DNA of 64,000 bases from positions 643,548-707,547 of the forward strand of contig OZ220490.1 in the NCBI GenBank assembly GCA_965116175.1. The letters are read 5' to 3'. The stretch's first letter is position 1, and each line of letters opens with the position of its first letter. The stretch comes from Bdellovibrionales bacterium (GTDB taxonomy: Bacteria > Bdellovibrionota > Bdellovibrionia > Bdellovibrionales > UBA1609). Below, one piece after another: positions 1-64,000 of this stretch. Made by a program: the position numbers and the translations under genes. The notes beneath the pieces are model-generated. The model had not been told where the DNA came from. It saw nothing but the letters and a program-made list of their open reading frames with translations, and did not search any database.

Positions 1-950
1 TGAGCGCCAACAGCTGATTCTACAAGGCGGCCCCAAAACTCTCTGTCCGACTGGGCGGAAGTGATATTTTGTCCTGAAAGAGCCGTCATCAAGGCTGTAT
101 TGAGAATCTGCATCTTTGGACTGGACCCTCGCCGCCTCGCTGTTGAACCGGCATATTTCTGCAAGCCGACAAGCATACCGGCCCCTTCAAGCAAATTAAG
201 ATAATGAGCTAATGTTGTGGCGTTACCTGCACCTTGAAGTTGACCCAACATTTTTGTATAAGAAAGTATTTGACCGGAATAAACACAACCTAATTCAAAA
301 AGCCGTCTCAAAAGAGCGGGTTTGTCCACACGAGAAAGCAATAGCACATCCCTTGCAATTGTTGTTTCTATAAGAGAGTTGCGAATATAACCTGACCAGC
401 GGCCCCAGTTTTTTATTAAAGGCGCAGCTCCTGGATAAGCTCCGTAAAACAGATATTGATCCAGTGTCCAGTTAAAAGCCTTCTTCATTTCAGAGAAACT
501 CCAGTGAGGCAAATGCAAAGTTTCAAATCTTCCAGCTAAACTTTCCATAAGACCTTGTCCCACAAGAAGAGGAGCTGATCCCAACAAAATAACTTTTAAT
601 GATCTTTTATGTCTTGAATCCTCATCCCAGAGTTTCTTGACCATTTCCGCCCAATTTGGAATTTTTTGAATTTCATCCAAAATTAAAAGAGCTTTTTTCT
701 GTTTTGATTCCTTAGTAAGTAGCCGTGCTGTATTCCACTGAGCTTCAATCCATTCAATATGACGAAGAGTTGGTTCATCGGCGCTAGCAAAGTGATAGGG
801 CTGTTTTAGTTTTGAAACAGTTTGTGTAACCAGAGTGGTTTTTCCCACCTGACGGGAACCGGTAACAACCTGAAGAAAACGGCGCGGCTCGTGCAAACGA
901 AGACGCAACTCTTTTGATTGAGGCCGGATAAATTTCAAATTATTCACCAT
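1..950 (-). CDS. AAA+ ATPase of the AAA_14/DUF4143 type (start in window, 3' end runs off the left edge)
   Basis: Manual minus-strand translation from ATG (rc of 948-950): MVNNLKFIRPQSKELRLRLHEPRRFLQVVTGSRQVGKTTLV... Walker A GSRQVGKTT and Walker B-like ALLILDEIQK. Frame stays open to position 1, so it is absent from the ORF track. Visibly more GC-rich than the rest of the window. Confidence 0.75.
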   Translation of the reverse strand, partial: MVNNLKFIRPQSKELRLRLHEPRRFLQVVTGSRQVGKTTLVTQTVSKLKQPYHFASADEPTLRHIEWIEAQWNTARLLTKESKQKKALLILDEIQKIPNWAEMVKKLWDEDSRHKRSLKVILLGSAPLLVGQGLMESLAGRFETLHLPHWSFSEMKKAFNWTLDQYLFYGAYPGAAPLIKNWGRWSGYIRNSLIETTIARDVLLLSRVDKPALLRRLFELGCVYSGQILSYTKMLGQLQGAGNATTLAHYLNLLEGAGMLVGLQKYAGSTARRRGSSPKMQILNTALMTALSGQNITSAQSDREFWGRLVESAVGA

Positions 951-984
951 ATTGAGTAATTTTACTCAATATATTGAGTAATTT
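949..984. promoter_or_regulatory. Operator-like dyad plus direct repeat abutting the ATPase start codon
   Basis: ATTGAGTAA-TT-TTACTCAAT is a perfect dyad with 9-bp arms (951-970). The 14-nt string ATATTGAGTAATTT occurs twice (949-962 and 971-984), 22 bp apart. Confidence 0.3.
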
Positions 985-1103
985 GCAATATATTTATGAA
1001 ATGCATGAAATAAGGCTTAACTTTATAATACAAAAACAAGCCAAAACTTTGTAAAGTTTCTAAAGGAGTTAATAGGTAGAGTTTCTTAGCTCATCCTTTA
1101 GAA

Positions 1104-1180
1104 TGGAGCGGGTGAAGGGATTCGAACCCTCGGCCTCAACCTTGGCAAGGTTGCGCTCTAGCCAGCTGAGCTACACCCGC
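1104..1180 (-). tRNA. tRNA-Gly (anticodon GCC), CCA encoded
   Basis: The rc reads GCGGGTG TA GCTC AGCTGGCTA GAGC G CAACC TTGCCAA GGTTG AGGCC GAGGG TTCGAAT CCCTT CACCCGC T CCA. This gives a full cloverleaf with anticodon loop TTGCCAA. Confidence 0.9.
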
Positions 1181-1229
1181 ATAGATAAGCCAAGATAACA
1201 TAATAAAAACAGCAAATAAAGTTTCTTTT

Positions 1230-1290
1230 TCTGGTAAAACCTAGCTTTTTTGTCTGGTAAAACCTAGCTTTTTATTCTGCTAAACCCAGA
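1230..1290. repeat. Tandem ~22-bp direct repeat (2 copies plus a degenerate third) upstream of tRNA-Gly
   Basis: TCTGGTAAAACCTAGCTTTTT occurs at 1230 and again at 1253, followed by the degenerate TTCTGCTAAACCCAG. Confidence 0.6.
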
Positions 1291-1439
1291 TTCCTTCTTA
1301 AATTTTGGAACAGCCTTATTTGTTAATAATATTCTTTGAATTTTAGAGCTTTGACAATATGCATAACATTTTAAATTAGACAAATGAAAAAAAAGTCCTC
1401 TAAAATAATACTGAACTTTGTTTAAGTTGGGAGGTTAGT

Positions 1440-1886
1440 ATGGATAAAAATATGATTCTAAAAGTTCTTGGCCTGAATATTGGGCCAAAATGGGAAGCGC
1501 AGTTTAGGGACTGGGCCTATACAGCTATGAGAGTTACAGTTGCTCTCATCATGTTGTTTTCTCATGGTCTTGGGAAGCTTTTAGGTTTTTCTGAAATAGC
1601 CCCCCATTTTCCAAATCCTCTTGGCTTAGGCTCCACCTTAAGTCTCGCTCTTGTTACAGGAGCAGAGTTTTTTGGCTCTATATTGCTTGCTCTAGGCCTC
1701 CTAACAAGATGGTCTGCTTTCAGTCTCTTTTTTACAATGATGGTGGCCGCTTTTATCACACACCTATCAGATCCATTTAAAGACAAAGAGTTAGCCATTT
1801 TATACGGCTTGTTTTTTCTATTGTTCACAATAGTTGGCGGGGGAAAATACAGTTTGGATGCTGTTTTAAAAAATAAACTTAAATAA
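1440..1886 (+). CDS. DoxX family membrane protein
   Basis: 148 aa with four hydrophobic segments and a DoxX-like N-terminal pattern (RVTVALIMLFSHGLGKLLGF). Confidence 0.75.
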   Translation: MDKNMILKVLGLNIGPKWEAQFRDWAYTAMRVTVALIMLFSHGLGKLLGFSEIAPHFPNPLGLGSTLSLALVTGAEFFGSILLALGLLTRWSAFSLFFTMMVAAFITHLSDPFKDKELAILYGLFFLLFTIVGGGKYSLDAVLKNKLK

Positions 1887-1980
1887 TTTGAGCTGATTCT
1901 TTCTCCACACTGCAGAAACTTTATTTGAATCAATAGGGTTGATTACAAAATTATGTAAAATAAAGCTCAAAATGAGTCTT

Positions 1981-3387
1981 TCAAAAATGACGGTTCTTTA
2001 ATAAAGATATTACAATTTCATCAAAAAGATCTTGAGCCTTATTGCTTTTTCCAGCCCTGCCGTTAAAGATAAAAACAAATGCATAGTTCTCCTTCTTATC
2101 AGGCGCGCCGGCTAAACCAGCCAATCCCAATACACCATGAAGAGAACCTGTTTTTGCCCTTACAAAAACAGAAGGGGAATCTTTAAATCGGTTTTTTAAA
2201 GTGCCTTTTCCCCCCGCCAAAGGATAGGAAGACAGCATTTCTGAACTATAAAAATGTTTACGAGAGTTAATTAAAATCTTCTGCAAATCTTTTGGAGAGA
2301 ATTTATTTTTTCGGCTAAGGCCTGAGGGCTCTTCAAAACGAAATTTTTTTATTCCTTCCTTCTGCTGTAAATAAGATTCAACCCATTTCATGCCCTGTTT
2401 AAGATTTCCTCTTGTTTCCCCTTTTAACAAAGGGAGATGACTAACAAGCATTCGCGCCACAAAATTACTGGAATATTTCATCAGATTGTAAGTGTGAAAA
2501 GCCAGAGGGCGGCTCTCCCATTCCGCCAAAACCTTACAAGAGCCAAAGCATCTCCCCCTTTTTACTTGGCCTGAAACCTCTATCCCTCTCTGGTTTAAAA
2601 AGGAAACAATATTCCATCCCAGCCATAAAGCCGGCTGAAAAACATTTCTGTATTTCACAATTTCATCTTTGTTAATGTCTATCTCGCCTCTTAACTCAAA
2701 AACCTCTTTGCTGGATGAAAAGGATTTTTTCTTAATACCAATTTTATTTTTCCTTCCCGTTTTAACTTTGTTAATGACTTTAATATAAGAATTATCAGGA
2801 TCTATAAAAACAAGAGCCGGCTTTTTTAAAACTCCAGCAGGGCGAATATTAAAAGCTACAGAGTTCCAATTAAAAGAACTCGCGCTTGCAGGGGCATGAT
2901 AGCTTCTTTCCGAATAGGGAAGAGTCGGCTCTTTTTCATACAAGCTGTCATCCACAAGAATATTTCCTTTAATCTCTTTTATGTTTAAACGGGTCAAAAT
3001 ATTCACTAAATTCCATAAGCTCTCCGATGTGAAACTGGAATCCCCTCCTCCCTTTAAAACCAAATCCCCCTGCAAAACACCATTGTTTATAGAAGACGAG
3101 GAAATAAAAGAGGTTTTAAAAGTGTGAGAAGGGGAGTAATAATTATATACAGCGGATAAAGCAGCTATTTTTACCAAAGAGGCTGGGATAAAAAGATCAT
3201 CCCCATTAAGATTGTAAAGAGAAATAACTTTGTTGTCAGGTTGAATTTTAGATATAGCCAGCCCCAGAGAGGATTCTCTTAACCCTTTAACTTTTATACT
3301 CTTCTTAATCTGGTTTGCCAAATCATCTTGAGCATAGCTTAAAGGCAAAAAAGAAATGCAAAAAATAAAAAAGAGATTTTTTATCAT
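1981..3387 (-). CDS. dacB: D-alanyl-D-alanine carboxypeptidase/endopeptidase (PBP4, peptidase S13)
   Basis: Signal peptide, SxxK (PASLVKI), SxN (YSSNFV) and KTG (AKTGSL) motifs. Size is 468 aa. Confidence 0.85.
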   Translation of the reverse strand: MIKNLFFIFCISFLPLSYAQDDLANQIKKSIKVKGLRESSLGLAISKIQPDNKVISLYNLNGDDLFIPASLVKIAALSAVYNYYSPSHTFKTSFISSSSINNGVLQGDLVLKGGGDSSFTSESLWNLVNILTRLNIKEIKGNILVDDSLYEKEPTLPYSERSYHAPASASSFNWNSVAFNIRPAGVLKKPALVFIDPDNSYIKVINKVKTGRKNKIGIKKKSFSSSKEVFELRGEIDINKDEIVKYRNVFQPALWLGWNIVSFLNQRGIEVSGQVKRGRCFGSCKVLAEWESRPLAFHTYNLMKYSSNFVARMLVSHLPLLKGETRGNLKQGMKWVESYLQQKEGIKKFRFEEPSGLSRKNKFSPKDLQKILINSRKHFYSSEMLSSYPLAGGKGTLKNRFKDSPSVFVRAKTGSLHGVLGLAGLAGAPDKKENYAFVFIFNGRAGKSNKAQDLFDEIVISLLKNRHF

Positions 3388-3395
3388 AAATTCAT

Positions 3396-4301
3396 CTAAA
3401 ATTTAATTTTTAAAGCAGCTTTACTGCCCTGAATATCAAGTTCCGCCGGTGTTTGAAAAGGCAAAGGGTGGTGAGGTTGTTTATGGCCGCAAGGCAATCC
3501 AAAAATCATAGGAATATTGCAAACATCAGAAAAACTTTTTAAAACTCGGGTTTTTAAAGAATTATTATTTAAAGGAAAAAAACTGCCAAAAAGAATCGCC
3601 CGAACACCCTCTAAAGCTCCTGAGTAAAATAGATGGTGCAAAAGCCTATCCAGCTTATAATCCTCTTCATTAACATCCTCTATAAATAGGAAATGAGATT
3701 TAAAACTTGGAAACCAAGAAAGCCCTACACAGCTTGACAGAAGGCTGAGATTGCCCCCTGTAATACGAGCCTTTAACTTTTTTTTAGGATGTTTTCCAAA
3801 CACTTTCAAGTTGTTAAAACTTATTTTTTTCAACCCAAATAAAACATTTTTTAAAAGAGAAAACTCTGCTTTAGATAAATCTGGCAACTCAGAAACAAGA
3901 GGAGCATGAACTGTCTTTTGATTTTTGCTGTTAAGATAAACATGCAAAGGGCTGCCATCACTATAGCCAATAAAAAGTTTTTTAGTTGTTTTAGAATAAT
4001 TTTGGACAAAAAAAGGCATAAGTTTTTGCAGCCCATAGCCCCCTCTCAACATCCATACGGCTGAAGAATCTTTGCTTAAAAAAGCTTGATTCAAAAACTG
4101 AGATCTCTCCTTATTTTTGTTGGCATGAAACAGCCAAGGAGCAATAGCTCCTTTTGCCAGCCTTGGCTTTAAACCCCAATTCTGTAAAATCCTAATCCCT
4201 CTTTTCCAACGATTGTTTTTAGGAAAAGATGAAGGGGCTATAATATCAACAATGTCACTCTGTTTAAGCTTCATTAAGGACAAATATAGCTTTGATGGCA
4301 A
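3396..4301 (-). CDS. ldcA: LD-carboxypeptidase (peptidase S66, muramoyltetrapeptide carboxypeptidase-like)
   Basis: IIAPSS start, nucleophile region GYSDGS, acidic FIEDVNE and C-terminal LPCGH motif. Size is 301 aa. Confidence 0.8.
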   Translation of the reverse strand: MPSKLYLSLMKLKQSDIVDIIAPSSFPKNNRWKRGIRILQNWGLKPRLAKGAIAPWLFHANKNKERSQFLNQAFLSKDSSAVWMLRGGYGLQKLMPFFVQNYSKTTKKLFIGYSDGSPLHVYLNSKNQKTVHAPLVSELPDLSKAEFSLLKNVLFGLKKISFNNLKVFGKHPKKKLKARITGGNLSLLSSCVGLSWFPSFKSHFLFIEDVNEEDYKLDRLLHHLFYSGALEGVRAILFGSFFPLNNNSLKTRVLKSFSDVCNIPMIFGLPCGHKQPHHPLPFQTPAELDIQGSKAALKIKF

Positions 4302-4330
4302 ATCAAATCAATGCCTGAAATGGATATAAA

Positions 4331-4540
4331 GTGCAGCGGTTAATATAGGATCTGACAGGACCCGTGTTTGCTGTCCGTTTTTCTATTTGCCTGTCTTAAT
4401 CTTAAATGTTTCGACTCCCTTAAAGTAAGTAAATTTTCTATCATTTTTCCATTCTGATTTTATATGCCTGTAAAGCTTTAAGACTTTCCTTTCATGGTAT
4501 TCCGTCCATTTCATTCTATTATTCATAAACCCTCCCATGA
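4331..4540. mobile_element. Degraded IS481-family left end (terminal repeat plus decayed 3' end of a transposase gene)
   Basis: GGTTAATATAGGATCTGACAGGACCCGTGT...TGTCCGTTTTTCTATTTGCCTGTC aligns by eye with the left end of the intact IS (7990-8060: AGTTAAGATATGATCTGACAGTTACCCGTGT...TGTCCGTTTTTTTATTTATCTGTCC). Similarity continues further in (CCCTTAAAGT vs CCTTTAAAGT; CGTCCATTTCAT vs CGTCCGCTCAT). No intact ORF. Confidence 0.55.
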
Positions 4541-4841
4541 GAAAGCTATTGTCAATCAAAAGACAAAGCTATTTCTTCATCTCTATTTGTTTAGCTGCAC
4601 CTATTATCTGAGTGTAAAATTTTATATTAAAGGGATTAGGCTTAAGTTGTCATGAACCTAAACTAATAACTATTAAGATCTTTTATGTGTTTTATGAAAA
4701 AAATTATCAAATTGCTTATTTTTTATACAAAATCTTCTATAAAAACCAATATTTTCATAAAAAAATTTCAATATTTGTATTATTAAATCCTTTTAAGTGT
4801 TATTTAAAAAGCCTTAAAAAAATGTAAGGAGGGTATCAGTT

Positions 4842-7800
4842 GTGAGTAAATTTTATTTTATATGTCTAATTGTTTCAGGCTTGTTTTTAAGCTCCTGTTG
4901 GCCAAGTGGAAGGAACACTGATTCTGATGATCATTTAATAGATCAAATTAGCAAGGGAAACAATGGAGAGTTAAGCAGTGAAGCGAAAGATTTTATTGCT
5001 AGGAAGTGTATTAAAAGAAATCATCATTTTGCTGATGGACAGACAGATAATCTTTATGGCAGAGAATGTATTGAAGGAAAACATCTTGTTATTAAAACCA
5101 ATAATGATGGGGAGCTTATAACTACAACGGCTTCTATAAATTTTTTAAATCTGGAAAAAGGAGTTGATTTTATAAATCGATTTTATAACCCAAGCTATGA
5201 AATTGTCCAAGGGGGAGATGATTGGATTCCTTTTTTAAAAGATTTTCTCCCTGCGGGTGATCAACTGGCTTCAGCTAGGAATTTTTTTGGCTCCAGAAAC
5301 ACAGAGTATCGTATAATTTTTCAAACTTTAGGAAATTATCTAATCTTAAATAAAGCTTCAAAAAATCTTGATGATATTCCTTATATTGAAAGAACAGCAA
5401 TGGAAAAAAATAAAGATGGGGACTATAAGAAAACAGAAGATGGCTATTTTATGGTTCCTTTTTTGGGTTATTCTATTAAATATTGCAGTCCTGATGTTAT
5501 AGAGAGTAGAGGACAAAGAACTTATGAATACCGGGCAAAATGTGATCCAGCGGATTCAAAGGAGAGAGCGGAGTATCTTCAGGTTGTTAAAGGACAGCAG
5601 GTATCTTTTGCCTATGTCCCTGAAAAAAAGGATTTATTTCCCTCAGAGTATTTTGACGGGGAGTGGTTTTTTTCTGAAGGCGATATTGAAACCTCTGACC
5701 GAACAGGAGAACTATCTCCTTTTTCTGCCACTCTTATAGAATTTGAAAAAACATCAAACTCTCTGGATTTTATTGATGTCAGTGGAAATGTGGAAAGACG
5801 CAATCAGAAGGTTCAAAATACGAACCTTCCTGTAATTTGGCAAAAGTATGAAATGAATACTGCGCAGGGAGGTATTTTTAAAGAATTTGGAGAAAGGTTA
5901 TCTAGTGATCATATTTTAATACAAAGCCCTTATCTAAGAATCAATTTTGAAGCTTTGTTGAAAAATGAAAAAGGCGATATTGAAGATTTTTTAATTGGCA
6001 AGGATTATTTTTCTATCACTATGAGGAGGCAGCGTGGAGACAAGAGAGGAAAGTATAAAATGTCCTTTTTGAGGAAATCGGCTTTAGATGACAAGGGTTT
6101 TGTTCCAAGACGCTGGTTTCAAAATGATGATGATCGTTACTATGGAATACTTTTTTCAAGACCCCAAGATGAAAAAAAAGAGGCAGAGTTTTCAAAAGAT
6201 CAAAAGCAAGCCAATCGCCGGATGATTCGTTTTAATATTAACAGTCAAAATACCATTAAATGGCACTTTTCAAAAAACTCTTCTAAAGATCCTGATTACC
6301 GCGCTTTAGCCAGAGAGGCTGTTAAAATTTATGATAGGGCTTTTCAGATTATTACAGCAGGAACAGGAAGGACTGTAAGGGTAGAGTTGATAGAGGGTGA
6401 AGATCAGGAAAAAGATTTAGGAGATATTCGTTATAATCTTATTAACCTCGTTAAAACAGAGGATTTGACTGGTGGAATGGTTGGTCTTTTTGGCGCAGCT
6501 CCTCCTTATGTCAACCCAGATACAGGTCAGATTATTGGGGTAACAGCCAATATTTTTCTACAGAATATTTTAGAGCATACTCAGCGGGTTTTGAGACACT
6601 ATATGATGTATGAAATTTATCAGAAAGATACAAGGTCAGAAGAGGAAAATAAAATTCATGTTGTAGGCGCTTATTTAAAAAATAAAATTGAAAATGAAAA
6701 AAAGTGCTCTGATTTAAAGAGTTTTATAAAAAACAAGAATGAAGAAATAATGAGTGGACGGATAAAAGAGCCTCACCGCCGCAATTTAATGGAAGAACAG
6801 GAAAAACAAGGATTTCTTGATTGTGCAAAAGCAATTTCCAAAAACGAAGTTTTAAAAACCATTCTTCATGAACTGGGGCATAACTTTGGTTTGAGTCATA
6901 ATTTTAAATGCTCCTACGATTCAGCTAATTATTATGAAAGTATAGAAGAAGTTAAGAAATATTTTCCAAATGCGATACTAGATTCTAAAATCGCAGCGCC
7001 GGCAAGCGCCTGTATAATGGATTATCTTCCTATTTTAAATGCTCCGGCCATGACAGTTATTGGGAAGTATGATCTAGCGGCTTTAAAATTTCTTTATATG
7101 GATCAAATTGCAACAGGGGATATGGGAGATGATTTGATAATCCCTAGTATAGATTTGGAAATTTCTGAAGATCCCACTGATCAGAAAGATCTTGAAGATC
7201 AGAAAGTTCTGTCTCAAAGGAAGGTTTATTTGCATTGTCCGGATTACCTTGAGCCAAAAGGAGAAAATTTCTTTTGTCGGAAAGAAGATTATGGAAGTGC
7301 TCCTTTGGAATTAGCTGAGTATTATATTGAAAAATTCAAGCAGAATTTGCAGTCAATGAGATATGTGTATGATTCTTCTGCTTCAGAGATTCTTGGATTG
7401 ATGAATGTTCCTAATGATGAAAGAGGACAATTATATATGGCTCAATATATTTTAAATACACTACATCCTATATCAGAGATATATTTTCGTTGGATGCAGA
7501 TAAGAGATAGATATTTATCTTCGTTATCAAAATCTCATTTGAGCCACTATATTATACCTGTATCCGGAGAGGATGATCAGCCTATAAAGCGTTATGAAGC
7601 CGCTATTGACCAGCCGCCAGAGAATGAGCCAGATTCAGTAAGGGACGAGTATATAAGTTTTCACTCCATACGAGAGTCCATTAATGATTTTATGCTGGAT
7701 CTTGTATTGCCTGAGCGAGATTCTCTTATATTTTTTGCCCTTCAGGCTATGAAATGTCGTATTAAAGATAAAGATGGAAATGAAACTTTTGTTGATTTTA

Positions 7801-7984
7801 ATTTTATAAGAGAACAGACAACTTTTAGATATCAAGAAAAGCTTTATGCGCCCAATTGTCGTTCTGCAATGGTAACTGAACTTCTTAAAAGTCATGGATT
7901 AGAGGTCATTGGCCAAAAAGGTCTAGAAGATTTTGATTCTTATTATTCAGCAGAAAGAGCTGAAAATAGGCATGGACAATTATG
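4842..7984 (+). pseudogene. Zinc metalloprotease lipoprotein (metzincin motif, DUF4953-like), 5' part, interrupted by IS
   Basis: GTG start 8 nt after AAGGAGGG. Lipobox LFLSSC. HELGHNFGLSH (HEXXHXXGXXH) at 6867-6899 and downstream ACIMDY. The ORF-track stop at 8003 lies inside IS sequence. Confidence 0.8.
7978..7984. repeat. Target-site duplication AATTATG (left copy)
   Basis: An identical 7-mer directly flanks both IS termini. Confidence 0.85.
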
Positions 7985-9183
7985 TGTACTAGTTAAGATA
8001 TGATCTGACAGTTACCCGTGTCAGTTATCTCCTAATTGTCCGTTTTTTTATTTATCTGTCCTACCTTTTCATCCCACAAATACTTTGCTTCCTTTAAAGT
8101 TTGTATTGGGGTTCTGCCATTACACATCTTCCCCTGATGCGTCCGCTCATAATTATACTTATACAACCACTCGTCAAGATCTTTTTGCAAAGTTTCTATA
8201 TTAGTATAAATCTTCTTTCTAAATGTCACTTGATAAAACTCCTGTAAAATGGTTTTGTGAAACCTCTCACATATCCCATTCGTCTGAGGATGACGAGCCT
8301 TTGTCTTCGTATGGTCAATATCATTCAAAGCTAAATAAAGCTCATAGTCATGACTATCTGGCTTCCCACAAAACTCCGTCCCCCTGTCTGTTAAAATCCT
8401 CAAAATCCCTAAACCCTCCTGCTCGTAAAAAGGCAACACTCTATCATTTAATAAATCTGCTGCTGTAATCGGCGTCTTCATCTTATAGAGCTTACAATGA
8501 GCTATCTTCGTATAAGTATCTACATAGGTCTGTTGATACACTCGTCCCACTCCTTTTAAGGTCCCAACATAAAAAGTATCCTGACTCCCAAGATACCCCG
8601 GATGTTCTGTCTCTATCTCTCCATGAGCTATACGGCTTTGCTGAAAACGCTCTACAGCTTGTATTTGACTCTCTGTAAGAACTCCCCCAGACTTAGCTAC
8701 TTTTTCCTCTACATATTTCAACCTCTTGTTTATCGTTTCTAAATCATGTCTTAGCCAAACACATCTCACTCCACAAGGGGATATCTTCATACCTTTCTTA
8801 GCCAGCTCATTTTTAATACGGACTTGACCATAAGCAGGATATTCAAAAGATAAACTAAGAATCTCCTCTTCTATAGCTTCATCAATACGATTCCTCATAT
8901 TTGGCTTTCTTTTGGAAGTCTCTAAAAGAGCCTCAACACCTCCTTGCTCAAAAGCCATTTTATACCTGTAAAATGTATCTCTTGAAAAGCCCATTACCTT
9001 ACAGGCTCTTGACACATTACCGAGTTGTTCTGCTAAATTCAGCAAACCAACTTTATTTCTTATGATTTTTCTGTTAGTTTCTATCATGGGTTACCTCCTT
9101 TATGTTTTGATAGACTACATCTTTATCAAAACGGGTAACCCTGATCTTTTCAAACAGTGTCAGATCATGTCGTAACTAGTACA
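7985..9183 (-). mobile_element. Intact IS481-family insertion sequence (1,199 bp)
   Basis: Terminal inverted repeats are TGTACTAGTTAAGATATGATCTGACAG (left) and rc TGTACTAGTTACGACATGATCTGACAC (right). It carries a single DDE transposase ORF and is flanked by 7-bp direct repeats. Confidence 0.9.
8032..9087 (-). CDS. IS481-family DDE transposase (HTH plus rve integrase core)
   Basis: 351 aa. N-terminal HTH (LGNVSRACKVMGFSRDTFYRY). DDE residues sit in SQDTFYV, LTDRGTEF and NGICERFHKT. RBS AAGGAGGT lies upstream of the ATG. Confidence 0.9.
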   Translation of the reverse strand: MIETNRKIIRNKVGLLNLAEQLGNVSRACKVMGFSRDTFYRYKMAFEQGGVEALLETSKRKPNMRNRIDEAIEEEILSLSFEYPAYGQVRIKNELAKKGMKISPCGVRCVWLRHDLETINKRLKYVEEKVAKSGGVLTESQIQAVERFQQSRIAHGEIETEHPGYLGSQDTFYVGTLKGVGRVYQQTYVDTYTKIAHCKLYKMKTPITAADLLNDRVLPFYEQEGLGILRILTDRGTEFCGKPDSHDYELYLALNDIDHTKTKARHPQTNGICERFHKTILQEFYQVTFRKKIYTNIETLQKDLDEWLYKYNYERTHQGKMCNGRTPIQTLKEAKYLWDEKVGQINKKTDN

Positions 9184-9190
9184 AATTATG
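9184..9190. repeat. Target-site duplication AATTATG (right copy)
   Basis: An identical 7-mer directly flanks both IS termini. Confidence 0.85.
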
Positions 9191-9920
9191 GGATGTTGTC
9201 CCTTTTAAAAATATAGTTGATAGAATTAATAACCCCATATATGGAATTTTCAAAAAAACCCCGAAGCCTAATTTTTTTGATAGTCCTAATTTTTTTGACA
9301 GCTTTAGAAAGAGGTTTGAAAAGCGTCTTTTAAAGGATGGGCCTCATTCTAAAAGTGATCTTGAATTTATGAAAAGAATGCATAAACAAGTTGGAGATAT
9401 AATGAGAAAATTATTAGGTGAATCAGATAGCACTAAAGCAATTTTCAATCACAACAAAAACTATTTAACAGCTAAGTTGTATCTTTTAGGAACAGGAGAC
9501 CGTTCTTTTAACGCTCTTATTGAAAAAAAAATGGAAGGTGAGAGTCGTAAAAATATTATTCATCCTTTTCTACAAGAAGAATATGATAAATATGAGAATT
9601 ATGAGGATTTAGCTGATGAAGAAAGGCCAGAAGGGTTTAAAAATCACAAGCCTTCCCGTTTTGAAGATTATGTTATTGCTTTGGATACAACAATGGTAAT
9701 ACTGAAGGCGAATGTGCTTGTAACTCCTTACCAAAGAGACAGCTTTGCTTTGAAATTGATTAAGGAATATAATAAAAATGAAAAGGAAATTACAAAACTC
9801 AAACAACAATTGGACAGTGGAGAAAACTTATCTTTTCTACAGAGAGCGGATTTAAAAAGAAGAGAAGACCTCAATCAAGCTTTAAGAGGTATAATGAATG
9901 TTTGGCAAGAGTTTTACTAA
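9191..9920 (+). pseudogene. Zinc metalloprotease lipoprotein, 3' part (same frame as 4842-7984 once the IS and one TSD copy are removed)
   Basis: The frame from 9192 is open through the ORF-track ORF 9369-9920; (9369-9192) is divisible by 3 and no stop intervenes. Confidence 0.8.
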
Positions 9921-10913
9921 GTGATACAACGGTTATATATTATCTTTCCTCTCTTGTATCTGCTGTTTCCGCAATCAGGTTTTGGCTTTTCTGATACAGA
10001 ATTGAATCGTGTGGAATCTGAAGAAGGGGAAGGGGCTTCTTCTAAGGCTTGGGGGGTGGATCTTGGTTTTTCTTTAAAGAGAAATCTGGAAATCAACCCC
10101 CGTCTGCAAGGAGCTGCAGAAGGGTCAATTTGGAGTCCTGATACAGAGGCTTCTTTTTTAGACCCTTCTGTTTTATATTATGCTTTAGGTCTAAGGCTTA
10201 ATTATCCTCTTAAAAACAGCGCATCCTTTTTTAATCATATTGGTTTGAGGGGCCATACTGTTGAAAGTGTATTGAGCCATACAACTGTATTTTTAACAGG
10301 TTCATTTGACTCTCCTTTTAAGGGCCATAAATTTTATCTTAAGGATTATAATTTTTCTGACTATTTTTTCTATGCTTTAGGGGATTTGATCGCCGGCGCC
10401 ACAAGCCGTATTTACAAAAGTGATAAGCTTTTAAGCTATTTTGACGTATCTGTTATTCTTTTTCCTCTGTCGCGTTTTTCTAAAGAGGCCAGCTTAATTA
10501 CAACTTTGGGCAGCACTGTGAGATTTTTGCGTCAAATTCAAAAAAAAGAGCTGTGGAGCCTGTCATTTGTCTCAAGCCATAACTTTGCTTACAGTCAATA
10601 TAAATATGCTTCCACTGATAAAACAGGGCGGGATTGGAATATTCCCTTAGATACAAGCCATAGCATAGGCTTTCTCTTGGGGCAGAGCTATAATCAATTT
10701 ATGCCTTCCAGGGCAAGGTTTTATTTGACTTATTACATGGGACTGGATGCCATGTATAATCACAATCATTTCCTCACACTGGGCCATTCTTTTTCCTGGA
10801 AGATCAGGAATACATTTCGTCTTATGTTTTCAGTTCACTGGAGAGACAATATTGCTTTTTATAATCTCTCTGATAAAAATGTGAGAAAAAAACTCCAGTC
10901 AGATGGGACTTAA
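9921..10913 (+). CDS. Secreted hypothetical protein, beta-rich (possible outer-membrane protein)
   Basis: GTG start immediately after the upstream TAA (translational coupling). Signal peptide MIQRLYIIFPLLYLLFPQSGFG. Alternating hydrophobic pattern; no recognised motif. Confidence 0.55.
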   Translation: MIQRLYIIFPLLYLLFPQSGFGFSDTELNRVESEEGEGASSKAWGVDLGFSLKRNLEINPRLQGAAEGSIWSPDTEASFLDPSVLYYALGLRLNYPLKNSASFFNHIGLRGHTVESVLSHTTVFLTGSFDSPFKGHKFYLKDYNFSDYFFYALGDLIAGATSRIYKSDKLLSYFDVSVILFPLSRFSKEASLITTLGSTVRFLRQIQKKELWSLSFVSSHNFAYSQYKYASTDKTGRDWNIPLDTSHSIGFLLGQSYNQFMPSRARFYLTYYMGLDAMYNHNHFLTLGHSFSWKIRNTFRLMFSVHWRDNIAFYNLSDKNVRKKLQSDGT

Positions 10914-11463
10914 CGCGAACCTTCTTTACATTAAAGGGCTCTTATTCTTTTTGATTGTAAGCCCCTGTTATACTGACTGGTCTGAAAATTCTGTCTTCTG
11001 CGCTTTCATGTTTTTATCTGACAAATAAAAACTTGTAACTCATGGTGTAGATGGGAAAACTTGTCCTAAAGATTCATTTGATATTAGAATTGTTAAGATT
11101 TTATTTAGAATTCAAAAGGATTAGGTTAAAAATTCTGTTGCATTGTTAAGATTGCTTTAAAGGTCTTTTTTTCTATCTGTTTATCTGGTAAATAATCATT
11201 AAAGCTTAGAACTTTGGACACGGTATTTCTTTAATTCTGGTCTAAATCTTAGTTTTTGTAAAACCCGGTTTCTATAACTCTTAATACTTGATATTTGGCA
11301 CAATCAAATAGTTATGCAGAGTGTGGGAATTTTCAAACGGATTTCTTTTTATTAGGAATTATTTCTCTGATTTTTTTGCATAGAGAAATTGTGGTTTTAA
11401 ACTTAATCTTCAACACAGATATTGTAAAAGATAATGGAGGGATGCCAAAAAAAGGTTTGTTTA

Positions 11464-12933
11464 ATGAAAAGCATTTTTAAGTTTTGTTTTTTTGTGTTTA
11501 TTGTTTTTATTTTATGCATGAGAGCGAGTTTTGGTTCAATTTTAGATAAAAAACTCCTATTGGCTGAACAAAATGTTTTTGGGCAAGACTCTGCCGAAGA
11601 TAAAGCTCTTATTGAAAAAAATACCACAGCGGCGCAAATAGATCATTCAAATACGGAAAAATCTGTTCATTCAGAATTAAATGTTTCACAAACAAGCGTT
11701 TATGAAAATAAATCTGTTGAACAGGAACAGACTGTAAAAAAACTAAAAAGCAGCTCTTCTGTTGTTGAAAGAGAAGGTTTAAACGAACAGGAATGGAATA
11801 CAGATTTAAAATTTGATTCTCTATATCATCAACCAGTTATTGAAGAGGATAAAGACATTGATTTTTTTTGGAAGACAGTTTTTAAGTTTAAAGCTCTTTC
11901 TATTCGTGAAGATAGAATAGATGCCACAGTGCATGTAGAAAATTATGGAAAATTTGAATGGCAGGTTGAAGATTTCCTCTCTTTTTATAATGAGGGGCTT
12001 CTTCTTGGCCGGAGTGGTTTTGTTCAATCTGTTTATGAAAGAGGGGATAGAAAGAGCGGTTTTCATCCCGTTGACGCTTATCTGGATATTAAAACCTCTT
12101 TTGTGATATTCAGATTTGGTATGGTCAAGCAGGATTTTTTAAAAGCGCCGCTTTTGGTTACAGATAAAACATTTCCAAGCATGATGCAGCAATTTTATTT
12201 TGATTGGGATAAGTCAAAGTTGGATATTATTTTACAGTCAGCTATTACAAATAATCCCTTGGAGTCAGTGACAAGGGGAAAAAAGTTAAATGAATGGCCT
12301 ACCTTATTTCTCACCTCTTCTGTATTTTGGGATTTACAGGATATTTTTAATTTCAATATAAAAGAAAAATTAACAGCCTTTTATATAACAAATTTATCCT
12401 CCAGTATTGCAGAAGACAGCAGACGCTATGGCAACAGCATTACAGAAGGCAGGGCTCGTTTTAAGTATGCTTTTTTAGGTCTTTATAACAGTTTGAGTTT
12501 TCAAACCGCTTTGTCTGATAATTGGATGTTTGAAATAGGAGGGGATTTTATCCATAATTTTGCCGGAGCCGTTGATTATAACAAAGAGGAGACTTTTGCT
12601 TTTAATCTTGATATGAGAGCTAGAGGAAATAATCAGGGCGAGAGGATTTACGGTTCTATATATCATAATTATAAGGAGCTTATGGAATTAAAACTTACAG
12701 CTGAGTATTTTTCCAATCAATCTGACAGCTCAGTGGCCTCTTTTAACAGTGAGCTTTATGGGCACAATAACAGAGTGGGAGGGAGAGTTGTTTTTCAATC
12801 TCATTTTTATAATTCGGGATTGACTTTTGGTTTGTCTTATACAGGAAGCCTTCCCATAGATGAAACCAGGAACCAGATGGGATTTGCCAGCGCTGTCTCT
12901 ATGTTTTTAAAGACTAATTATTTGGCTATTTGA
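11464..12933 (+). CDS. Secreted hypothetical protein, possible outer-membrane beta-barrel
   Basis: Start moved to the internal ATG that gives signal peptide MKSIFKFCFFVFIVFILCMRASFG. The C-terminal third has alternating beta-strand-like patterns (GLTFGLSYTG...AVSMFLKTNYLAI). The start could be 11434. Confidence 0.55.
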   Translation: MKSIFKFCFFVFIVFILCMRASFGSILDKKLLLAEQNVFGQDSAEDKALIEKNTTAAQIDHSNTEKSVHSELNVSQTSVYENKSVEQEQTVKKLKSSSSVVEREGLNEQEWNTDLKFDSLYHQPVIEEDKDIDFFWKTVFKFKALSIREDRIDATVHVENYGKFEWQVEDFLSFYNEGLLLGRSGFVQSVYERGDRKSGFHPVDAYLDIKTSFVIFRFGMVKQDFLKAPLLVTDKTFPSMMQQFYFDWDKSKLDIILQSAITNNPLESVTRGKKLNEWPTLFLTSSVFWDLQDIFNFNIKEKLTAFYITNLSSSIAEDSRRYGNSITEGRARFKYAFLGLYNSLSFQTALSDNWMFEIGGDFIHNFAGAVDYNKEETFAFNLDMRARGNNQGERIYGSIYHNYKELMELKLTAEYFSNQSDSSVASFNSELYGHNNRVGGRVVFQSHFYNSGLTFGLSYTGSLPIDETRNQMGFASAVSMFLKTNYLAI

Positions 12934-12950
12934 GACAAGGAGTGAGAAAT

Positions 12951-15900
12951 ATGAAAGAAAAAAATAAAATGAGTTTTTTAAATGCTGCTGTTTTAAGCTT
13001 TTTCTTTATCGCTGTTTTGCCTTCTTGCACAAAATTAAACAGAAAAAGTTCTGTGGGAGAGGACACTGCCGGATTTATTGTTGAAGAAATTACAAGAACT
13101 TTTAACTTGGAGCCTATTATTATAGACACTGAAAAAGGTTTGCCTAAAACTTTTGTTGTTAATTTAAGAACCTGTATAAAGGATAAAGTGGATAAGGATA
13201 ATTCCATTCAGGAAACTCCATTTATTATTGAATATGAGACCAATCTTTCCGATTCTAAAGAACAGTCCACTCAGCTTAAGGAGGAAAGAGTGGTTTCTGA
13301 TCCCAATGGCTGTATTCAATGGGATGAAGAGTATAAATATAAATTTATAAAAAATCCTGTGTGGTTGGGTTTAAAGAGAAGCATTAGAACAGAAAAAGGT
13401 TTTTATCCCTCTGGAAAAGTTGAAATCTATATGGCAGTCAATCCTTGGTTGAGTGATGAAGATGAACAGTATCCTTCCATTTTGGATATGAGATATTCCG
13501 AGAGGCATAGAGTTTTAAAAAAGAAATATGCAGAAAATGGTTTAAAATTTTTATCGCAGCAGTTAGAGAGTGAGCTTCCTCAGCTTTGGGCTCCGGTTAT
13601 AGATATCCAGACAGAGACAAGCCCTCAGCCTTCTTCTGCTTCCACAGCAGCTGAAAATGAAATGATAAAAGAATGTAAAAATAATACCAATGAGAATGAG
13701 AGGAAAAAATGTGAAAAAGAAATGGAAATAAGAACATTGCTTTCAGCTTACCAGAAAGGAGGATGTGTCAGTGAGAAAAAGGATCATTGTTATAAGCGTC
13801 ACTTAAAATTGGATATTCTCATTCCCTTAATGTTGAGAAGATACAATATAAGGGATGTTATTGTGGACAGTAAGTTGAGCGGAGGGACTTATAATACAAA
13901 TGTTCAGCTGATCATTATTCCTGATATTGATAAAACAACCTCTTACCGTATCCATGAAAAAATTTGTGAAAACAAAAATGTTGAATTTCATAAAAAAGGA
14001 GGTCAGGAGACAAAGTTTTTAAATCTGGAATGTGATATAAAGGTTGTTTATTTCAATAAAAATGCAATTTATAAATTGCTTGTTGAAATCACGCCAAGCA
14101 GTGATAGCCCTGCGCTTCCCTTTAAGCCATTTCAGGGGGTTTATACTTTTAAATTTGATTTTAGTAGTTTGAGAAATGAGTATTCCATAGATACAGATAT
14201 AGATGAAAGGTATAAGGAGGTTTTAAAAAAAGATGAAAAGATTAATATCTTTGGAGAGATGAATATTCGTGATGTGTTAGATGTTCATAAAAGAAATAAA
14301 AAGGAGTTATTAATTAAAGGTTTTTATCAACCCCAGTTGGATGGGAATAGTAATTTTCAATTTTCTAATGTAGATAATACGGTAAAATGTAAGAAGAATG
14401 ATAATGTGGTAAAGAGAATAGTCGTTTTTAACGGTGAAATCTGTTTAAAAGATACTTTGTCTGATAAAATTTACACACAAACCCCTTTTCGTGTTTTTGT
14501 GGAAAAACCAAATATAGATGGAGGTAAAACAATTGAGGAGGTTTTTAAATCAAAAGGAGGGCCTGATATAACCGATCAAGAGCCTTATACAACAGATGAA
14601 CAGGGATGCATTTCAATGACAATTCCTTTAGAGCATAAGGTTTATAATCGGCAGCAGTATTTTCCCATTGATGTTCACTTTCTCTCTGAGGGTTTAAATC
14701 TCTATGGACGGGTTCGCCCTGCGCTTAACCCTTGGCATATAGCCTGGCAGTCTCACCTTGATGCCACTAAACTTCCTGATGAGGATATACGGCTGACACC
14801 GGGAGGAGTGACTTTCCCCAGGATTGTTATCAACCAGTTTAAATCTGTAAATCTTTTTCCCTCTTATGGTTTAGATAAGTTTTTGGGTATTCATATTTAC
14901 CACAGGGTTTATTTTTTGTTTCAGCCTTTTGTTCAAAGACATGATAATGTGGCTTTAAGTTTGGATCATAGGGCCAGAGAGCTTTTACGGGATGGTTACT
15001 ATATGGTTCGTCTGCTTCTTTTGAGAAACCCTCAGGAGACAGGGCATCTCACTCGTGTTTTGAAAGACGAACAGCTCAATAGAAATAGGAAGGAAATTAT
15101 AAATGAAGAATTAAACTTTGATATTGAGGCTCCTGAATACATCACTCATACAGACACTTTTGTGGAGGTTGAGGCTAACTTTGTAAACCTCTATATGCCT
15201 CTTTATATTACGGCAAAACAGCTTTATTATGTGGCCTCAAGAAATATTATTTCTGTTGAGGTTGTCCCAGTTGATCCTTCAGATTTTATTTTCAAAGAGG
15301 TTGAAAATGATGGAGCTTGTGAATTAGATCTTGAAGAAATGAGGAGAAGGGATTGGAAGCCACAGCCTTTTTTTGAGCATGAGCTTGTAAACCGGCCTTA
15401 TATTGGCGCTTTTAATATTCAGAACTGGACCAACTGGAATATTCTAAGGCATTCAAAAAAATTTAATTCAGACAAAATTATTGATAAGGCTATTGCAAGT
15501 GGAAAAATAGATAAAAGATACAAACACTTTAATATGAGCAGCAGGCAGCAGCCAAACACTGAAGGAAATCTGAAAACGGCTGAAGAGGCTTGTTTAAGAG
15601 GAACAAAATATAATTTTCATCAGGATCCAAGTTCTGAGGAAGTTGCTAAATGTATACAAGATTGGAAAGACTCTTCTTTATTGGCTGAAATTGAATACCA
15701 TATTCAATCTGAAGGAGAGTTGGGTGTTTTAGATCAACAGGATGTCTTAAAGGAATTTGCAGAGCAGAATGCCTTAAGGATAGTGAATTTATCACAGCGC
15801 AAAGGAGAACAATTTATACAGGACATTAAAAAGGCTTTAAAAAAAGTTCATTTAGAGAAACATTATCTTAAAGCATCAAAAATATTTCCAGTTATTCCTG

Positions 15901-17975
15901 ATGAAGATAAAGGGACATTGAAAAAGCAGATGGATGATAAATGTTCTGACTACTTATGGGGTTTGGCCGGGGATAAACTTGGGGGTGTATTTCGTGATAA
16001 ATTGTGTCGTCATGAGATTCTTAAAACTTATGTAGATCAGCTTAAAGATAGATTTGAAGCAGAAGGCTTTTCAGAAGAAAAAATCCAGCTTGCTAAGGTC
16101 TTGACAAAAATAGAAAAAAATGGGAACTATCGTGACTTTTTGATGAGTGACAAAAAACGAATGCATAAAGATTCTATTCAAAATATTATAAATGAAAGAA
16201 TCAACAATCAAAATGCAAACAACCCGGATGTTTTAAATTTTACACAGTCTCTTTGTTATTTTTGGTTTGATTCTTATTTGAAAGATTATCTTGAAAAAGA
16301 TCAAATGATTTCCGCCTATACCAATTATATTAGGAAGTTTGATTATTACAATGTTCTTGAAACAGAGGGTTCTGCTCAAAGCAAAATAAGTGCTTTTTAT
16401 GACCTTGTTAATATTATTGGTATAACAGATGCAGCATCACAAGGGGATGAGAATTTAAAAAACTGTCATGAAGACTATGTCCAATGTATTGCTTTTGACC
16501 ATTGCCAATTAAGATCTATAAATAAACAAAAGAGCAGCTACTGTGAGAACATGAATACGGGAGTCAATGATGAAGAAGCAAGTTGTATGAAGATATTGGA
16601 TGCAGAATGTTCTAAAAATAGCACTTTTCCTCTTTGTAAAAAACGAGAAAGCACAAGCTGTAATGCTTCTTTATACTCTTTTTGCAGATTGAATGTGGAT
16701 CATAATATCTGTTACAAATTTGAAAACCGTTGTTTGGTAAATTACCGATCCTGCGTTCAGTCTGGAGATGTTCAGGATGTTTTTAATCCTGAATCTATTT
16801 TTAATTTTGGCTGCACAAAAAAACCTGTAATCTTTTTTGATGATTATTTAGAAAAGCCAAAATGTTTTCAGCATAACCCTTTAAAGGCCTGTCTTAAAAA
16901 CCCGTATCATTTTTTTAAGTTTGAAAATAAAATGGTGGTTTATGAGTCTTCAGAAAAAAATCCTGTTTATAAAAGCGGTTATCTTAAAAGTTTTAATGTG
17001 TCTGGTAATTTTTCTATTGGCAGTTACATGAATTGGACATCTCAAAGATCGCATAGCCTGTCTTCAAGCATGGGTCTTGGCACCGATTTAAAAGGCGCTC
17101 AAACTCTTGGCAGACCAGCTGCTGCTTTTGGTAATTTGAGTGGGGGTGTAAATATGAGTTTTTTAAGTGTTAGTCAAAGTATGAATTCAGCTGAATCCAA
17201 CAGCAATAGGAGAGCTGTTGATGTGAGAGGAGGTGAATCCACTTTTTTAACGGTGGGAAATGCAGAGATAGACATAGATGTGAAAAAGTTTCAAAAATGT
17301 CTGGTAGTCAAGCCCCGCCCTAACGCTTTTTTCACTTGGATGGCCACTGGATTTACAGAAGGAACAAAAGGTTTGTTTAGCCCTTTTCCTGAAGATATAT
17401 GGACAGAGGATGCGGCAGGTAAAGATTTTAAAAAGATCCTTCTTGCAAGGCCTGGTCTTATTATTTGTAATCCTATTGAAGAGAGAACTGCAGATAATGA
17501 AGAAACAATTACAGAAAATTATTACTATATCAATCAGGCTTTAACCAATCCTGAGAACTCTCAGTTCCTCAATTTGTATGATTTAGCCAATAGACCTTTC
17601 GTTAATGTTTTAAGAGGGAAAAAAGAGTTTGTTAAATATTACCACATGATGCGAGGAATTATTGGAGGGGATGATGGCCATTTAGATGAAAATCTTGATT
17701 CCCATAGCACCCCTGAAAATATGTTTATCAATTACAGTTATCCTATTGAAGAGGCTATAGGTTTAAGTCTGGCTATAAGGGACTTTAATGAAACAGGATT
17801 TTATCCTGGGATTTACGATTATGCTGAAGATGCAGATGAAGAGCTGGATCTTGTTAAAAAAGAGGAAACGGGATTTTTTCAGGGAGTGTTTCAGAAATTT
17901 AGGGATTATGTCAATTGGTTTGATGTTCCAGATGCTCCGAGTCGTCAAATACCTGTTCAAGAAGGTTCTCAATGA
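12951..17975 (+). CDS. Giant orphan lipoprotein (1,674 aa) with duplicated N-terminal module and Cys-rich block
   Basis: The ATG at 12951 is preceded by AAGGAG. Lipobox AVLPSC. 15 Cys fall within about 150 residues (nt 16452-16910). No catalytic motif recognised. Confidence 0.7.
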   Translation: MKEKNKMSFLNAAVLSFFFIAVLPSCTKLNRKSSVGEDTAGFIVEEITRTFNLEPIIIDTEKGLPKTFVVNLRTCIKDKVDKDNSIQETPFIIEYETNLSDSKEQSTQLKEERVVSDPNGCIQWDEEYKYKFIKNPVWLGLKRSIRTEKGFYPSGKVEIYMAVNPWLSDEDEQYPSILDMRYSERHRVLKKKYAENGLKFLSQQLESELPQLWAPVIDIQTETSPQPSSASTAAENEMIKECKNNTNENERKKCEKEMEIRTLLSAYQKGGCVSEKKDHCYKRHLKLDILIPLMLRRYNIRDVIVDSKLSGGTYNTNVQLIIIPDIDKTTSYRIHEKICENKNVEFHKKGGQETKFLNLECDIKVVYFNKNAIYKLLVEITPSSDSPALPFKPFQGVYTFKFDFSSLRNEYSIDTDIDERYKEVLKKDEKINIFGEMNIRDVLDVHKRNKKELLIKGFYQPQLDGNSNFQFSNVDNTVKCKKNDNVVKRIVVFNGEICLKDTLSDKIYTQTPFRVFVEKPNIDGGKTIEEVFKSKGGPDITDQEPYTTDEQGCISMTIPLEHKVYNRQQYFPIDVHFLSEGLNLYGRVRPALNPWHIAWQSHLDATKLPDEDIRLTPGGVTFPRIVINQFKSVNLFPSYGLDKFLGIHIYHRVYFLFQPFVQRHDNVALSLDHRARELLRDGYYMVRLLLLRNPQETGHLTRVLKDEQLNRNRKEIINEELNFDIEAPEYITHTDTFVEVEANFVNLYMPLYITAKQLYYVASRNIISVEVVPVDPSDFIFKEVENDGACELDLEEMRRRDWKPQPFFEHELVNRPYIGAFNIQNWTNWNILRHSKKFNSDKIIDKAIASGKIDKRYKHFNMSSRQQPNTEGNLKTAEEACLRGTKYNFHQDPSSEEVAKCIQDWKDSSLLAEIEYHIQSEGELGVLDQQDVLKEFAEQNALRIVNLSQRKGEQFIQDIKKALKKVHLEKHYLKASKIFPVIPDEDKGTLKKQMDDKCSDYLWGLAGDKLGGVFRDKLCRHEILKTYVDQLKDRFEAEGFSEEKIQLAKVLTKIEKNGNYRDFLMSDKKRMHKDSIQNIINERINNQNANNPDVLNFTQSLCYFWFDSYLKDYLEKDQMISAYTNYIRKFDYYNVLETEGSAQSKISAFYDLVNIIGITDAASQGDENLKNCHEDYVQCIAFDHCQLRSINKQKSSYCENMNTGVNDEEASCMKILDAECSKNSTFPLCKKRESTSCNASLYSFCRLNVDHNICYKFENRCLVNYRSCVQSGDVQDVFNPESIFNFGCTKKPVIFFDDYLEKPKCFQHNPLKACLKNPYHFFKFENKMVVYESSEKNPVYKSGYLKSFNVSGNFSIGSYMNWTSQRSHSLSSSMGLGTDLKGAQTLGRPAAAFGNLSGGVNMSFLSVSQSMNSAESNSNRRAVDVRGGESTFLTVGNAEIDIDVKKFQKCLVVKPRPNAFFTWMATGFTEGTKGLFSPFPEDIWTEDAAGKDFKKILLARPGLIICNPIEERTADNEETITENYYYINQALTNPENSQFLNLYDLANRPFVNVLRGKKEFVKYYHMMRGIIGGDDGHLDENLDSHSTPENMFINYSYPIEEAIGLSLAIRDFNETGFYPGIYDYAEDADEELDLVKKEETGFFQGVFQKFRDYVNWFDVPDAPSRQIPVQEGSQ

Positions 17976-18300
17976 TCAGTAACTTAGCTGGGAATTTTTT
18001 AGTTTCATGACAACTTAAAGTATCATGAACCATTAAGAAAATCCTCTGGCATCTGTCTATAAGACTATAAAAGTTTCTTAATTTTTAGTCAAAAGAGAAA
18101 ATTTTATACTAAGTATGTTTAAATGTTGATTTTTAGTTTTGCTTATTATATAGCTCATAACTATTTTCAATCACTTGATGAATTTGATAGGGAACTTTAT
18201 TTATAGAAACTGTGAATGAAAAAGAAATTCCAATCAAATCAATTGTTGCTCTTGACGGTATAAACCTTGAATCTAACACTTAACCAAAGAGGAGAAAAAA

Positions 18301-19101
18301 ATGAAAACAATGTTTATAATGTTATCTAATCGCAAGTTCAAAGAACAGCAACAAATCAATATATTTCAGGAGTCTATTATACACATTTTTTCAAAAGTTT
18401 TTTTAGGATTATTTTTAGCACTTTTCTCTTTTTCTGTTTTAGCAGATATGAGAACCCAAGAAGTGCCCAAATATGTTACTCCAGATGAGTGCTTTCAGTT
18501 TGCAAATTTCGGTACACAGATTATTAATTACATCTGCAAAGATAAAGATGTGGTAATCCCGGACTCTGTAATAACGATTGGGGTTGCAGCTTTTGCTTAT
18601 CATCAACTAAGCTCAGTGACGATCCCAAACTCTGTAACAACGATTGGAGTTGCAGCTTTTGCTTATAATCAACTAAGCTCAGTGACGATCCCAAACTCTG
18701 TAACAACGATTGATTTTGCGGCTTTCCGTAATAATCAACTAAATTCAGTGACGATCCCAAACTCTGTAACAACGATTGGGGTTGCAGCTTTTGCTTATAA
18801 TCAACTAAGCTCAGTGACGATCCCAAACTCTGTAACAACGATCGAGTATGCGGCTTTTGCTTATAATCAGCTAAGTTCAGTGACGATCCCAAACTCTGTA
18901 ACAACGATTGAGGCTGGGGCTTTCCGTAATAATCAGCTAAGTTCAGTGACGATCCCAAACTCTGTAACAACGATTGAGGCTTGGGCTTTCCTTAATAATC
19001 AACTAAGCTCAGTGACGATCCCGAACTCTGTAACAGTGATTAGAGGTTGGACTTTCGACGATAATGTTGATATAGTTTTAGGTTCACCTACAGGAAACTA
19101 A
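18301..19101 (+). CDS. BspA-type leucine-rich repeat protein (LRR_5-like), secreted
   Basis: RBS AGAGGAG. Hydrophobic signal-like segment. Eight 22-aa units of the form VTIPNSVTTIGVAAFAYNQLSS. Confidence 0.85.
   Translation: MKTMFIMLSNRKFKEQQQINIFQESIIHIFSKVFLGLFLALFSFSVLADMRTQEVPKYVTPDECFQFANFGTQIINYICKDKDVVIPDSVITIGVAAFAYHQLSSVTIPNSVTTIGVAAFAYNQLSSVTIPNSVTTIDFAAFRNNQLNSVTIPNSVTTIGVAAFAYNQLSSVTIPNSVTTIEYAAFAYNQLSSVTIPNSVTTIEAGAFRNNQLSSVTIPNSVTTIEAWAFLNNQLSSVTIPNSVTVIRGWTFDDNVDIVLGSPTGN
18550..19077. repeat. 8 tandem 66-bp coding repeats (LRR units)
   Basis: Units start at 18550, 18616, 18682, 18748, 18814, 18880, 18946 and 19012. Units 2 and 4 differ at a single base. Confidence 0.9.
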
Positions 19102-19234
19102 ACTTAATTTCCCGAGTTTGACAGAAGCGAGTGCGCCAAAGTGTCGAACTCGAAAGTAGAGCGAGTAGGAGTGTAAAATCGGTTATTTTTTTATATTTAC
19201 AAATGCAAATACTTTTGTTATTACTTTATTTGAT

Positions 19235-19455
19235 ATGAAATTTGAGGGCTTCAACTGGACACCGGCAACACAGATAGATGTCAGAAACATGGACTGACTC
19301 AAGAGGAGATAGAGTGCTTTTTTCAACAAAAAAAAGATCTATGTCCGGACATTAAACATGGAGGATCGGTTTTTAGCTATTGGAAAAAGGGTCAAAAAAT
19401 AAAATGATTGTTGTAGCATTTACTTTCAGAACAAAGATCAAAAATTTCTTTACAA
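19235..19455 (+). pseudogene. BrnT-like (DUF497) toxin remnant, multiply frameshifted
   Basis: Pieces lie in three frames: MKFEGFNW / DTGNTDRCQKHGLTQEEIECFF / MEDRFLAIGKRVKK / MIVVAFTFRTKIK. They follow the DUF497 pattern F-W-D..N..KHG..F.E...F....E.R....G......vv.T.R. Confidence 0.5.
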
Positions 19456-19541
19456 TTACATATTTTATATTAAATTTTCTTAAACAGGTTAATTTGAACC
19501 CAAAAAAAGCAAAGCTTTTTATAAAATGAAAGGGCTAAATC

Positions 19542-20597
19542 ATGGTTTTTGAAGCTTTGGATAAAAAGAATAGAGATCATGAGCAAGTTTTCTTTTGTTC
19601 CAGTATTGATACAGGCCTTAAAGCTATTATAGCTATCCACAGCACAAGTTTAGGCCCCGCTTTAGGCGGCTGTCGTATGTATAAATATCATACAGAACAG
19701 CAGGCCTTAGAGGATGTTCTCCGCCTTTCAGAAGCTATGAGTTATAAAGCGGCTATGGCGGATTTAAAGCTTGGCGGCGGGAAATCGGTTATTATAGGTG
19801 ATCCTGATGAGGATAAAACACCAGAGCTTTTATGGTCTTTTGGCACTCATGTAGAGTATCTTCATGGCAGGTATGTTGTGGCCAAGGATATGGGCATCAC
19901 TGTGGAGGATTTACAATATATTGGTGATCAAAGCTCCTATGTGGTAGGCCGGCCTGTGGAGAGAGGAGGTGTGGGTGACCCCAGCCGATCTACAGCTAAA
20001 GGTGTATATTACGGCATCAAGGAGGCTGTTAAGAGCAAATTAAAGAGAGATTCTCTAAAAGGCATTAAAGTTGTTATTCAAGGGCTTGGTGCTGTAGGCT
20101 ATAACCTTGTAGAGTTTTTGGCTCAAGCCAAGGCAGAGCTTTTGGTTTATGATGTTAAAGAATCTGCTGTAAAAAAAGTTCAATCCATATTTCCCAATGT
20201 TAAAATTATTTCTGATGAAGAGGTTTTCACCTCATCTTGTGAGGTCTTTTCCCCTTGCGCCATAGGGGCTATAATCAATGAGGAAAGCATAAAAAAGTTG
20301 AATTGCCCTATTATTGCAGGAGGGGCAAACAATCAATTAAGTTCATTGTCTATAGGCCAAAAATTGGCTGATAAAGGCATACTTTATATACCTGACTTTA
20401 TTATAAATTGTGGTGGCTTGATTTATGTTTCCTCTTATCTCACTCCTAAAAAATCCAATGAATGGATTGAAAAGAAACTTAGAGGTATACCTCGTACAAT
20501 AAAAAAAGTTTGTGAATTTTCTCAGAATGAGGGGGTAGAGCCTGCAGAGATGGCCTTAAGTTTGGCAAAAAATAGAATAAAAAAACAAATATATTGA
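19542..20597 (+). CDS. Leu/Phe/Val (Glu/Leu family) amino-acid dehydrogenase, leucine dehydrogenase-like
   Basis: 351 aa. Catalytic-Lys region ADLKLGGGKSVIIGDP. Rossmann motif IQGLGAVGYNL. Confidence 0.85.
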   Translation: MVFEALDKKNRDHEQVFFCSSIDTGLKAIIAIHSTSLGPALGGCRMYKYHTEQQALEDVLRLSEAMSYKAAMADLKLGGGKSVIIGDPDEDKTPELLWSFGTHVEYLHGRYVVAKDMGITVEDLQYIGDQSSYVVGRPVERGGVGDPSRSTAKGVYYGIKEAVKSKLKRDSLKGIKVVIQGLGAVGYNLVEFLAQAKAELLVYDVKESAVKKVQSIFPNVKIISDEEVFTSSCEVFSPCAIGAIINEESIKKLNCPIIAGGANNQLSSLSIGQKLADKGILYIPDFIINCGGLIYVSSYLTPKKSNEWIEKKLRGIPRTIKKVCEFSQNEGVEPAEMALSLAKNRIKKQIY

Positions 20598-20780
20598 TTG
20601 TCCCCCCTCTTTTACTCTAATGAGGACAATTATATACTCTTTCATCTTGAAGAGTTTAAAATTCAAAAGGGATCGGTATAACAAATTTCATGTTCATATT
20701 GCATAAAGCTTGAAAATAGAAAAAAATCAGAGTAAGTAAAAAGTTGATTTTACAAAACTTTTGCTTAAAAACAGATAATT

Positions 20781-21515
20781 ATGTTTAAAAATATCAACCC
20801 AGAGCAAATTGCTTTTTGGCTGAAAAAACATTTAAAAAAGATTTTATTTGTTTTTTCTCTTATGACTTTGTTGGCTTTGGCTTTTATTGGCTGGAGTGAG
20901 TGGAGAAAAAAAGAGGAAACAAAAATTCAAAATTCTCTTTATGAATATCAGGAGGCTTTAAATAAACTTAGAGAAAGGATAGAGGTGGACAAAAAGAATA
21001 CACTTGATTTTTTAATAGAATCTGATGAAAAGAAATTTGTTCCCACTGAGGAAATGAAAAAGAAGGCGGATCTTTATGAAAGGGCCATAACACAACATCA
21101 AAGCTACCAGGCTTCTGCTGTTTTTGCCATTGATTTGGCTGACTTTTATTATGAATATGGGGAAATAGAAAAGGCCAAGGAGCTTTTGTTGCTTTTTGCC
21201 TTTCCTAAAAAAGCTTCAAACATTTATCACTTGGCCTCTTTTCAGTTGGCCTCTTATTATATGGATGAAAAGGACTGTGAAAAGGCCTTAGCTCTTTTGG
21301 AAGCTTTAAGCCTTAACGAAAAAGCGGAATATATGCACCTGGAGAGTCACTTGCAGCAGGCTCTTTGCTTGGAGCATTTAAAACATTATGAACAGGCTTT
21401 AAGAAAATACGAAGATATTTTAAATAAGGATCCTGAGGGTTACACGGGTCGTCTGGCTCGGGATTACAAAAAAATACTGATATTAAATAAAAATTCTGCA
21501 AGAAAAGAAAAATGA
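20781..21515 (+). CDS. Membrane-anchored TPR protein, YfgM-like
   Basis: N-terminal TM segment followed by TPR-like helices. It sits immediately upstream of, and overlaps, a BamB-like gene, as in the yfgM-bamB arrangement of E. coli. Confidence 0.55.
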   Translation: MFKNINPEQIAFWLKKHLKKILFVFSLMTLLALAFIGWSEWRKKEETKIQNSLYEYQEALNKLRERIEVDKKNTLDFLIESDEKKFVPTEEMKKKADLYERAITQHQSYQASAVFAIDLADFYYEYGEIEKAKELLLLFAFPKKASNIYHLASFQLASYYMDEKDCEKALALLEALSLNEKAEYMHLESHLQQALCLEHLKHYEQALRKYEDILNKDPEGYTGRLARDYKKILILNKNSARKEK

Positions 21516-22627
21516 AAAAAATAATTATTGTTTTATCGGCATTGTTTTGTTTGGGTTGGACCTGGGATGATTTTTCAATTAAAAGAGAGCCTCTTCCTCC
21601 CTTAAAGCTGAAGACTGTATGGACAATCTCTGTTATTGGAGATGGTATATTAAGACCACGGTTTGAACATGGCAGTCCGCCTTTAATTGCAGGAGATATT
21701 GTTGTTCAGGGAAATCTCATCAATGGGATAAAAGCTTATCAAAAAGATAAGGGTCGCTTGCTTTGGAGTTTTAAAATTCAGCCTGGAGCAGCTGGTCCTA
21801 TACTCTTGTATAAAGGGAATCTTTATTTTGGCGGGGCCGATGGTTTTTTTTACAGTGTAGAGTTAACAACAGGCCAGTTGAATTGGAAGTTTTGGACAGG
21901 TTCAGAAAATTTAAGCGCTCCTCTTATTCATGAGGATAAAATTTATTGGACAACAAATGATCAAAAGATTTACGCTGTTTCTCTGGAAGGCCAGAAAATT
22001 TGGATTTACTCTGTTCCTATTTCTGTTAAATCAAAGGATTTTATAGTTCGGGGCCGTCCTCGTCCTTCAGCTTATAAAAATTTATTATATACAGCTTTTT
22101 ATCCAGGTCATTTGCTGGCTTTGGATAAAGATACTGGCAAATTAAAGTGGAAAGTCCAACTCTCTTCCTCTCATTCTGTAAGGGAAGACCTGGCAATCAG
22201 CAGAAACTGTTTATTTGTTCCTGTTTTTGATTTTTATCTATTTTGTTTAAAACCCTTAAATGGAAAAGTTGTTTGGAAAACAAAAGGAGGCTCATCTTCT
22301 TATTTAACAGGAGATTCTGTAATTTATCAATTCCATAATGGGACACTTTATGCTTTAGAAAAATTTAATGGAAAAGTTATTTGGGAGAAAAAAATAAAAA
22401 AGGATGTTTTGCCTCTTCCAGTAACCCCTTTTAAGAATTATCTTATTTATGGATCCTCTTCAAAGGGAAAATTAACTTTTGCAAGCTCTAAAACAGGGGA
22501 GACTCTTTTAGAACACAAGTTTGGCAGAGGTCTTTCAGCCCCTGTGAGCATTGATGAAAAAAGCAGAAATATTTACTTTTTCTCTATTGATGGCTATCTC
22601 CACAAACTGTCTGTCTTAATAAATTAA
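21512..22627 (+). CDS. PQQ-like beta-propeller repeat protein, BamB-like
   Basis: 371 aa with a signal peptide. Repeated G.LY...DG.lyAld...G...W units. 4-bp ATGA overlap with the upstream gene. Confidence 0.65.
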   Translation: MKKIIIVLSALFCLGWTWDDFSIKREPLPPLKLKTVWTISVIGDGILRPRFEHGSPPLIAGDIVVQGNLINGIKAYQKDKGRLLWSFKIQPGAAGPILLYKGNLYFGGADGFFYSVELTTGQLNWKFWTGSENLSAPLIHEDKIYWTTNDQKIYAVSLEGQKIWIYSVPISVKSKDFIVRGRPRPSAYKNLLYTAFYPGHLLALDKDTGKLKWKVQLSSSHSVREDLAISRNCLFVPVFDFYLFCLKPLNGKVVWKTKGGSSSYLTGDSVIYQFHNGTLYALEKFNGKVIWEKKIKKDVLPLPVTPFKNYLIYGSSSKGKLTFASSKTGETLLEHKFGRGLSAPVSIDEKSRNIYFFSIDGYLHKLSVLIN

Positions 22628-22654
22628 CGGAACAGTTATTTTGCTTCATTAAAC

Positions 22655-22710
22655 TGTACTAGTTACGACTTGATCTGACACCTGTTGAAAAAAGCAGGGT
22701 TACCCGTTTT
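22655..22710 (+). mobile_element. Solo terminal fragment (~56 bp) of the same IS481-family element
   Basis: TGTACTAGTTACGACTTGATCTGACACCTGTTGAAAAAAGCAGGGTTACCCGTTTT matches the rc of the transposase-proximal end of the intact IS (9128-9183) with a few mismatches. No transposase follows. Confidence 0.65.
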
Positions 22711-22867
22711 TTAGTTTTCTAATTGCTTTTTCAGATAAACCTGTCACTTTGGAAATGAAAGCAATATCCGCTTTTTCTTTCAGCATGTTTAAAATAACTT
22801 GATTTTGGCCTTCCTTCCAGCCTTCACAACGGCCTTTCTCTTTAATAATTTCTCTTACATCTTGCAT
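22700..22867 (-). CDS. Small ORF (55 aa) resembling the C-terminal tail of Rpn/YhgA-like (DUF4351-type) proteins
   Basis: Manual translation: MQDVREIIKEKGRCEGWKEGQNQVILNMLKEKADIAFISKVTGLSEKAIRKLKNG. RBS AAGGAGA lies 7 nt upstream. The last codons and the stop lie inside the IS-end fragment. Below the ORF-track size cutoff. Confidence 0.35.
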   Translation of the reverse strand: MQDVREIIKEKGRCEGWKEGQNQVILNMLKEKADIAFISKVTGLSEKAIRKLKNG

Positions 22868-23135
22868 AAGTTCTCCTTGTTTTAATATCCCCTTTTTTAT
22901 AAGCCGCTTTTCAGCTTGTTCCCATATCTTTAAAATCTAAATCTGTATTATCATTCAAATAAGATGAGGTCAGCTCTTTTACTTCAAAAGTGTCTTTTTC
23001 TATTTCAGGGTTTTACCCTTAAAAAGCTAGCTGCGGGTATAATCCTATTTATAATTTGATTGGAGAATTTTTATTTATCAGATGAAATGAAAATGCAGAA
23101 GAAAGAAATTTCAAAGTAAGATATAGCACAAAAAA

Positions 23136-23558
23136 TTAAATTGTGAAATTTTCCACATAGTGCTTAACAAAAACAATCATTCCCAACAGTATGATAATAG
23201 CTCCATAAACAAATCTAAACCAGGAATTTAAAATCAGGACAGAGGATTTTTTGGTTATTTTTGTGAGTAATCTGGGAAAAAACAACCATAAACTGGATTT
23301 TATTGTTATAATCCAACCTATAAGAGTGACAATAATTGCCGGATTTAAATACCAATCATTGTGAACAGAAACAGTAATAAGCCCTAAAATGAGAAACATA
23401 GAGGCTGTGAGGTAGATTAAAATTTCGTTCTTTTCTATGTTTGTGAAGGCATTATAAAAGGATTGGACAATATGTTTATTGATTATAAGGCTCAAACCCC
23501 AAATAATTAGAGAGCTTGCAACCACAACTTCAACCAAGGAATACATATCTATTACCAT
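23136..23558 (-). CDS. Small integral membrane protein (4 predicted TM segments), hypothetical
   Basis: 140 aa, strongly hydrophobic, no recognised motif. Confidence 0.5.
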   Translation of the reverse strand: MVIDMYSLVEVVVASSLIIWGLSLIINKHIVQSFYNAFTNIEKNEILIYLTASMFLILGLITVSVHNDWYLNPAIIVTLIGWIITIKSSLWLFFPRLLTKITKKSSVLILNSWFRFVYGAIIILLGMIVFVKHYVENFTI

Positions 23559-23981
23559 GTTAAACCTATTTTCTTAAGGTTTATTGTCTGCTTGGGAAGT
23601 TTTAAACACTTGGAATAAAGCAACTCAACTTATATGAAAACCCAAACAGAAACCTTATTTAACAGTAAAACAATATTTTTAATAGCTGTCAAAAAAAATA
23701 AAAATATTGTGAAATAACAGCTCAATAAAGGCTATTTAGATTTTAAGATCAAATTTTTTAAACTTTCATTATTAAGCAAATCCTCTTTTAGAAATTGAAA
23801 ATCAGGGTTTTTTTAGAATTATTAAGGTTTGAAAAAAAGCCCTAACTATCAAGGGCAGAGTTTTCCTGAAAAATCAATAATTAAAAAACCCAGCCCTTAA
23901 TCCAGATTTAATGAAATATTTTTTAACTTTTCCTAAAGTCCTACCGATTAACTTCTTAGAAAAAAATATAAGGAGAAAAAT

Positions 23982-25214
23982 ATGCCATATCTATTATCCC
24001 TTTTTACATTATTATTTTTACTCAGCGCTTGCTCAAGTTCGAAGCTTGGCTCTCTTGGTGAAGATGATGAATCTGTGATACAGCCTTCTGAAGAAAACCC
24101 TGTTTCTGAAGCACTTGAGCCTGAAGTGACAGAAAACCCTGAAACAGAATTGCAAGATCATGTTCGGCAGGAGTTGGATAATGAAGGACGGAAAATAAAG
24201 GAAATTAGGGGAAATGCTAAAATTATACAAAAGATTGGAATAAAGAATTTTGATAAGGAAAAAGATGGAGATAGCTCTACTATTATTGCTGTTAATCAGA
24301 ATATTGAGGAAGAAGGTAAAGGCACTGTAAGAGTGACTGTGGGGGCTTCTGATACGGAACTTGAAGCTGGGGCATCTAATGTGGAAGTTACAGTAGACAA
24401 TGGTCAGGTGACAGTGGCAACTGGAGGTTCAAATGATACATCTCCTGTTATAAGCGCAGCAGCAGAACATATTGGTGAGGCAGAAGCTGCAGAACGAGGC
24501 CCCGCCGCTATTGTCACAGCAGAAGAAATCCCTGAAAAGAAATTTGACCTCTTATTTTATATAGAGACAAGAAAATCACCATGTCTTAAAACAGTGAGAA
24601 CTTATGCTAATAATTATGGTTTTATGGAACATCTTGAAGAGGGTTTACATTGGCAGGTTGCCTTCTCCTTTTATTCCACTAAAGCCAACCTAATTCCTTT
24701 GGCAGAATATAATAATGGACAAAATTATAATTCAGGAACTTTTTGGAAAAGAAAGACAGATTATGTTTTAGATAAATGGAGTCATGATACTGCAGTGTTA
24801 AGGAAGAAATTATTTGTAAGCACTTTAAAGGAAGTCAATGTTTCTCCAAACATGCGCTCTGGCAGCTCTCTTCACAATAAAAATCCTAACCATGATGGAT
24901 CATCTGTACAGGATTTTCTTGCAGGTTTGAATAAAATTTTAAATGGTGAAGCTGAAGGATTTATCAGAGAAGATTCCAAGGTGGTTGTCTTGATTTTTGG
25001 TTGGGACTTTTCCTTTTATACTGCTCAGGAATGGGAGGAATTTTTTACGAAACATAAGGATGTCAGTTTCATTGTTGCAGCTTCACGAAAGGCTAATAAC
25101 TCTAATATTAGGGCTTTAGACAGTGGAAAATATGATTTTCAATATGTCCCTGCATGTGAATACAAGAAATCTCCTGAGAGGTTGATAAAGGCTATCAGAG
25201 GTAAAGTGATTTAA
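23982..25214 (+). CDS. Hypothetical lipoprotein with acidic N-terminal linker
   Basis: RBS AAGGAGA. Lipobox LLSAC. Glu/Val/Thr-rich low-complexity region followed by a globular C-terminal half. Confidence 0.6.
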   Translation: MPYLLSLFTLLFLLSACSSSKLGSLGEDDESVIQPSEENPVSEALEPEVTENPETELQDHVRQELDNEGRKIKEIRGNAKIIQKIGIKNFDKEKDGDSSTIIAVNQNIEEEGKGTVRVTVGASDTELEAGASNVEVTVDNGQVTVATGGSNDTSPVISAAAEHIGEAEAAERGPAAIVTAEEIPEKKFDLLFYIETRKSPCLKTVRTYANNYGFMEHLEEGLHWQVAFSFYSTKANLIPLAEYNNGQNYNSGTFWKRKTDYVLDKWSHDTAVLRKKLFVSTLKEVNVSPNMRSGSSLHNKNPNHDGSSVQDFLAGLNKILNGEAEGFIREDSKVVVLIFGWDFSFYTAQEWEEFFTKHKDVSFIVAASRKANNSNIRALDSGKYDFQYVPACEYKKSPERLIKAIRGKVI

Positions 25215-25237
25215 AATTAAGATAGAAAAAAGATTGC

Positions 25238-25268
25238 AAAAAAGCCGAGGCGAAACTTCGGCTTTTTT
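25238..25268. terminator. Bidirectional intrinsic terminator between convergent genes
   Basis: AAAAAA-GCCGAGG-CGAAA-CTTCGGC-TTTTTT: a 7-bp stem (one G-U pair) and 5-nt loop, flanked by an A-run and a T-run. Confidence 0.65.
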
Positions 25269-25977
25269 ATGTTTGATCTTTGTTTTTTTCCAAAAATTCC
25301 ACTGTGGAAGGAAGACTTTTTAAAGTATTTTTGATTTTTTTGTTTTCCTTTTCATCTTCTTTATAGGGAATTTTTATATCTGTTTGAAAAAAACCCTTGG
25401 AGACAGATTGTAAGTCCTCTTCTTTTTCTATAGGCTTTTTATCCCTAAAAAGCTCCTCAATTTCTTCTTGAGAGGGAAGGTCTTTTAGACTTTCAAATCC
25501 AAAAGTTTCCAGAAATTTACGGCTTGTTTTATAAAGCAGAGGTTTTCCGGGAAAATCACTTTTTCCTGCCGGGCAGATAAGCTCTTTTTCAATAAGAGTT
25601 TTTAAAAGGTGACCTGAATCCACACCACGAATTTCATCAATCTTTATTTTTGAGCAGGGCTGTTCAAAAGCAATAATGGCCAGGGCTTCAAGACTGGGGC
25701 GTGAAAGCCGGAAAGTGTTTTGTGGCTTGATTTTTAGGAGATAGTCCTTGTTTTCCACTTTTGTTCTTAACTGCCAGCCTTTGTTGATTTTTTCAAGTTG
25801 GAGTCCTCTCTCTTCTCTGTTATAGGAATCTTTAAATTCTTCAATAAGGCTTTTTAGCTCTTCAGAAGAAATTTTGCCTTCAAATACATTTTGAAAATCT
25901 GAAAAAGACCTGGGTTCATGACTCATAAATAAAAGGCTTTCCATAACAGAAAAAGCTTTTTCCTTGGAAATTTTCAT
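25267..25977 (-). CDS. scpB: Segregation and condensation protein B
   Basis: The N-terminal VMESLLFMSHEP pattern and IDEIRGVDSGHLLKTLIEKELI winged-helix pattern are typical of ScpB. It lies downstream of scpA. Confidence 0.85.
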   Translation of the reverse strand: MKISKEKAFSVMESLLFMSHEPRSFSDFQNVFEGKISSEELKSLIEEFKDSYNREERGLQLEKINKGWQLRTKVENKDYLLKIKPQNTFRLSRPSLEALAIIAFEQPCSKIKIDEIRGVDSGHLLKTLIEKELICPAGKSDFPGKPLLYKTSRKFLETFGFESLKDLPSQEEIEELFRDKKPIEKEEDLQSVSKGFFQTDIKIPYKEDEKENKKIKNTLKSLPSTVEFLEKNKDQT

Positions 25978-26142
25978 TGTTCAACTCCTTATGTGTTCTC
26001 AGTTTAATTAGTTAAACTTTAGCCTATAAAATGTTTTTGTATACTGATCTCACTTTAAATTTTAAAATGTTTGTATTTCTGTTATAAAATCTTTTTCAAT
26101 TAAAATACGCTCAAAATTTCTCTAAAAAACAGTATGCTAAAA

Positions 26143-26973
26143 TCAAAGCAGGGCCTGTTGTCTGTTAAACTCTTTTGAATCTTCTGGTTCTTCTTCATTT
26201 GAAAATTCTTTTATAGACTCTTCTGTAACGGATTTTTTGACGAATATTTCTATATTTGAAAACAAATGTCTTTGGAAAAGGGAAATAAACCCCGCTTTTG
26301 ATAGCTCTAAAACAGAAAGAAAACTCAGCAATTGGCTATATCGTTCTTTATGGATCAGAACAAGCTGATTAAATTTTAACTTTGCCCCTATTGTAAAAAC
26401 TTCTGCTATATGCCTTAGACGATGTAAAAAATGGGGGATGGGTCTATGGATTTTATAATTCTTCTTGGTTTTTCGGCTTATAAGGCTTTGATGATAAACC
26501 TGCATAAGCTCAAGTCCTCCTTTTTCTTTGTCAATTTCTATTTTTTTTATTGGAGTTTTTAAGTTTAAAAATCTATGACTTTTCCAGCAGTCTCTGCCCA
26601 GAAGAGCTCGTGAGTATAAAAGCTCTCCCGCTTTTTGGAATTTTTGATAAGTTAATAAAAGAAGTGATAAATTGTGTTTTAACTCCTCAACATCCTGAGC
26701 TTCCTCTTCCTGCTCCTCTTTAGGGAGAAGGTTTTTGGATTTGATATAGAGGAGAATGCTGGCCATGCGGATAAAATCTCCAGCCATCTCTAAATCTGGG
26801 CTGCCTGCTCGCTTTACATATTCCACATATTGACGGGTGATTTTATATATATCAATTTCAAAAATATCCATTTCCTGTTTGCGGACAAGCTGTAACAGAA
26901 GATCTAAGGGGCCGGAGTAATTCTCAAGCTTAACAAAAGAAGATTGGTAAGAGTTATTCATGGCCCTGCTCAT
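26143..26973 (-). CDS. scpA: Segregation and condensation protein A
   Basis: YSGPLDLLLQLVRKQEMDIFEIDIYKITRQY is the hallmark ScpA N-terminus. Confidence 0.85.
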   Translation of the reverse strand: MSRAMNNSYQSSFVKLENYSGPLDLLLQLVRKQEMDIFEIDIYKITRQYVEYVKRAGSPDLEMAGDFIRMASILLYIKSKNLLPKEEQEEEAQDVEELKHNLSLLLLTYQKFQKAGELLYSRALLGRDCWKSHRFLNLKTPIKKIEIDKEKGGLELMQVYHQSLISRKTKKNYKIHRPIPHFLHRLRHIAEVFTIGAKLKFNQLVLIHKERYSQLLSFLSVLELSKAGFISLFQRHLFSNIEIFVKKSVTEESIKEFSNEEEPEDSKEFNRQQALL

Positions 26974-27078
26974 TTTTTATAAGAACCATTATAGGTCATA
27001 TTGGGAATGCAGGCAAAGGTTGTATTATTTTTATTCATAAAATAGTCTGGTTTGGTATTTAGGCTTTTTATATAACGA

Positions 27079-27771
27079 TCAGTTAAAAAAATTCATCAAA
27101 AAATTGGAAGTCCATTGGGATAGGAGAATTAAGCTTTGAGAAATTGAAAATATGGGTTTTGCAAGATAATGAAAGCCTCCAAGAACAATTAAGGCTATAA
27201 GAATCATATAGCTGTAGTTCTGGTTTGCTGAAAGAAAAAGGTTCCATCTTATAGGGAGAAAGCGGGCCATCACTTTAGCTCCATCCAGTGGGTGTAGAGG
27301 GATGAGGTTAAAGACAGCCAGAAGAATGTTGACATAAATCAGCATTTCCAGCATGGAGAAAAGAGCCTTGCTTTCAGGAAGAATATTTAAAAAAGTGATT
27401 GTATAGAAAATAGCCAGACAAAAAGCCCCAATAATAGCCAGAAAAAAATTAGACAGAGGTCCTGCAAAGGCCACCCAGAACATATCTTTTTTTGGATTTT
27501 GAAAAGCTCTGGAGTCAACAGGCACAGGTTTTGCCCAGCCGAAAAATACAGGGGAATTGGTAAATAAAAAAATCAGGGGTAAAATAAGAGTTCCCAGATA
27601 ATCAATATGGACTATAGGATTTAATGTCAGCCGCCCATTGTAAAAGGCTGTCATATCTCCTAGTTTTTTTGCAGTCCAGCCATGTGCAAACTCGTGGATG
27701 CAAAGAGAAAAAAGCAGGGGGAGATAAAATAAAAAAACTTTTGATATAAAATCTGCAAATGGTTCTGACAT
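27079..27771 (-). CDS. Site-2 protease family (peptidase M50) membrane metalloprotease
   Basis: HEFAHG (HExxH) in TM1 and NLIPLHPLDG (NxxPxxxLDG). Polytopic. Confidence 0.8.
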   Translation of the reverse strand: MSEPFADFISKVFLFYLPLLFSLCIHEFAHGWTAKKLGDMTAFYNGRLTLNPIVHIDYLGTLILPLIFLFTNSPVFFGWAKPVPVDSRAFQNPKKDMFWVAFAGPLSNFFLAIIGAFCLAIFYTITFLNILPESKALFSMLEMLIYVNILLAVFNLIPLHPLDGAKVMARFLPIRWNLFLSANQNYSYMILIALIVLGGFHYLAKPIFSISQSLILLSQWTSNFLMNFFN

Positions 27772-27885
27772 AATCTTTCCTCTTTATATAATTACACTAT
27801 ATTGACTCTGTTTGAAAGCTGTGGTTTTTATGTTTTATTTTTTGGATGAGTGTAGTCATAACAATTTATACAAAAACTCAAGTTT

Positions 27886-28740
27886 TCAAACAGAATCAGT
27901 ACAAGTGTATTTAGCCAGCTGGAATCCATTTTTAATCAGCATGGCTATTGTCATTGGACCTACACCGCCTGGAACAGGTGAAAAAGCAAATAGGTGATTC
28001 TCCAACCCCTCTGCCCGAACATCTCCAAAAAGCTTATTATTTACTCTATGGATGCCCACATCCACAACAGCAGCGCCTTTTTTAAAATCCTCTTTGCCAA
28101 CCAGCCTCTTTTTGCCGGCGCAGGCTACAACAATATCAGCCTGCTTGCAAATTTCTGACAAGTTTTTTGTATAAGAGTGGCATAAAGTTACAGTGGCTTG
28201 ATGAGCTGTCAACTGTTGGAACATAGGAAGACCTACAATCTGGCTTCGTCCAATTACAACAGCTTGTTTTCCCTCAATAAGGACTTTATAATGTTTCAGC
28301 AAAACCATCACCCCTTGAGGTGTGCAGGGGACAACTCTCGGAGAGCCTGACCATAAAAGAGCTTTGTTTTCCATTGTCAGTCCGTCAACATCTTTTTTAG
28401 GGTCAATCCAGGATAAAACATCCTCTTCATTAAGAGAGGAGGGAAGGGGAAGTTGAACCAAAATTCCATGAATGTTTTTATTTGCATTCAACTCATCAAG
28501 TTGTTTTTTGAGCGTTGTTTTTGAAGTAGAAGCCGGCAGTTGTTTTAAAACAGAATGAAAACCCACCTGCTTGCAGGCTTTGATTTTGTTTTTGACATAA
28601 ATTTCACTGGCAGGGTTGTCACCAATAAGGATAACAGCCAAGCCAGGGACAAAAGAATGTTCTTTTTTAAAGCTCTGAACCTCAACAGAAATTTGTTGAA
28701 AGATTTTTTGGCTAAGGCTCTTTCCATCTAAAAGCGTCAT
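27886..28740 (-). CDS. folD: Bifunctional methylenetetrahydrofolate dehydrogenase/methenyl-THF cyclohydrolase
   Basis: 284 aa. Motifs YVKNKIKAC, GRSQIVGLP and PVPGGVGPMTIAML. Confidence 0.9.
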   Translation of the reverse strand: MTLLDGKSLSQKIFQQISVEVQSFKKEHSFVPGLAVILIGDNPASEIYVKNKIKACKQVGFHSVLKQLPASTSKTTLKKQLDELNANKNIHGILVQLPLPSSLNEEDVLSWIDPKKDVDGLTMENKALLWSGSPRVVPCTPQGVMVLLKHYKVLIEGKQAVVIGRSQIVGLPMFQQLTAHQATVTLCHSYTKNLSEICKQADIVVACAGKKRLVGKEDFKKGAAVVDVGIHRVNNKLFGDVRAEGLENHLFAFSPVPGGVGPMTIAMLIKNGFQLAKYTCTDSV

Positions 28741-28883
28741 TATAAAATTCCTCTTTGTTATTTCTCTATATCACCTGCTTTTAAAATGACAAGCTTTTTC
28801 ACACTGCGCCTATTTCTTTGACAGCAACCGGCTAAAAAACAAAAGTTTTTGTAATTCCTAAAAAAACATTTAAAATTTTTTTT

Positions 28884-29708
28884 ATGCAAAGCCTTTTTAC
28901 TGTCGTTCAGCTGGAGTATTACAAATGGCTTCAGTCTCTGAAAATCTCCTTATCCCGGAATCTTCAATATAAAATAGATTTTCTTTTATCTATGATTATC
29001 CCTGTATTTATATTTTTTGCTATAAAATACAATTTATGGAGCTCTATCTATGCTGGAAATTCTTATCAGCCTATTCAGGGTTACAGCTTGGCTGAAATGA
29101 TAGAGTATCAATTTTGGATTTTGATTTTTGATCTTTTTGTCCGCTCTTATTTTTTTAGTCAAAATATTTCCAACGATATTCGTTTAGGAAGGATCTCCTC
29201 TTTCCTGCTTTATCCTTTTGGCTTTATCAGCTATCAGATGAATTTGTTTCTCTCTGATAAGTTTATTCAAGCTTTTATAGGCTGTTTTTCTTTATGTGCA
29301 GCCTTTATATTTGGCTGGATTGAAATCCCTTTGGCTAAGGTTTTTTTAAAGGCTATAGCCTTTGTTTTAATGGTTAATGCTTTTTGGTTTTTTACACAGA
29401 TGCTTATTGGTTTTATTTCTTTTTGGATGGAGCAAACCTGGAGTCTCAATATCAGTGTTCGTTTTACAGCTATTTTCTTTTCCGGCGCCATTATTCCTTT
29501 AGATCTTTATCCCGATGCGCTTGTTAAAACTCTGGTTTGGACGCCCTTTCCCTATTTGGTTTATTTTCCTGTTAGAATTTTAATGGGTGAGCCTGTTAAT
29601 TTTGCTTTTTCTCTTTTTATTTTATTTTTATGGTCACTTGTTATGTGTTTTTGCGCAAGATGGGTTTGGAAAAGGGGATTAAAACTTTACACAGGAGCTG
29701 GAATTTAA
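28884..29708 (+). CDS. ABC-2-type transporter permease (COG4587/COG3694-like uncharacterised ABC system)
   Basis: 274 aa, 6 hydrophobic segments. First gene of a permease-permease-ATPase trio. Confidence 0.6.
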   Translation: MQSLFTVVQLEYYKWLQSLKISLSRNLQYKIDFLLSMIIPVFIFFAIKYNLWSSIYAGNSYQPIQGYSLAEMIEYQFWILIFDLFVRSYFFSQNISNDIRLGRISSFLLYPFGFISYQMNLFLSDKFIQAFIGCFSLCAAFIFGWIEIPLAKVFLKAIAFVLMVNAFWFFTQMLIGFISFWMEQTWSLNISVRFTAIFFSGAIIPLDLYPDALVKTLVWTPFPYLVYFPVRILMGEPVNFAFSLFILFLWSLVMCFCARWVWKRGLKLYTGAGI

Positions 29709-29710
29709 GT

Positions 29711-30493
29711 ATGAAAGTTGTTTATAAATATTTATCTATTTACAGGGAGTTTTTTAAAACCAGCTTAAGCGAGGAGCTAAGCTTTCGCGCCAACTTCACC
29801 CTTCAATCTTTAATGAATGTTTTGCTGATTGGTGTGTATTTTTTTACATCTATTTTTATTTTTGATCATGTAGAGCATATCGGTCTTTGGGGAGAAAAAG
29901 AATTTCTTTTCTTTTTGGCTTTTGTTTTTGCAGTGGATCAAACTCATTATTTAATTTTTGCTGCTAATTTTTGGGAGTTTAGCGAAAAAATTCGCTTAGG
30001 GAATTTGGATTTTTACCTTTTAAAACCTGTTCCCAGTTTGTTCATTATTTTAATGAGAAATCTGGCTGTCCCAGGGCTTTTTACTGTTGGTTTAACCTAT
30101 TTTATGCTGGTTTATTTTGGCATTCAGTTAAACTTCAGTCTTTTGGTATGGTTTTCTCTTCCTTTTTGCCTTTTGCTGTCTCTCTCTCTTCTTTTAGGAA
30201 TTGAGGTGCTAATTTCATTATGTAATTTTTTTACAGTAGAGGGGCTTGGTATCAATCAGGCTCGTCTTCAAGTTCAGCAGCTCACCCGTTGGCCGGACTT
30301 TATTTATAAAAACCCAGCCCGCATTTGGCTGTTTCCTTTTTTGGCTGTCACTTCTATCCCTGTTCGCTGGCTTTTAAGTATAAGTTATTGGCAATGGCTG
30401 GTTTTTATGTTTTTTGGAGTTATTTTGTTATGGTCTCTTATTTTTTATGTATGGCCAAGAGCTTTGAGGTTTTATGAATCACCCTCCAGTTAA
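29711..30493 (+). CDS. ABC-2-type transporter permease (second subunit)
   Basis: Start moved to the ATG at 29711 (MKVVYKYLSIYREFF), 2 nt after the upstream stop. The ORF-track start at 29630 would overlap the preceding gene by 79 nt. Confidence 0.6.
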   Translation: MKVVYKYLSIYREFFKTSLSEELSFRANFTLQSLMNVLLIGVYFFTSIFIFDHVEHIGLWGEKEFLFFLAFVFAVDQTHYLIFAANFWEFSEKIRLGNLDFYLLKPVPSLFIILMRNLAVPGLFTVGLTYFMLVYFGIQLNFSLLVWFSLPFCLLLSLSLLLGIEVLISLCNFFTVEGLGINQARLQVQQLTRWPDFIYKNPARIWLFPFLAVTSIPVRWLLSISYWQWLVFMFFGVILLWSLIFYVWPRALRFYESPSS

Positions 30494-30707
30494 AGTTATT
30501 CATTTTGTCTGAATTTTCAAATAGGATCACAGTGTATAACAGCTTGTATTTTCAAATAGTATTGGTATAAGAAAGTTTAGCGCAAAAGTCCTTTAGGGGC
30601 TTGGTTGAGTTTTCAAGCTTTTGCTTTTCAAATTTAACAAGTTTGAAATTTCAAAAAAACAACTGTTAGTAAAATTTTTCACCCAACACAGTGTAAAAGG
30701 CTGGATA

Positions 30708-31685
30708 ATGATTGAATGTAAAAAACTTTCTAGAGATTTTAAAATATACACAAAAAAAGAAGGTTTTAGGGGAACATTAAAGTCCTTTGTTAAAAGAACA
30801 TACTATATCAATCAGGCTGTTAAAAGTTTTGACTTAAAACTGGACAGTCATGGCTTGGTGGGTTTGCTAGGGCCTAACGGTTCCGGTAAAACAACTCTTA
30901 TGAAAATGTTTACAGGGATTATTGTGCCCAGCCGTGGTGCAGTCCAGGTCTTGGGTGAAACGCCCAGCCAAAGAAAAAACAGCTTTAAGAAAAACATCAG
31001 CTTGGTTATGGGCAATAAATCCCAGTTGTGGTGGGATATTCCTGTTATGGATTCTTTTCTTCTTTTTCAAAAATACTATGAGATTGAAGAGGGGGATTTT
31101 AAAAAAAGAGTCCATGATTTAGGAGAAAGGTTGAATACAAAAAAGCTATTCCATGTTCCTGTTAGAAAGCTCTCCTTAGGGGAAAGGATGAAAATGGAGC
31201 TTATGGCCTGCCTTCTGCATGAGCCAAAAGTGATTTTTTTAGATGAGCCGACTATTGGTTTGGATATTTCCGCTCAAAAAGATGTCCGTCAGTTTTTAAA
31301 AGACTATTATGAAGAGAGAAAGCCTTTGATCATTTTAACCTCTCATTATATGGCTGATGTGGAGGCTCTTTGTAAAAACATTGTGCTTATTTTAAAAGGT
31401 GTAAAGCAGTTTGAAGGTTCTATAGATAGTTTTAAAACAAAGTTTCGCAAAGAAAAGACCATTGTTTTTCATTTTGAAAATAAAATTGCTGATCATCCAA
31501 AGGAATGGAATCAACGGTTTTATTATAAGTGGAGTAAAGATAAAAACCAGCTTAAAATCCGTGTTCCTGAAAGGGACTTAAAACAAGTTACCATAGAGGT
31601 TTTAAATCAATTTCCTGTTAGTGATTTTCATACAAAAAAAGTAGGGGTGGAAGAGGTTATGGATGAAATTTTATCAAATTCGTAA
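30708..31685 (+). CDS. ABC transporter ATP-binding protein (COG4586-like)
   Basis: Start moved to MIECKKLSRDF. Walker A GPNGSGKTT, signature LSLGERMK, Walker B VIFLDEPT. Confidence 0.85.
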   Translation: MIECKKLSRDFKIYTKKEGFRGTLKSFVKRTYYINQAVKSFDLKLDSHGLVGLLGPNGSGKTTLMKMFTGIIVPSRGAVQVLGETPSQRKNSFKKNISLVMGNKSQLWWDIPVMDSFLLFQKYYEIEEGDFKKRVHDLGERLNTKKLFHVPVRKLSLGERMKMELMACLLHEPKVIFLDEPTIGLDISAQKDVRQFLKDYYEERKPLIILTSHYMADVEALCKNIVLILKGVKQFEGSIDSFKTKFRKEKTIVFHFENKIADHPKEWNQRFYYKWSKDKNQLKIRVPERDLKQVTIEVLNQFPVSDFHTKKVGVEEVMDEILSNS

Positions 31686-31828
31686 TGTATTTATACTGAC
31701 TTCTGTTTAAAAGTTGATGGCTTTTAAAAATGACAAAATATATTGCTATTTCCATTAAAATAAGGGGGTAAAAGTGAGTTCGGCTTATTTAAACAAGATT
31801 GGTATAAAAACTTTTAGAGGATAGTATT

Positions 31829-33583
31829 TTGTTGGAAAAGGTTACCAGTTTTTTTATAAAACTTAAAAGTTTTTTTAATATCTATAAAGCTCCTCTGCTG
31901 TCTGGAGTGCTTTTTGGCTCCAGTTTTATTCCTTTTCCCTTTTTCACGCTGTTTTTTGCTTTAGTTCCTCTTTGGTTTTTTATCTATTGCCAGAAAAGTT
32001 TTAAAAAAGTTTTAATAGGTTCTTTATTATGCCAGGCTCTAGCTACTTTTGTAGGTTTTAACTGGATGATTTACACCTTTCATAGTTTTGGGGGGATGAA
32101 TTGGTTTATAAGTTTTATTCTTTTAATTCTGTTTTGTTGTTTTGCCAATATATGTGTGCTTGTTTCAAGCTGTTTATGGTTTGTATTAGTTAAAAAGTCC
32201 TCATACTCTCTTCCTGTTTCTGTTAAGTTGATTTTGTTTCCTCTGATTTTTTCTATTCTTCACTCTCTCATTCCCACAATTTTTCCTTGGGATATGGGTT
32301 ACCCCTGGTTTTGGGGTGGTCTTCCTGGAGCGCAAACGGCAGAGCTTTGGGGGTTTCGTTTTTTAGATACTTTGTTTTATATTTTTAATCTTTTATTTTT
32401 AATCCTTTACAAACATCTTGGTGATAGGGGCAAAAAACATCTTATTAAGATCATTATTTTATTGGCCTGTTTTTGTCTGTTAGGTTTTTATGTGCATACA
32501 ATATTTTATATTTTTATTTTTCTGCTTTTATTTTTTTACACTCATTATTTTGACAGCATAGGCAAAAAAGCTTTAATCGGGACTGTGGTTTTATTTGTTT
32601 GTTTAAATACACTGGGTTTTTATTTAAAATGGCGGCTCCCTCAGCCGGATAAGTCTTTAAATGTTATTGTTGTTCAGCATAATGTTGGTTCTGTTCATCA
32701 TTCAAATTTCTCTAAAAGAAAGGCGCTGCATATTTTAAAAGATTTAACTTATAAGGCTGTTGATAGATATGCAAAAACTGAAGATAAACAAAAAGACATT
32801 GGTTTTGTCCTTTGGCCTGAAGGGGCTTATGGTTACACCATAAATAAAAATCATAAGAGAGAGAGAAAACTTTCTAAGATAGTGGAAGCCATGAGGATTC
32901 CTCTTATTACTGGAGCTGTATCCAGAGATCGTGAGAAGCATAGCGGCTCTCTTGTTGTTTTTGATCGTGAGGGTAATATTTTAAAGCCTGTTTACGATAA
33001 GACAAAACTGGTAATTTTTGGAGAGTATTTTCCATGGATAGAGAGCTTTCCTTTTTTAAGAAAGTTGTTTCCTTATTTTGACTCTAATTTTACTCCTGGT
33101 AAAGATGTTCAAGTTCAGGAGTTGGAGGGCACCCAGTTTGGCTGGCAAATCTGTTATGAAAGTCTTTTTGATTATATCAGTAGAAAACTGGCTCAAAAAC
33201 AGGCTCAGGTTTTAGTCAATATTACAAATGACTCCTGGTATGGATCGTGGCAAGAGCCTTTACAGCATTTAACTATGAATTTTGCCAGAGCCATTGAGGT
33301 TCGCAGACCCTTAATCCGCTCTACCAATACAGGCTATTCCGGTGTTATTTATGCTGATGGGACTCTTGCCAATGTGATTTACCCTGATGGAGCTGTTCGT
33401 AAGATTTCTCCCTTAAATAAACCCTGGTTTTACTTATATAAAGTTCCCTACTATAGTAATCCTCCGAAAACTTTATTTATGTCCTGGGGCTACTATATCA
33501 ATGAAATGTTTTTGTTTTTTCTGTTTCTTTTTGTTGGAGTTGTATTTTTAAAATATAATTTTAGAAGCATACAAAAAATATGA
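31829..33583 (+). CDS. lnt: Apolipoprotein N-acyltransferase
   Basis: Polytopic N-terminal half plus a CN-hydrolase domain with LWPEGA (Glu), DKTKLVIFGEY (Lys) and WQICYES (Cys). Start codon uncertain. Confidence 0.85.
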   Translation: MLEKVTSFFIKLKSFFNIYKAPLLSGVLFGSSFIPFPFFTLFFALVPLWFFIYCQKSFKKVLIGSLLCQALATFVGFNWMIYTFHSFGGMNWFISFILLILFCCFANICVLVSSCLWFVLVKKSSYSLPVSVKLILFPLIFSILHSLIPTIFPWDMGYPWFWGGLPGAQTAELWGFRFLDTLFYIFNLLFLILYKHLGDRGKKHLIKIIILLACFCLLGFYVHTIFYIFIFLLLFFYTHYFDSIGKKALIGTVVLFVCLNTLGFYLKWRLPQPDKSLNVIVVQHNVGSVHHSNFSKRKALHILKDLTYKAVDRYAKTEDKQKDIGFVLWPEGAYGYTINKNHKRERKLSKIVEAMRIPLITGAVSRDREKHSGSLVVFDREGNILKPVYDKTKLVIFGEYFPWIESFPFLRKLFPYFDSNFTPGKDVQVQELEGTQFGWQICYESLFDYISRKLAQKQAQVLVNITNDSWYGSWQEPLQHLTMNFARAIEVRRPLIRSTNTGYSGVIYADGTLANVIYPDGAVRKISPLNKPWFYLYKVPYYSNPPKTLFMSWGYYINEMFLFFLFLFVGVVFLKYNFRSIQKI

Positions 33584-34953
33584 ATTACATTAACAGATAT
33601 AAAATCTTTTTCTTAAAAGCTCTTTCTTTTATTTATAAGTTTTGCAAATCATTGAAGTTGGCTGTTTTCACACTAACAGTTTTAGCTGTGCTGACAGCTA
33701 TAGGCACTTTTATAGAATCCCGATACAATCAGGAGATTGCCAATAATCTTGTTTATCATTCTTTTTGGATGGCTCTAGCCATTTCACTTCTAGCAATCAA
33801 TTTAACAATGGTTTTAATAGATCGATGGCCCTGGAAGAAAAAACACACCCCTTTTGTTTTAGCTCATATTGGCATTTTAATTTTAATATCAGGCTCTCTT
33901 TTTACAAAATATTTTGGTGTGGATGGTTCCCTTCGCTTTAAGGAGGGGGAAAGGGCTAATGAGTTGAGTGTTTCTGATATGGAGATAAAAATTTATTCCT
34001 CCTATGATGGGGAAAACTTTACTTTAATCTATGAAGAACCAGTAAATATGTTTTTTAAAAAACCAAATGAAAAAAAACCTCATATCATTTCTGTAGCTGA
34101 CGAATCATTTGTTATTGATAAGTATTTGCCTTTTGCTGTTGGTAGGGAGGTTTTTAAACCTTCTTTAAAGGGTGGTTCTCCAGCTCTTCGGTTTCATTTG
34201 GATGGTTCTCAAGCGTCTATTGTGGAGTGGATGCGACTTGCTGTAGGTGAGGATACTTTAAATAAATCTTTTGGTCCTGCTACTATAAGCTTAACGACAG
34301 ATAAAAATTACAAGGCTGAAAAAAGAACAGAATTGGTTTTGTTTGCTGAGGGGGAAAATCTATTTTATTTTTTAAAAGGAAAAAGAAAAAAACTTTTAAA
34401 GCGGGGTCAAGTTTTTTCTACAGGCTGGATGGATTTTAAATTTCGTTTGATTGAATTTTATCCAAAATCTCAAAGGGAATTTGAATTTACAGCCAGGGAA
34501 AGACCTTCTGATATAACTTTAAAAGCCATTCGTGTTGTTCATCGGGGTAAATCTGTTTGGTTGGGGCAAAACTCTTATGTTCAGTTTTTTCAAAGGGATC
34601 AGGTTTATGCTATGACCTATTCAAACAAAACCTATAATTTAGGTTTTGATTTGGAGTTGCTGGATTTTAGAGTAAAAAAATATCAGGGGAGTGAAAAAGC
34701 CAAAGAGTATGAAAGTGAAGTGCGTTTTAAAGACCAGACAACAGTTATCTCTATGAATGAGCCCTTAAAGTATGGAGGCTGGACATTTTATCAATCCAGT
34801 TTTGAGCCTTCTGAAGATGATTCTGACCCTGTTGTTTCCATCTTGTCTGTCAACCGTGATCCGGGAAGAGTCTTAAAGTATTTTGGTTCTATTCTTATTG
34901 TAGCGGGCATTGCCCTTTTATTTTACCGTCGTAAAATAAAGAGTATTTCTTAA
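33580..34953 (+). CDS. ResB/Ccs1-like cytochrome c biogenesis protein
   Basis: N-terminus KSLKLAVFTLTVLAVLTAIGTFIES and C-terminus NEPLKYGGWTFYQSSF...NRDPGRVLKYFGSILIVAG match the ResB pattern. ATGA overlap with lnt. Confidence 0.7.
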   Translation: MNYINRYKIFFLKALSFIYKFCKSLKLAVFTLTVLAVLTAIGTFIESRYNQEIANNLVYHSFWMALAISLLAINLTMVLIDRWPWKKKHTPFVLAHIGILILISGSLFTKYFGVDGSLRFKEGERANELSVSDMEIKIYSSYDGENFTLIYEEPVNMFFKKPNEKKPHIISVADESFVIDKYLPFAVGREVFKPSLKGGSPALRFHLDGSQASIVEWMRLAVGEDTLNKSFGPATISLTTDKNYKAEKRTELVLFAEGENLFYFLKGKRKKLLKRGQVFSTGWMDFKFRLIEFYPKSQREFEFTARERPSDITLKAIRVVHRGKSVWLGQNSYVQFFQRDQVYAMTYSNKTYNLGFDLELLDFRVKKYQGSEKAKEYESEVRFKDQTTVISMNEPLKYGGWTFYQSSFEPSEDDSDPVVSILSVNRDPGRVLKYFGSILIVAGIALLFYRRKIKSIS

Positions 34954-35278
34954 ACCAAAAATTTTAAAGCCTTAAAAGCTATTATTTTTTAATAGTTAGA
35001 ACAATGAAGAATTTTCAACTCATATTAAAAATTTGTTTTTCAGTATAAAAATGAAAATATTTATGTTATCTCATTGTCCAAATTTTTATGGCTTTATTCT
35101 GCTGTGCTAATTGTTTAGTTGCAGTGGTTGCTTCGCTTTAATTTTTTATGTGATCACAGATAGATTTTTTCGGGCTTGCCGGGGAAGTTTATCTAATCAA
35201 GGCAAGCTATAAAACTTGTGTGCTCCTCAATTCAAATCAGAGAGAGGAGGAAGTATAAGTTGACAAAAGCTTCATTTA

Positions 35279-37201
35279 TTGGATATGACTTTTAGAATGA
35301 AAAAACTTTGTTTTTTAATGACTTTATTTTGTATTCTTTTTCCTTCTTCTATACTGGCCCGTTGGGCTAGCCAAAAAGAGGCAGGGCTTCGTTATGATTT
35401 ATGGCGTTCTGTAATCAAGGTTGAAAAAGATGGCACTTACACACAGGAAGTGGAGTTTAAAGTTAAAATTCTTAAAGATTCAGCCATTGATTCTTTTGTC
35501 AGCTTTTTTTTAACATATAATGGTCAATCTCAAGAGGTTGAGGTCTTATCTGCAAAAACTATTAACAAAGGTAAAGAGTTTTTAGTGGATTCTCAATTTA
35601 TTGAAGATAAACCTTTGGCTTCAGCCCCCAGTGGTTTTGATCAAAGCCGCCAAATATTAATTGCCTTTCCTCATGTTCAGGTTGGTTCTGATGTTTATCT
35701 TCGTTATCGTTATCATTTTAAAATTATTCCTTATAAAGGTTTTTTCTCATATTCCAAAATCTTTAGTCAGAGCTTTTTTAAACATATAGAGCTTAATATA
35801 GAATCAGCTTTGCCTTTGTATTATGAATTGAATAACCCCCAGAATTTTTTAAAGAGCAGCTATAGAGTATACAGGAACAAAAAAAGAAAATATAAATTTA
35901 AACTTAGTCTCCGCAGGCCGCTTTTTAAGGATATATTGGATGAAAAGTATGTTTTTCCAAATCTTGATCTTTTTCCTTGGGTGGAAATAAGCAGCGAGAA
36001 AAAATGGTCAGAAATGGTTAAGCCTTTGGTTCCAAAATACAGAGAAAAGATTGCAGAACCATTACCAGAAATATATCAGAGAATTTTAAAATCTTCCAGA
36101 CAGATTAAAACAGGACCTGAAGATCAAATAGACTTTATTATATCCTCTTTAATAGAAAAAATCAGATATATGGGGGATTGGCGTCCTATTAATGGAGGTT
36201 ATGTTCCCCGATCTTTATCTGTCATTGCTAAAACAGGGTTTGGGGATTGCAAGGATTTATCAGTTAGTTTATCTGCTATTTTGAGAAATCTTGGCTTTAA
36301 AGCCAATGTAGCTTTGGTTTCCCGTAATTCCAAACGGCATAGTTCTAATACTTATAAAATGCCAAATGCAAAAGCTTTCAACCACGCTATTGTTCGTGCG
36401 GAAAGGAATGGCAAGGTATTTTGGTTGGATCCAACAAACACTGTCTCTTATTCTCGTGGTTTATTTACAGATATAGCCGATAGGCCGGCTCTTGTTTTGC
36501 AGAATGATAAATCAAGAATGGAGAATATCCCTAAGTTAAATAGTTCTGATTCGGAATATAATATTATTCAGAATTTTAAAATAACTCGGGATAATTTAGT
36601 TAATGCTGTAGGATCAATTCATTTTAAAGGCAGAAGCGCCATTGGATTTACAGGAGTCTCCTTAAACCAATCCAAAAAGAGTATAGATTATCATTTTATA
36701 CAGTTTACTGGTGCAGATGTCTCCTCCCTTAAAAAGTGGCAAGTAACAGGTTATGACTTAAGTTCACGCATAGTTAAAGATTTTTCTGTAAAAATATCTT
36801 ATACTATGGAGGAGGATAGCGGTTCATTTGGCTACAGGACTCAATTGGGGCCTGTTTTTTCCTTCCCTCGTCCTTTTGAAATAGGATTGTTTTTTATTAG
36901 AACATCAGAGCGGGTCTCTGATTTATTTTTAGGTCAGCCTCGTCGGGTGGTTCTTATTTCAAAACTCAAAAATATAAAACCTGTTGGAGATTTAAAATTT
37001 AATTGTGACATAAAAAGTAAATGGATTGATGTCAACCGCACAATGGAATCACTTAAACCTTTGGTTATAAAGGATATATACGAATTTAAAAAACCTCAGA
37101 TGTCTGCAAAGGAATTGAAAAGTTCTTCATTTGTAAAATTTCAAAGAAATATAAAGCGTTGTTTTGTTCAGTTTTTGATGATTTATGAAAAGACAGATTA
37201 A
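35279..37201 (+). CDS. DUF3857/transglutaminase-like domain protein, secreted
   Basis: Signal peptide (MKKLCFLMTLFCILFPSSILA). Transglutaminase core Cys motif GFGDCKDLS with downstream His/Asp (NHAIV, WLDPT). The true start is probably 35285 or 35297. Confidence 0.7.
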   Translation: MDMTFRMKKLCFLMTLFCILFPSSILARWASQKEAGLRYDLWRSVIKVEKDGTYTQEVEFKVKILKDSAIDSFVSFFLTYNGQSQEVEVLSAKTINKGKEFLVDSQFIEDKPLASAPSGFDQSRQILIAFPHVQVGSDVYLRYRYHFKIIPYKGFFSYSKIFSQSFFKHIELNIESALPLYYELNNPQNFLKSSYRVYRNKKRKYKFKLSLRRPLFKDILDEKYVFPNLDLFPWVEISSEKKWSEMVKPLVPKYREKIAEPLPEIYQRILKSSRQIKTGPEDQIDFIISSLIEKIRYMGDWRPINGGYVPRSLSVIAKTGFGDCKDLSVSLSAILRNLGFKANVALVSRNSKRHSSNTYKMPNAKAFNHAIVRAERNGKVFWLDPTNTVSYSRGLFTDIADRPALVLQNDKSRMENIPKLNSSDSEYNIIQNFKITRDNLVNAVGSIHFKGRSAIGFTGVSLNQSKKSIDYHFIQFTGADVSSLKKWQVTGYDLSSRIVKDFSVKISYTMEEDSGSFGYRTQLGPVFSFPRPFEIGLFFIRTSERVSDLFLGQPRRVVLISKLKNIKPVGDLKFNCDIKSKWIDVNRTMESLKPLVIKDIYEFKKPQMSAKELKSSSFVKFQRNIKRCFVQFLMIYEKTD

Positions 37202-37207
37202 ATTTTT

Positions 37208-37996
37208 ATGTCCAATCCTTTTGAAAAACAGACTCCTATCTCCGGCATAAAACATATTATTGTTGTCGGTTCAGGCAAGGGGGGCGTTGGTAAAAGCACA
37301 GTGGCTTTAAACTTAGCTGTAGCTTTGGCTAAAATGGGTTTAGATGTGGGTGTTTTGGATGGGGATGTGTATGGCCCTTCACTACCTCGTTTAACAGGGA
37401 CTCTTCATGTAAAGCCTGAGATGGGCAAAGACAATAAAATCATTCCTCTCCGCCGTTATGGAATTAATTTAATGAGCATGGGTAACCTTGTTGAAGAGGA
37501 ATCTCCTCTTGTATGGCGGGGTCCAATGCTGTTTAAAACCATTGAGCAGTTTTTTAAGGATGTTCATTGGGGAGAGTTGGATTTACTTGTTATTGATCTG
37601 CCTCCTGGAACAGGAGATGTAGCTTTAACTATTGCTCAAAAAGTGCCTGTATCCGGTGGGATTGTTGTCAGCACAGCACAAAACCTTTCTTTAACAGACA
37701 CACGCAAGGCTTTAAATATGTTTCGCCAAATACAAATCCCTGTTATTGGCGTTGTTGAAAATATGTCTTATTATGTAGAGACAAATGGTGAAAAAGTTGA
37801 TCTTTTCCCTAGAGGGCAGATTGATGTCTATCTCAAAGAGAAAAAAGTCAACAAACTGGCTGTTATCCCTTTTCATCCTCATGTGGGTTTAAGCTGTGAG
37901 GCAGGAGTCCCTTTGCTGGAAAGTTGTCTCGACTCAGAAGAGGGGAAAGCTATTTTCCTTCTGGCTGAAAAGGTAAAAAAATATTTATCATTCTGA
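37208..37996 (+). CDS. Mrp/NBP35 (ApbC) family Fe-S cluster carrier ATPase
   Basis: Deviant Walker A GSGKGGVGKST and DLPPGTGD. Size is 262 aa. Confidence 0.85.
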   Translation: MSNPFEKQTPISGIKHIIVVGSGKGGVGKSTVALNLAVALAKMGLDVGVLDGDVYGPSLPRLTGTLHVKPEMGKDNKIIPLRRYGINLMSMGNLVEEESPLVWRGPMLFKTIEQFFKDVHWGELDLLVIDLPPGTGDVALTIAQKVPVSGGIVVSTAQNLSLTDTRKALNMFRQIQIPVIGVVENMSYYVETNGEKVDLFPRGQIDVYLKEKKVNKLAVIPFHPHVGLSCEAGVPLLESCLDSEEGKAIFLLAEKVKKYLSF

Positions 37997-38001
37997 TTTA
38001 T

Positions 38002-38078
38002 GGCCACGTAGCTCAGATGGATAGAGCAAGAGTTTCCTAAACTCTAGGTCGCAGGTTCAAATCCTGCCGTGGTCACCA
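38002..38078 (+). tRNA. tRNA-Arg (anticodon CCT), CCA encoded
   Basis: GGCCACG TA GCTC AGATGGATA GAGC A AGAGT TTCCTAA ACTCT AGGTC GCAGG TTCAAAT CCTGC CGTGGTC A CCA, followed by a T-run. Confidence 0.85.
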
Positions 38079-38120
38079 CTTTTTTTTAAATCCCCTTTAT
38101 TCATAGGCTTTTATGTTCTG

Positions 38121-38530
38121 ACCTCCAATTCAACTAGACAACTCGATCCATCAATTTCCTGTATTCTGCAGGGCTTTTCATACCCCATCCAGAATGAGGA
38201 GCCACATTATTATAATCTCCAATCCATTTCTTAAATAATTTCATGACTGTCTGAGTATCCTTACAATCTGATGTATAAACATAATCCCTCTTTATTGTCT
38301 CCCTGTCATGACAATCCAAAGAAAATGCCGCATAAACCCTCTCTCCATTGAAACAATGCACCTAAAAAGCATCTGAACACCACCTCATGTTTGAACAGCA
38401 TGTAATGATCTCACCCGTCCTCTTAAAATCCCTATAAGTAAACTTCCTCTTCTTCAATATAAGCCCATTCTTATCCATAGCTCTATAAATCCTCTTCTTG
38501 TTATAACCTTCCCTGGAGGTCATAAGGCAC
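38121..38530 (-). pseudogene. IS3-family transposase (rve/OrfB) remnant with in-frame stop and internal deletion
   Basis: The rc translation reads ...GYNKKRIYRAMDKNGLILKKRK...[30 protein letters not shown]... and then jumps to the C-terminal YNNVAPHSGWGMKSPAEYRK motif. The central catalytic region is missing. Confidence 0.6.
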
Positions 38531-38728
38531 TCTTATGCTACAGGGGCTTTAATGGCGACATAAAGTATTTCTGCTGTTCAGGCAACTTTAGGTCATACTA
38601 CAAGTCGGATGACTGAGAAGTATGCCAAAGTGATAGCCCTTCTTGATAAGAGAGTGGCAGAGAAGACAGCAAAGTTTTTTGATATTTTTAATAAGAATGG
38701 AGTATCAAATTTGGAAATTGGAAAGTGA
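38528..38728 (+). pseudogene. Tyrosine recombinase (phage-type integrase) C-terminal remnant
   Basis: HSYATGALMAT*SISAVQATLGHTTSRMTEKYAKV follows the integrase box II pattern (H-x-x-A...LGH....T..Y..V) and carries an in-frame stop. The N-terminal part is replaced by the IS3 remnant. It points toward tRNA-Val. Confidence 0.55.
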
Positions 38729-38810
38729 GTGTGCCTAACTTTTGGAAAATCACAGCGAGTTAAATTTTGAGATAAAAAGTTTAAGCAATTCCAATAGCTA
38801 AGAGAGTGAA

Positions 38811-38886
38811 TGGTAGGAGGTGCCGGATTCGAACCGACGACATCCACCTTGTAAGGGTGGCGCTCTACCAACTGAGCTAACCTCCT
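38811..38886 (-). tRNA. tRNA-Val (anticodon TAC), CCA encoded
   Basis: The rc reads AGGAGGT TA GCTC AGTTGGTA GAGC G CCACC CTTACAA GGTGG ATGTC GTCGG TTCGAAT CCGGC ACCTCCT A CCA. Confidence 0.85.
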
Positions 38887-38983
38887 GCCTATTAATATAA
38901 AGTCATTTAATTTAACAAGTTTTACGATTTTGTTTGTCAAATTTATAGGTTTTTAATTTATACTAATTTGAAGTTTTCAACAA

Positions 38984-39883
38984 TTAGTTAATTTCTACAG
39001 CTTCCACTTTTTGAAATTTAGATATCTTCCTCTGAAGAGTTTTTGCTTCTTTTAGGGAGTAACACATTTCTTCAAGATAAGCTACAGGAAGCCAGCCAAT
39101 ACATAACTTTTGAGGATTCCAGGATAAACCTATTTCAGAAAAATATTTTTCCTTTGTGTGAAACCATTTCTTCATTTTATCAAGTGAGTATAAATGCATA
39201 TCATAACCACGGCTAGGGCCTAAATATAATAAAAAGTCAGAAGCAAGCTTGCGAAATAACTGGATATGTTCAGTAGGAAGAGTCTCATCCTGACTCCAGT
39301 ACAGTTCCATCATATGACGCCCTACTTGTGCATAATTAATATAAATATTTCCAAATGTTTGATTTAAAACAGCATTCTCATAATCTTTATCTGTAAGTTC
39401 TTGCTTTTTCTGATTATAAAAGGTAATTGTAATATCTGCTTTTGAAACGCTTTTTTGATTACCATATTTCATATCATACAAATAAGATTCCATTTGATGA
39501 AGAACGACATTTAAATCATTCCAATATTGAAATGACTGTTTGGTCAAATCATTTTTAACCAAATGACGATCGGCAAAATTTACATGAATACGGTTTACTT
39601 CACTCTGAACATCAGTAAAATCCACTGTGCCAAAATCTATCTCAGGATGAAGAGGCTTTAAATTTTCAATTAAAGAGATAACTCTTTTAATGCCATTTTC
39701 TATCCCTACTTTAGGCTCTTTATAGAAGCCTGCAAATCTATCTTTTTCTCTTACACCATGTGGTAAATCATTTTTCACTAAACTTGCCCATCTTTGAGCC
39801 AAATCTGTTTGTCGGATATGAAATTTTAAATCAAAATGTTCTTTCTCAAGATTTGTCAAACGAATATTTAAACTTGTAAACAT
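38984..39883 (-). CDS. Hypothetical cytoplasmic protein (299 aa), orphan
   Basis: Long uninterrupted ORF with no signal peptide and no recognised motif. Confidence 0.55.
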   Translation of the reverse strand: MFTSLNIRLTNLEKEHFDLKFHIRQTDLAQRWASLVKNDLPHGVREKDRFAGFYKEPKVGIENGIKRVISLIENLKPLHPEIDFGTVDFTDVQSEVNRIHVNFADRHLVKNDLTKQSFQYWNDLNVVLHQMESYLYDMKYGNQKSVSKADITITFYNQKKQELTDKDYENAVLNQTFGNIYINYAQVGRHMMELYWSQDETLPTEHIQLFRKLASDFLLYLGPSRGYDMHLYSLDKMKKWFHTKEKYFSEIGLSWNPQKLCIGWLPVAYLEEMCYSLKEAKTLQRKISKFQKVEAVEIN

Positions 39884-40445
39884 CTTTAATTACCTAATTA
39901 ATCAAATAGTTTCTTGTAGCATCGTATGGGTAAAAAGTATATCTATTTAAGTAAGAACAGTCAAAAAATATTTAAAATTATCAAATACTATAATTTTTTT
40001 ACATTCCCTCTAATACATCTCAGTTATAATAAGGCTAATGAAAAGTCAGAAACTTGTATCTACAGAAGCAATGAGATTCTCTATTACCTCTTTATATGTT
40101 TGCTAATTTTTCTATACGCAAGCATCGGGAAAAGCTTTGCAGCTTTAACCGTGAACAAATGAGCCTCACTGAATGCATATTATTCAAAACAACAGCAGAC
40201 AGCTATAGTGGTAAGAACTGTGAGTTTCTTATGGGAATCTGTTTGCCTTAATCTATACAGTCAGGAGGAATAAAACACTGTCATTTATTCTTAATTCATT
40301 AGCTTATATTTAATATAAAAATGCATAAAGATAACAAAAAAGATTATGATTTAAGCAATGAAACTTGCCACAAAGCGTTAGGAACCTTTAAGAAGTTGTA
40401 TAAATATATTAAACTTATTAAGTTAAGCAAAATATAGGTGGGAAG

Positions 40446-40709
40446 ATGCTGGTTGTAGGCAAAATTATAAAATTAGAATGCAATGAAACAACAAAGTATG
40501 GTTTTATAAAAATTGAAGATATAGAAGACAAAGTTCTTTTTAACACCCTTTCATTTTTCCACAATATCTGTTTTGAAGATTTAAAAGTTGGTGACAAAGT
40601 TAGCATCTATGTCAAACAAACAGATCAAGGCCCCTTTGCAGAAAGCCTGACTTTATTTAGGCATCCTTCTCAAAAAGACATCCCTGTTCCTCCAGAATCC
40701 AGTTTGTAA
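40446..40709 (+). CDS. Small protein with divergent cold-shock-domain-like (OB-fold) pattern
   Basis: GKIIKL...KYGFIKIED..DKVLFNT......FEDLKVGDKVSIYVKQTDQGPFAESL parallels the CspA layout (VKWF..KGFGFI...DVFVH....F..L.EGQ.V.F....G.KG..A..V). RBS GGTGGGAAG. Confidence 0.45.
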   Translation: MLVVGKIIKLECNETTKYGFIKIEDIEDKVLFNTLSFFHNICFEDLKVGDKVSIYVKQTDQGPFAESLTLFRHPSQKDIPVPPESSL

Positions 40710-40836
40710 TTTCTTTTGTTTCTTTAATAATCTTACAAAACTATTAATTTCAAAATTCTATTTGATTTAAACATAGGTCTAAAGCTTGACACAGTGAAAG
40801 TTCTCCAGTATAAATTAAACCCGTGAAGAGGTATTC

Positions 40837-41796
40837 ATGAAAAATTTATCAATTTGCATTTTGTTAGGTATTTTCTCCACTATTGCTTGTGCACAAAAAA
40901 ATCCTACAGAACAGGCACAAGTTCAGCTAGAACAAAAGACTGAAACCCCCAAAATAAAACAGGTACAAGTTCAGCCAGAACAAAAGACTGAAACCCCCAA
41001 AATAAAACAGGTACAAGTTCAGCCAGAACAAAAGACTGAAACCCCCAAAATAAAACAGGTACAAGTTCAGCCAGAACAAAAGACTGAAGCCCCTAAAACA
41101 AAACAGGCGCAAACTAAACCTTCTCAAAAGGAAGCCCCTAAAACAGAACGGGCGCAAACTAAACCTTCTCAAAAGAAGGCCCCTAAAACAGAACGGGCGC
41201 AAACTAAACCTTCTCAAAAGAAGGCCCTTAAAATAGAACGGGCGCAAACTAAACCTTCTCAAAAGGAGGCCCCTAAAACAGAACGGGCGCAAACTAAACC
41301 TTCTCAAAAGAAGGCCCCTAAAACAGAACGGGCGCAAACTAAACCTTCTCAAAAGAAGGCCCCTAAAACAGAACGGGCGCAAACTAAACCTTCTCAAAAG
41401 AAGGCCCCTAAAACAGAACGGGCGCAAACTAAACCTTCTCAAAAGAAGGCCCCTAAAACAGAACGGGCGCAAACTAAACCTTCTCAAAAGGAAGCCCCTA
41501 AAACAGAACAAACTTCTCAGGAGCCTATAGATCCTAAAGAAAAGCCTAAAGCTGTTGTTCAAAAAACTAACAACACTGATTCCACAGTTTCTGTTCAGGT
41601 CGGAGTTCAATATGAATGTGATAATAACAAATCTTATATTCTCCATGAACCCGGCACAAACTATGAAGGCAGTCTTTGTGAATTAGATGCTGGACATACA
41701 GAAAGTCTTGTAGACTGGTATGCTTTACATGATTCTTCTTTTTGCAGACAAAAACTTCAGGAAATGATAGAGCAACATAAGTGTTCTGTAAAATAA
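40837..41796 (+). CDS. Repeat-rich lipoprotein (Lys/Gln/Pro/Thr repeats) with Cys-containing C-terminal domain
   Basis: Lipobox STIAC. 4 x 16-aa VQPEQKTETPKIKQVQ units, then about 9 x 15-aa TKPSQKKAPKTERAQ units. The C-terminal roughly 80 aa contain 5 Cys. Confidence 0.75.
   Translation: MKNLSICILLGIFSTIACAQKNPTEQAQVQLEQKTETPKIKQVQVQPEQKTETPKIKQVQVQPEQKTETPKIKQVQVQPEQKTEAPKTKQAQTKPSQKEAPKTERAQTKPSQKKAPKTERAQTKPSQKKALKIERAQTKPSQKEAPKTERAQTKPSQKKAPKTERAQTKPSQKKAPKTERAQTKPSQKKAPKTERAQTKPSQKKAPKTERAQTKPSQKEAPKTEQTSQEPIDPKEKPKAVVQKTNNTDSTVSVQVGVQYECDNNKSYILHEPGTNYEGSLCELDAGHTESLVDWYALHDSSFCRQKLQEMIEQHKCSVK
40921..41517. repeat. Two adjoining tandem coding repeat arrays: 48 bp x4 (40921-41112) and 45 bp x~9 (41113-41517)
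   Basis: Near-identical units read directly from the sequence. The main variable position is AAG GAA vs AAG AAG (KE vs KK). Confidence 0.9.
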
Positions 41797-42086
41797 GTTA
41801 CCAATTAACCTAACTTCCTTTGAATTTAAAGAAAAACTCGAAAAAAAGCTTATTCCAATTCTTTCTATTTCTATGTAAATACCTGCCTCAACAAAATTTA
41901 TTCCCCTCCTGATCCCCTTATATAGTGTGGACAAAGATGACGAGTTCATCTATGTAATAACAATCTAAGAAAGAGGAGGTTTTCTAAGATGAGAAGATAT
42001 AATGATGAGTGGAAGTCACAGACTTTAAAACAAAAAAGCTCAAATGCATTATGCTTAAGATAAAATCTGAATGGAAAATAGGCTGT

Positions 42087-43049
42087 TTAATCAGAAAATG
42101 CCACACAGCCAGTTTTTATTTTATTGTAGATAGTTTTTACAGAGATTCCTAAAGCTCTAGCACTGGCTTGCTTTGATTGAAAATGTTCAAGAGACATTTG
42201 AATATAATGATTAATTATGTCTTCAAGAGTTAAAGAGGGATTATACTTAATGATTTGATCAAGGATAACACTCTTTTTACCTTTTATAGGAAGATGATCT
42301 TTTGTTATAAATTCCTTATCTGAGTGCAAAATAGATACCTTAAAGCAAACATCTTTTAGTTCTTTTACATTTTCCTTCCAAAAATGATGTTTTAAAACCC
42401 GCAATGCCTGTTCTGTCATACGGCCCTTAAAAGCATTTTGTTTATTAAATAAAGAAACCAAAACAGGAATATCCTCCTGTCTCTCAGACAGCAAAGGCAA
42501 AATTAAAAGATTTTGACTTAAAATCTCAAAAATATGTTGAGAAAACTGATTTTCTTTTACCATTTTGGAAAGATTTTCTGAAGCTGCACAAATTAAACGA
42601 GGTGATGTTTCTCTTTTTTTATGATTAATAAGATGATATAAAAACTTTTCTTGTAAGGCTGGCTTAAAGCATTCTATCCCTTTTATAAATAGAGTGTTGT
42701 TGATGCCACTGTTTAAAAGGCCTTTCTCATGCCCACCTTTGCCAAAAAGTCTACTTTCAATAGTGTGCTGATCAAGGTCATAACAAAAAAAATTGATAAG
42801 CCTTCTTTGTTGCTTGTTCTCACCTTTGTTAAATATTTCAAAAGCCGCTGTTGTTCGGCCTGTCCCCTTAGCTCCTAAAATTAATATAGGGGATTTTATA
42901 AAAGCCAAGTCCTTTATTTTTTCATACAATATTTGCATAATAGGAGATTCAGAAATAAAAACAGATCCTGAATGATTTGTGCGTATTGAATCTTCTTTAA
43001 AACCTCCTTCCAAACTCACTTGATTACGACCTGCCTGTAGAAAAATCAT
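42087..43049 (-). CDS. Sigma-54 activator-like AAA+ protein with Fis-type HTH, degenerate (no GAFTGA, no Walker B, no sensor domain)
   Basis: FISESPIMQ...ILILGAKGTGRTT, ESRLFGKGGHEKGLLNSG, TLFIKGIE (instead of TLFLDEI), RLICAAS, LSERQEDIPVLV, WKENVKEL (for WPGNVREL) and C-terminal ARALGISVKTIYNKIK. Confidence 0.7.
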   Translation of the reverse strand: MIFLQAGRNQVSLEGGFKEDSIRTNHSGSVFISESPIMQILYEKIKDLAFIKSPILILGAKGTGRTTAAFEIFNKGENKQQRRLINFFCYDLDQHTIESRLFGKGGHEKGLLNSGINNTLFIKGIECFKPALQEKFLYHLINHKKRETSPRLICAASENLSKMVKENQFSQHIFEILSQNLLILPLLSERQEDIPVLVSLFNKQNAFKGRMTEQALRVLKHHFWKENVKELKDVCFKVSILHSDKEFITKDHLPIKGKKSVILDQIIKYNPSLTLEDIINHYIQMSLEHFQSKQASARALGISVKTIYNKIKTGCVAFSD

Positions 43050-43581
43050 TTTATTCTCCTTTCTTTTCCAATATTGAGTAGCCTATTTTTCTAAAAAGAT
43101 TTTTTTTAAACATAAAATTATTTTTATCATTCAATAATGAAACAGCCTTATATATAAAGGGTTTTGTTTTTTTTCTCAATGAAAACAAGGAATTGTGAAG
43201 CTTGAATAAAATGAATTTACATAATCTTCAAAAAAGTGTTCAAAAAGTTAACTGTGTCTTAAAAAAAATAACAAAAACAAAAACAATACTTTTTAAAATT
43301 AAATGTTATGAAATTTATTTTTTTCAAAAAGGAATCTATTGTATTTTTAAAAACTTAAAAACTCTTAAAGTCTTTTTTTTAAAGCATAAAAGTATATTCT
43401 GTTTATAATTTAAATTTTCTGGAATACAAATGTCACTAATTTCTTAAATAAACATAAAAGATTTCTTTGAATTTTTTTCAAAAAGTTGACAAGACAATAC
43501 ACAAAAAATGATTATGTCTTGAAATTGATCAAAGAGTGGAGATGCGCCACTAAAAAATGAATAAAAAGGAGGAGTATCATA

Positions 43582-45396
43582 ATGAAAAACATTTTCTATC
43601 TAATGAGTCTATTTTATTTGATTTCTTGTGGGCAGCATTTGTCTTTATCTTCCTCTGGTGAGTCCGATCAAGAAAACTATCAGATGTCTGACGATCCTCA
43701 AATCTATCTCAGCCGTCAAAATATCTCTGTAAATATACAAACCATAAATAGAGAAAATTTTGTTCTCCATTTATCTGATAAATTTATTTTTTCTGATCAG
43801 GAAAAAACAGAGCCTTCAGTGAATTGGGGTAAGTTAAAACCTCTTGAACAAGAGGAATCCACAAAAGTTAAAGTGTCCTCCTTTTGTTCTTATAACAAAG
43901 AACAAACAGATGGTGAACACAGTAGAATTGTACAGGAAATCAGCAGTGAAACTTATATATGGACTTTTTCTATTTTTGAATTGCTTCCAAAAAAAATTTT
44001 ATTAAGGCAAATAAATAAAACTTTTTATTGCAGTTTTGTTTTTGCTTTTAAGGATTCCAAAGGTGTTTTTCATTATTATAATATAGCTCAACAAACTATT
44101 GAACCTTCTTTTACAGGCAATGCCATTAATAAACTGTCTCTAATTAGAGAAACAGAAACAGGCCGTCACCTTCCCGTTGATAATGAAGTTATTAATAAAG
44201 AAAATCTGCATAAAATCTTACTCTTAAATACAACAGAAATACCAGCTCAGAAATATCACCTGTTTTGTGAGGATCTAAAAATAATAAGCTTTTCAACTTC
44301 TGAATCAACGACAATACCCTTATTTGTATACCTGATAAATCTTAAAGTGGAGCAATGGCCTGAAAATGTAAAAAAGTGTCGTGTGTTTTCTGAAGATGGA
44401 AAAAGACTAACAGGGATGAGCAATATTTTTAACCTGGATTTTAATTCCATAAGGAATGAATCTCAAAATATTAAAATACAGGACATTGATTTAACACAAA
44501 TCAAAGATTTTTTAGTTATGGATATAGCTCAAATGCCGAAAGAAGGAGGGCAAACAATACCTATAAACAGTCATTTTTATTTTAGCTATTCTGATCAGAC
44601 TGACAGTGCAACACAAAATTACAATTTTATTGATATAACAGTAAACACCCTATGCTTTAATAAACATATTTTTGGAAGAGGCAAAGTCTCAAACAATACT
44701 TACACTTTTCCTTTTCGCAGAAAGTTTCCTATTATGGCTGTTACTCCAAAAAAAGCATTTGTGATGAATATTGGGACATACAGTGATATGGAAAGGATAC
44801 GAAGTAAATTCTTAAAAACAAAAAAGAGGTTTTATGTGAGGGACAGAATAACCAGAAAAAAGTATACAAGCTATTGTATATATAAATTAACACTAACAAA
44901 TAGGCATAGACCGGAAAACAAACAAGAATTTGAAGAAAAAAATTATTCAATAAAATGGGAAAATAAACCTTATGGAGTTCAATACAGACCTTTAGACAAC
45001 TATAAGTCCATAACACCTTTTCCTAATTGGGAAAACAAAGCAAAAATATCAGAAAGGTTTTTAAGACTAGAGGATATAGATACAAACAAGGCTGGACATA
45101 TCAGTTTTAATTTTTTTGATACAGTTGATGATGATTCTTTCTTTATAGAAGGTCATAAAGTCAATCATGTAAAATTGGAATGTCACAGTGGTAAAAATAA
45201 AGACAGTAAATCCAACTCTATAATTATTAACTGGCCCTATAGTATCTTGGATAATCCTCTTTTATTAAAAACATTTTTTCAAAATCCTGAAATCAGAGCC
45301 TATATCAGAAAAAATATAGTGGCTATATGCCGTTTGATGCTTTATGAGGATGAACTGCTCAGATACTTTTCAGGGGAGATGAAAATCACAATATAA
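43582..45396 (+). CDS. Hypothetical lipoprotein (604 aa), orphan
   Basis: RBS AAGGAGGAG. Lipobox YLISCG. No recognised motif. Confidence 0.6.
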   Translation: MKNIFYLMSLFYLISCGQHLSLSSSGESDQENYQMSDDPQIYLSRQNISVNIQTINRENFVLHLSDKFIFSDQEKTEPSVNWGKLKPLEQEESTKVKVSSFCSYNKEQTDGEHSRIVQEISSETYIWTFSIFELLPKKILLRQINKTFYCSFVFAFKDSKGVFHYYNIAQQTIEPSFTGNAINKLSLIRETETGRHLPVDNEVINKENLHKILLLNTTEIPAQKYHLFCEDLKIISFSTSESTTIPLFVYLINLKVEQWPENVKKCRVFSEDGKRLTGMSNIFNLDFNSIRNESQNIKIQDIDLTQIKDFLVMDIAQMPKEGGQTIPINSHFYFSYSDQTDSATQNYNFIDITVNTLCFNKHIFGRGKVSNNTYTFPFRRKFPIMAVTPKKAFVMNIGTYSDMERIRSKFLKTKKRFYVRDRITRKKYTSYCIYKLTLTNRHRPENKQEFEEKNYSIKWENKPYGVQYRPLDNYKSITPFPNWENKAKISERFLRLEDIDTNKAGHISFNFFDTVDDDSFFIEGHKVNHVKLECHSGKNKDSKSNSIIINWPYSILDNPLLLKTFFQNPEIRAYIRKNIVAICRLMLYEDELLRYFSGEMKITI

Positions 45397-45611
45397 TGTA
45401 CTGAGAACAAAAATTAAGTGACTTTTTCTTTAGGAAATAAGCTTTTCATTACATAGAAGCCTAAATTCTTCAAATAAAATTCATAAAATACTAGGCTAAA
45501 TACTGGTTTTTTTTAAACTAAAAGAATAATTTTTTTCATAATCAAGCTAAAGGTCTGTATTTAACTATCCGATTTATTTATCGTAAGTTGAGCTAAAACC
45601 AAAAGGAGAAT

Positions 45612-46274
45612 ATGATGATATGTCCAAGATGCAATAACCAAACAGAGCAAGTAAGCAACACATTTATCTGTAAATGTGGCTGGAGTTATTCTACTAAAAA
45701 AACAGAGTCTTCTGAAAAACACATTATTCTTGGTATGGTTTTTGCTGTTACTTTGATAGCAGTCTGTTTATTTCACTTTTTTCAATGGGGATCACATGGT
45801 TTTAGTGTGATTTTAGCGGAACCGAATAAAAAAGTTAATATTTGTATGGATTTAAAAAAATATGACTGCGTAGAAAAAAATTATACAAAACTTTTTCAAA
45901 AAACAGGGGATTTAACATTTCTGGAGAAACTTGGGGAACTTCAATTTAAAAGGGGAAAGTTTGATGAATCTGAAAAAACCTACCAAATGTATTTTTCAAA
46001 AAATGGAAAAAGTTATAAAGCCGCTTACTATTATGCCCATAGTTTGGCTAAAGTGGAAAATATTGAAGGAGCTATCCAATATTTTGATTCCATATTAAGA
46101 AGTAAACCACAAGTTCTCATGGTTACAATTATGGAATCCTATCTGGAGATTTTGGTTTCTCACAATCGCATTAATAAAGCCAAAGAGGTTTTGTCATGGG
46201 CAAATAAAGTCAATAAAGGATCTGCCAATACCTTAAATCAAATAGAAGCCTGGCGTAAAAGATTTAATATTTAA
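45612..46274 (+). CDS. Zinc-ribbon / single-TM / TPR-like protein
   Basis: N-terminal CPRC...CKC, one TM segment (IILGMVFAVTLIAVCLFHFF) and C-terminal TPR-like helices. Confidence 0.5.
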   Translation: MMICPRCNNQTEQVSNTFICKCGWSYSTKKTESSEKHIILGMVFAVTLIAVCLFHFFQWGSHGFSVILAEPNKKVNICMDLKKYDCVEKNYTKLFQKTGDLTFLEKLGELQFKRGKFDESEKTYQMYFSKNGKSYKAAYYYAHSLAKVENIEGAIQYFDSILRSKPQVLMVTIMESYLEILVSHNRINKAKEVLSWANKVNKGSANTLNQIEAWRKRFNI

Positions 46275-46371
46275 CCTTCCTATCCTGACCCTCATTTCAA
46301 TGAGACAACTTGTCTAAGAGATTAATATTCTCAATTACAAACTAGCCGGTTTTTTCTATCTTTTCTTTTTT

Positions 46372-48966
46372 TTAGTCTGATTTGTTTTTTATGACTTTGT
46401 GTTTTTTTGCTCTTTTGTTTTCTTTTTTTAAGTCTTTATTGGAGCCCGCTTTAAACTTTTTTTTACCGGATCTTTTTTTAACATCTTTGCCCTTTATAAC
46501 TTTAAGGACATCTTCAAGATTAAGTTTTAAAGGATCTACATCTTTTGAAAGGCTGTAATTTTTATTTTTGAACTTAATGTAAGGGGAATAGCCTTCCAAA
46601 ATTTTGATTGTCTCTTTATTATGAGTAAATTCTTTAAGGGCTTTGCCTGTTCTTTTTTTGCCTTTTTTCTCTTGAGAAAGAATGCTTAAAGCCTCTTTAA
46701 GCCCTAAAGATAAAAAACCTTCATTGGAAGGCACAGAGCGGAAGTCTCCATCATGCACAATATAAGGGCCATACCTCCCTATGCTTTTTTTTATCTCTTT
46801 TTTTGTCTTAGGATGATGACCCAAAACTTTAGGAAGCTCTAAAAGCTGTAAAGCCTGATCCAACTTTAGACCTTCAAGAGATAAAAACTTGGGAATCCCG
46901 GCCCGTTTTTCTCCTCCCTCAAGCTCTAAATAAGGGCCAAAACGACCTGTTCTTATAAAAATTTTCTTTTTGCTTTTTGGCTCAACTCCAAGAATCTGCT
47001 CTTTATTTTCTTTTGGCTTTAAAATTTCTTCTATTCTTTCAGAAGTCATATCTGATAAAAAGAGGTCCTCCGGTAAAGAGGACTTAAGCTCTTTTTTTCC
47101 TTTTTTTTGAGTCATATAAGCGCCAAACCGGCCAACATGAAAGTTTATCCCTTTAAAAGGATTAAAATGTAGTACTTTGGATTTTGAGCTGTCTATAGTT
47201 TTTTCACGCTCCTCCACTTGTTTTTTTAGCCCTTTTCTTCCTTTATAAATCGCATTTAAATATTTAACATAATCTGTTTTTCCCAAAGCAATATCATCAA
47301 GGGCCCCTTCCATTTTGGATGTAAAATCAAGATCCACATAGTCTGATAAATGCTCACTCAAAAGTTTTGTAACCGCCAAAGCTGTAAAAGTAGGAGCTAA
47401 ATTTTTGTTCACCTTTTTTACATAACCTCTATCCTGAATAGTCGCAATGATAGGGGCGTAAGTTGAAGGGCGTCCAACTCCTTCTGCCTCCAATTTTTGA
47501 ATAAGTGAAGCTTCATTATAACGAAAAGGGGGCTGAGTTTCACGATGCTTACTGAAGAGTTTTAAACACTTTAACTGATCCCCTTTTTTTAAAGAAGGAA
47601 GAAGAGAGTCCCCCTCCTCTTGATCCTTATAAACTCTGTAAAAGCCGGGAGAAACAATTCTTAGTCCTGAAGAGGAAAACAGAGCCTCTCCAGCTTTGAT
47701 ATGAAGACTGGTTTGCTCCTGTTTACAGTTTTTCATTTGGCAGGCCAGAGTTCTTTGCCATATTAACTGGTAAAGTTTTAACTCATTATCTGTTAAGCCT
47801 GTTTTTTCCGGACTCTTAAACTCCTGTCCCGCCGGGCGAATAGCCTCATGGGCCTCCTGAGCGCCCTTAGCCTTTGCTTTATAAACCCGCGCCTTTAAAG
47901 TTAACTCATCCTTTCCGTAAAGTTTGGAAACCGCTTTTCTTATTCCAGCTATAGCCTCATTGGAAAGCTGGGTGGAGTCTGTTCTCATATAAGTTATAAA
48001 CCCCTTCTCGTAAAGTTTTTGAGCTAAAGACATAGTCTGGCGAGGCGAAAAATTAAGCTTTCTATTTCCTGCCTGTTGCAAGGTGGATGTTATAAAAGGC
48101 GCTTTTGGAGATCTGGAAATGGGCTTTCTTTCAACTTTCTGAACTGTCCACACATTTTTTTTTATTTTTTTCAAAAGCGCTTCAGCTTCTTTTTCCTTTA
48201 AATGAAAAAGTTTTTTATTTTTTATCTGCCCTTTACTGTCAAAGTCTTTGCCTGCCGCCAGTCTTTTGGATTTCCACGAATGCAGATAAGAGGAAAATTT
48301 TATTTGTTTTTGGAGAGGCTTCTTATCAGGAGATAACTCTGCTTCTATATTATAATAAGAGGCTTTAACAAAATTCATTCGCTCTATTTCCCTCTTACTG
48401 ATAAGTTTAACCGCCACAGACTGAACACGGCCTGCAGAAAGCTTTGCTGTGATCTTTTTCCATAAAAGAGGGGAGATAGTGTAACCTACCAAACGATCCA
48501 AAACCCTTCTGGCCTCCTGAGCCTGAACAAGCCCCTTATTAATAGGGCGGTAACCTTTCAAAGCTTGTTGGATGGCTGATTTCGTGATTTCGTGAAATGC
48601 AATTCTTTTAACAGGGATTTTTGGCTTAAGAATTTGGGAAAGATGCCAGCTGATGCTTTCCCCCTCTCTATCTTCATCCGTTGCAAGAATTAACTCACTG
48701 GCTTTTTTAAGCTCTTCTTTTAAAGACTTAACAACTTTGGCTTTGGACTGCGGGATACAGTAAATAGGTTCAAAATTTTCATCTACATTGACCCCAAGAT
48801 TTTTCCAAGGTTTCTTTTTATACTTTTCCGGTATATCTTTGGCTGATTCAGGAAGATCCCTAATATGCCCCATGCAGGCTAAAACCTTGTAACTGGAATC
48901 CAAAAAACGGCTGATAGTTTTTGCTTTTGTAGGGGACTCTACAATAAGCAGCTTTTTTTTCGGCAT
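46372..48966 (-). CDS. topA: DNA topoisomerase I
   Basis: Toprim LLIVESPTKAKTI, active-site Tyr ITYMRTDS and four Cys-less C-terminal repeats (GRFGAY, GRFGPY, GRYGPY, GYSPY). Lys-rich tail. Confidence 0.92.
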   Translation of the reverse strand: MPKKKLLIVESPTKAKTISRFLDSSYKVLACMGHIRDLPESAKDIPEKYKKKPWKNLGVNVDENFEPIYCIPQSKAKVVKSLKEELKKASELILATDEDREGESISWHLSQILKPKIPVKRIAFHEITKSAIQQALKGYRPINKGLVQAQEARRVLDRLVGYTISPLLWKKITAKLSAGRVQSVAVKLISKREIERMNFVKASYYNIEAELSPDKKPLQKQIKFSSYLHSWKSKRLAAGKDFDSKGQIKNKKLFHLKEKEAEALLKKIKKNVWTVQKVERKPISRSPKAPFITSTLQQAGNRKLNFSPRQTMSLAQKLYEKGFITYMRTDSTQLSNEAIAGIRKAVSKLYGKDELTLKARVYKAKAKGAQEAHEAIRPAGQEFKSPEKTGLTDNELKLYQLIWQRTLACQMKNCKQEQTSLHIKAGEALFSSSGLRIVSPGFYRVYKDQEEGDSLLPSLKKGDQLKCLKLFSKHRETQPPFRYNEASLIQKLEAEGVGRPSTYAPIIATIQDRGYVKKVNKNLAPTFTALAVTKLLSEHLSDYVDLDFTSKMEGALDDIALGKTDYVKYLNAIYKGRKGLKKQVEEREKTIDSSKSKVLHFNPFKGINFHVGRFGAYMTQKKGKKELKSSLPEDLFLSDMTSERIEEILKPKENKEQILGVEPKSKKKIFIRTGRFGPYLELEGGEKRAGIPKFLSLEGLKLDQALQLLELPKVLGHHPKTKKEIKKSIGRYGPYIVHDGDFRSVPSNEGFLSLGLKEALSILSQEKKGKKRTGKALKEFTHNKETIKILEGYSPYIKFKNKNYSLSKDVDPLKLNLEDVLKVIKGKDVKKRSGKKKFKAGSNKDLKKENKRAKKHKVIKNKSD

Positions 48967-49094
48967 AGGGGATATTATTAGCCATTCCTATTTTAAGATT
49001 CAAGGCTTTTATTATAAAATACAGGTCATCTGGTTGTATTCTCAGCCTTTTGCAATCATTTTCCACAAAAAAACCTAAATATAAAGACAATGTA

Positions 49095-49388
49095 AAAATT
49101 TGAAAGAGATCAGGTTTATATTGAATTTCATCAAGACAAAATAAGACTTTGATGATTTAATTCAAAAAAAGCTTCAGGATCAGAAAGTTTATTTAATTCC
49201 CTTGGCAGTTGTAAATCAAGATAAATAGCTCCTTTAAACTGAGCAAGAACCTCTTTCGATAAAGTTGACTTCCCCACTTGTCTTGCTCCTAAAATAGCTA
49301 CAGCAGGATAGCGCTTTAAAAATTCTTTAAGTCTTTTTTCAGCTTGTTTCTTTTTAATAGAGCATGCATATTTGAAGTTATACTTCAA
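49095..49388 (-). pseudogene. AAA_14-type ATPase remnant (frameshifted and truncated)
   Basis: ...AVAILGARQVGKSTL (Walker A)...YLDLQLPRELNKLSDPEAFF...SLILS*. The expected LDEIQYKPDLFQI continues in another frame and similarity then ends before topA. Confidence 0.55.
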
Positions 49389-49397
49389 ATATGCATG
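49363..49397. repeat. 35-bp perfect palindrome (16-bp arms, 3-nt centre)
   Basis: CATGCATATTTGAAGT-TAT-ACTTCAAATATGCATG, read directly from the sequence. It overlaps the 5' end of the ATPase remnant. Confidence 0.9.
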
Positions 49398-49487
49398 AAT
49401 GTAATCAGGCTTTAGTCCAGCCGCCCTATACCCTATAGGATCAAAAATTAATCAAATTGCCTAGTTGATGAGGCCAGAACACAAAGT

Positions 49488-50012
49488 TTAGAGAGTCTTT
49501 TGGCCTTTTTCCCAAGAGCAGGGACAAAGTTCGCCTGTTTGAAGAGCATCCAAAATTCTTAATACTTCTTTAGGACTTCGTCCCACACTTAAATCTGTCA
49601 CATAAACAAAACGAATGACACCTTCTGGATCCACAATAAAAGTCGCCCTTTGAGAAACCCCTTCCTTCATGTCCAAAATGCCAAGAGAAGCTGAAAGCTC
49701 TCTTTTTATATCTGAAAGCATGGGAATTTGAATATCCTTAAGATCAGGTTCATGAGTTTTCCAGGCCAAATGGACAAACTCTGAATCCACAGAAGCTGTT
49801 AAAACCTGCGCCTTTCGCTCCTGAAATTCCTTATTCATATCACTAAAGCCTTTAATCTCTGTTGGACAGACAAAAGTAAAGTCCTTGGGATAGAAAAAAA
49901 GCACCTGCCATTTCCCTTTGTAGGTCTTATGACTTATATCCTGAAAATCCTTAGAACCAGGCATAACAGCTTTCAGGTTAAATTCAGGGAGATGATCTCC
50001 AACACCTAACAT
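49488..50012 (-). CDS. Peroxiredoxin (AhpC/Prx1-type 2-Cys)
   Basis: Peroxidatic Cys in DFTFVCPTE, resolving Cys region GELCPCSW. Size is 174 aa. Confidence 0.85.
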   Translation of the reverse strand: MLGVGDHLPEFNLKAVMPGSKDFQDISHKTYKGKWQVLFFYPKDFTFVCPTEIKGFSDMNKEFQERKAQVLTASVDSEFVHLAWKTHEPDLKDIQIPMLSDIKRELSASLGILDMKEGVSQRATFIVDPEGVIRFVYVTDLSVGRSPKEVLRILDALQTGELCPCSWEKGQKTL

Positions 50013-50364
50013 AATATATCCTCCTTTTTTGATTTTAATAATGGAAAAAAATCATAACAAAAAAAAATCCTTAAGCAAAGTTTTTTATTGTTTTTTTAAT
50101 TTTATTAAAAGCTCATATTATATTTTTCACTATATTATTGAGGAATTTTTTTATGTCCACTTTTATCAGGCTTTTTTCTAAAATTCTTATATGCAAATAT
50201 TTTTGATTTTTTTCAAAATTGTTAAAATCAAAAAGTGTCCCAAAATAGCCTCAAAAATGGATTTTTTTTCACTTTTATATTAATTTTTTCACTTTTTTTT
50301 TTAAAACCTTGAAAAGTAAAAATCTTTATAGCTAAATTTTTAATAAAAAAGCAAGGATGTATTT

Positions 50365-50967
50365 ATGAAAAACGGGATATGGGTTTTAGTCTTATTTTTT
50401 TCTCAATTCTTATGGGGAAATCAAGTGCCTTTTGGACTTGCAGAATCATATCTTAAAGCCCAAATACAAAACAGAAATCCAATTAATCAGTTTACTTTAT
50501 TCTCCTTGAAAAATAGTGGCACTTTATCTGTTTATTACTCAGAAATTGCGGAACTTACAGAAAATACCAACCTCATTCAAGGTTCATTAGGTGATGCAGT
50601 AAAAGAAATGAATAGAGACTTATTTAAAAACACAGAAGACAATATATATGAAAACAGCTGCCTTATCCTTTTTGGAGCAAAGCTGAAATGGTGGCGCTCT
50701 CTAACTGATTACAATCGTCAGATTGCCAATGATGATTCCAATGCTGCTCCAAATGTATATGACTTTTGGAGTGGCAATCAGAACTTTCGGGATAAATATT
50801 CTTTTTTGACAGATCTTTCTCCAGAAGATAAAGAGGAACTTATATTACTCATGGTAAAAGATATAGCAATCTCTAAGAATCCATCTGTATGTGTTCCAAA
50901 TCAATGGATTGTTCTGCCAAAAAGCTCTTTGTCATACACACAACCAGTCCTTGATCCCTCATATTGA
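50365..50967 (+). CDS. Secreted hypothetical protein (200 aa)
   Basis: Signal peptide MKNGIWVLVLFFSQFLWG. No recognised motif. Confidence 0.5.
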   Translation: MKNGIWVLVLFFSQFLWGNQVPFGLAESYLKAQIQNRNPINQFTLFSLKNSGTLSVYYSEIAELTENTNLIQGSLGDAVKEMNRDLFKNTEDNIYENSCLILFGAKLKWWRSLTDYNRQIANDDSNAAPNVYDFWSGNQNFRDKYSFLTDLSPEDKEELILLMVKDIAISKNPSVCVPNQWIVLPKSSLSYTQPVLDPSY

Positions 50968-51098
50968 GCTTCTGATTCATATTTATAATGGCAATAGAAA
51001 AACTAAAAAACTGTCTCATAAATACTTTCGTTAATATTGGAGTAAAATCCTAAACTTATTGGGATACCTAGTATTAAATAACACTTATGAGCTAAGTC

Positions 51099-52565
51099 TT
51101 ATTCCAGTCTATAGTTGGGAGCTTCTTTTGTGATGGTTACATCATGAACATGAGATTCTTTTAAGCTTTGGGAGCTAAGTTTGACAAATTTAACATTCTT
51201 TTGAAGGCTGGGTATATCTTTAGACCCTGTATAACCCATCCCTGACCTTAAGCCTCCAATCAATTGATCCAACAGCCCTTCTACAGAACCTCTATAAGGC
51301 ACCCGTCCTTCAATACCCTCTGGAACCAGCTTGGAAAAATCCAGCACATCCCCCTGGGCATATCTGTCCTTGGCGCCTTTTTTCATGGCTCCAAGACTTC
51401 CCATGCCTCTGTAAACTTTATAAGTTCTCCCTCTGTATAAAACAGTCTCTCCAGGACTTTCATCTGAACCAGCCAACAAATTTCCTAACATGACAGATGA
51501 GGCTCCTAAAGCCAAAGCTTTTACAATATCACCTGAATACTTAATGCCTCCATCAGCCACTATGGAACGACCCATCTTTTTTGCCATTTTTGCGCACTCT
51601 ATAACCGCACTGATTTGAGGAACACCCACCCCAGAAATAATGCGGGTTGTGCATATACTTCCTGGACCTATTCCCACTTTCACAATATCTGCGCCAGCGG
51701 AAATTAAAGCTTTAGTGCCTTCAGCTGTGGCCACATTACCTGCCATTACAAAACAATGAGAATAAGTTTTTTTTATATAACGAACCATATCCATAACTTT
51801 TTTGGAATGTCCATGAGCGGTATCCACACAAAGTAAATCCACACCGGCTTTAACAAGAGCCTGCAATCTTTCCTCTGTCTCTTTGGATACACCCACAGCA
51901 GCTCCCACAAACAATCTTCCATGAGAATCTTTATTGGCTTCTGGAAAAGCTGTTGCTTTCTCAATGTCCTTAATTGTAATAAGGCCAACCAAACAAAACT
52001 TTTCATCCACCACAGGAAGTTTTTCTATTCTGTGACGGTGAAGGATTTTTTTAGCTCCCTGAAGGGTAATGTCCTTTCCTGCTGTGACAAGCTTTTCTTT
52101 TCCTGTCATAAATTTGCGTATGGGTTGATCCAGACTTGTTTCAAAACGAAGATCCCTGTTAGTGATAATCCCCACCAGTTCTTTATCTTTGGTCACAGGG
52201 ACTCCACTGATGGAGTATGCCTTCATAATTTCATAGGCTTTCTCAAGAAGATCATCAGGAGATAAGGTCACAGGATCCAAAATCATTCCACTTTCATATT
52301 TTTTAACTTTTTCAACCTCCTTGGCTTGAGAGGATATACTTATATTTCTATGAATAACACCAAAGCCACCCCTCTGAGCCATCACCTGAGCCATTTTATT
52401 TTCAGTAACAGTATCCATAGCCGAAGATATAATCGGCATTGTTAAAACCAGCCCCTCACATAAACGAACAGAAACATCTATCTCTGTAGGAAGAACCTCC
52501 GAATAAGAGGGAAGAAGAGAAATATCATCAAAAGTAAAAGCCTGGCCAACTGTATCATTTGACAT
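51099..52565 (-). CDS. guaB: IMP dehydrogenase
   Basis: 488 aa, CBS pair insert, catalytic loop [11 protein letters not shown], and GGIKYSGD. Confidence 0.93.
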
Positions 52566-52632
52566 TTTGAAACTCCTTGAAAATACAAAATTAAGGAATT
52601 TTAAGTCTTCCTTCTTATTATAGAGATACTCT

Positions 52633-52666
52633 AAAATACTGGATTTTCAAGAAAAATCAGTATTTT
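52633..52666 (-). terminator. Possible intrinsic terminator after the DUF151-like gene
   Basis: AAAATACTG-N16-CAGTATTTT gives 9-bp arms. The T-rich 3' side on the minus strand overlaps the stop codon. Confidence 0.35.
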
Positions 52667-53141
52667 AGTTTAAATAAAGAGGCTTATCAAGCAATACCTG
52701 CTTGCGGAATCGTTTGGGAATTTCTCCACGAGGCTGCTTAAAAAATTCCGCTTTGCAAAAAAATCGGCAATTGTTCATTATACAAAAGCAAACCACCTCA
52801 TCCGCATAAAATTGCAGGGGTTTTAAAGAATTATTAAAGGACAGTTTAACCACATCACGGCCATGTTCTGTTCGTATAAAAAAACATTGTTTTGGTAAAC
52901 TATTACTAGCTTCGAGAATTTTTTGAACAAAATCAAAGACTTTTTCTTTGTTGAGATTTTGATCAATAGCAATTCGGCTTTGTAATTCTGAAAACCAAAC
53001 TACAAAACGACTACTTCCATCTTTCTTCTTAAAAAGCATAGTGGAAGCCTCAGGAATCATTCCCCCTACAATTCCATAAGGAACAATTTCAATCCACTTG
53101 CTTTTTCTGATATTCGTTTTCTTTTTCATATTTTTTCCCAT
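52665..53141 (-). CDS. Bifunctional-nuclease (DUF151)-like protein
   Basis: WIEIVPYGIVGGMIPEASTMLFKKKDGSSRFVVWFSELQSRIAI follows the DUF151 N-terminal pattern (v.v.G...d.....vvlLk...g.r.lpIwig..EA.aIa). Its 5' end overlaps the miaB 3' end. Confidence 0.45.
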   Translation of the reverse strand: MGKNMKKKTNIRKSKWIEIVPYGIVGGMIPEASTMLFKKKDGSSRFVVWFSELQSRIAIDQNLNKEKVFDFVQKILEASNSLPKQCFFIRTEHGRDVVKLSFNNSLKPLQFYADEVVCFCIMNNCRFFCKAEFFKQPRGEIPKRFRKQVLLDKPLYLN

Positions 53142-54468
53142 AAAAGGTCATGGCATTCACTTGATTGATTGTAATAAAAATATTTTTTCCAATATCTGTT
53201 TGTTCCCCGGAAAAGTAAACCAATTTATTTTGTGTGGAACGCCCCATAAAAAGTTGTGTTTTGGGATCCTGCTTTTCCACCAAAACCTCCAGAACAGAGT
53301 TTTTATATTTCTCAGCCAGTAAAAAAGCAATCTTTTCATGTTTTTTTTGAAGTCTTGCAAGACGGATGGATTTTTCCTCTTCAGAAACTGTATTTGTCCA
53401 GACTGCTGCCTTAGTCCAGGGACGCGGTGAGTATTTAAAAGAAAACAAGGCCTCATAAGGCACTTCGTCAAGAAGTGTCATGGTGTCCTCAAAAGCCTCT
53501 TCACTTTCCCCTGGAAAGCCTACTATTAAATCTGTTGATAAAACAGATCCAGGCATTTTTTCCAAAATCATCTGAGCTTTTTCAACATACTCTTCACGGG
53601 AGTAACCGCGATTCATTCTTTTTAAAATTTCTGTATTTCCGGACTGAACAGGCAAATGGATAAAATCCATGATTTTACCCCTATGCTCCTGCATAACATC
53701 CACCAAGGCTTCATTAAAGTCCTTGGGATGGGAAGTGGTAAACCTTATCCTTTTTATATGTGTCTTCAATGCTAAAGACTTAAGAAGTTTTGCAAAATCA
53801 GCGCCGCAGGGGGATTTGTAAGAGTTCACATTTTGCCCTAGTAAAGTCACTTCCTTTACTCCTCTTTTCACAAGAGATTGGACATCCTCTATAAGATGAC
53901 TTAGAGGACGACTTCTTTCCCGACCACGAGTAAAGGGAACCACACAAAAAGTACAAAAATTATCACAACCTTTTGAAATATTTACAAAAGCTGATACACC
54001 GGGATTTCCCACCAAGGTTTGAATATGATAAGGCTCATCAGGTTTTTGCCTAGCAGAAACAAATTTCTTTTTATTATTTAATTCAGAAAGGACAGTGGGA
54101 AGCTCATCAATAGCATCTGTTCCTAAAACAAAATCTATCAAAGGGATTTGCTTGAGAAGGCGGGAACGCTCTTGCTGAGCAACACAGCCAGCCACTCCTA
54201 TCTTTAAGTGGGGTTTGCTCTCTTTAAGTTTTCTATAACGCCCTATTTCTGAATGGACTTTATGAACAGGTTTTTCACGAATGCTGCAGGAATTGATAAT
54301 AATGAGGTCTGACATCTCTGCCTGAGGAGTTGCTGTCCACCCTGACATTTCTAAAATACAACTCATCCTTTCACTGTCATTCACATTCATTTGACAGCCA
54401 TAAGTGGAAATAAAAAAGTTCTTTCTATATGACGAAATGGGTTCTGAAGCTTTTTTAATAGAGAGCAT
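53089..54468 (-). CDS. miaB: tRNA-2-methylthio-N6-dimethylallyladenosine synthase (radical SAM methylthiotransferase)
   Basis: TYGCQMN, radical-SAM CDNFCTFCVVP, and a C-terminal TRAM-like region. Confidence 0.9.
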   Translation of the reverse strand: MLSIKKASEPISSYRKNFFISTYGCQMNVNDSERMSCILEMSGWTATPQAEMSDLIIINSCSIREKPVHKVHSEIGRYRKLKESKPHLKIGVAGCVAQQERSRLLKQIPLIDFVLGTDAIDELPTVLSELNNKKKFVSARQKPDEPYHIQTLVGNPGVSAFVNISKGCDNFCTFCVVPFTRGRERSRPLSHLIEDVQSLVKRGVKEVTLLGQNVNSYKSPCGADFAKLLKSLALKTHIKRIRFTTSHPKDFNEALVDVMQEHRGKIMDFIHLPVQSGNTEILKRMNRGYSREEYVEKAQMILEKMPGSVLSTDLIVGFPGESEEAFEDTMTLLDEVPYEALFSFKYSPRPWTKAAVWTNTVSEEEKSIRLARLQKKHEKIAFLLAEKYKNSVLEVLVEKQDPKTQLFMGRSTQNKLVYFSGEQTDIGKNIFITINQVNAMTFYGKKYEKENEYQKKQVD

Positions 54469-54494
54469 GGTCTATTTTTGTTATCCTTAATGTT

Positions 54495-55250
54495 TTAATC
54501 AAAAAAACTTTCTTCATCTGACAAATCACTGACTTCTTCATCTGTAAACTTCCTAAGAGCCAGTTTAAAGTCTTTATCTGAAGAAAGGTCTTTCAAAAGA
54601 TACTCAAAAACAGCTTCTGAGTGTTTATGGGACAGAGAAATATAACTTTTAGTCAAAATATCCTGATCCACAATTTGTTTCCTTTTTTTTATGACTTTAA
54701 AAAGAGAGAAAAAATGAATGCGGCAATAGCCTTCAACAACAGCAGGATAATCACAGTTTTCAACAACACAGTATGTTCTCCCCTTCATATCCTTTAAAAC
54801 AAGCTTTTCCTCTTTTTCCTTCTCCAAAAGCTTTTCTAATTCCTTTTCACAATAAGCTAAACTGGAAACAGCACCTCTGATTTTTTTTTTTGCTGTTTGC
54901 TTCCTAGAGAAAGCTCTTTGTTCTAAAGCCTGCTTTTTTTGTTTAAAAGCCTTCTGATTTTTATCATCTTTAAGTTGTTTGGAAGGAGTTTTCAGATTTT
55001 TTAAACTTTTATTGGAACCCGATTTTTGATCGGTTTTATGAGATTGTCTTTTCTTATCTGTATTTCTTTTCAATAGTTTTTTTGTAGCTTTACCACTTAA
55101 AGCCTTCTTAGCTCTAGGTTTTTTTAAGGTTTTAAACTTGGCCTTTTTCGCCGTTTTTTTTCCAACAGCCTTTTTCTTTATTTTTTTTGACGCCCTTTGA
55201 GAAACGGCTTTTTTTATCTTAGTGGTTTTTTTTAACTTCTTTACAGACAT
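54495..55250 (-). CDS. Lys/Ala-rich basic protein (histone H1-like N-terminal half) with Cys/His-containing C-terminal domain
   Basis: About 130 aa of KKxxAKK-type low complexity, then YCVVENCDYPAVVEGYCRIHF and an acidic tail DEEVSDLSDEESFFD. Confidence 0.6.
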   Translation of the reverse strand: MSVKKLKKTTKIKKAVSQRASKKIKKKAVGKKTAKKAKFKTLKKPRAKKALSGKATKKLLKRNTDKKRQSHKTDQKSGSNKSLKNLKTPSKQLKDDKNQKAFKQKKQALEQRAFSRKQTAKKKIRGAVSSLAYCEKELEKLLEKEKEEKLVLKDMKGRTYCVVENCDYPAVVEGYCRIHFFSLFKVIKKRKQIVDQDILTKSYISLSHKHSEAVFEYLLKDLSSDKDFKLALRKFTDEEVSDLSDEESFFD

Positions 55251-55374
55251 TTTAACACCTTAGTTTTTTATCTTGCTCATCAATTTTAAAAAATATATTT
55301 CATTTCTATAACATTCATCTCAAACAATAACTATACACTTCTTTAAAGTTTTCAACTTTTTTCTCACTTAAATT

Positions 55375-56280
55375 TTAATTGATATAGATATTTCCCGTAT
55401 TTGATTCTAAAAAAACCTTTCCTTTTCTTTTAGAGCCTCTAAACCATCCTGAAAGTTTTGTCGACTTTCCCGAAAATTTTTTATAAAGATATTTTGGACC
55501 ATAAATTCTGCCCCGTTCTGTATAGGCTGTAATTTGTGGCGAATAACCTCCTACAAAAGAAAATCTCACAGCGCCCTCTCCAGAAAAAATATCAACATTT
55601 TCAGGCTGGATAACCGCTGTTATTTTCCCCGATTGGCTGGAGCCTTTAAGATCCCCTTCAAACTGTTTTAACTTAACTTCTGCCTTATTTGTTATAAAAT
55701 TTAACAGCCCTTCAGTTTTTTCAACTTTTAACTGTCCTTCATTGATATGATACTGAAATCTGCCTTTGCTTGAAGAAAGAAGGTGATTTACACGAAATCC
55801 CTTTACAGACAGGGAACCCTGATGCCGGTCAATATCTATCCGGCCTTCCTTTAAGCTCAAATTCCAGGAACCTTTGTTTTTTGAACCTTTAATATTTCCC
55901 CGAAAACTGGAAATGAACACAGGCTTTGTCCATGATGAAAAAGAACTTTGAGAAAAAAAAGAAAAAATCTTAATCGGCACAGATGGTCCTGAAATTTCCA
56001 AGGTCAAAACAGGTTTGGAAGAACTGACTCGCCATGACTTTTTAGAACTAACATTCCTGGATCTAATGGTTAAAAGCCCTCCTTCAGTATGGAAATATAA
56101 ATCCCCCATCCATTTTATTGTCCAATCAGCTGTATGATTTTTTACAACCTTTACATTTAAGTGAACAACTTTAAGAGTAATGGATTTTATTTCTCCAGCA
56201 GAAAAAGTTTTTTCCTCTCCAAATAAAGGTAAACAAAGGAAAAGGAGAAAAAAAATAATCAGTGCCTTTATTTTATTCAA
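55375..56280 (-). CDS. Secreted beta-strand-repeat protein, DUF4097-like (putative adhesin fold)
   Basis: Start moved to a TTG preceded by GAGGT, giving signal peptide MNKIKALIIFFLLFLCLPLFG. Repeated G.i.v....G.l.v pattern ending in ESNTGNIYIN. Confidence 0.45.
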   Translation of the reverse strand: MNKIKALIIFFLLFLCLPLFGEEKTFSAGEIKSITLKVVHLNVKVVKNHTADWTIKWMGDLYFHTEGGLLTIRSRNVSSKKSWRVSSSKPVLTLEISGPSVPIKIFSFFSQSSFSSWTKPVFISSFRGNIKGSKNKGSWNLSLKEGRIDIDRHQGSLSVKGFRVNHLLSSSKGRFQYHINEGQLKVEKTEGLLNFITNKAEVKLKQFEGDLKGSSQSGKITAVIQPENVDIFSGEGAVRFSFVGGYSPQITAYTERGRIYGPKYLYKKFSGKSTKLSGWFRGSKRKGKVFLESNTGNIYIN

Positions 56281-56510
56281 TTCATAACCTCTGCTTTTAT
56301 AAATTTTATCCTTATAATAAAATGTTTTTCTTTCATTGTCTTTACATTTTGTCTGTACGAAATACAAATAAAAAATCAAGACTTTGGTTTTAAAAACTCA
56401 GTTTTTCCCTTAAAAGATTATCCAATTTAATAAGAAAATCTTAAATCTGACACTATAAAAACCCGATAAATCTCATATCGGAATGCTAAAATAATATAAA
56501 GGAACTCTTT

Positions 56511-57680
56511 ATGCGCATTATATTAAAAATTCTGTTTTTCATTTTCGTTTCCACTCTCTTTGTCGCAAACAGTGAGGCCGTCATTGTGTTAAAAGTTAAA
56601 AATAAACAAGCCCTTATTCATCTGGAAGGAGTCAATACCAAAAGAGGGGCTTACTTTGAAGCTATAGATCTTTATGGAAAGAAAAAAGGGATTTTGCAAA
56701 TCAAAAGGGTGGGTCAAAAAAAAGCTATTGGTGTTTTAAAATGGGGTAAAATAGCTAAAAGATGGTCTCTAGAGCCTATCAGCAAAAACAAAGCCTTAGC
56801 CGTTAAAAAAATGGCTAAAAGAAAGGTTAAATTAGCCCTCATCCAAAAGAAAAAAATCAAAAGAAAATTGGCAAAACAAAAAATCCTTTTAAAAAAAAGA
56901 ATGGCTGCTAAAAGAAAAAAACAGAGAAGAAGAAGGTCTATTGCCTCTAATAATCAGGAAGAGTACATATTAAATGATATGCCCAAAGAATTTCAAGAGT
57001 TTCCTTCTGACAGTTCGGATTATCAATCTCAGGAAGTCTTAGCAGATGATTCAGGTTATGAAGAAGAGGGCTTTAGAAGTTCGGATCAAAATCAAGACAA
57101 AAACTTTGATTTTCAGGAAGTTTATGATGCCGAGCCAAAAGGCCCTAAACAGCTTTCTGCAGGTATAGCCCCACGCATGGAATTTGGTCTTATGCAGGTT
57201 AATCCTAATCATAATCCTGGATACATGGCGACAGGACTGGGTTATGGTCTTTCTGTTTTTGCGGATTTTGCTTTAAACAATCTTATAAGGACAGAGGGAA
57301 GTCTTGGTTTTAAAAGGTTTGCTGTTCATGCTGATGAAAATAAATGTGGAGAAAGGAGAGGCTGTTCCGTTGAAATCAACTACATTACAGCAGGCTTGAG
57401 TCTTAAAATGAATATAATGGATTTCAATGATCATAAACTGTGGGGCGCTCTTGAAGGAGTTTTAATGTATCCAATGAGACCACCGGTCAGCAATCAAATA
57501 TTAGAAAATGAAAGCTTTGATCCCCCTCATGGAACCCTTGGATTGGCCTTGGGTACAGACATCACTATGGGTAACTTTATCTTCCCTATATCTTTCAGAA
57601 GTGGTTTTCACATACCTCCTTCTAAAGGGGCCGTGGTAGGAAATGCAGGATTGCAGCTGGGTGTGGCTTATAACTTTTAA
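56511..57680 (+). CDS. Outer-membrane beta-barrel protein with Lys/Arg-rich linker
   Basis: Signal peptide. Basic segment KRKVKLALIQKKKIKRKLAKQKILLKKRMAAKRKKQRRRR followed by an acidic segment. The C-terminal roughly 180 aa are beta-barrel-like and end in LQLGVAYNF. Confidence 0.55.
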   Translation: MRIILKILFFIFVSTLFVANSEAVIVLKVKNKQALIHLEGVNTKRGAYFEAIDLYGKKKGILQIKRVGQKKAIGVLKWGKIAKRWSLEPISKNKALAVKKMAKRKVKLALIQKKKIKRKLAKQKILLKKRMAAKRKKQRRRRSIASNNQEEYILNDMPKEFQEFPSDSSDYQSQEVLADDSGYEEEGFRSSDQNQDKNFDFQEVYDAEPKGPKQLSAGIAPRMEFGLMQVNPNHNPGYMATGLGYGLSVFADFALNNLIRTEGSLGFKRFAVHADENKCGERRGCSVEINYITAGLSLKMNIMDFNDHKLWGALEGVLMYPMRPPVSNQILENESFDPPHGTLGLALGTDITMGNFIFPISFRSGFHIPPSKGAVVGNAGLQLGVAYNF

Positions 57681-59890
57681 ACAAAATCCGTTTTTCGCTT
57701 TACACTGACTACATTATCAACCTGACTGAGTCGGGTTATTAATTGATTAGCCTGCCTTAAACCCTTAACTTTTGTATTAAAAGAAACAAAAACTTTAAGG
57801 GAGCCTGTGTGATTAACCTTTAAATTTATAATATTCAAACCAAAAAAATTAAAAGCTTCACTAAGTTTTGAAAGCGTCCCTGGTTTGTCCATACAAACTG
57901 TACTTAAGGTAATAGTGTAGTCGTTATTTTGACTTTGATCGCTTTTCCAACTGACTTCAACAAAACGATCTGGAGAAATTTGAGCCAAAGCCTTGCAAAT
58001 ACTTCTATGAACAACAATTCCCTTTTTCCGGCTTACATAAGCTTTAACATTATCACCAGCAACAGGATAACAACATCTTGCAAAATGAACCATTACATTA
58101 TCAGCTCCCTCTATAACCAAAGGAGAGCCTGAAGATTCCTCTGTAGCTTGCTGATTTACAGAAGATATATCAATTTGATCCAAATAACCGCTGCCTTTAT
58201 CTTTAATTTTCTGCAAATACTCAATGATTTGTTTAAAAACAATTTTTCCAAAACCCAAGTGAATAAACAGATCTTCTTTTTTATGAAGCCCTTTGGATTT
58301 CATAAATTCAGAGAACTGGGGATCAGATAAAATATCCTTCTCACTGATTTTGAACCGGCTGCAGCCGGACTCAAACATTTTTGCTCCTATTTCCATGGAT
58401 TTTTTTCTTTCTTCAGAATTAAAAAAGCTTCTAATAGAGGAAAGAGCTTTAGAAGTAACACAAATTTTTAACCAATCTTTAGAGGGTTTTGGTTTTTTTG
58501 ATGCAATAACCTCTACCCGGTCTCCACTTCTCAGTTTATAATCCAAAGGAACTTGATGACCATTAACTTTAGCGCCTGCTGTTCTTTCTCCAATTTGAGT
58601 GTGTATAGCATAGGCAAAGTCTATAGGGGTGGCTCCTTGTGGAAATTCTTTAATTTCCCCTTCAGGGGTAAAAACATAAATTTCTGATTCAAAAAGATCC
58701 ATTTTGACATTTTCAAGAAACTCTCTTGAATCAACAGAGTTTTGATGCCATGACAGCAAATCCTGCAACCAATTGAATTTATAGAGACTGTTATTTTTGA
58801 TCTCTCTTTTTTTATCTCCCAATTTATACATCCAATGGGCAGCCACCCCTCTTTCAGCCACAAGGTGCATATCATGAGTCCGTATTTGTATTTCAATTTG
58901 CCGTCCTTCCAGACCTAACACAGTGGTATGAAGGCTTTGATAGTTATTCCTTTTAGGCATAGCAATAAAATCCTTAAACCGACCAGGAACAGGTTTCCAA
59001 AGAGCATGAATTAAGCCTAAAATTTCATAACATTCATGCACTTCATCCACACAAATACGAAAAGCCACAATATCATGAATGTCTTCAAAAGAAATATACT
59101 GGCCAGTCATTTTCCGGTATATAGAATATAAATTTTTATATCGGCCTGTAACCTCATAATTCCAAATGCCATTGGATTTTAATTCCTTTTTTAAAAGGCT
59201 CACGACCTTTTCTATATAAATATCTTTATCCTTATTGATTTCCCTCATCTTCTTTTCAAGATTTGCGCATTCTTCCGGATAGGCAAAATTAAAAGATAAA
59301 TCTTCCATTTCCACTTTGATGGCATGCATACCAAGACGAGAGGCTAAGGGGGTATAAATTTCTAAAGTCTCATTAGCTATAGCTGTCTGTTTTTCCTCAG
59401 GCATATATTGAAGGGTTCTCAAGTTATGAAGTCTATCAGCCAACTTAACTAAAATCACACGAACATCCCGTCCCATAGCTACAATCATTTTACGAATATT
59501 TTCACTTTGTTTATGATAGTTATTTCTAAAGTTCATACGGGAAATTTTTGTCACCCCATCAAGCAAAAAAGCTATAGTTTGCCCAAACTCTTTTTCTATA
59601 TCCTGTAAACTGATAGAAGTATCCTCCACAACATCATGAAGCAAAGCTGTAATAATGCTGTCCATATCCATACCCATATCAGCAAGAATGCCCGCTACAC
59701 TCACAGGATGAGTAATATAAGGCTCTCCACTCCGCCTTGTCTGGCCTTCATGAGCTTTTTTGGAATATTCATAAGCTTTTAGAAGCTGTTCCAAATTAAC
59801 TTTTGGACTGCGTTTTTGCAGTTTGATTTTTAAATCATCTATACTGATGGAATGAGAGTTTTCTAAAGTAAGTTTTTGCAAAAGGGCCAC
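57677..59890 (-). CDS. Bifunctional (p)ppGpp synthetase/hydrolase (RelA/SpoT homologue)
   Basis: HD domain HDVVEDT, synthetase region RFKDFIAMPKRNNYQSLHT, and TGS and ACT-like C-terminus. Size is 737 aa. Confidence 0.9.
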   Translation of the reverse strand: MALLQKLTLENSHSISIDDLKIKLQKRSPKVNLEQLLKAYEYSKKAHEGQTRRSGEPYITHPVSVAGILADMGMDMDSIITALLHDVVEDTSISLQDIEKEFGQTIAFLLDGVTKISRMNFRNNYHKQSENIRKMIVAMGRDVRVILVKLADRLHNLRTLQYMPEEKQTAIANETLEIYTPLASRLGMHAIKVEMEDLSFNFAYPEECANLEKKMREINKDKDIYIEKVVSLLKKELKSNGIWNYEVTGRYKNLYSIYRKMTGQYISFEDIHDIVAFRICVDEVHECYEILGLIHALWKPVPGRFKDFIAMPKRNNYQSLHTTVLGLEGRQIEIQIRTHDMHLVAERGVAAHWMYKLGDKKREIKNNSLYKFNWLQDLLSWHQNSVDSREFLENVKMDLFESEIYVFTPEGEIKEFPQGATPIDFAYAIHTQIGERTAGAKVNGHQVPLDYKLRSGDRVEVIASKKPKPSKDWLKICVTSKALSSIRSFFNSEERKKSMEIGAKMFESGCSRFKISEKDILSDPQFSEFMKSKGLHKKEDLFIHLGFGKIVFKQIIEYLQKIKDKGSGYLDQIDISSVNQQATEESSGSPLVIEGADNVMVHFARCCYPVAGDNVKAYVSRKKGIVVHRSICKALAQISPDRFVEVSWKSDQSQNNDYTITLSTVCMDKPGTLSKLSEAFNFFGLNIINLKVNHTGSLKVFVSFNTKVKGLRQANQLITRLSQVDNVVSVKRKTDFV

Positions 59891-60133
59891 ATATGAATTT
59901 TAACAAAAAATTTTATTTTTTACAACAAAGGTTTTAATTTTTGAGTTTTTCAAAGAATTTTTGAAGATAAATTTGTAAAATTTTCCAGATATTGATCCAT
60001 CCGGACAGTCCATTTAAAAAAACAAACATAACAAAAAAGAGTTGGTTTATTTTGATTATAAATTAGCAGATTACTTTAGAATCACAAACTAAAGCTCTGG
60101 GTTGCATTTTTAGCTTTTATTAAACGGGATAAA

Positions 60134-62068
60134 TTACTCTTCTTTTTTATTATAGTCTACATTGATAGTCTCACCATCTCCACTGTTTTTACCAGCGTTA
60201 TTGGAAGAATTTGTCTCCTCTGGTTTTTCTGTTGTCTCTGATTCGGCCTGGTTCTGCTGTCCATGACCATGTTTATAAATTTCTTCAGCAATTTTTTGAG
60301 ATTGCTGTGTAATATTTTCTGTTGCACTCTTTAATTCATCTATATCTATATCCTCTTTTTTCAAGAGCTCCCTAGCTTGCTGAAAAGAAGATTCAGCTGA
60401 TTTTTTTAATTCATCAGAAATATTATCTCCATTTTCTTTCACTATTCTCTCAGTTTGATAAACCTTTTGATCCAACTCATTTTTTAAGCTGATCAACTCT
60501 TTTCTCTTTCTATCCTGCTCTTCATAAACCTGGGCGGATTTAACCATTTGATTGATTTCCTCTTCGCTAAGACTTGGTTTGTCAATGCGGATATTGTGGC
60601 TTTTGCCTGTAGATTGGTTTTTTGCAGAGACATGAATGATACCATTGGAGTCAATATCAAAAGAAACTTCAATTTTAGGCACTCCTCTGGGAGCAGGAGG
60701 AATATCACTTAAATCAAAACGGCCCAAAGTCTTGTTCTCTTTTGCTATACTTCTTTCCCCCTGAAGAACATGAATGGATACTATATTTTGATTATCCTCA
60801 GCTGTAGAAAAAATCTCTGATTTTTTAGTGGGAATGGTTGTATTTTTAGGTATAAGAGTAGTCATGATACCACCTAATGTTTCTATACCTAGAGAAAGAG
60901 GTGTGACATCCAATAGAAGAACATCCTTAACCTCGTTTGATAAAACTCCAGCCTGAACAGCAGCCCCCGCAGCCACAACCTGATCAGGGTTGACTGATTG
61001 ATTTAGCTCTTTCTTAAAAAAAAGTTTAACAGCAGATTGCACTGCTGGAATACGAGTGCTTCCTCCTACCATGATGACTTCATGAATATCATTAATGCTT
61101 AATCCAGCATCTTGTAAAACTATTTTACAGGGTTTCAGAGTTCTCTGCACTAAGTTTTCCGTCAATTGCTCAAATTTAGATCTTGTTAAGGAAATATCAA
61201 GATGTTTTGCCCCTGCCTCTCCAGCTGTTATAAATGGAAGATTAATAGAGGTTTCCTGGGCAGAACTTAACTCTATTTTCGCCTTTTCAGCCGCTTCACG
61301 AAGCCTTTGAAGAGCAATTTTATCCTCTCTTAAGTCAATGCCTTCACTTTTCTTAAATTCATCGGCCAGCCAGTTTAAAATGATTTCATCAAAATCATCT
61401 CCACCAAGACTTGTATCCCCATTGGTGGATTTTACCTCAACCAGCTGATCTGTGATTTCTAAAATAGAAATATCAAAAGTCCCTCCTCCAAAATCATAAA
61501 CAGCAACAAGGCGATTCTCCTTTTTATCCATGCCATAGGCTAAAGACGCAGCCGTCGGTTCATTTATAATCCTTTTGACTTCAAGACCAGCCACTTTTCC
61601 AGCATCTTTTGTAGCTTGTCTTTGAGAATCATTAAAGTAAGCTGGAACTGTAATAACGGCTTTTTTAACTTCCTGGCCCAAATAAGTCTCAGCATCCTTT
61701 TTCAATTTGGATAAAATAAGAGAAGCAATTTTTTCAGGAGAGACTTCTTCATCATTGATTTTAAAAGCACAGGTTTCACTGGATGATTTTTTTACAGTTT
61801 TAAAGGGATAGTTTTTAATTATATCTTTCACTTCAGAAAAGAGCCTTCCAATAAATCTTTTTGAGGAAAAAACAGTATTAACAGGGTTGCTCACAGCCTG
61901 CCTTTTTGCAATTTGGCCAACAAGAATTTCTCCTTTTTTACCAAAAGCCACAACAGAAGGGGTTGTATAAGATCCCTCCGCATTGGTTAAAATTTTAGGT
62001 TTCCCATTCTCAATAATGGAAACAACAGAGTTTGTTGTTCCTAAATCAATACCAATAATTTTTTCCAT
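60134..62068 (-). CDS. dnaK: Molecular chaperone DnaK (Hsp70)
   Basis: Start moved to [14 protein letters not shown], preceded by AGGGAGA. Motifs DLGGGTFD and [15 protein letters not shown] [10 protein letters not shown]. Confidence 0.93.
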
Positions 62069-62368
62069 AATCTCAATCTCCCTTTTTGATTCATTTGACG
62101 GAAATTCCAAAATACAAACCCCAGCCTCTTCTATAGAAAAAGCCTGAAATTTCCTTTATAGAATAATGTTGAGACAAGAGGTCTTTATGTCAAGTTGAAT
62201 TTTTAAAAAAATTCTCTATATGATTTGAAGTTTTTATCCATACTCCATTTTTGTCTTTTAGCTGAAAAATCTGTCATAGCTCTAAAATAAGGCCAACTTT
62301 TGGCGTTGAACGGCGGAAAGCCCGCTCTACGGCAAAACATACATAATATGTCTGGAGTTGATTTAACT

Positions 62369-62388
62369 GAAAAAACTGCCTATGCAGT
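62369..62388 (-). terminator. Weak intrinsic terminator after the membrane-protein gene
   Basis: On the minus strand: ACTGC-ATAG-GCAGT followed by TTTTTC. Confidence 0.3.
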
Positions 62389-62432
62389 GAAATAATAACG
62401 CTCAATTTTTGAGAAATGCAATTAAGGATTGC

Positions 62433-63134
62433 TCAACAGGAAATGCTTTCCCCTCTATGTTTTTTTAATGCAAAATAAAATTGACTATGGAACAGTAAAA
62501 CAAGACAGGAAAAATAAAATTTAACAACAAGGGAAAAACTGCTTTTTATAAATGGAGGGAGGAAAGAGGGAAAAACAAAATTGATAGGCTCCGGCAAAAC
62601 AGCAAAAACAGCTCCACAAATTAAAGCCAGGATAATCAACCAAAAATATCCTCTTGTAGTTTTATCAGCCGCTTTTAAGGCTGAAAGTTGATTCTGCTTG
62701 TAAAGATCATCAAAAAAAACAGTGTGAATAAGAAATGTATAACGAATGGCTTTATACACTCCTGGAATAATCAAAAAGAGAAAGAAAAGTAAAATAACTA
62801 AAACAGCTTTAATCTGATTAAAAACCACAGGCCAAACAGTATCTCTTATAAAAGTCCAAAAAGGCCTTATATCTTTATCCCTGTTATTGGATTTATAGGC
62901 ATAGTAGGGAATCATAAAAACAATAAATACCTTTGACAATATATTAAGAATTACGGAAGCGGCAAACAAAACTGTAGACGAATCACCACTTCCAGAAGAT
63001 GAGAAAAGACCAAGAGAAAACAAAACAAAGAGAGAAAAACCTATAAAATAAAAACCAAAATATTTATTGATCTCTTTTAAAACATAAGGACTGCTTTTAA
63101 CAGTCTGTTTTAAACTGGCTTTCAAGATTCCCAT
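62433..63134 (-). CDS. Polytopic membrane protein, hypothetical
   Basis: 233 aa with about 6 hydrophobic segments. It sits between dnaJ and dnaK on the same strand. Confidence 0.55.
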   Translation of the reverse strand: MGILKASLKQTVKSSPYVLKEINKYFGFYFIGFSLFVLFSLGLFSSSGSGDSSTVLFAASVILNILSKVFIVFMIPYYAYKSNNRDKDIRPFWTFIRDTVWPVVFNQIKAVLVILLFFLFLIIPGVYKAIRYTFLIHTVFFDDLYKQNQLSALKAADKTTRGYFWLIILALICGAVFAVLPEPINFVFPSFLPPFIKSSFSLVVKFYFSCLVLLFHSQFYFALKKHRGESISC

Positions 63135-63484
63135 TCCTTGAGCTTATAATTTTAAAAAGCCAACTGTCAACACTAATATATCTTTGACTGACTTACCTAT
63201 GTCTTGATATATGGATTGAGTTTGATTTTGGTGATGCTGTTTTTAACTGATATATAATTTTTGCTTTAAATTTTTAGGATTCTTGTTAAGATAAAACTAA
63301 CCTTTTATCAAAGGACAAAATTTGAAACTGAGTTTTGTTTTAAATGCCATGTTGCTGAAAGCTCATTATGACAATAAAATATCCATCTGAAAACTTGAAT
63401 TGACTTTGACATGAGAATTTTATCTATCAAGTGAAAATGAATAAAAATACAGAAGACAGAAATTTCAAACACAATTAGTATATA

Positions 63485-64000
63485 TTAAAAAAATTTGCTC
63501 TTTTTAACTGAAATGGATTCTTTCTTTAAATCAGCTATTTCCCTTAAAAGCTCCTCTTCCTTTTTCTTCAATTTTTTAGGTAATTTCACTTTAATCTCAC
63601 AAATTAAATCCCCTCTCACAGGATTATCAAGGCTGGGCAATCCCCTATGAGCCAATCTGATTTGAGTTCCAGGCTGTGTTCCAGGAGAAATGTTTATTTT
63701 TTCTGTATCTGTAAGCCCTTCAAAGGATTTTTCTGTCCCAAGCAAAGCCTGAAGATAAGTGATAGAAACAGAGATTTTTATATCTCTGCCTTTTTTTACA
63801 AATAAAGGATGAGGCTTTAAACACACTTCCAAATAAAAGTCCCCGTAAACAGCCCCTTGAGGGCCTGGCTCTCCTTCTCCCTGAAGACGAAGTCTCGTGC
63901 CATTATTTACCCCTGGGGGAATTTTTACAGTTAAAGTCCTCTTTTTGCGGACAATCCCTTTGCCGTAACAACTTCCACAGGGGCTTTCCAATACTGTCCC
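63485..64000 (-). CDS. dnaJ: Molecular chaperone DnaJ, C-terminal part (5' end beyond window)
   Basis: Last zinc-finger repeat CGSCYGKG, then the CTD pattern KIPPGVNNGTRLRLQGEGEPG...GDLICEIKVKLPKKL. The frame stays open to the window edge. Confidence 0.85.
   Translation of the reverse strand, partial: GTVLESPCGSCYGKGIVRKKRTLTVKIPPGVNNGTRLRLQGEGEPGPQGAVYGDFYLEVCLKPHPLFVKKGRDIKISVSITYLQALLGTEKSFEGLTDTEKINISPGTQPGTQIRLAHRGLPSLDNPVRGDLICEIKVKLPKKLKKKEEELLREIADLKKESISVKKSKFF

Follow-up and report, generated by a model that had tools for sequence, protein, structure and literature searches.

Do the large secreted proteins and lipoproteins encoded between ldcA and a dehydrogenase gene form one acquired surface system, or do they have separate histories? 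The question concerns positions 4302-19541 of the window, by which we mean the whole stretch of 64,000 nt that was analysed. A reading made from the letters alone (the sequence-only reading) had described this interval as an acquired accessory cluster, in which four genes on the same strand, here called A to D, act as a single envelope system. The features of the interval and its borders are the following.

1981..3387, minus strand: mpl-type Mur ligase, 468 aa (from the ORF list; identity from its size, its place beside ldcA and the earlier label)
3396..4301, minus strand: ldcA (LD-carboxypeptidase), left border (Peptidase_S66 1.3e-21, S66C 1.4e-26, NF008424 3.2e-32)
about 4320-4660, plus strand: decayed left-end remnant of the same IS481-family element as below (local alignment, blastn)
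4842..7984, plus strand: gene A, 5' part, residues 1-1047, DUF4953-type metzincin lipoprotein (motifs, family search)
7985..9183, minus strand: IS481-family element of 1,199 bp that splits gene A (profile, inverted repeats, target duplication)
8032-9087, minus strand: IS481-family transposase (NF033577 transpos_IS481, 277 bits against a cut-off of 224)
9191..9920, plus strand: gene A, 3' part, residues 1048-1290 (read-through after IS excision)
9921..10954, plus strand: gene B, small outer-membrane-barrel-like partner of A (family alignment; ORF as read 9921-10913, 330 aa)
11464..12933, plus strand: gene C, secreted protein, 489 aa (AF2 model, Foldseek, family alignment)
12951..17975, plus strand: gene D, lipoprotein with lipobox LPSC, 1,674 aa (ORF, family alignment)
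18301..19101, plus strand: BspA-type leucine-rich-repeat protein with a hydrophobic N-terminus, 266 aa (PF13306 LRR_5 8.1e-48)
19246..19451, plus strand: candidate BrnT-type toxin pseudogene, split over two frames (six-frame translation, Pfam)
19542-20597: Glu/Leu/Phe/Val-type dehydrogenase, right border (family match)

The position of the interval between two ordinary genes, ldcA on the left and the dehydrogenase on the right, agreed with the sequence-only reading, and the decayed IS end that it had placed at the left was also found. The remnant aligned with 7972-8357, the intact IS end, including GATCTGACAG-GACCCGTGT, and in blastn its positions 4339-4367 were 87% identical to IS positions 8-37. 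At the right edge, where a toxin pseudogene had been proposed, the frame-joined translation matched Pfam BrnT_toxin at E = 0.023; its 15.4 bits fall short of the cut-off, 34.5, and this points only weakly to such an identity. The four genes of the core were all present; the fifth gene, encoding the leucine-rich-repeat protein, had been missed.

The relatives of A to D separated into two pairs. Of 24 D loci, 23 had a C-family HMM match immediately upstream of D, and neither A nor B occurred within 10 kb in any of the 24. A B homologue was directly downstream of A in four other genomes (L025, L026, L083 and L084), with neither C nor D nearby; the exceptions to A-B adjacency were three tandem A paralogues without B in L085 and one A paralogue without B in L084. 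In profile comparison B was unrelated to C and A was unrelated to D. Because no D locus carries A or B, we regard A-B and C-D as independent pairs, neighbours at this locus alone. The gene-neighbourhood check proposed for this locus thus found each pair recurring, but not the four families together. The BspA-type gene had no counterpart in any related locus (E <= 1e-4), and its product probably belongs to neither pair, its adjacency to C-D not being conserved elsewhere.

The C-D cassette is intact, inherited and duplicated as a unit. The matrices of pairwise identity for C and for D were correlated with r = 0.945, a value reached by none of 2,000 Mantel permutations, and both proteins sorted into the same three clusters. 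In two-copy genomes (L016/L018 and L019/L020) the C and D copies fell into matching clusters, and therefore C-D must have been duplicated together. Here 17 nt separate the two ORFs, which in several other loci overlap. A Mur ligase gene (mpl) was directly upstream of C in L001, L011, L012, L016, L017 and L019; in L002 it stands one gene from C, and in L004 the distance is about 6 kb. The upstream gene of C in relatives contains Mur_ligase, Mur_ligase_M and Mur_ligase_C domains. The order mpl-C-D persists in relatives whose D is only 22-25% identical, and ldcA precedes mpl wherever gene calls reach. Since this order recurs in distant relatives, C-D is inherited lineage DNA and not acquired, and the gene orders give ldcA-mpl-C-D as its ancestral position. 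The base composition of the interval (GC 0.345, against 0.347 in the entire window) gives no sign of foreign origin. Given the conserved order and the equal GC, the description as an acquired accessory cluster is not supported; A-B alone, beside the IS remnant, has the look of something inserted or rearranged at this locus. The hosts of C-D are uncultured small-genome ‘Bdellovibrionales/Oligoflexia’ bacteria, which are relatives of Bdellovibrio. The mpl-type gene flanking the interval in the window is taken as the counterpart of the ancestral upstream neighbour of C-D in relatives; its ORF gave no tblastn match to the Mur-ligase genes of related loci at E <= 1e-5.

Gene A had been read as an intact 1,290-codon metzincin lipoprotein, of which the motifs and the lipobox stood and the intactness did not. 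The zincin motif HELGHNFGLSH is at residues 676-686 (positions 6867-6899), the Met-turn ACIMDY is at residues 723-728 (positions 7008-7025), and the cysteine of the LSSC lipobox is conserved across the A family. The truncated A retains the lipobox and the catalytic motifs. The IS481-family element splits the gene at 7984/9191, with its inverted ends within 7979-8010 and 9158-9189 and a perfect 7-bp target duplication, AATTATG, on both sides (7978-7984 and 9184-9190). Joining 4842-7984 to 9191-9920 restored 1,290 codons without any internal stop, and the A-family HMM matched the ORF at 9180-9917 with 9.2e-35. Because only the spliced sequence reads through, A was counted as split; the element cuts off the last 243 residues and leaves a truncated A of 1,053 aa. 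Two intact A paralogues (P0011 and P0026) are present on the same source contig of 1,894,270 bp, and the A-B cassette family is multi-copy in the lineage.

The GTG start of B is the first base after the A stop codon, as had been noted for the 330-aa protein, but the ORF as read was found not to be full-length. All 26 aligned homologues of B end in ...F.LGGSYSF, and in the window this terminal strand is encoded in the -1 frame, downstream of an A7 run at 10886-10892. One added A gives a B of 344 aa ending in ...FFTLKGSYSF, with its stop at 10952-10954. From the alignment, a -1 frameshift within the A7 run appears to have cost window B its final beta-strand; alternatively, the shift could be a homopolymer assembly error, with B then intact. 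Outer-membrane proteins need the C-terminal strand for insertion. B contains a hydrophobic N-terminal leader (read by eye), 11 segments with period-2 (beta) amphipathicity and, as a family, an aromatic C-terminus; we call it barrel-like on its sequence pattern and this family C-terminus only. With A split by the IS and the C-terminal strand of B removed by the frameshift, the A-B copy in the window is most likely dead, though residual activity of the truncated A is conceivable, and the working proteolytic module that had been suggested is not supported in this genome.

The search for A relatives recovered 61 proteins, 46 of which contain PF16313 (DUF4953); window A itself scored 19.9 bits against this model, under the 24.2-bit cut-off. 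Like the DUF4953 Met-zincins (Pfam PF16313; cf. NCBIfam TIGR03952, metzin_BF0631 lipoprotein), A has HEXXHXXGXXH and a Met-turn, and it is also a lipoprotein as in the metzin_BF0631 type. The common DUF4953 form is about 850 aa (L031-L078), whereas close relatives of A, like A itself, have 1,200-1,400 aa, large uncharacterised regions at both termini and a barrel-like neighbour of their own. A falls in a long branch of the DUF4953 Met-zincins, a family that is itself uncharacterised; a full-text literature search returned no paper mentioning the name DUF4953. On four unrelated metagenome contigs (L027, L028, L029 and L032), DUF4953 ORFs of 1,340-1,360 residues each neighbour a small protein with a hydrophobic leader, with an aromatic end in three of the four. 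These small proteins were interlinked by BLASTP (E 0.003 to about 1e-14) and had no detectable relation to B. The design of a lipoprotein with a small neighbour thus seems to recur more widely.

A gap of ~520 bp separates B from C, and the 489-aa C (499 aa when started at 11434) proved to have the predicted beta-barrel character in its AF2 model. After a hydrophobic N-terminal leader (read by eye) and a disordered linker that is variable in the family, residues 132-484 were modelled as a 16-stranded barrel, with most barrel blocks at pLDDT 80-94; the strands are joined by short turns on one side and by long loops on the opposite one. A Foldseek search of the PDB matched OmpM1, MOMP, AlgE and OmpF with E of about 1e-9 to 5e-12, target-normalised TM-scores of about 0.45-0.65 and sequence identity of 8-11%; no porin match was obtained in Pfam or PDB sequence searches. 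C is therefore modelled as a porin-like outer-membrane barrel. Its highest conservation is in two long loops (residues 223-239 and 418-439), which suggests a specific ligand or partner and not merely a pore.

As had been described, a 1,674-aa lipoprotein, D, directly follows C; a ribosome-binding site, AAGGAG, precedes it, and its lipobox cysteine is conserved across the D family. In D, a beta-sandwich-like domain of ~110 aa occurs twice (residues 60-170 and 485-597); the middle is helical, cysteine-rich and variable, and the conserved C-terminal region of ~370 aa has a Ser/Gly-rich segment that separates two long predicted strands. No family match was found for D in Pfam, NCBIfam or PDB, and its model was poor (mean pLDDT 48.9), with no Foldseek match reaching E <= 0.001. 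Two further statements of the sequence-only reading were borne out: A to D are all envelope proteins, two lipoproteins by their lipoboxes and two barrel-type partners, and beyond the zincin block sequence searches of Pfam, NCBIfam and PDB linked none of them to a characterised family.

Several known systems resemble one or the other pair. In Bacteroidota, SprB-SprF type pairs place a giant surface protein beside a small PorP/SprF-family barrel of about 300-400 aa, with many paralogous pairs per genome, and depend on type IX secretion and C-terminal sorting domains with no dependence on a lipobox. The genetic logic of a very large surface protein with its own adjacent barrel is the same, but B and C have no PorP_SprF Pfam match and the lineage is Bdellovibrionota. 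Slam (type XI secretion), a 14-strand DUF560 barrel that has a TPR domain at its N-terminus, is encoded beside the surface lipoprotein that it exports, such as TbpB or fHbp; its substrates are of about 30-80 kDa. Here an outer-membrane barrel gene likewise adjoins a lipoprotein gene; however, B and C have no DUF560 or TPR match, the model of C has 16 strands after a disordered N-terminus, and Slam substrates are small, unlike A and D. LptD-LptE plug-and-barrel complexes also pair a lipoprotein with an outer-membrane barrel, but LptD/LptE family matches were absent, the barrel has 16 strands and not 26, and the lipoprotein is much larger here. The fold of C agrees with classical 16-18-stranded porins and AlgE-type channels (Foldseek), from which C differs by its strict coupling to a giant lipoprotein gene. 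The E. coli alpha-2-macroglobulin YfhM/ECAM is a 1,653-aa lipoprotein encoded beside pbpC; D is similar in size, beta-sandwich-like repeats and cell-wall gene neighbours, but lacks the Pfam signatures of A2M, MG and TED as well as a conserved thioester motif, and, unlike A2M, it has a barrel partner.

That a single four-gene, horizontally acquired surface system is encoded here, in which protease, barrels and giant lipoprotein cooperate, is very improbable. In its favour, the four genes share a strand within 13 kb and each encodes an envelope protein, IS debris marks the left edge, and what may be a toxin pseudogene stands at the right one. The co-occurrence data have already largely refuted this reading, A or B being found in 0 of 24 D loci and C or D in 0 of 4 other A-B loci, and the conserved position of C-D after mpl, the unchanged GC and the gap between B and C also speak against it.

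Two alternatives accept the pairs and differ on what the partners do. It is possible, but unlikely, that C is a plain diffusion porin and D an independent periplasmic lipoprotein, maybe an alpha-2-macroglobulin-like protective or scaffold protein, the two being co-transcribed without forming a complex. The best structural matches of C are general porins, an ordinary 16-strand fold that could serve as a simple diffusion channel, and D is in the size class of YfhM, with one copy of its ~110-residue repeat modelled as beta-strands, weak Ig, FnIII and complement-MG-like Foldseek hints, an MG4 match (E = 0.0016) in 1 of 25 family members, and the peptidoglycan-recycling genes ldcA and mpl as ancestral neighbours. 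However, A2M, thioester-domain and consistent MG-domain Pfam matches were absent from the 25 members, and a CxEQ thioester motif occurred in only two of them, at non-equivalent positions. Away from mpl, C-D duplicates and co-diverges as a unit beyond what co-transcription needs, and the conservation of the two C loops also argues for more than a plain porin. Less probable still is a two-partner-type secretion, in which the barrels would be translocators dedicated to freeing A and D, whole or in large part, from the cell as exoproteins or toxins. The layout of a barrel beside a giant substrate gene, the 16 strands modelled for C, as in TpsB barrels, and the Ser/Gly-rich segment of D recall TpsB-TpsA pairs, but B and C have no POTRA, ShlB or Omp85 signature, the N-terminal part of C is disordered and variable, A and D have no TPS domain, and their conserved lipoboxes imply lipid anchoring, not release.

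The reading that we prefer, with a probability of about 0.6, is that two independent cassettes of two genes each, A-B and C-D, make up the interval as a mosaic; both would share one general design, a very large lipoprotein encoded beside its own small or medium outer-membrane barrel. In the outer membrane, each barrel would anchor its partner lipoprotein, offer it a docking site or export it through a pore, and A and D would be located at or beyond this membrane, A acting as a protease and D as a large binding or scaffolding protein for host or prey contact. An IS-associated rearrangement may have brought A-B between ldcA and C-D. The intact C-D pair is conserved across uncultured small-genome relatives of Bdellovibrio and matches no characterised function.

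The gene order of the interval between ldcA and the dehydrogenase gene was drawn from a six-frame ORF map and family scans of the window, and it is as follows.

1981-3387, minus strand: mpl-type Mur ligase
3396-4301, minus strand: ldcA
4842-8003, plus strand: 1,053-aa ORF with HELGHNFGLSH ... ACIMDY (5' part of A, the gene for a metzincin lipoprotein)
8032-9087, minus strand: 351-aa IS481-family transposase (NF033577)
9369-9920, plus strand: 183-aa ORF (3' side of A)
9921-10913, plus strand: 330-aa ORF (B, the small barrel-like partner of A)
11434 or 11464 to 12933, plus strand: 499- or 489-aa ORF (C, a porin-like barrel)
12951-17975, plus strand: 1,674-aa ORF (D, a giant lipoprotein)
18301-19101, plus strand: BspA-type leucine-rich-repeat protein of 266 aa (LRR_5, 8e-48)
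19542-20597, plus strand: Glu/Leu/Phe/Val-type dehydrogenase

The best-supported interpretation of this interval is that of two independent cassettes of one design, A-B and C-D, each pairing a giant lipoprotein with its own modelled (C) or putative (B) outer-membrane barrel. The GC content was 0.345 in the interval versus 0.347 in the whole window, and promoter and terminator scans gave a signal no better than that in shuffled sequence. The BrnT family (PF04365) matched a frame-joined fragment weakly (15.4 bits, E = 0.023; cut-off 34.5). The BspA-type gene contains at least seven near-identical repeats of about 23 aa each (IPNSVTTIGVAAFAYNQLSSVT); a 148-aa ORF generated by these repeats on the opposite strand is probably spurious, and no homologue of this gene was found beside C-D in any related locus. 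Just 3' of the dehydrogenase gene, the region spanning 20781-22627 encodes a YfgM-like TPR_21 protein and a BamB-like PQQ_2 beta-propeller, which are ordinary outer-membrane-biogenesis genes.

When the sequence between the two parts of A was read directly, an insertion element of 1,199 bp was found at 7985-9183. Its transposase scored 277.1 bits to NF033577 (cut-off 224), its 32-nt inverted ends (7979-8010 and 9158-9189) were 88% complementary, and a perfect 7-bp direct repeat, AATTATG, lay on both sides. With the transposase, inverted repeats and target duplication, the element belongs to the IS481 family. Joining of 4842-7984 with 9191-9920 gave 3,873 nt without an internal stop; in the DNA as found, A is cut after residue 1,047. 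The 1,290-codon protease of the sequence-only reading thus reads through once the IS is taken out, while the actual gene is split by it. A decayed copy of the IS end lies just 5' of A at about 4320-4660. The right end is also present by itself at 22655-22710, as a 56-bp copy with 89% identity just 3' of the BamB-like gene, making three traces of the element inside 19 kb (about 4320-4660, 7985-9183 and 22655-22710). The possibility of the interval being a composite transposon was rejected, since the remnants at 4339 and 22655 each carry the terminus on the left side and hence do not flank the region as a pair.

In the protein encoded by A, residues 676-686 read HELGHNFGLSH and residues 723-728 read ACIMDY, that is HEXXHXXGXXH followed by a Met-turn, which places it among the metzincins, and H706, E707, H710, H716 and M759 were invariant in a 34-sequence alignment of the family. 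The window protein scored 19.9 bits (E = 4.8e-4) to PF16313 (DUF4953), whose gathering cut-off is 24.2 bits, and related long forms scored 31-48 bits. We found 61 relatives, 46 of them with a precomputed PF16313 match; 58 are large (928-1,441 aa) and the remaining three are distant Vibrio mimicus proteins. Only two of the large proteins carry a source name, both from Oligoflexia MAGs. The lipobox LSSC of A agrees with the pattern L-x-[GAS]-C, and L-x-S-C (L-T-A-C or L-T-G-C in two) was present in all of the 14 listed N-termini of the A family but one, P0011, for which the part listed stops before the site. P0011 and P0026 are intact paralogues of A on the same source contig (1,894,270 bp). No database record was identical in sequence to the window proteins looked up, to P0001 or to P0011. 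In a metagenome scan, the A family retrieved nothing closer than distant DUF4953 proteins with 22-42% identity, mostly matching in the catalytic core alone; one 25-residue stretch reached 68%. A literature search for DUF4953 found no paper, and one for symbiotic Bdellovibrionota yielded general background only.

The family of B had only 36 representatives among 1.84 billion proteins in an exhaustive HMMER search. Its profile showed 11 beta-amphipathic segments in a period-2 hydrophobicity scan, and a conserved N-terminal motif, FSETELDSLESSG, was noticed. All 26 aligned homologues end in F.LGGSYSF at the C-terminus. The window B ends about 20 residues before this terminal SYSF strand, and an A7 run (10886-10892) is followed immediately, in the -1 frame, by the missing strand; one A added to the run gives a 344-aa B ending in FFTLKGSYSF. 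The terminal aromatic strand is a signal for outer-membrane insertion. If the assembly is right, B would be non-functional because this strand is out of frame; the A7 run may reflect a mistake in the assembly or a mutation that has become fixed, or it may be a tract prone to slippage. When all members of the B alignment were scanned against Pfam at E <= 1, the matches were single and scattered.

For C, 23 relatives were obtained and none of them is annotated. The AF2 model built on the 23-sequence alignment has a 16-stranded barrel at residues 132-484, with pLDDT of 80-94 in most barrel blocks, and a disordered linker of variable length ahead of it. The turns are of 2-4 residues on one side and the loops of 10-28 residues on the other, which in the model is the usual outer-membrane topology. 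By Foldseek, C matched 291 PDB chains at E <= 0.001; the best matches listed were mainly porins and AlgE-type channels (OmpM1, MOMP, AlgE, OmpF and OprB), these generic porin-type matches having E of about 1e-9 to 5e-12 at 8-11% identity. C is thus predicted from its modelled fold to be an outer-membrane beta-barrel. Conservation in the family alignment was strongest in two of the long loops, with the motifs QDF..APL..TDKTFPS (residues 223-239) and NQSD.S.A..NSE.YGHNNR.G (residues 418-439).

The relatives of D were only nine among 5.8 billion clustered proteins, none of them named or with a Pfam domain, and a scan of one genome per species added 20 loci, 19 of which are labelled as Bdellovibrionales, Bdellovibrionaceae or Oligoflexia MAGs and one simply as 'bacterium'. 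The complete chromosomes among them measure 1.5-2.5 Mb, and some of the loci come from sponge metagenome bins. The lipobox LPSC also follows L-x-[GAS]-C, and its cysteine (C26) was invariant in the nine-sequence alignment. AF2 on the nine sequences modelled residues 475-1674 with a mean pLDDT of 48.9, reaching moderate confidence only in one beta-sandwich-like domain and a helical middle. No PDB match to this model was found by Foldseek at E <= 0.001, and the weaker matches were Ig, FnIII and complement-MG sandwiches. A region of about 110 residues is duplicated within D, 60-170 recurring at 485-597 (hhalign, 97% probability, E = 1.5e-11). Only scattered single matches came from a Pfam scan of all D-alignment members at E <= 1, and the C-terminal domain had no match in plasmids by tblastn. 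The N-terminal and C-terminal regions were conserved across the family, and the Cys-rich block (1150-1300) and the helical middle (850-1090) were its least conserved parts. Such variability of the middle is the pattern that would be expected if this region were exposed and under diversifying pressure.

The co-occurrence of the four genes was monitored by searching every ORF of the fetched loci with tblastn and HMMs. A C homologue was found immediately upstream of D in 23 of the 24 D loci, and no A or B homologue was found in any of them. The sequence-only reading of one acquired four-gene surface system was not supported. Locus L013 has a D gene without an upstream C homologue, and in L015 the C upstream of D is broken up, its parts being the overlapping ORFs 8435-9466 and 9280-9729; both loci may represent loss or decay of the barrel partner. 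Some 8 kb further downstream than its first C-D pair, L024 has a second C-like ORF (23482-24636) close to the end of the fetched locus; this ORF may be the beginning of another pair. The pairwise-identity matrices of C and D over 19 loci were correlated with r = 0.945, a value reached in none of 2,000 Mantel permutations, and both proteins fell into the same three clusters. The two-copy genomes (loci L016/L018 and L019/L020) have one C-D pair in each of two clusters, indicating that C and D were duplicated together.

The surroundings of C-D, an inherited and co-evolving unit, were also compared. The order ldcA-mpl-(0-3 genes)-C-D was observed in L001, L002 and L004, and a Mur-ligase gene is directly upstream of C in five loci of a distant group (L011, L012, L016, L017 and L019; D 22-25% identical). 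In the window, ldcA-mpl is directed away from C-D, and A-B and an IS remnant are present at the junction, which suggests that an IS-associated rearrangement or insertion may have put A-B there in this lineage. The flanks of L002-L004 and L026 contain ankyrin-repeat, Fic, DarT-Macro and topoisomerase-VI-like genes, which fit a host-associated lifestyle.

A-B showed its own pairing. A B homologue was present directly after the A homologue in L025, L026, L083 and L084 (B-family HMM, 1e-111 to 6e-122), and profile-profile comparison by hhalign found no relationship of B with C or of A with D. Distantly related long DUF4953 proteases on metagenome contigs each adjoin a small protein with a hydrophobic leader, of 269-319 aa in L027, L028, L029 and L032 and 429 aa in L079. 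The ORFs of the first four (L027:8641-9504, L028:3182-4558, L029:35-922 and L032:3215-4063), on unrelated contigs, lie directly upstream or downstream of the protease, and their products matched each other by BLASTP (E of 0.003 to about 1e-14). The last residue is aromatic in the small neighbours of L027, L029, L032 and L079, not in that of L028. These proteins had no detectable relation to B, including by hhalign with the L027 protein, and those of L027, L028 and L032 had no Pfam match. No consistent small neighbour was seen beside DUF4953 proteins of the common size, about 850 aa. In L085 (1-14650), three long DUF4953 protease paralogues of 1,347, 1,409 and 1,405 aa stand in tandem without a B-like gene.

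The layout of a barrel beside a large lipoprotein recalls several known systems, and each of these was checked. Slam has a DUF560 barrel with an N-terminal TPR, whereas the N-terminus of C is disordered; window B and C had no Pfam match at E <= 0.1, and the other members of the B family had no DUF560 or TPR match at E <= 1. For two-partner secretion, no POTRA, ShlB, Bac_surface_Ag or TPS match was present in A, B, C or D. PorP/SprF, judged on PF11751 alone, gave no match in B and C, and membership in LptD/E was negative. Membership of D among the alpha-2-macroglobulins was rejected: among 25 members, one MG4 match (E = 0.0016) and no A2M/TED were found, and CxEQ occurred in two of them at non-conserved positions, leaving no conserved thioester motif. 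No meaningful match emerged when PDB sequences were searched with profiles of the A, B, C and D families. As these membership tests were negative, the likeness to Slam, TpsB/Omp85, PorP/SprF, LptD/E and alpha-2-macroglobulin is one of layout only.

The outcome is two barrel-lipoprotein pairs, both uncharacterised and restricted to the lineage. Of these, C-D is intact and a core module of the lineage; in the window, the IS has inactivated A-B, probably together with the frameshift. The observation behind the sequence-only reading was largely real, and the IS split, the frameshift in B and a fifth gene had been missed or left unstated. Strict adjacency, duplication as a unit, co-divergence, conserved barrel loops and conserved lipoboxes together suggest that each barrel may anchor, dock or export its lipoprotein. 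We tentatively propose, at roughly one chance in four, that C-D, and in parallel A-B, represents an undescribed barrel route for displaying or docking a giant lipoprotein, with C-D as the core and D as a contact organ. Such a route would use barrels without a POTRA, TPR, DUF560 or PorP signature, C-D would have been kept among the core functions of Bdellovibrionota that have reduced genomes and live with invertebrates, and D would be the main organ of contact with host or prey. If true, the recurring pairs of long DUF4953 proteases and small barrel-like proteins in unrelated taxa would point to a wider class, so far unrecognised, of 'barrel-assisted surface lipoprotein' cassettes.

The annotation of the locus is thus corrected to two modules instead of one, the protease module being a pseudogene pair; this makes the window A-B unsuited to experiments, for which the intact paralogues P0011 and P0026 are better candidates. 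Published genomes of sponge-associated Bdellovibrionota are likewise of small size and low GC content and abound in ankyrin repeats (PMC9944714). C-D takes 6.5 kb of a genome of about 1.9 Mb and is retained, at times in duplicate, in relatives whose D proteins are only about 22% identical; a pair of this kind probably matters for envelope biology in these uncultured bacteria. If the barrels export or anchor the giant lipoproteins, they would be a new kind among the few routes known for bringing lipoproteins to the cell surface and would give the widespread, unstudied DUF4953 proteases their first functional context.
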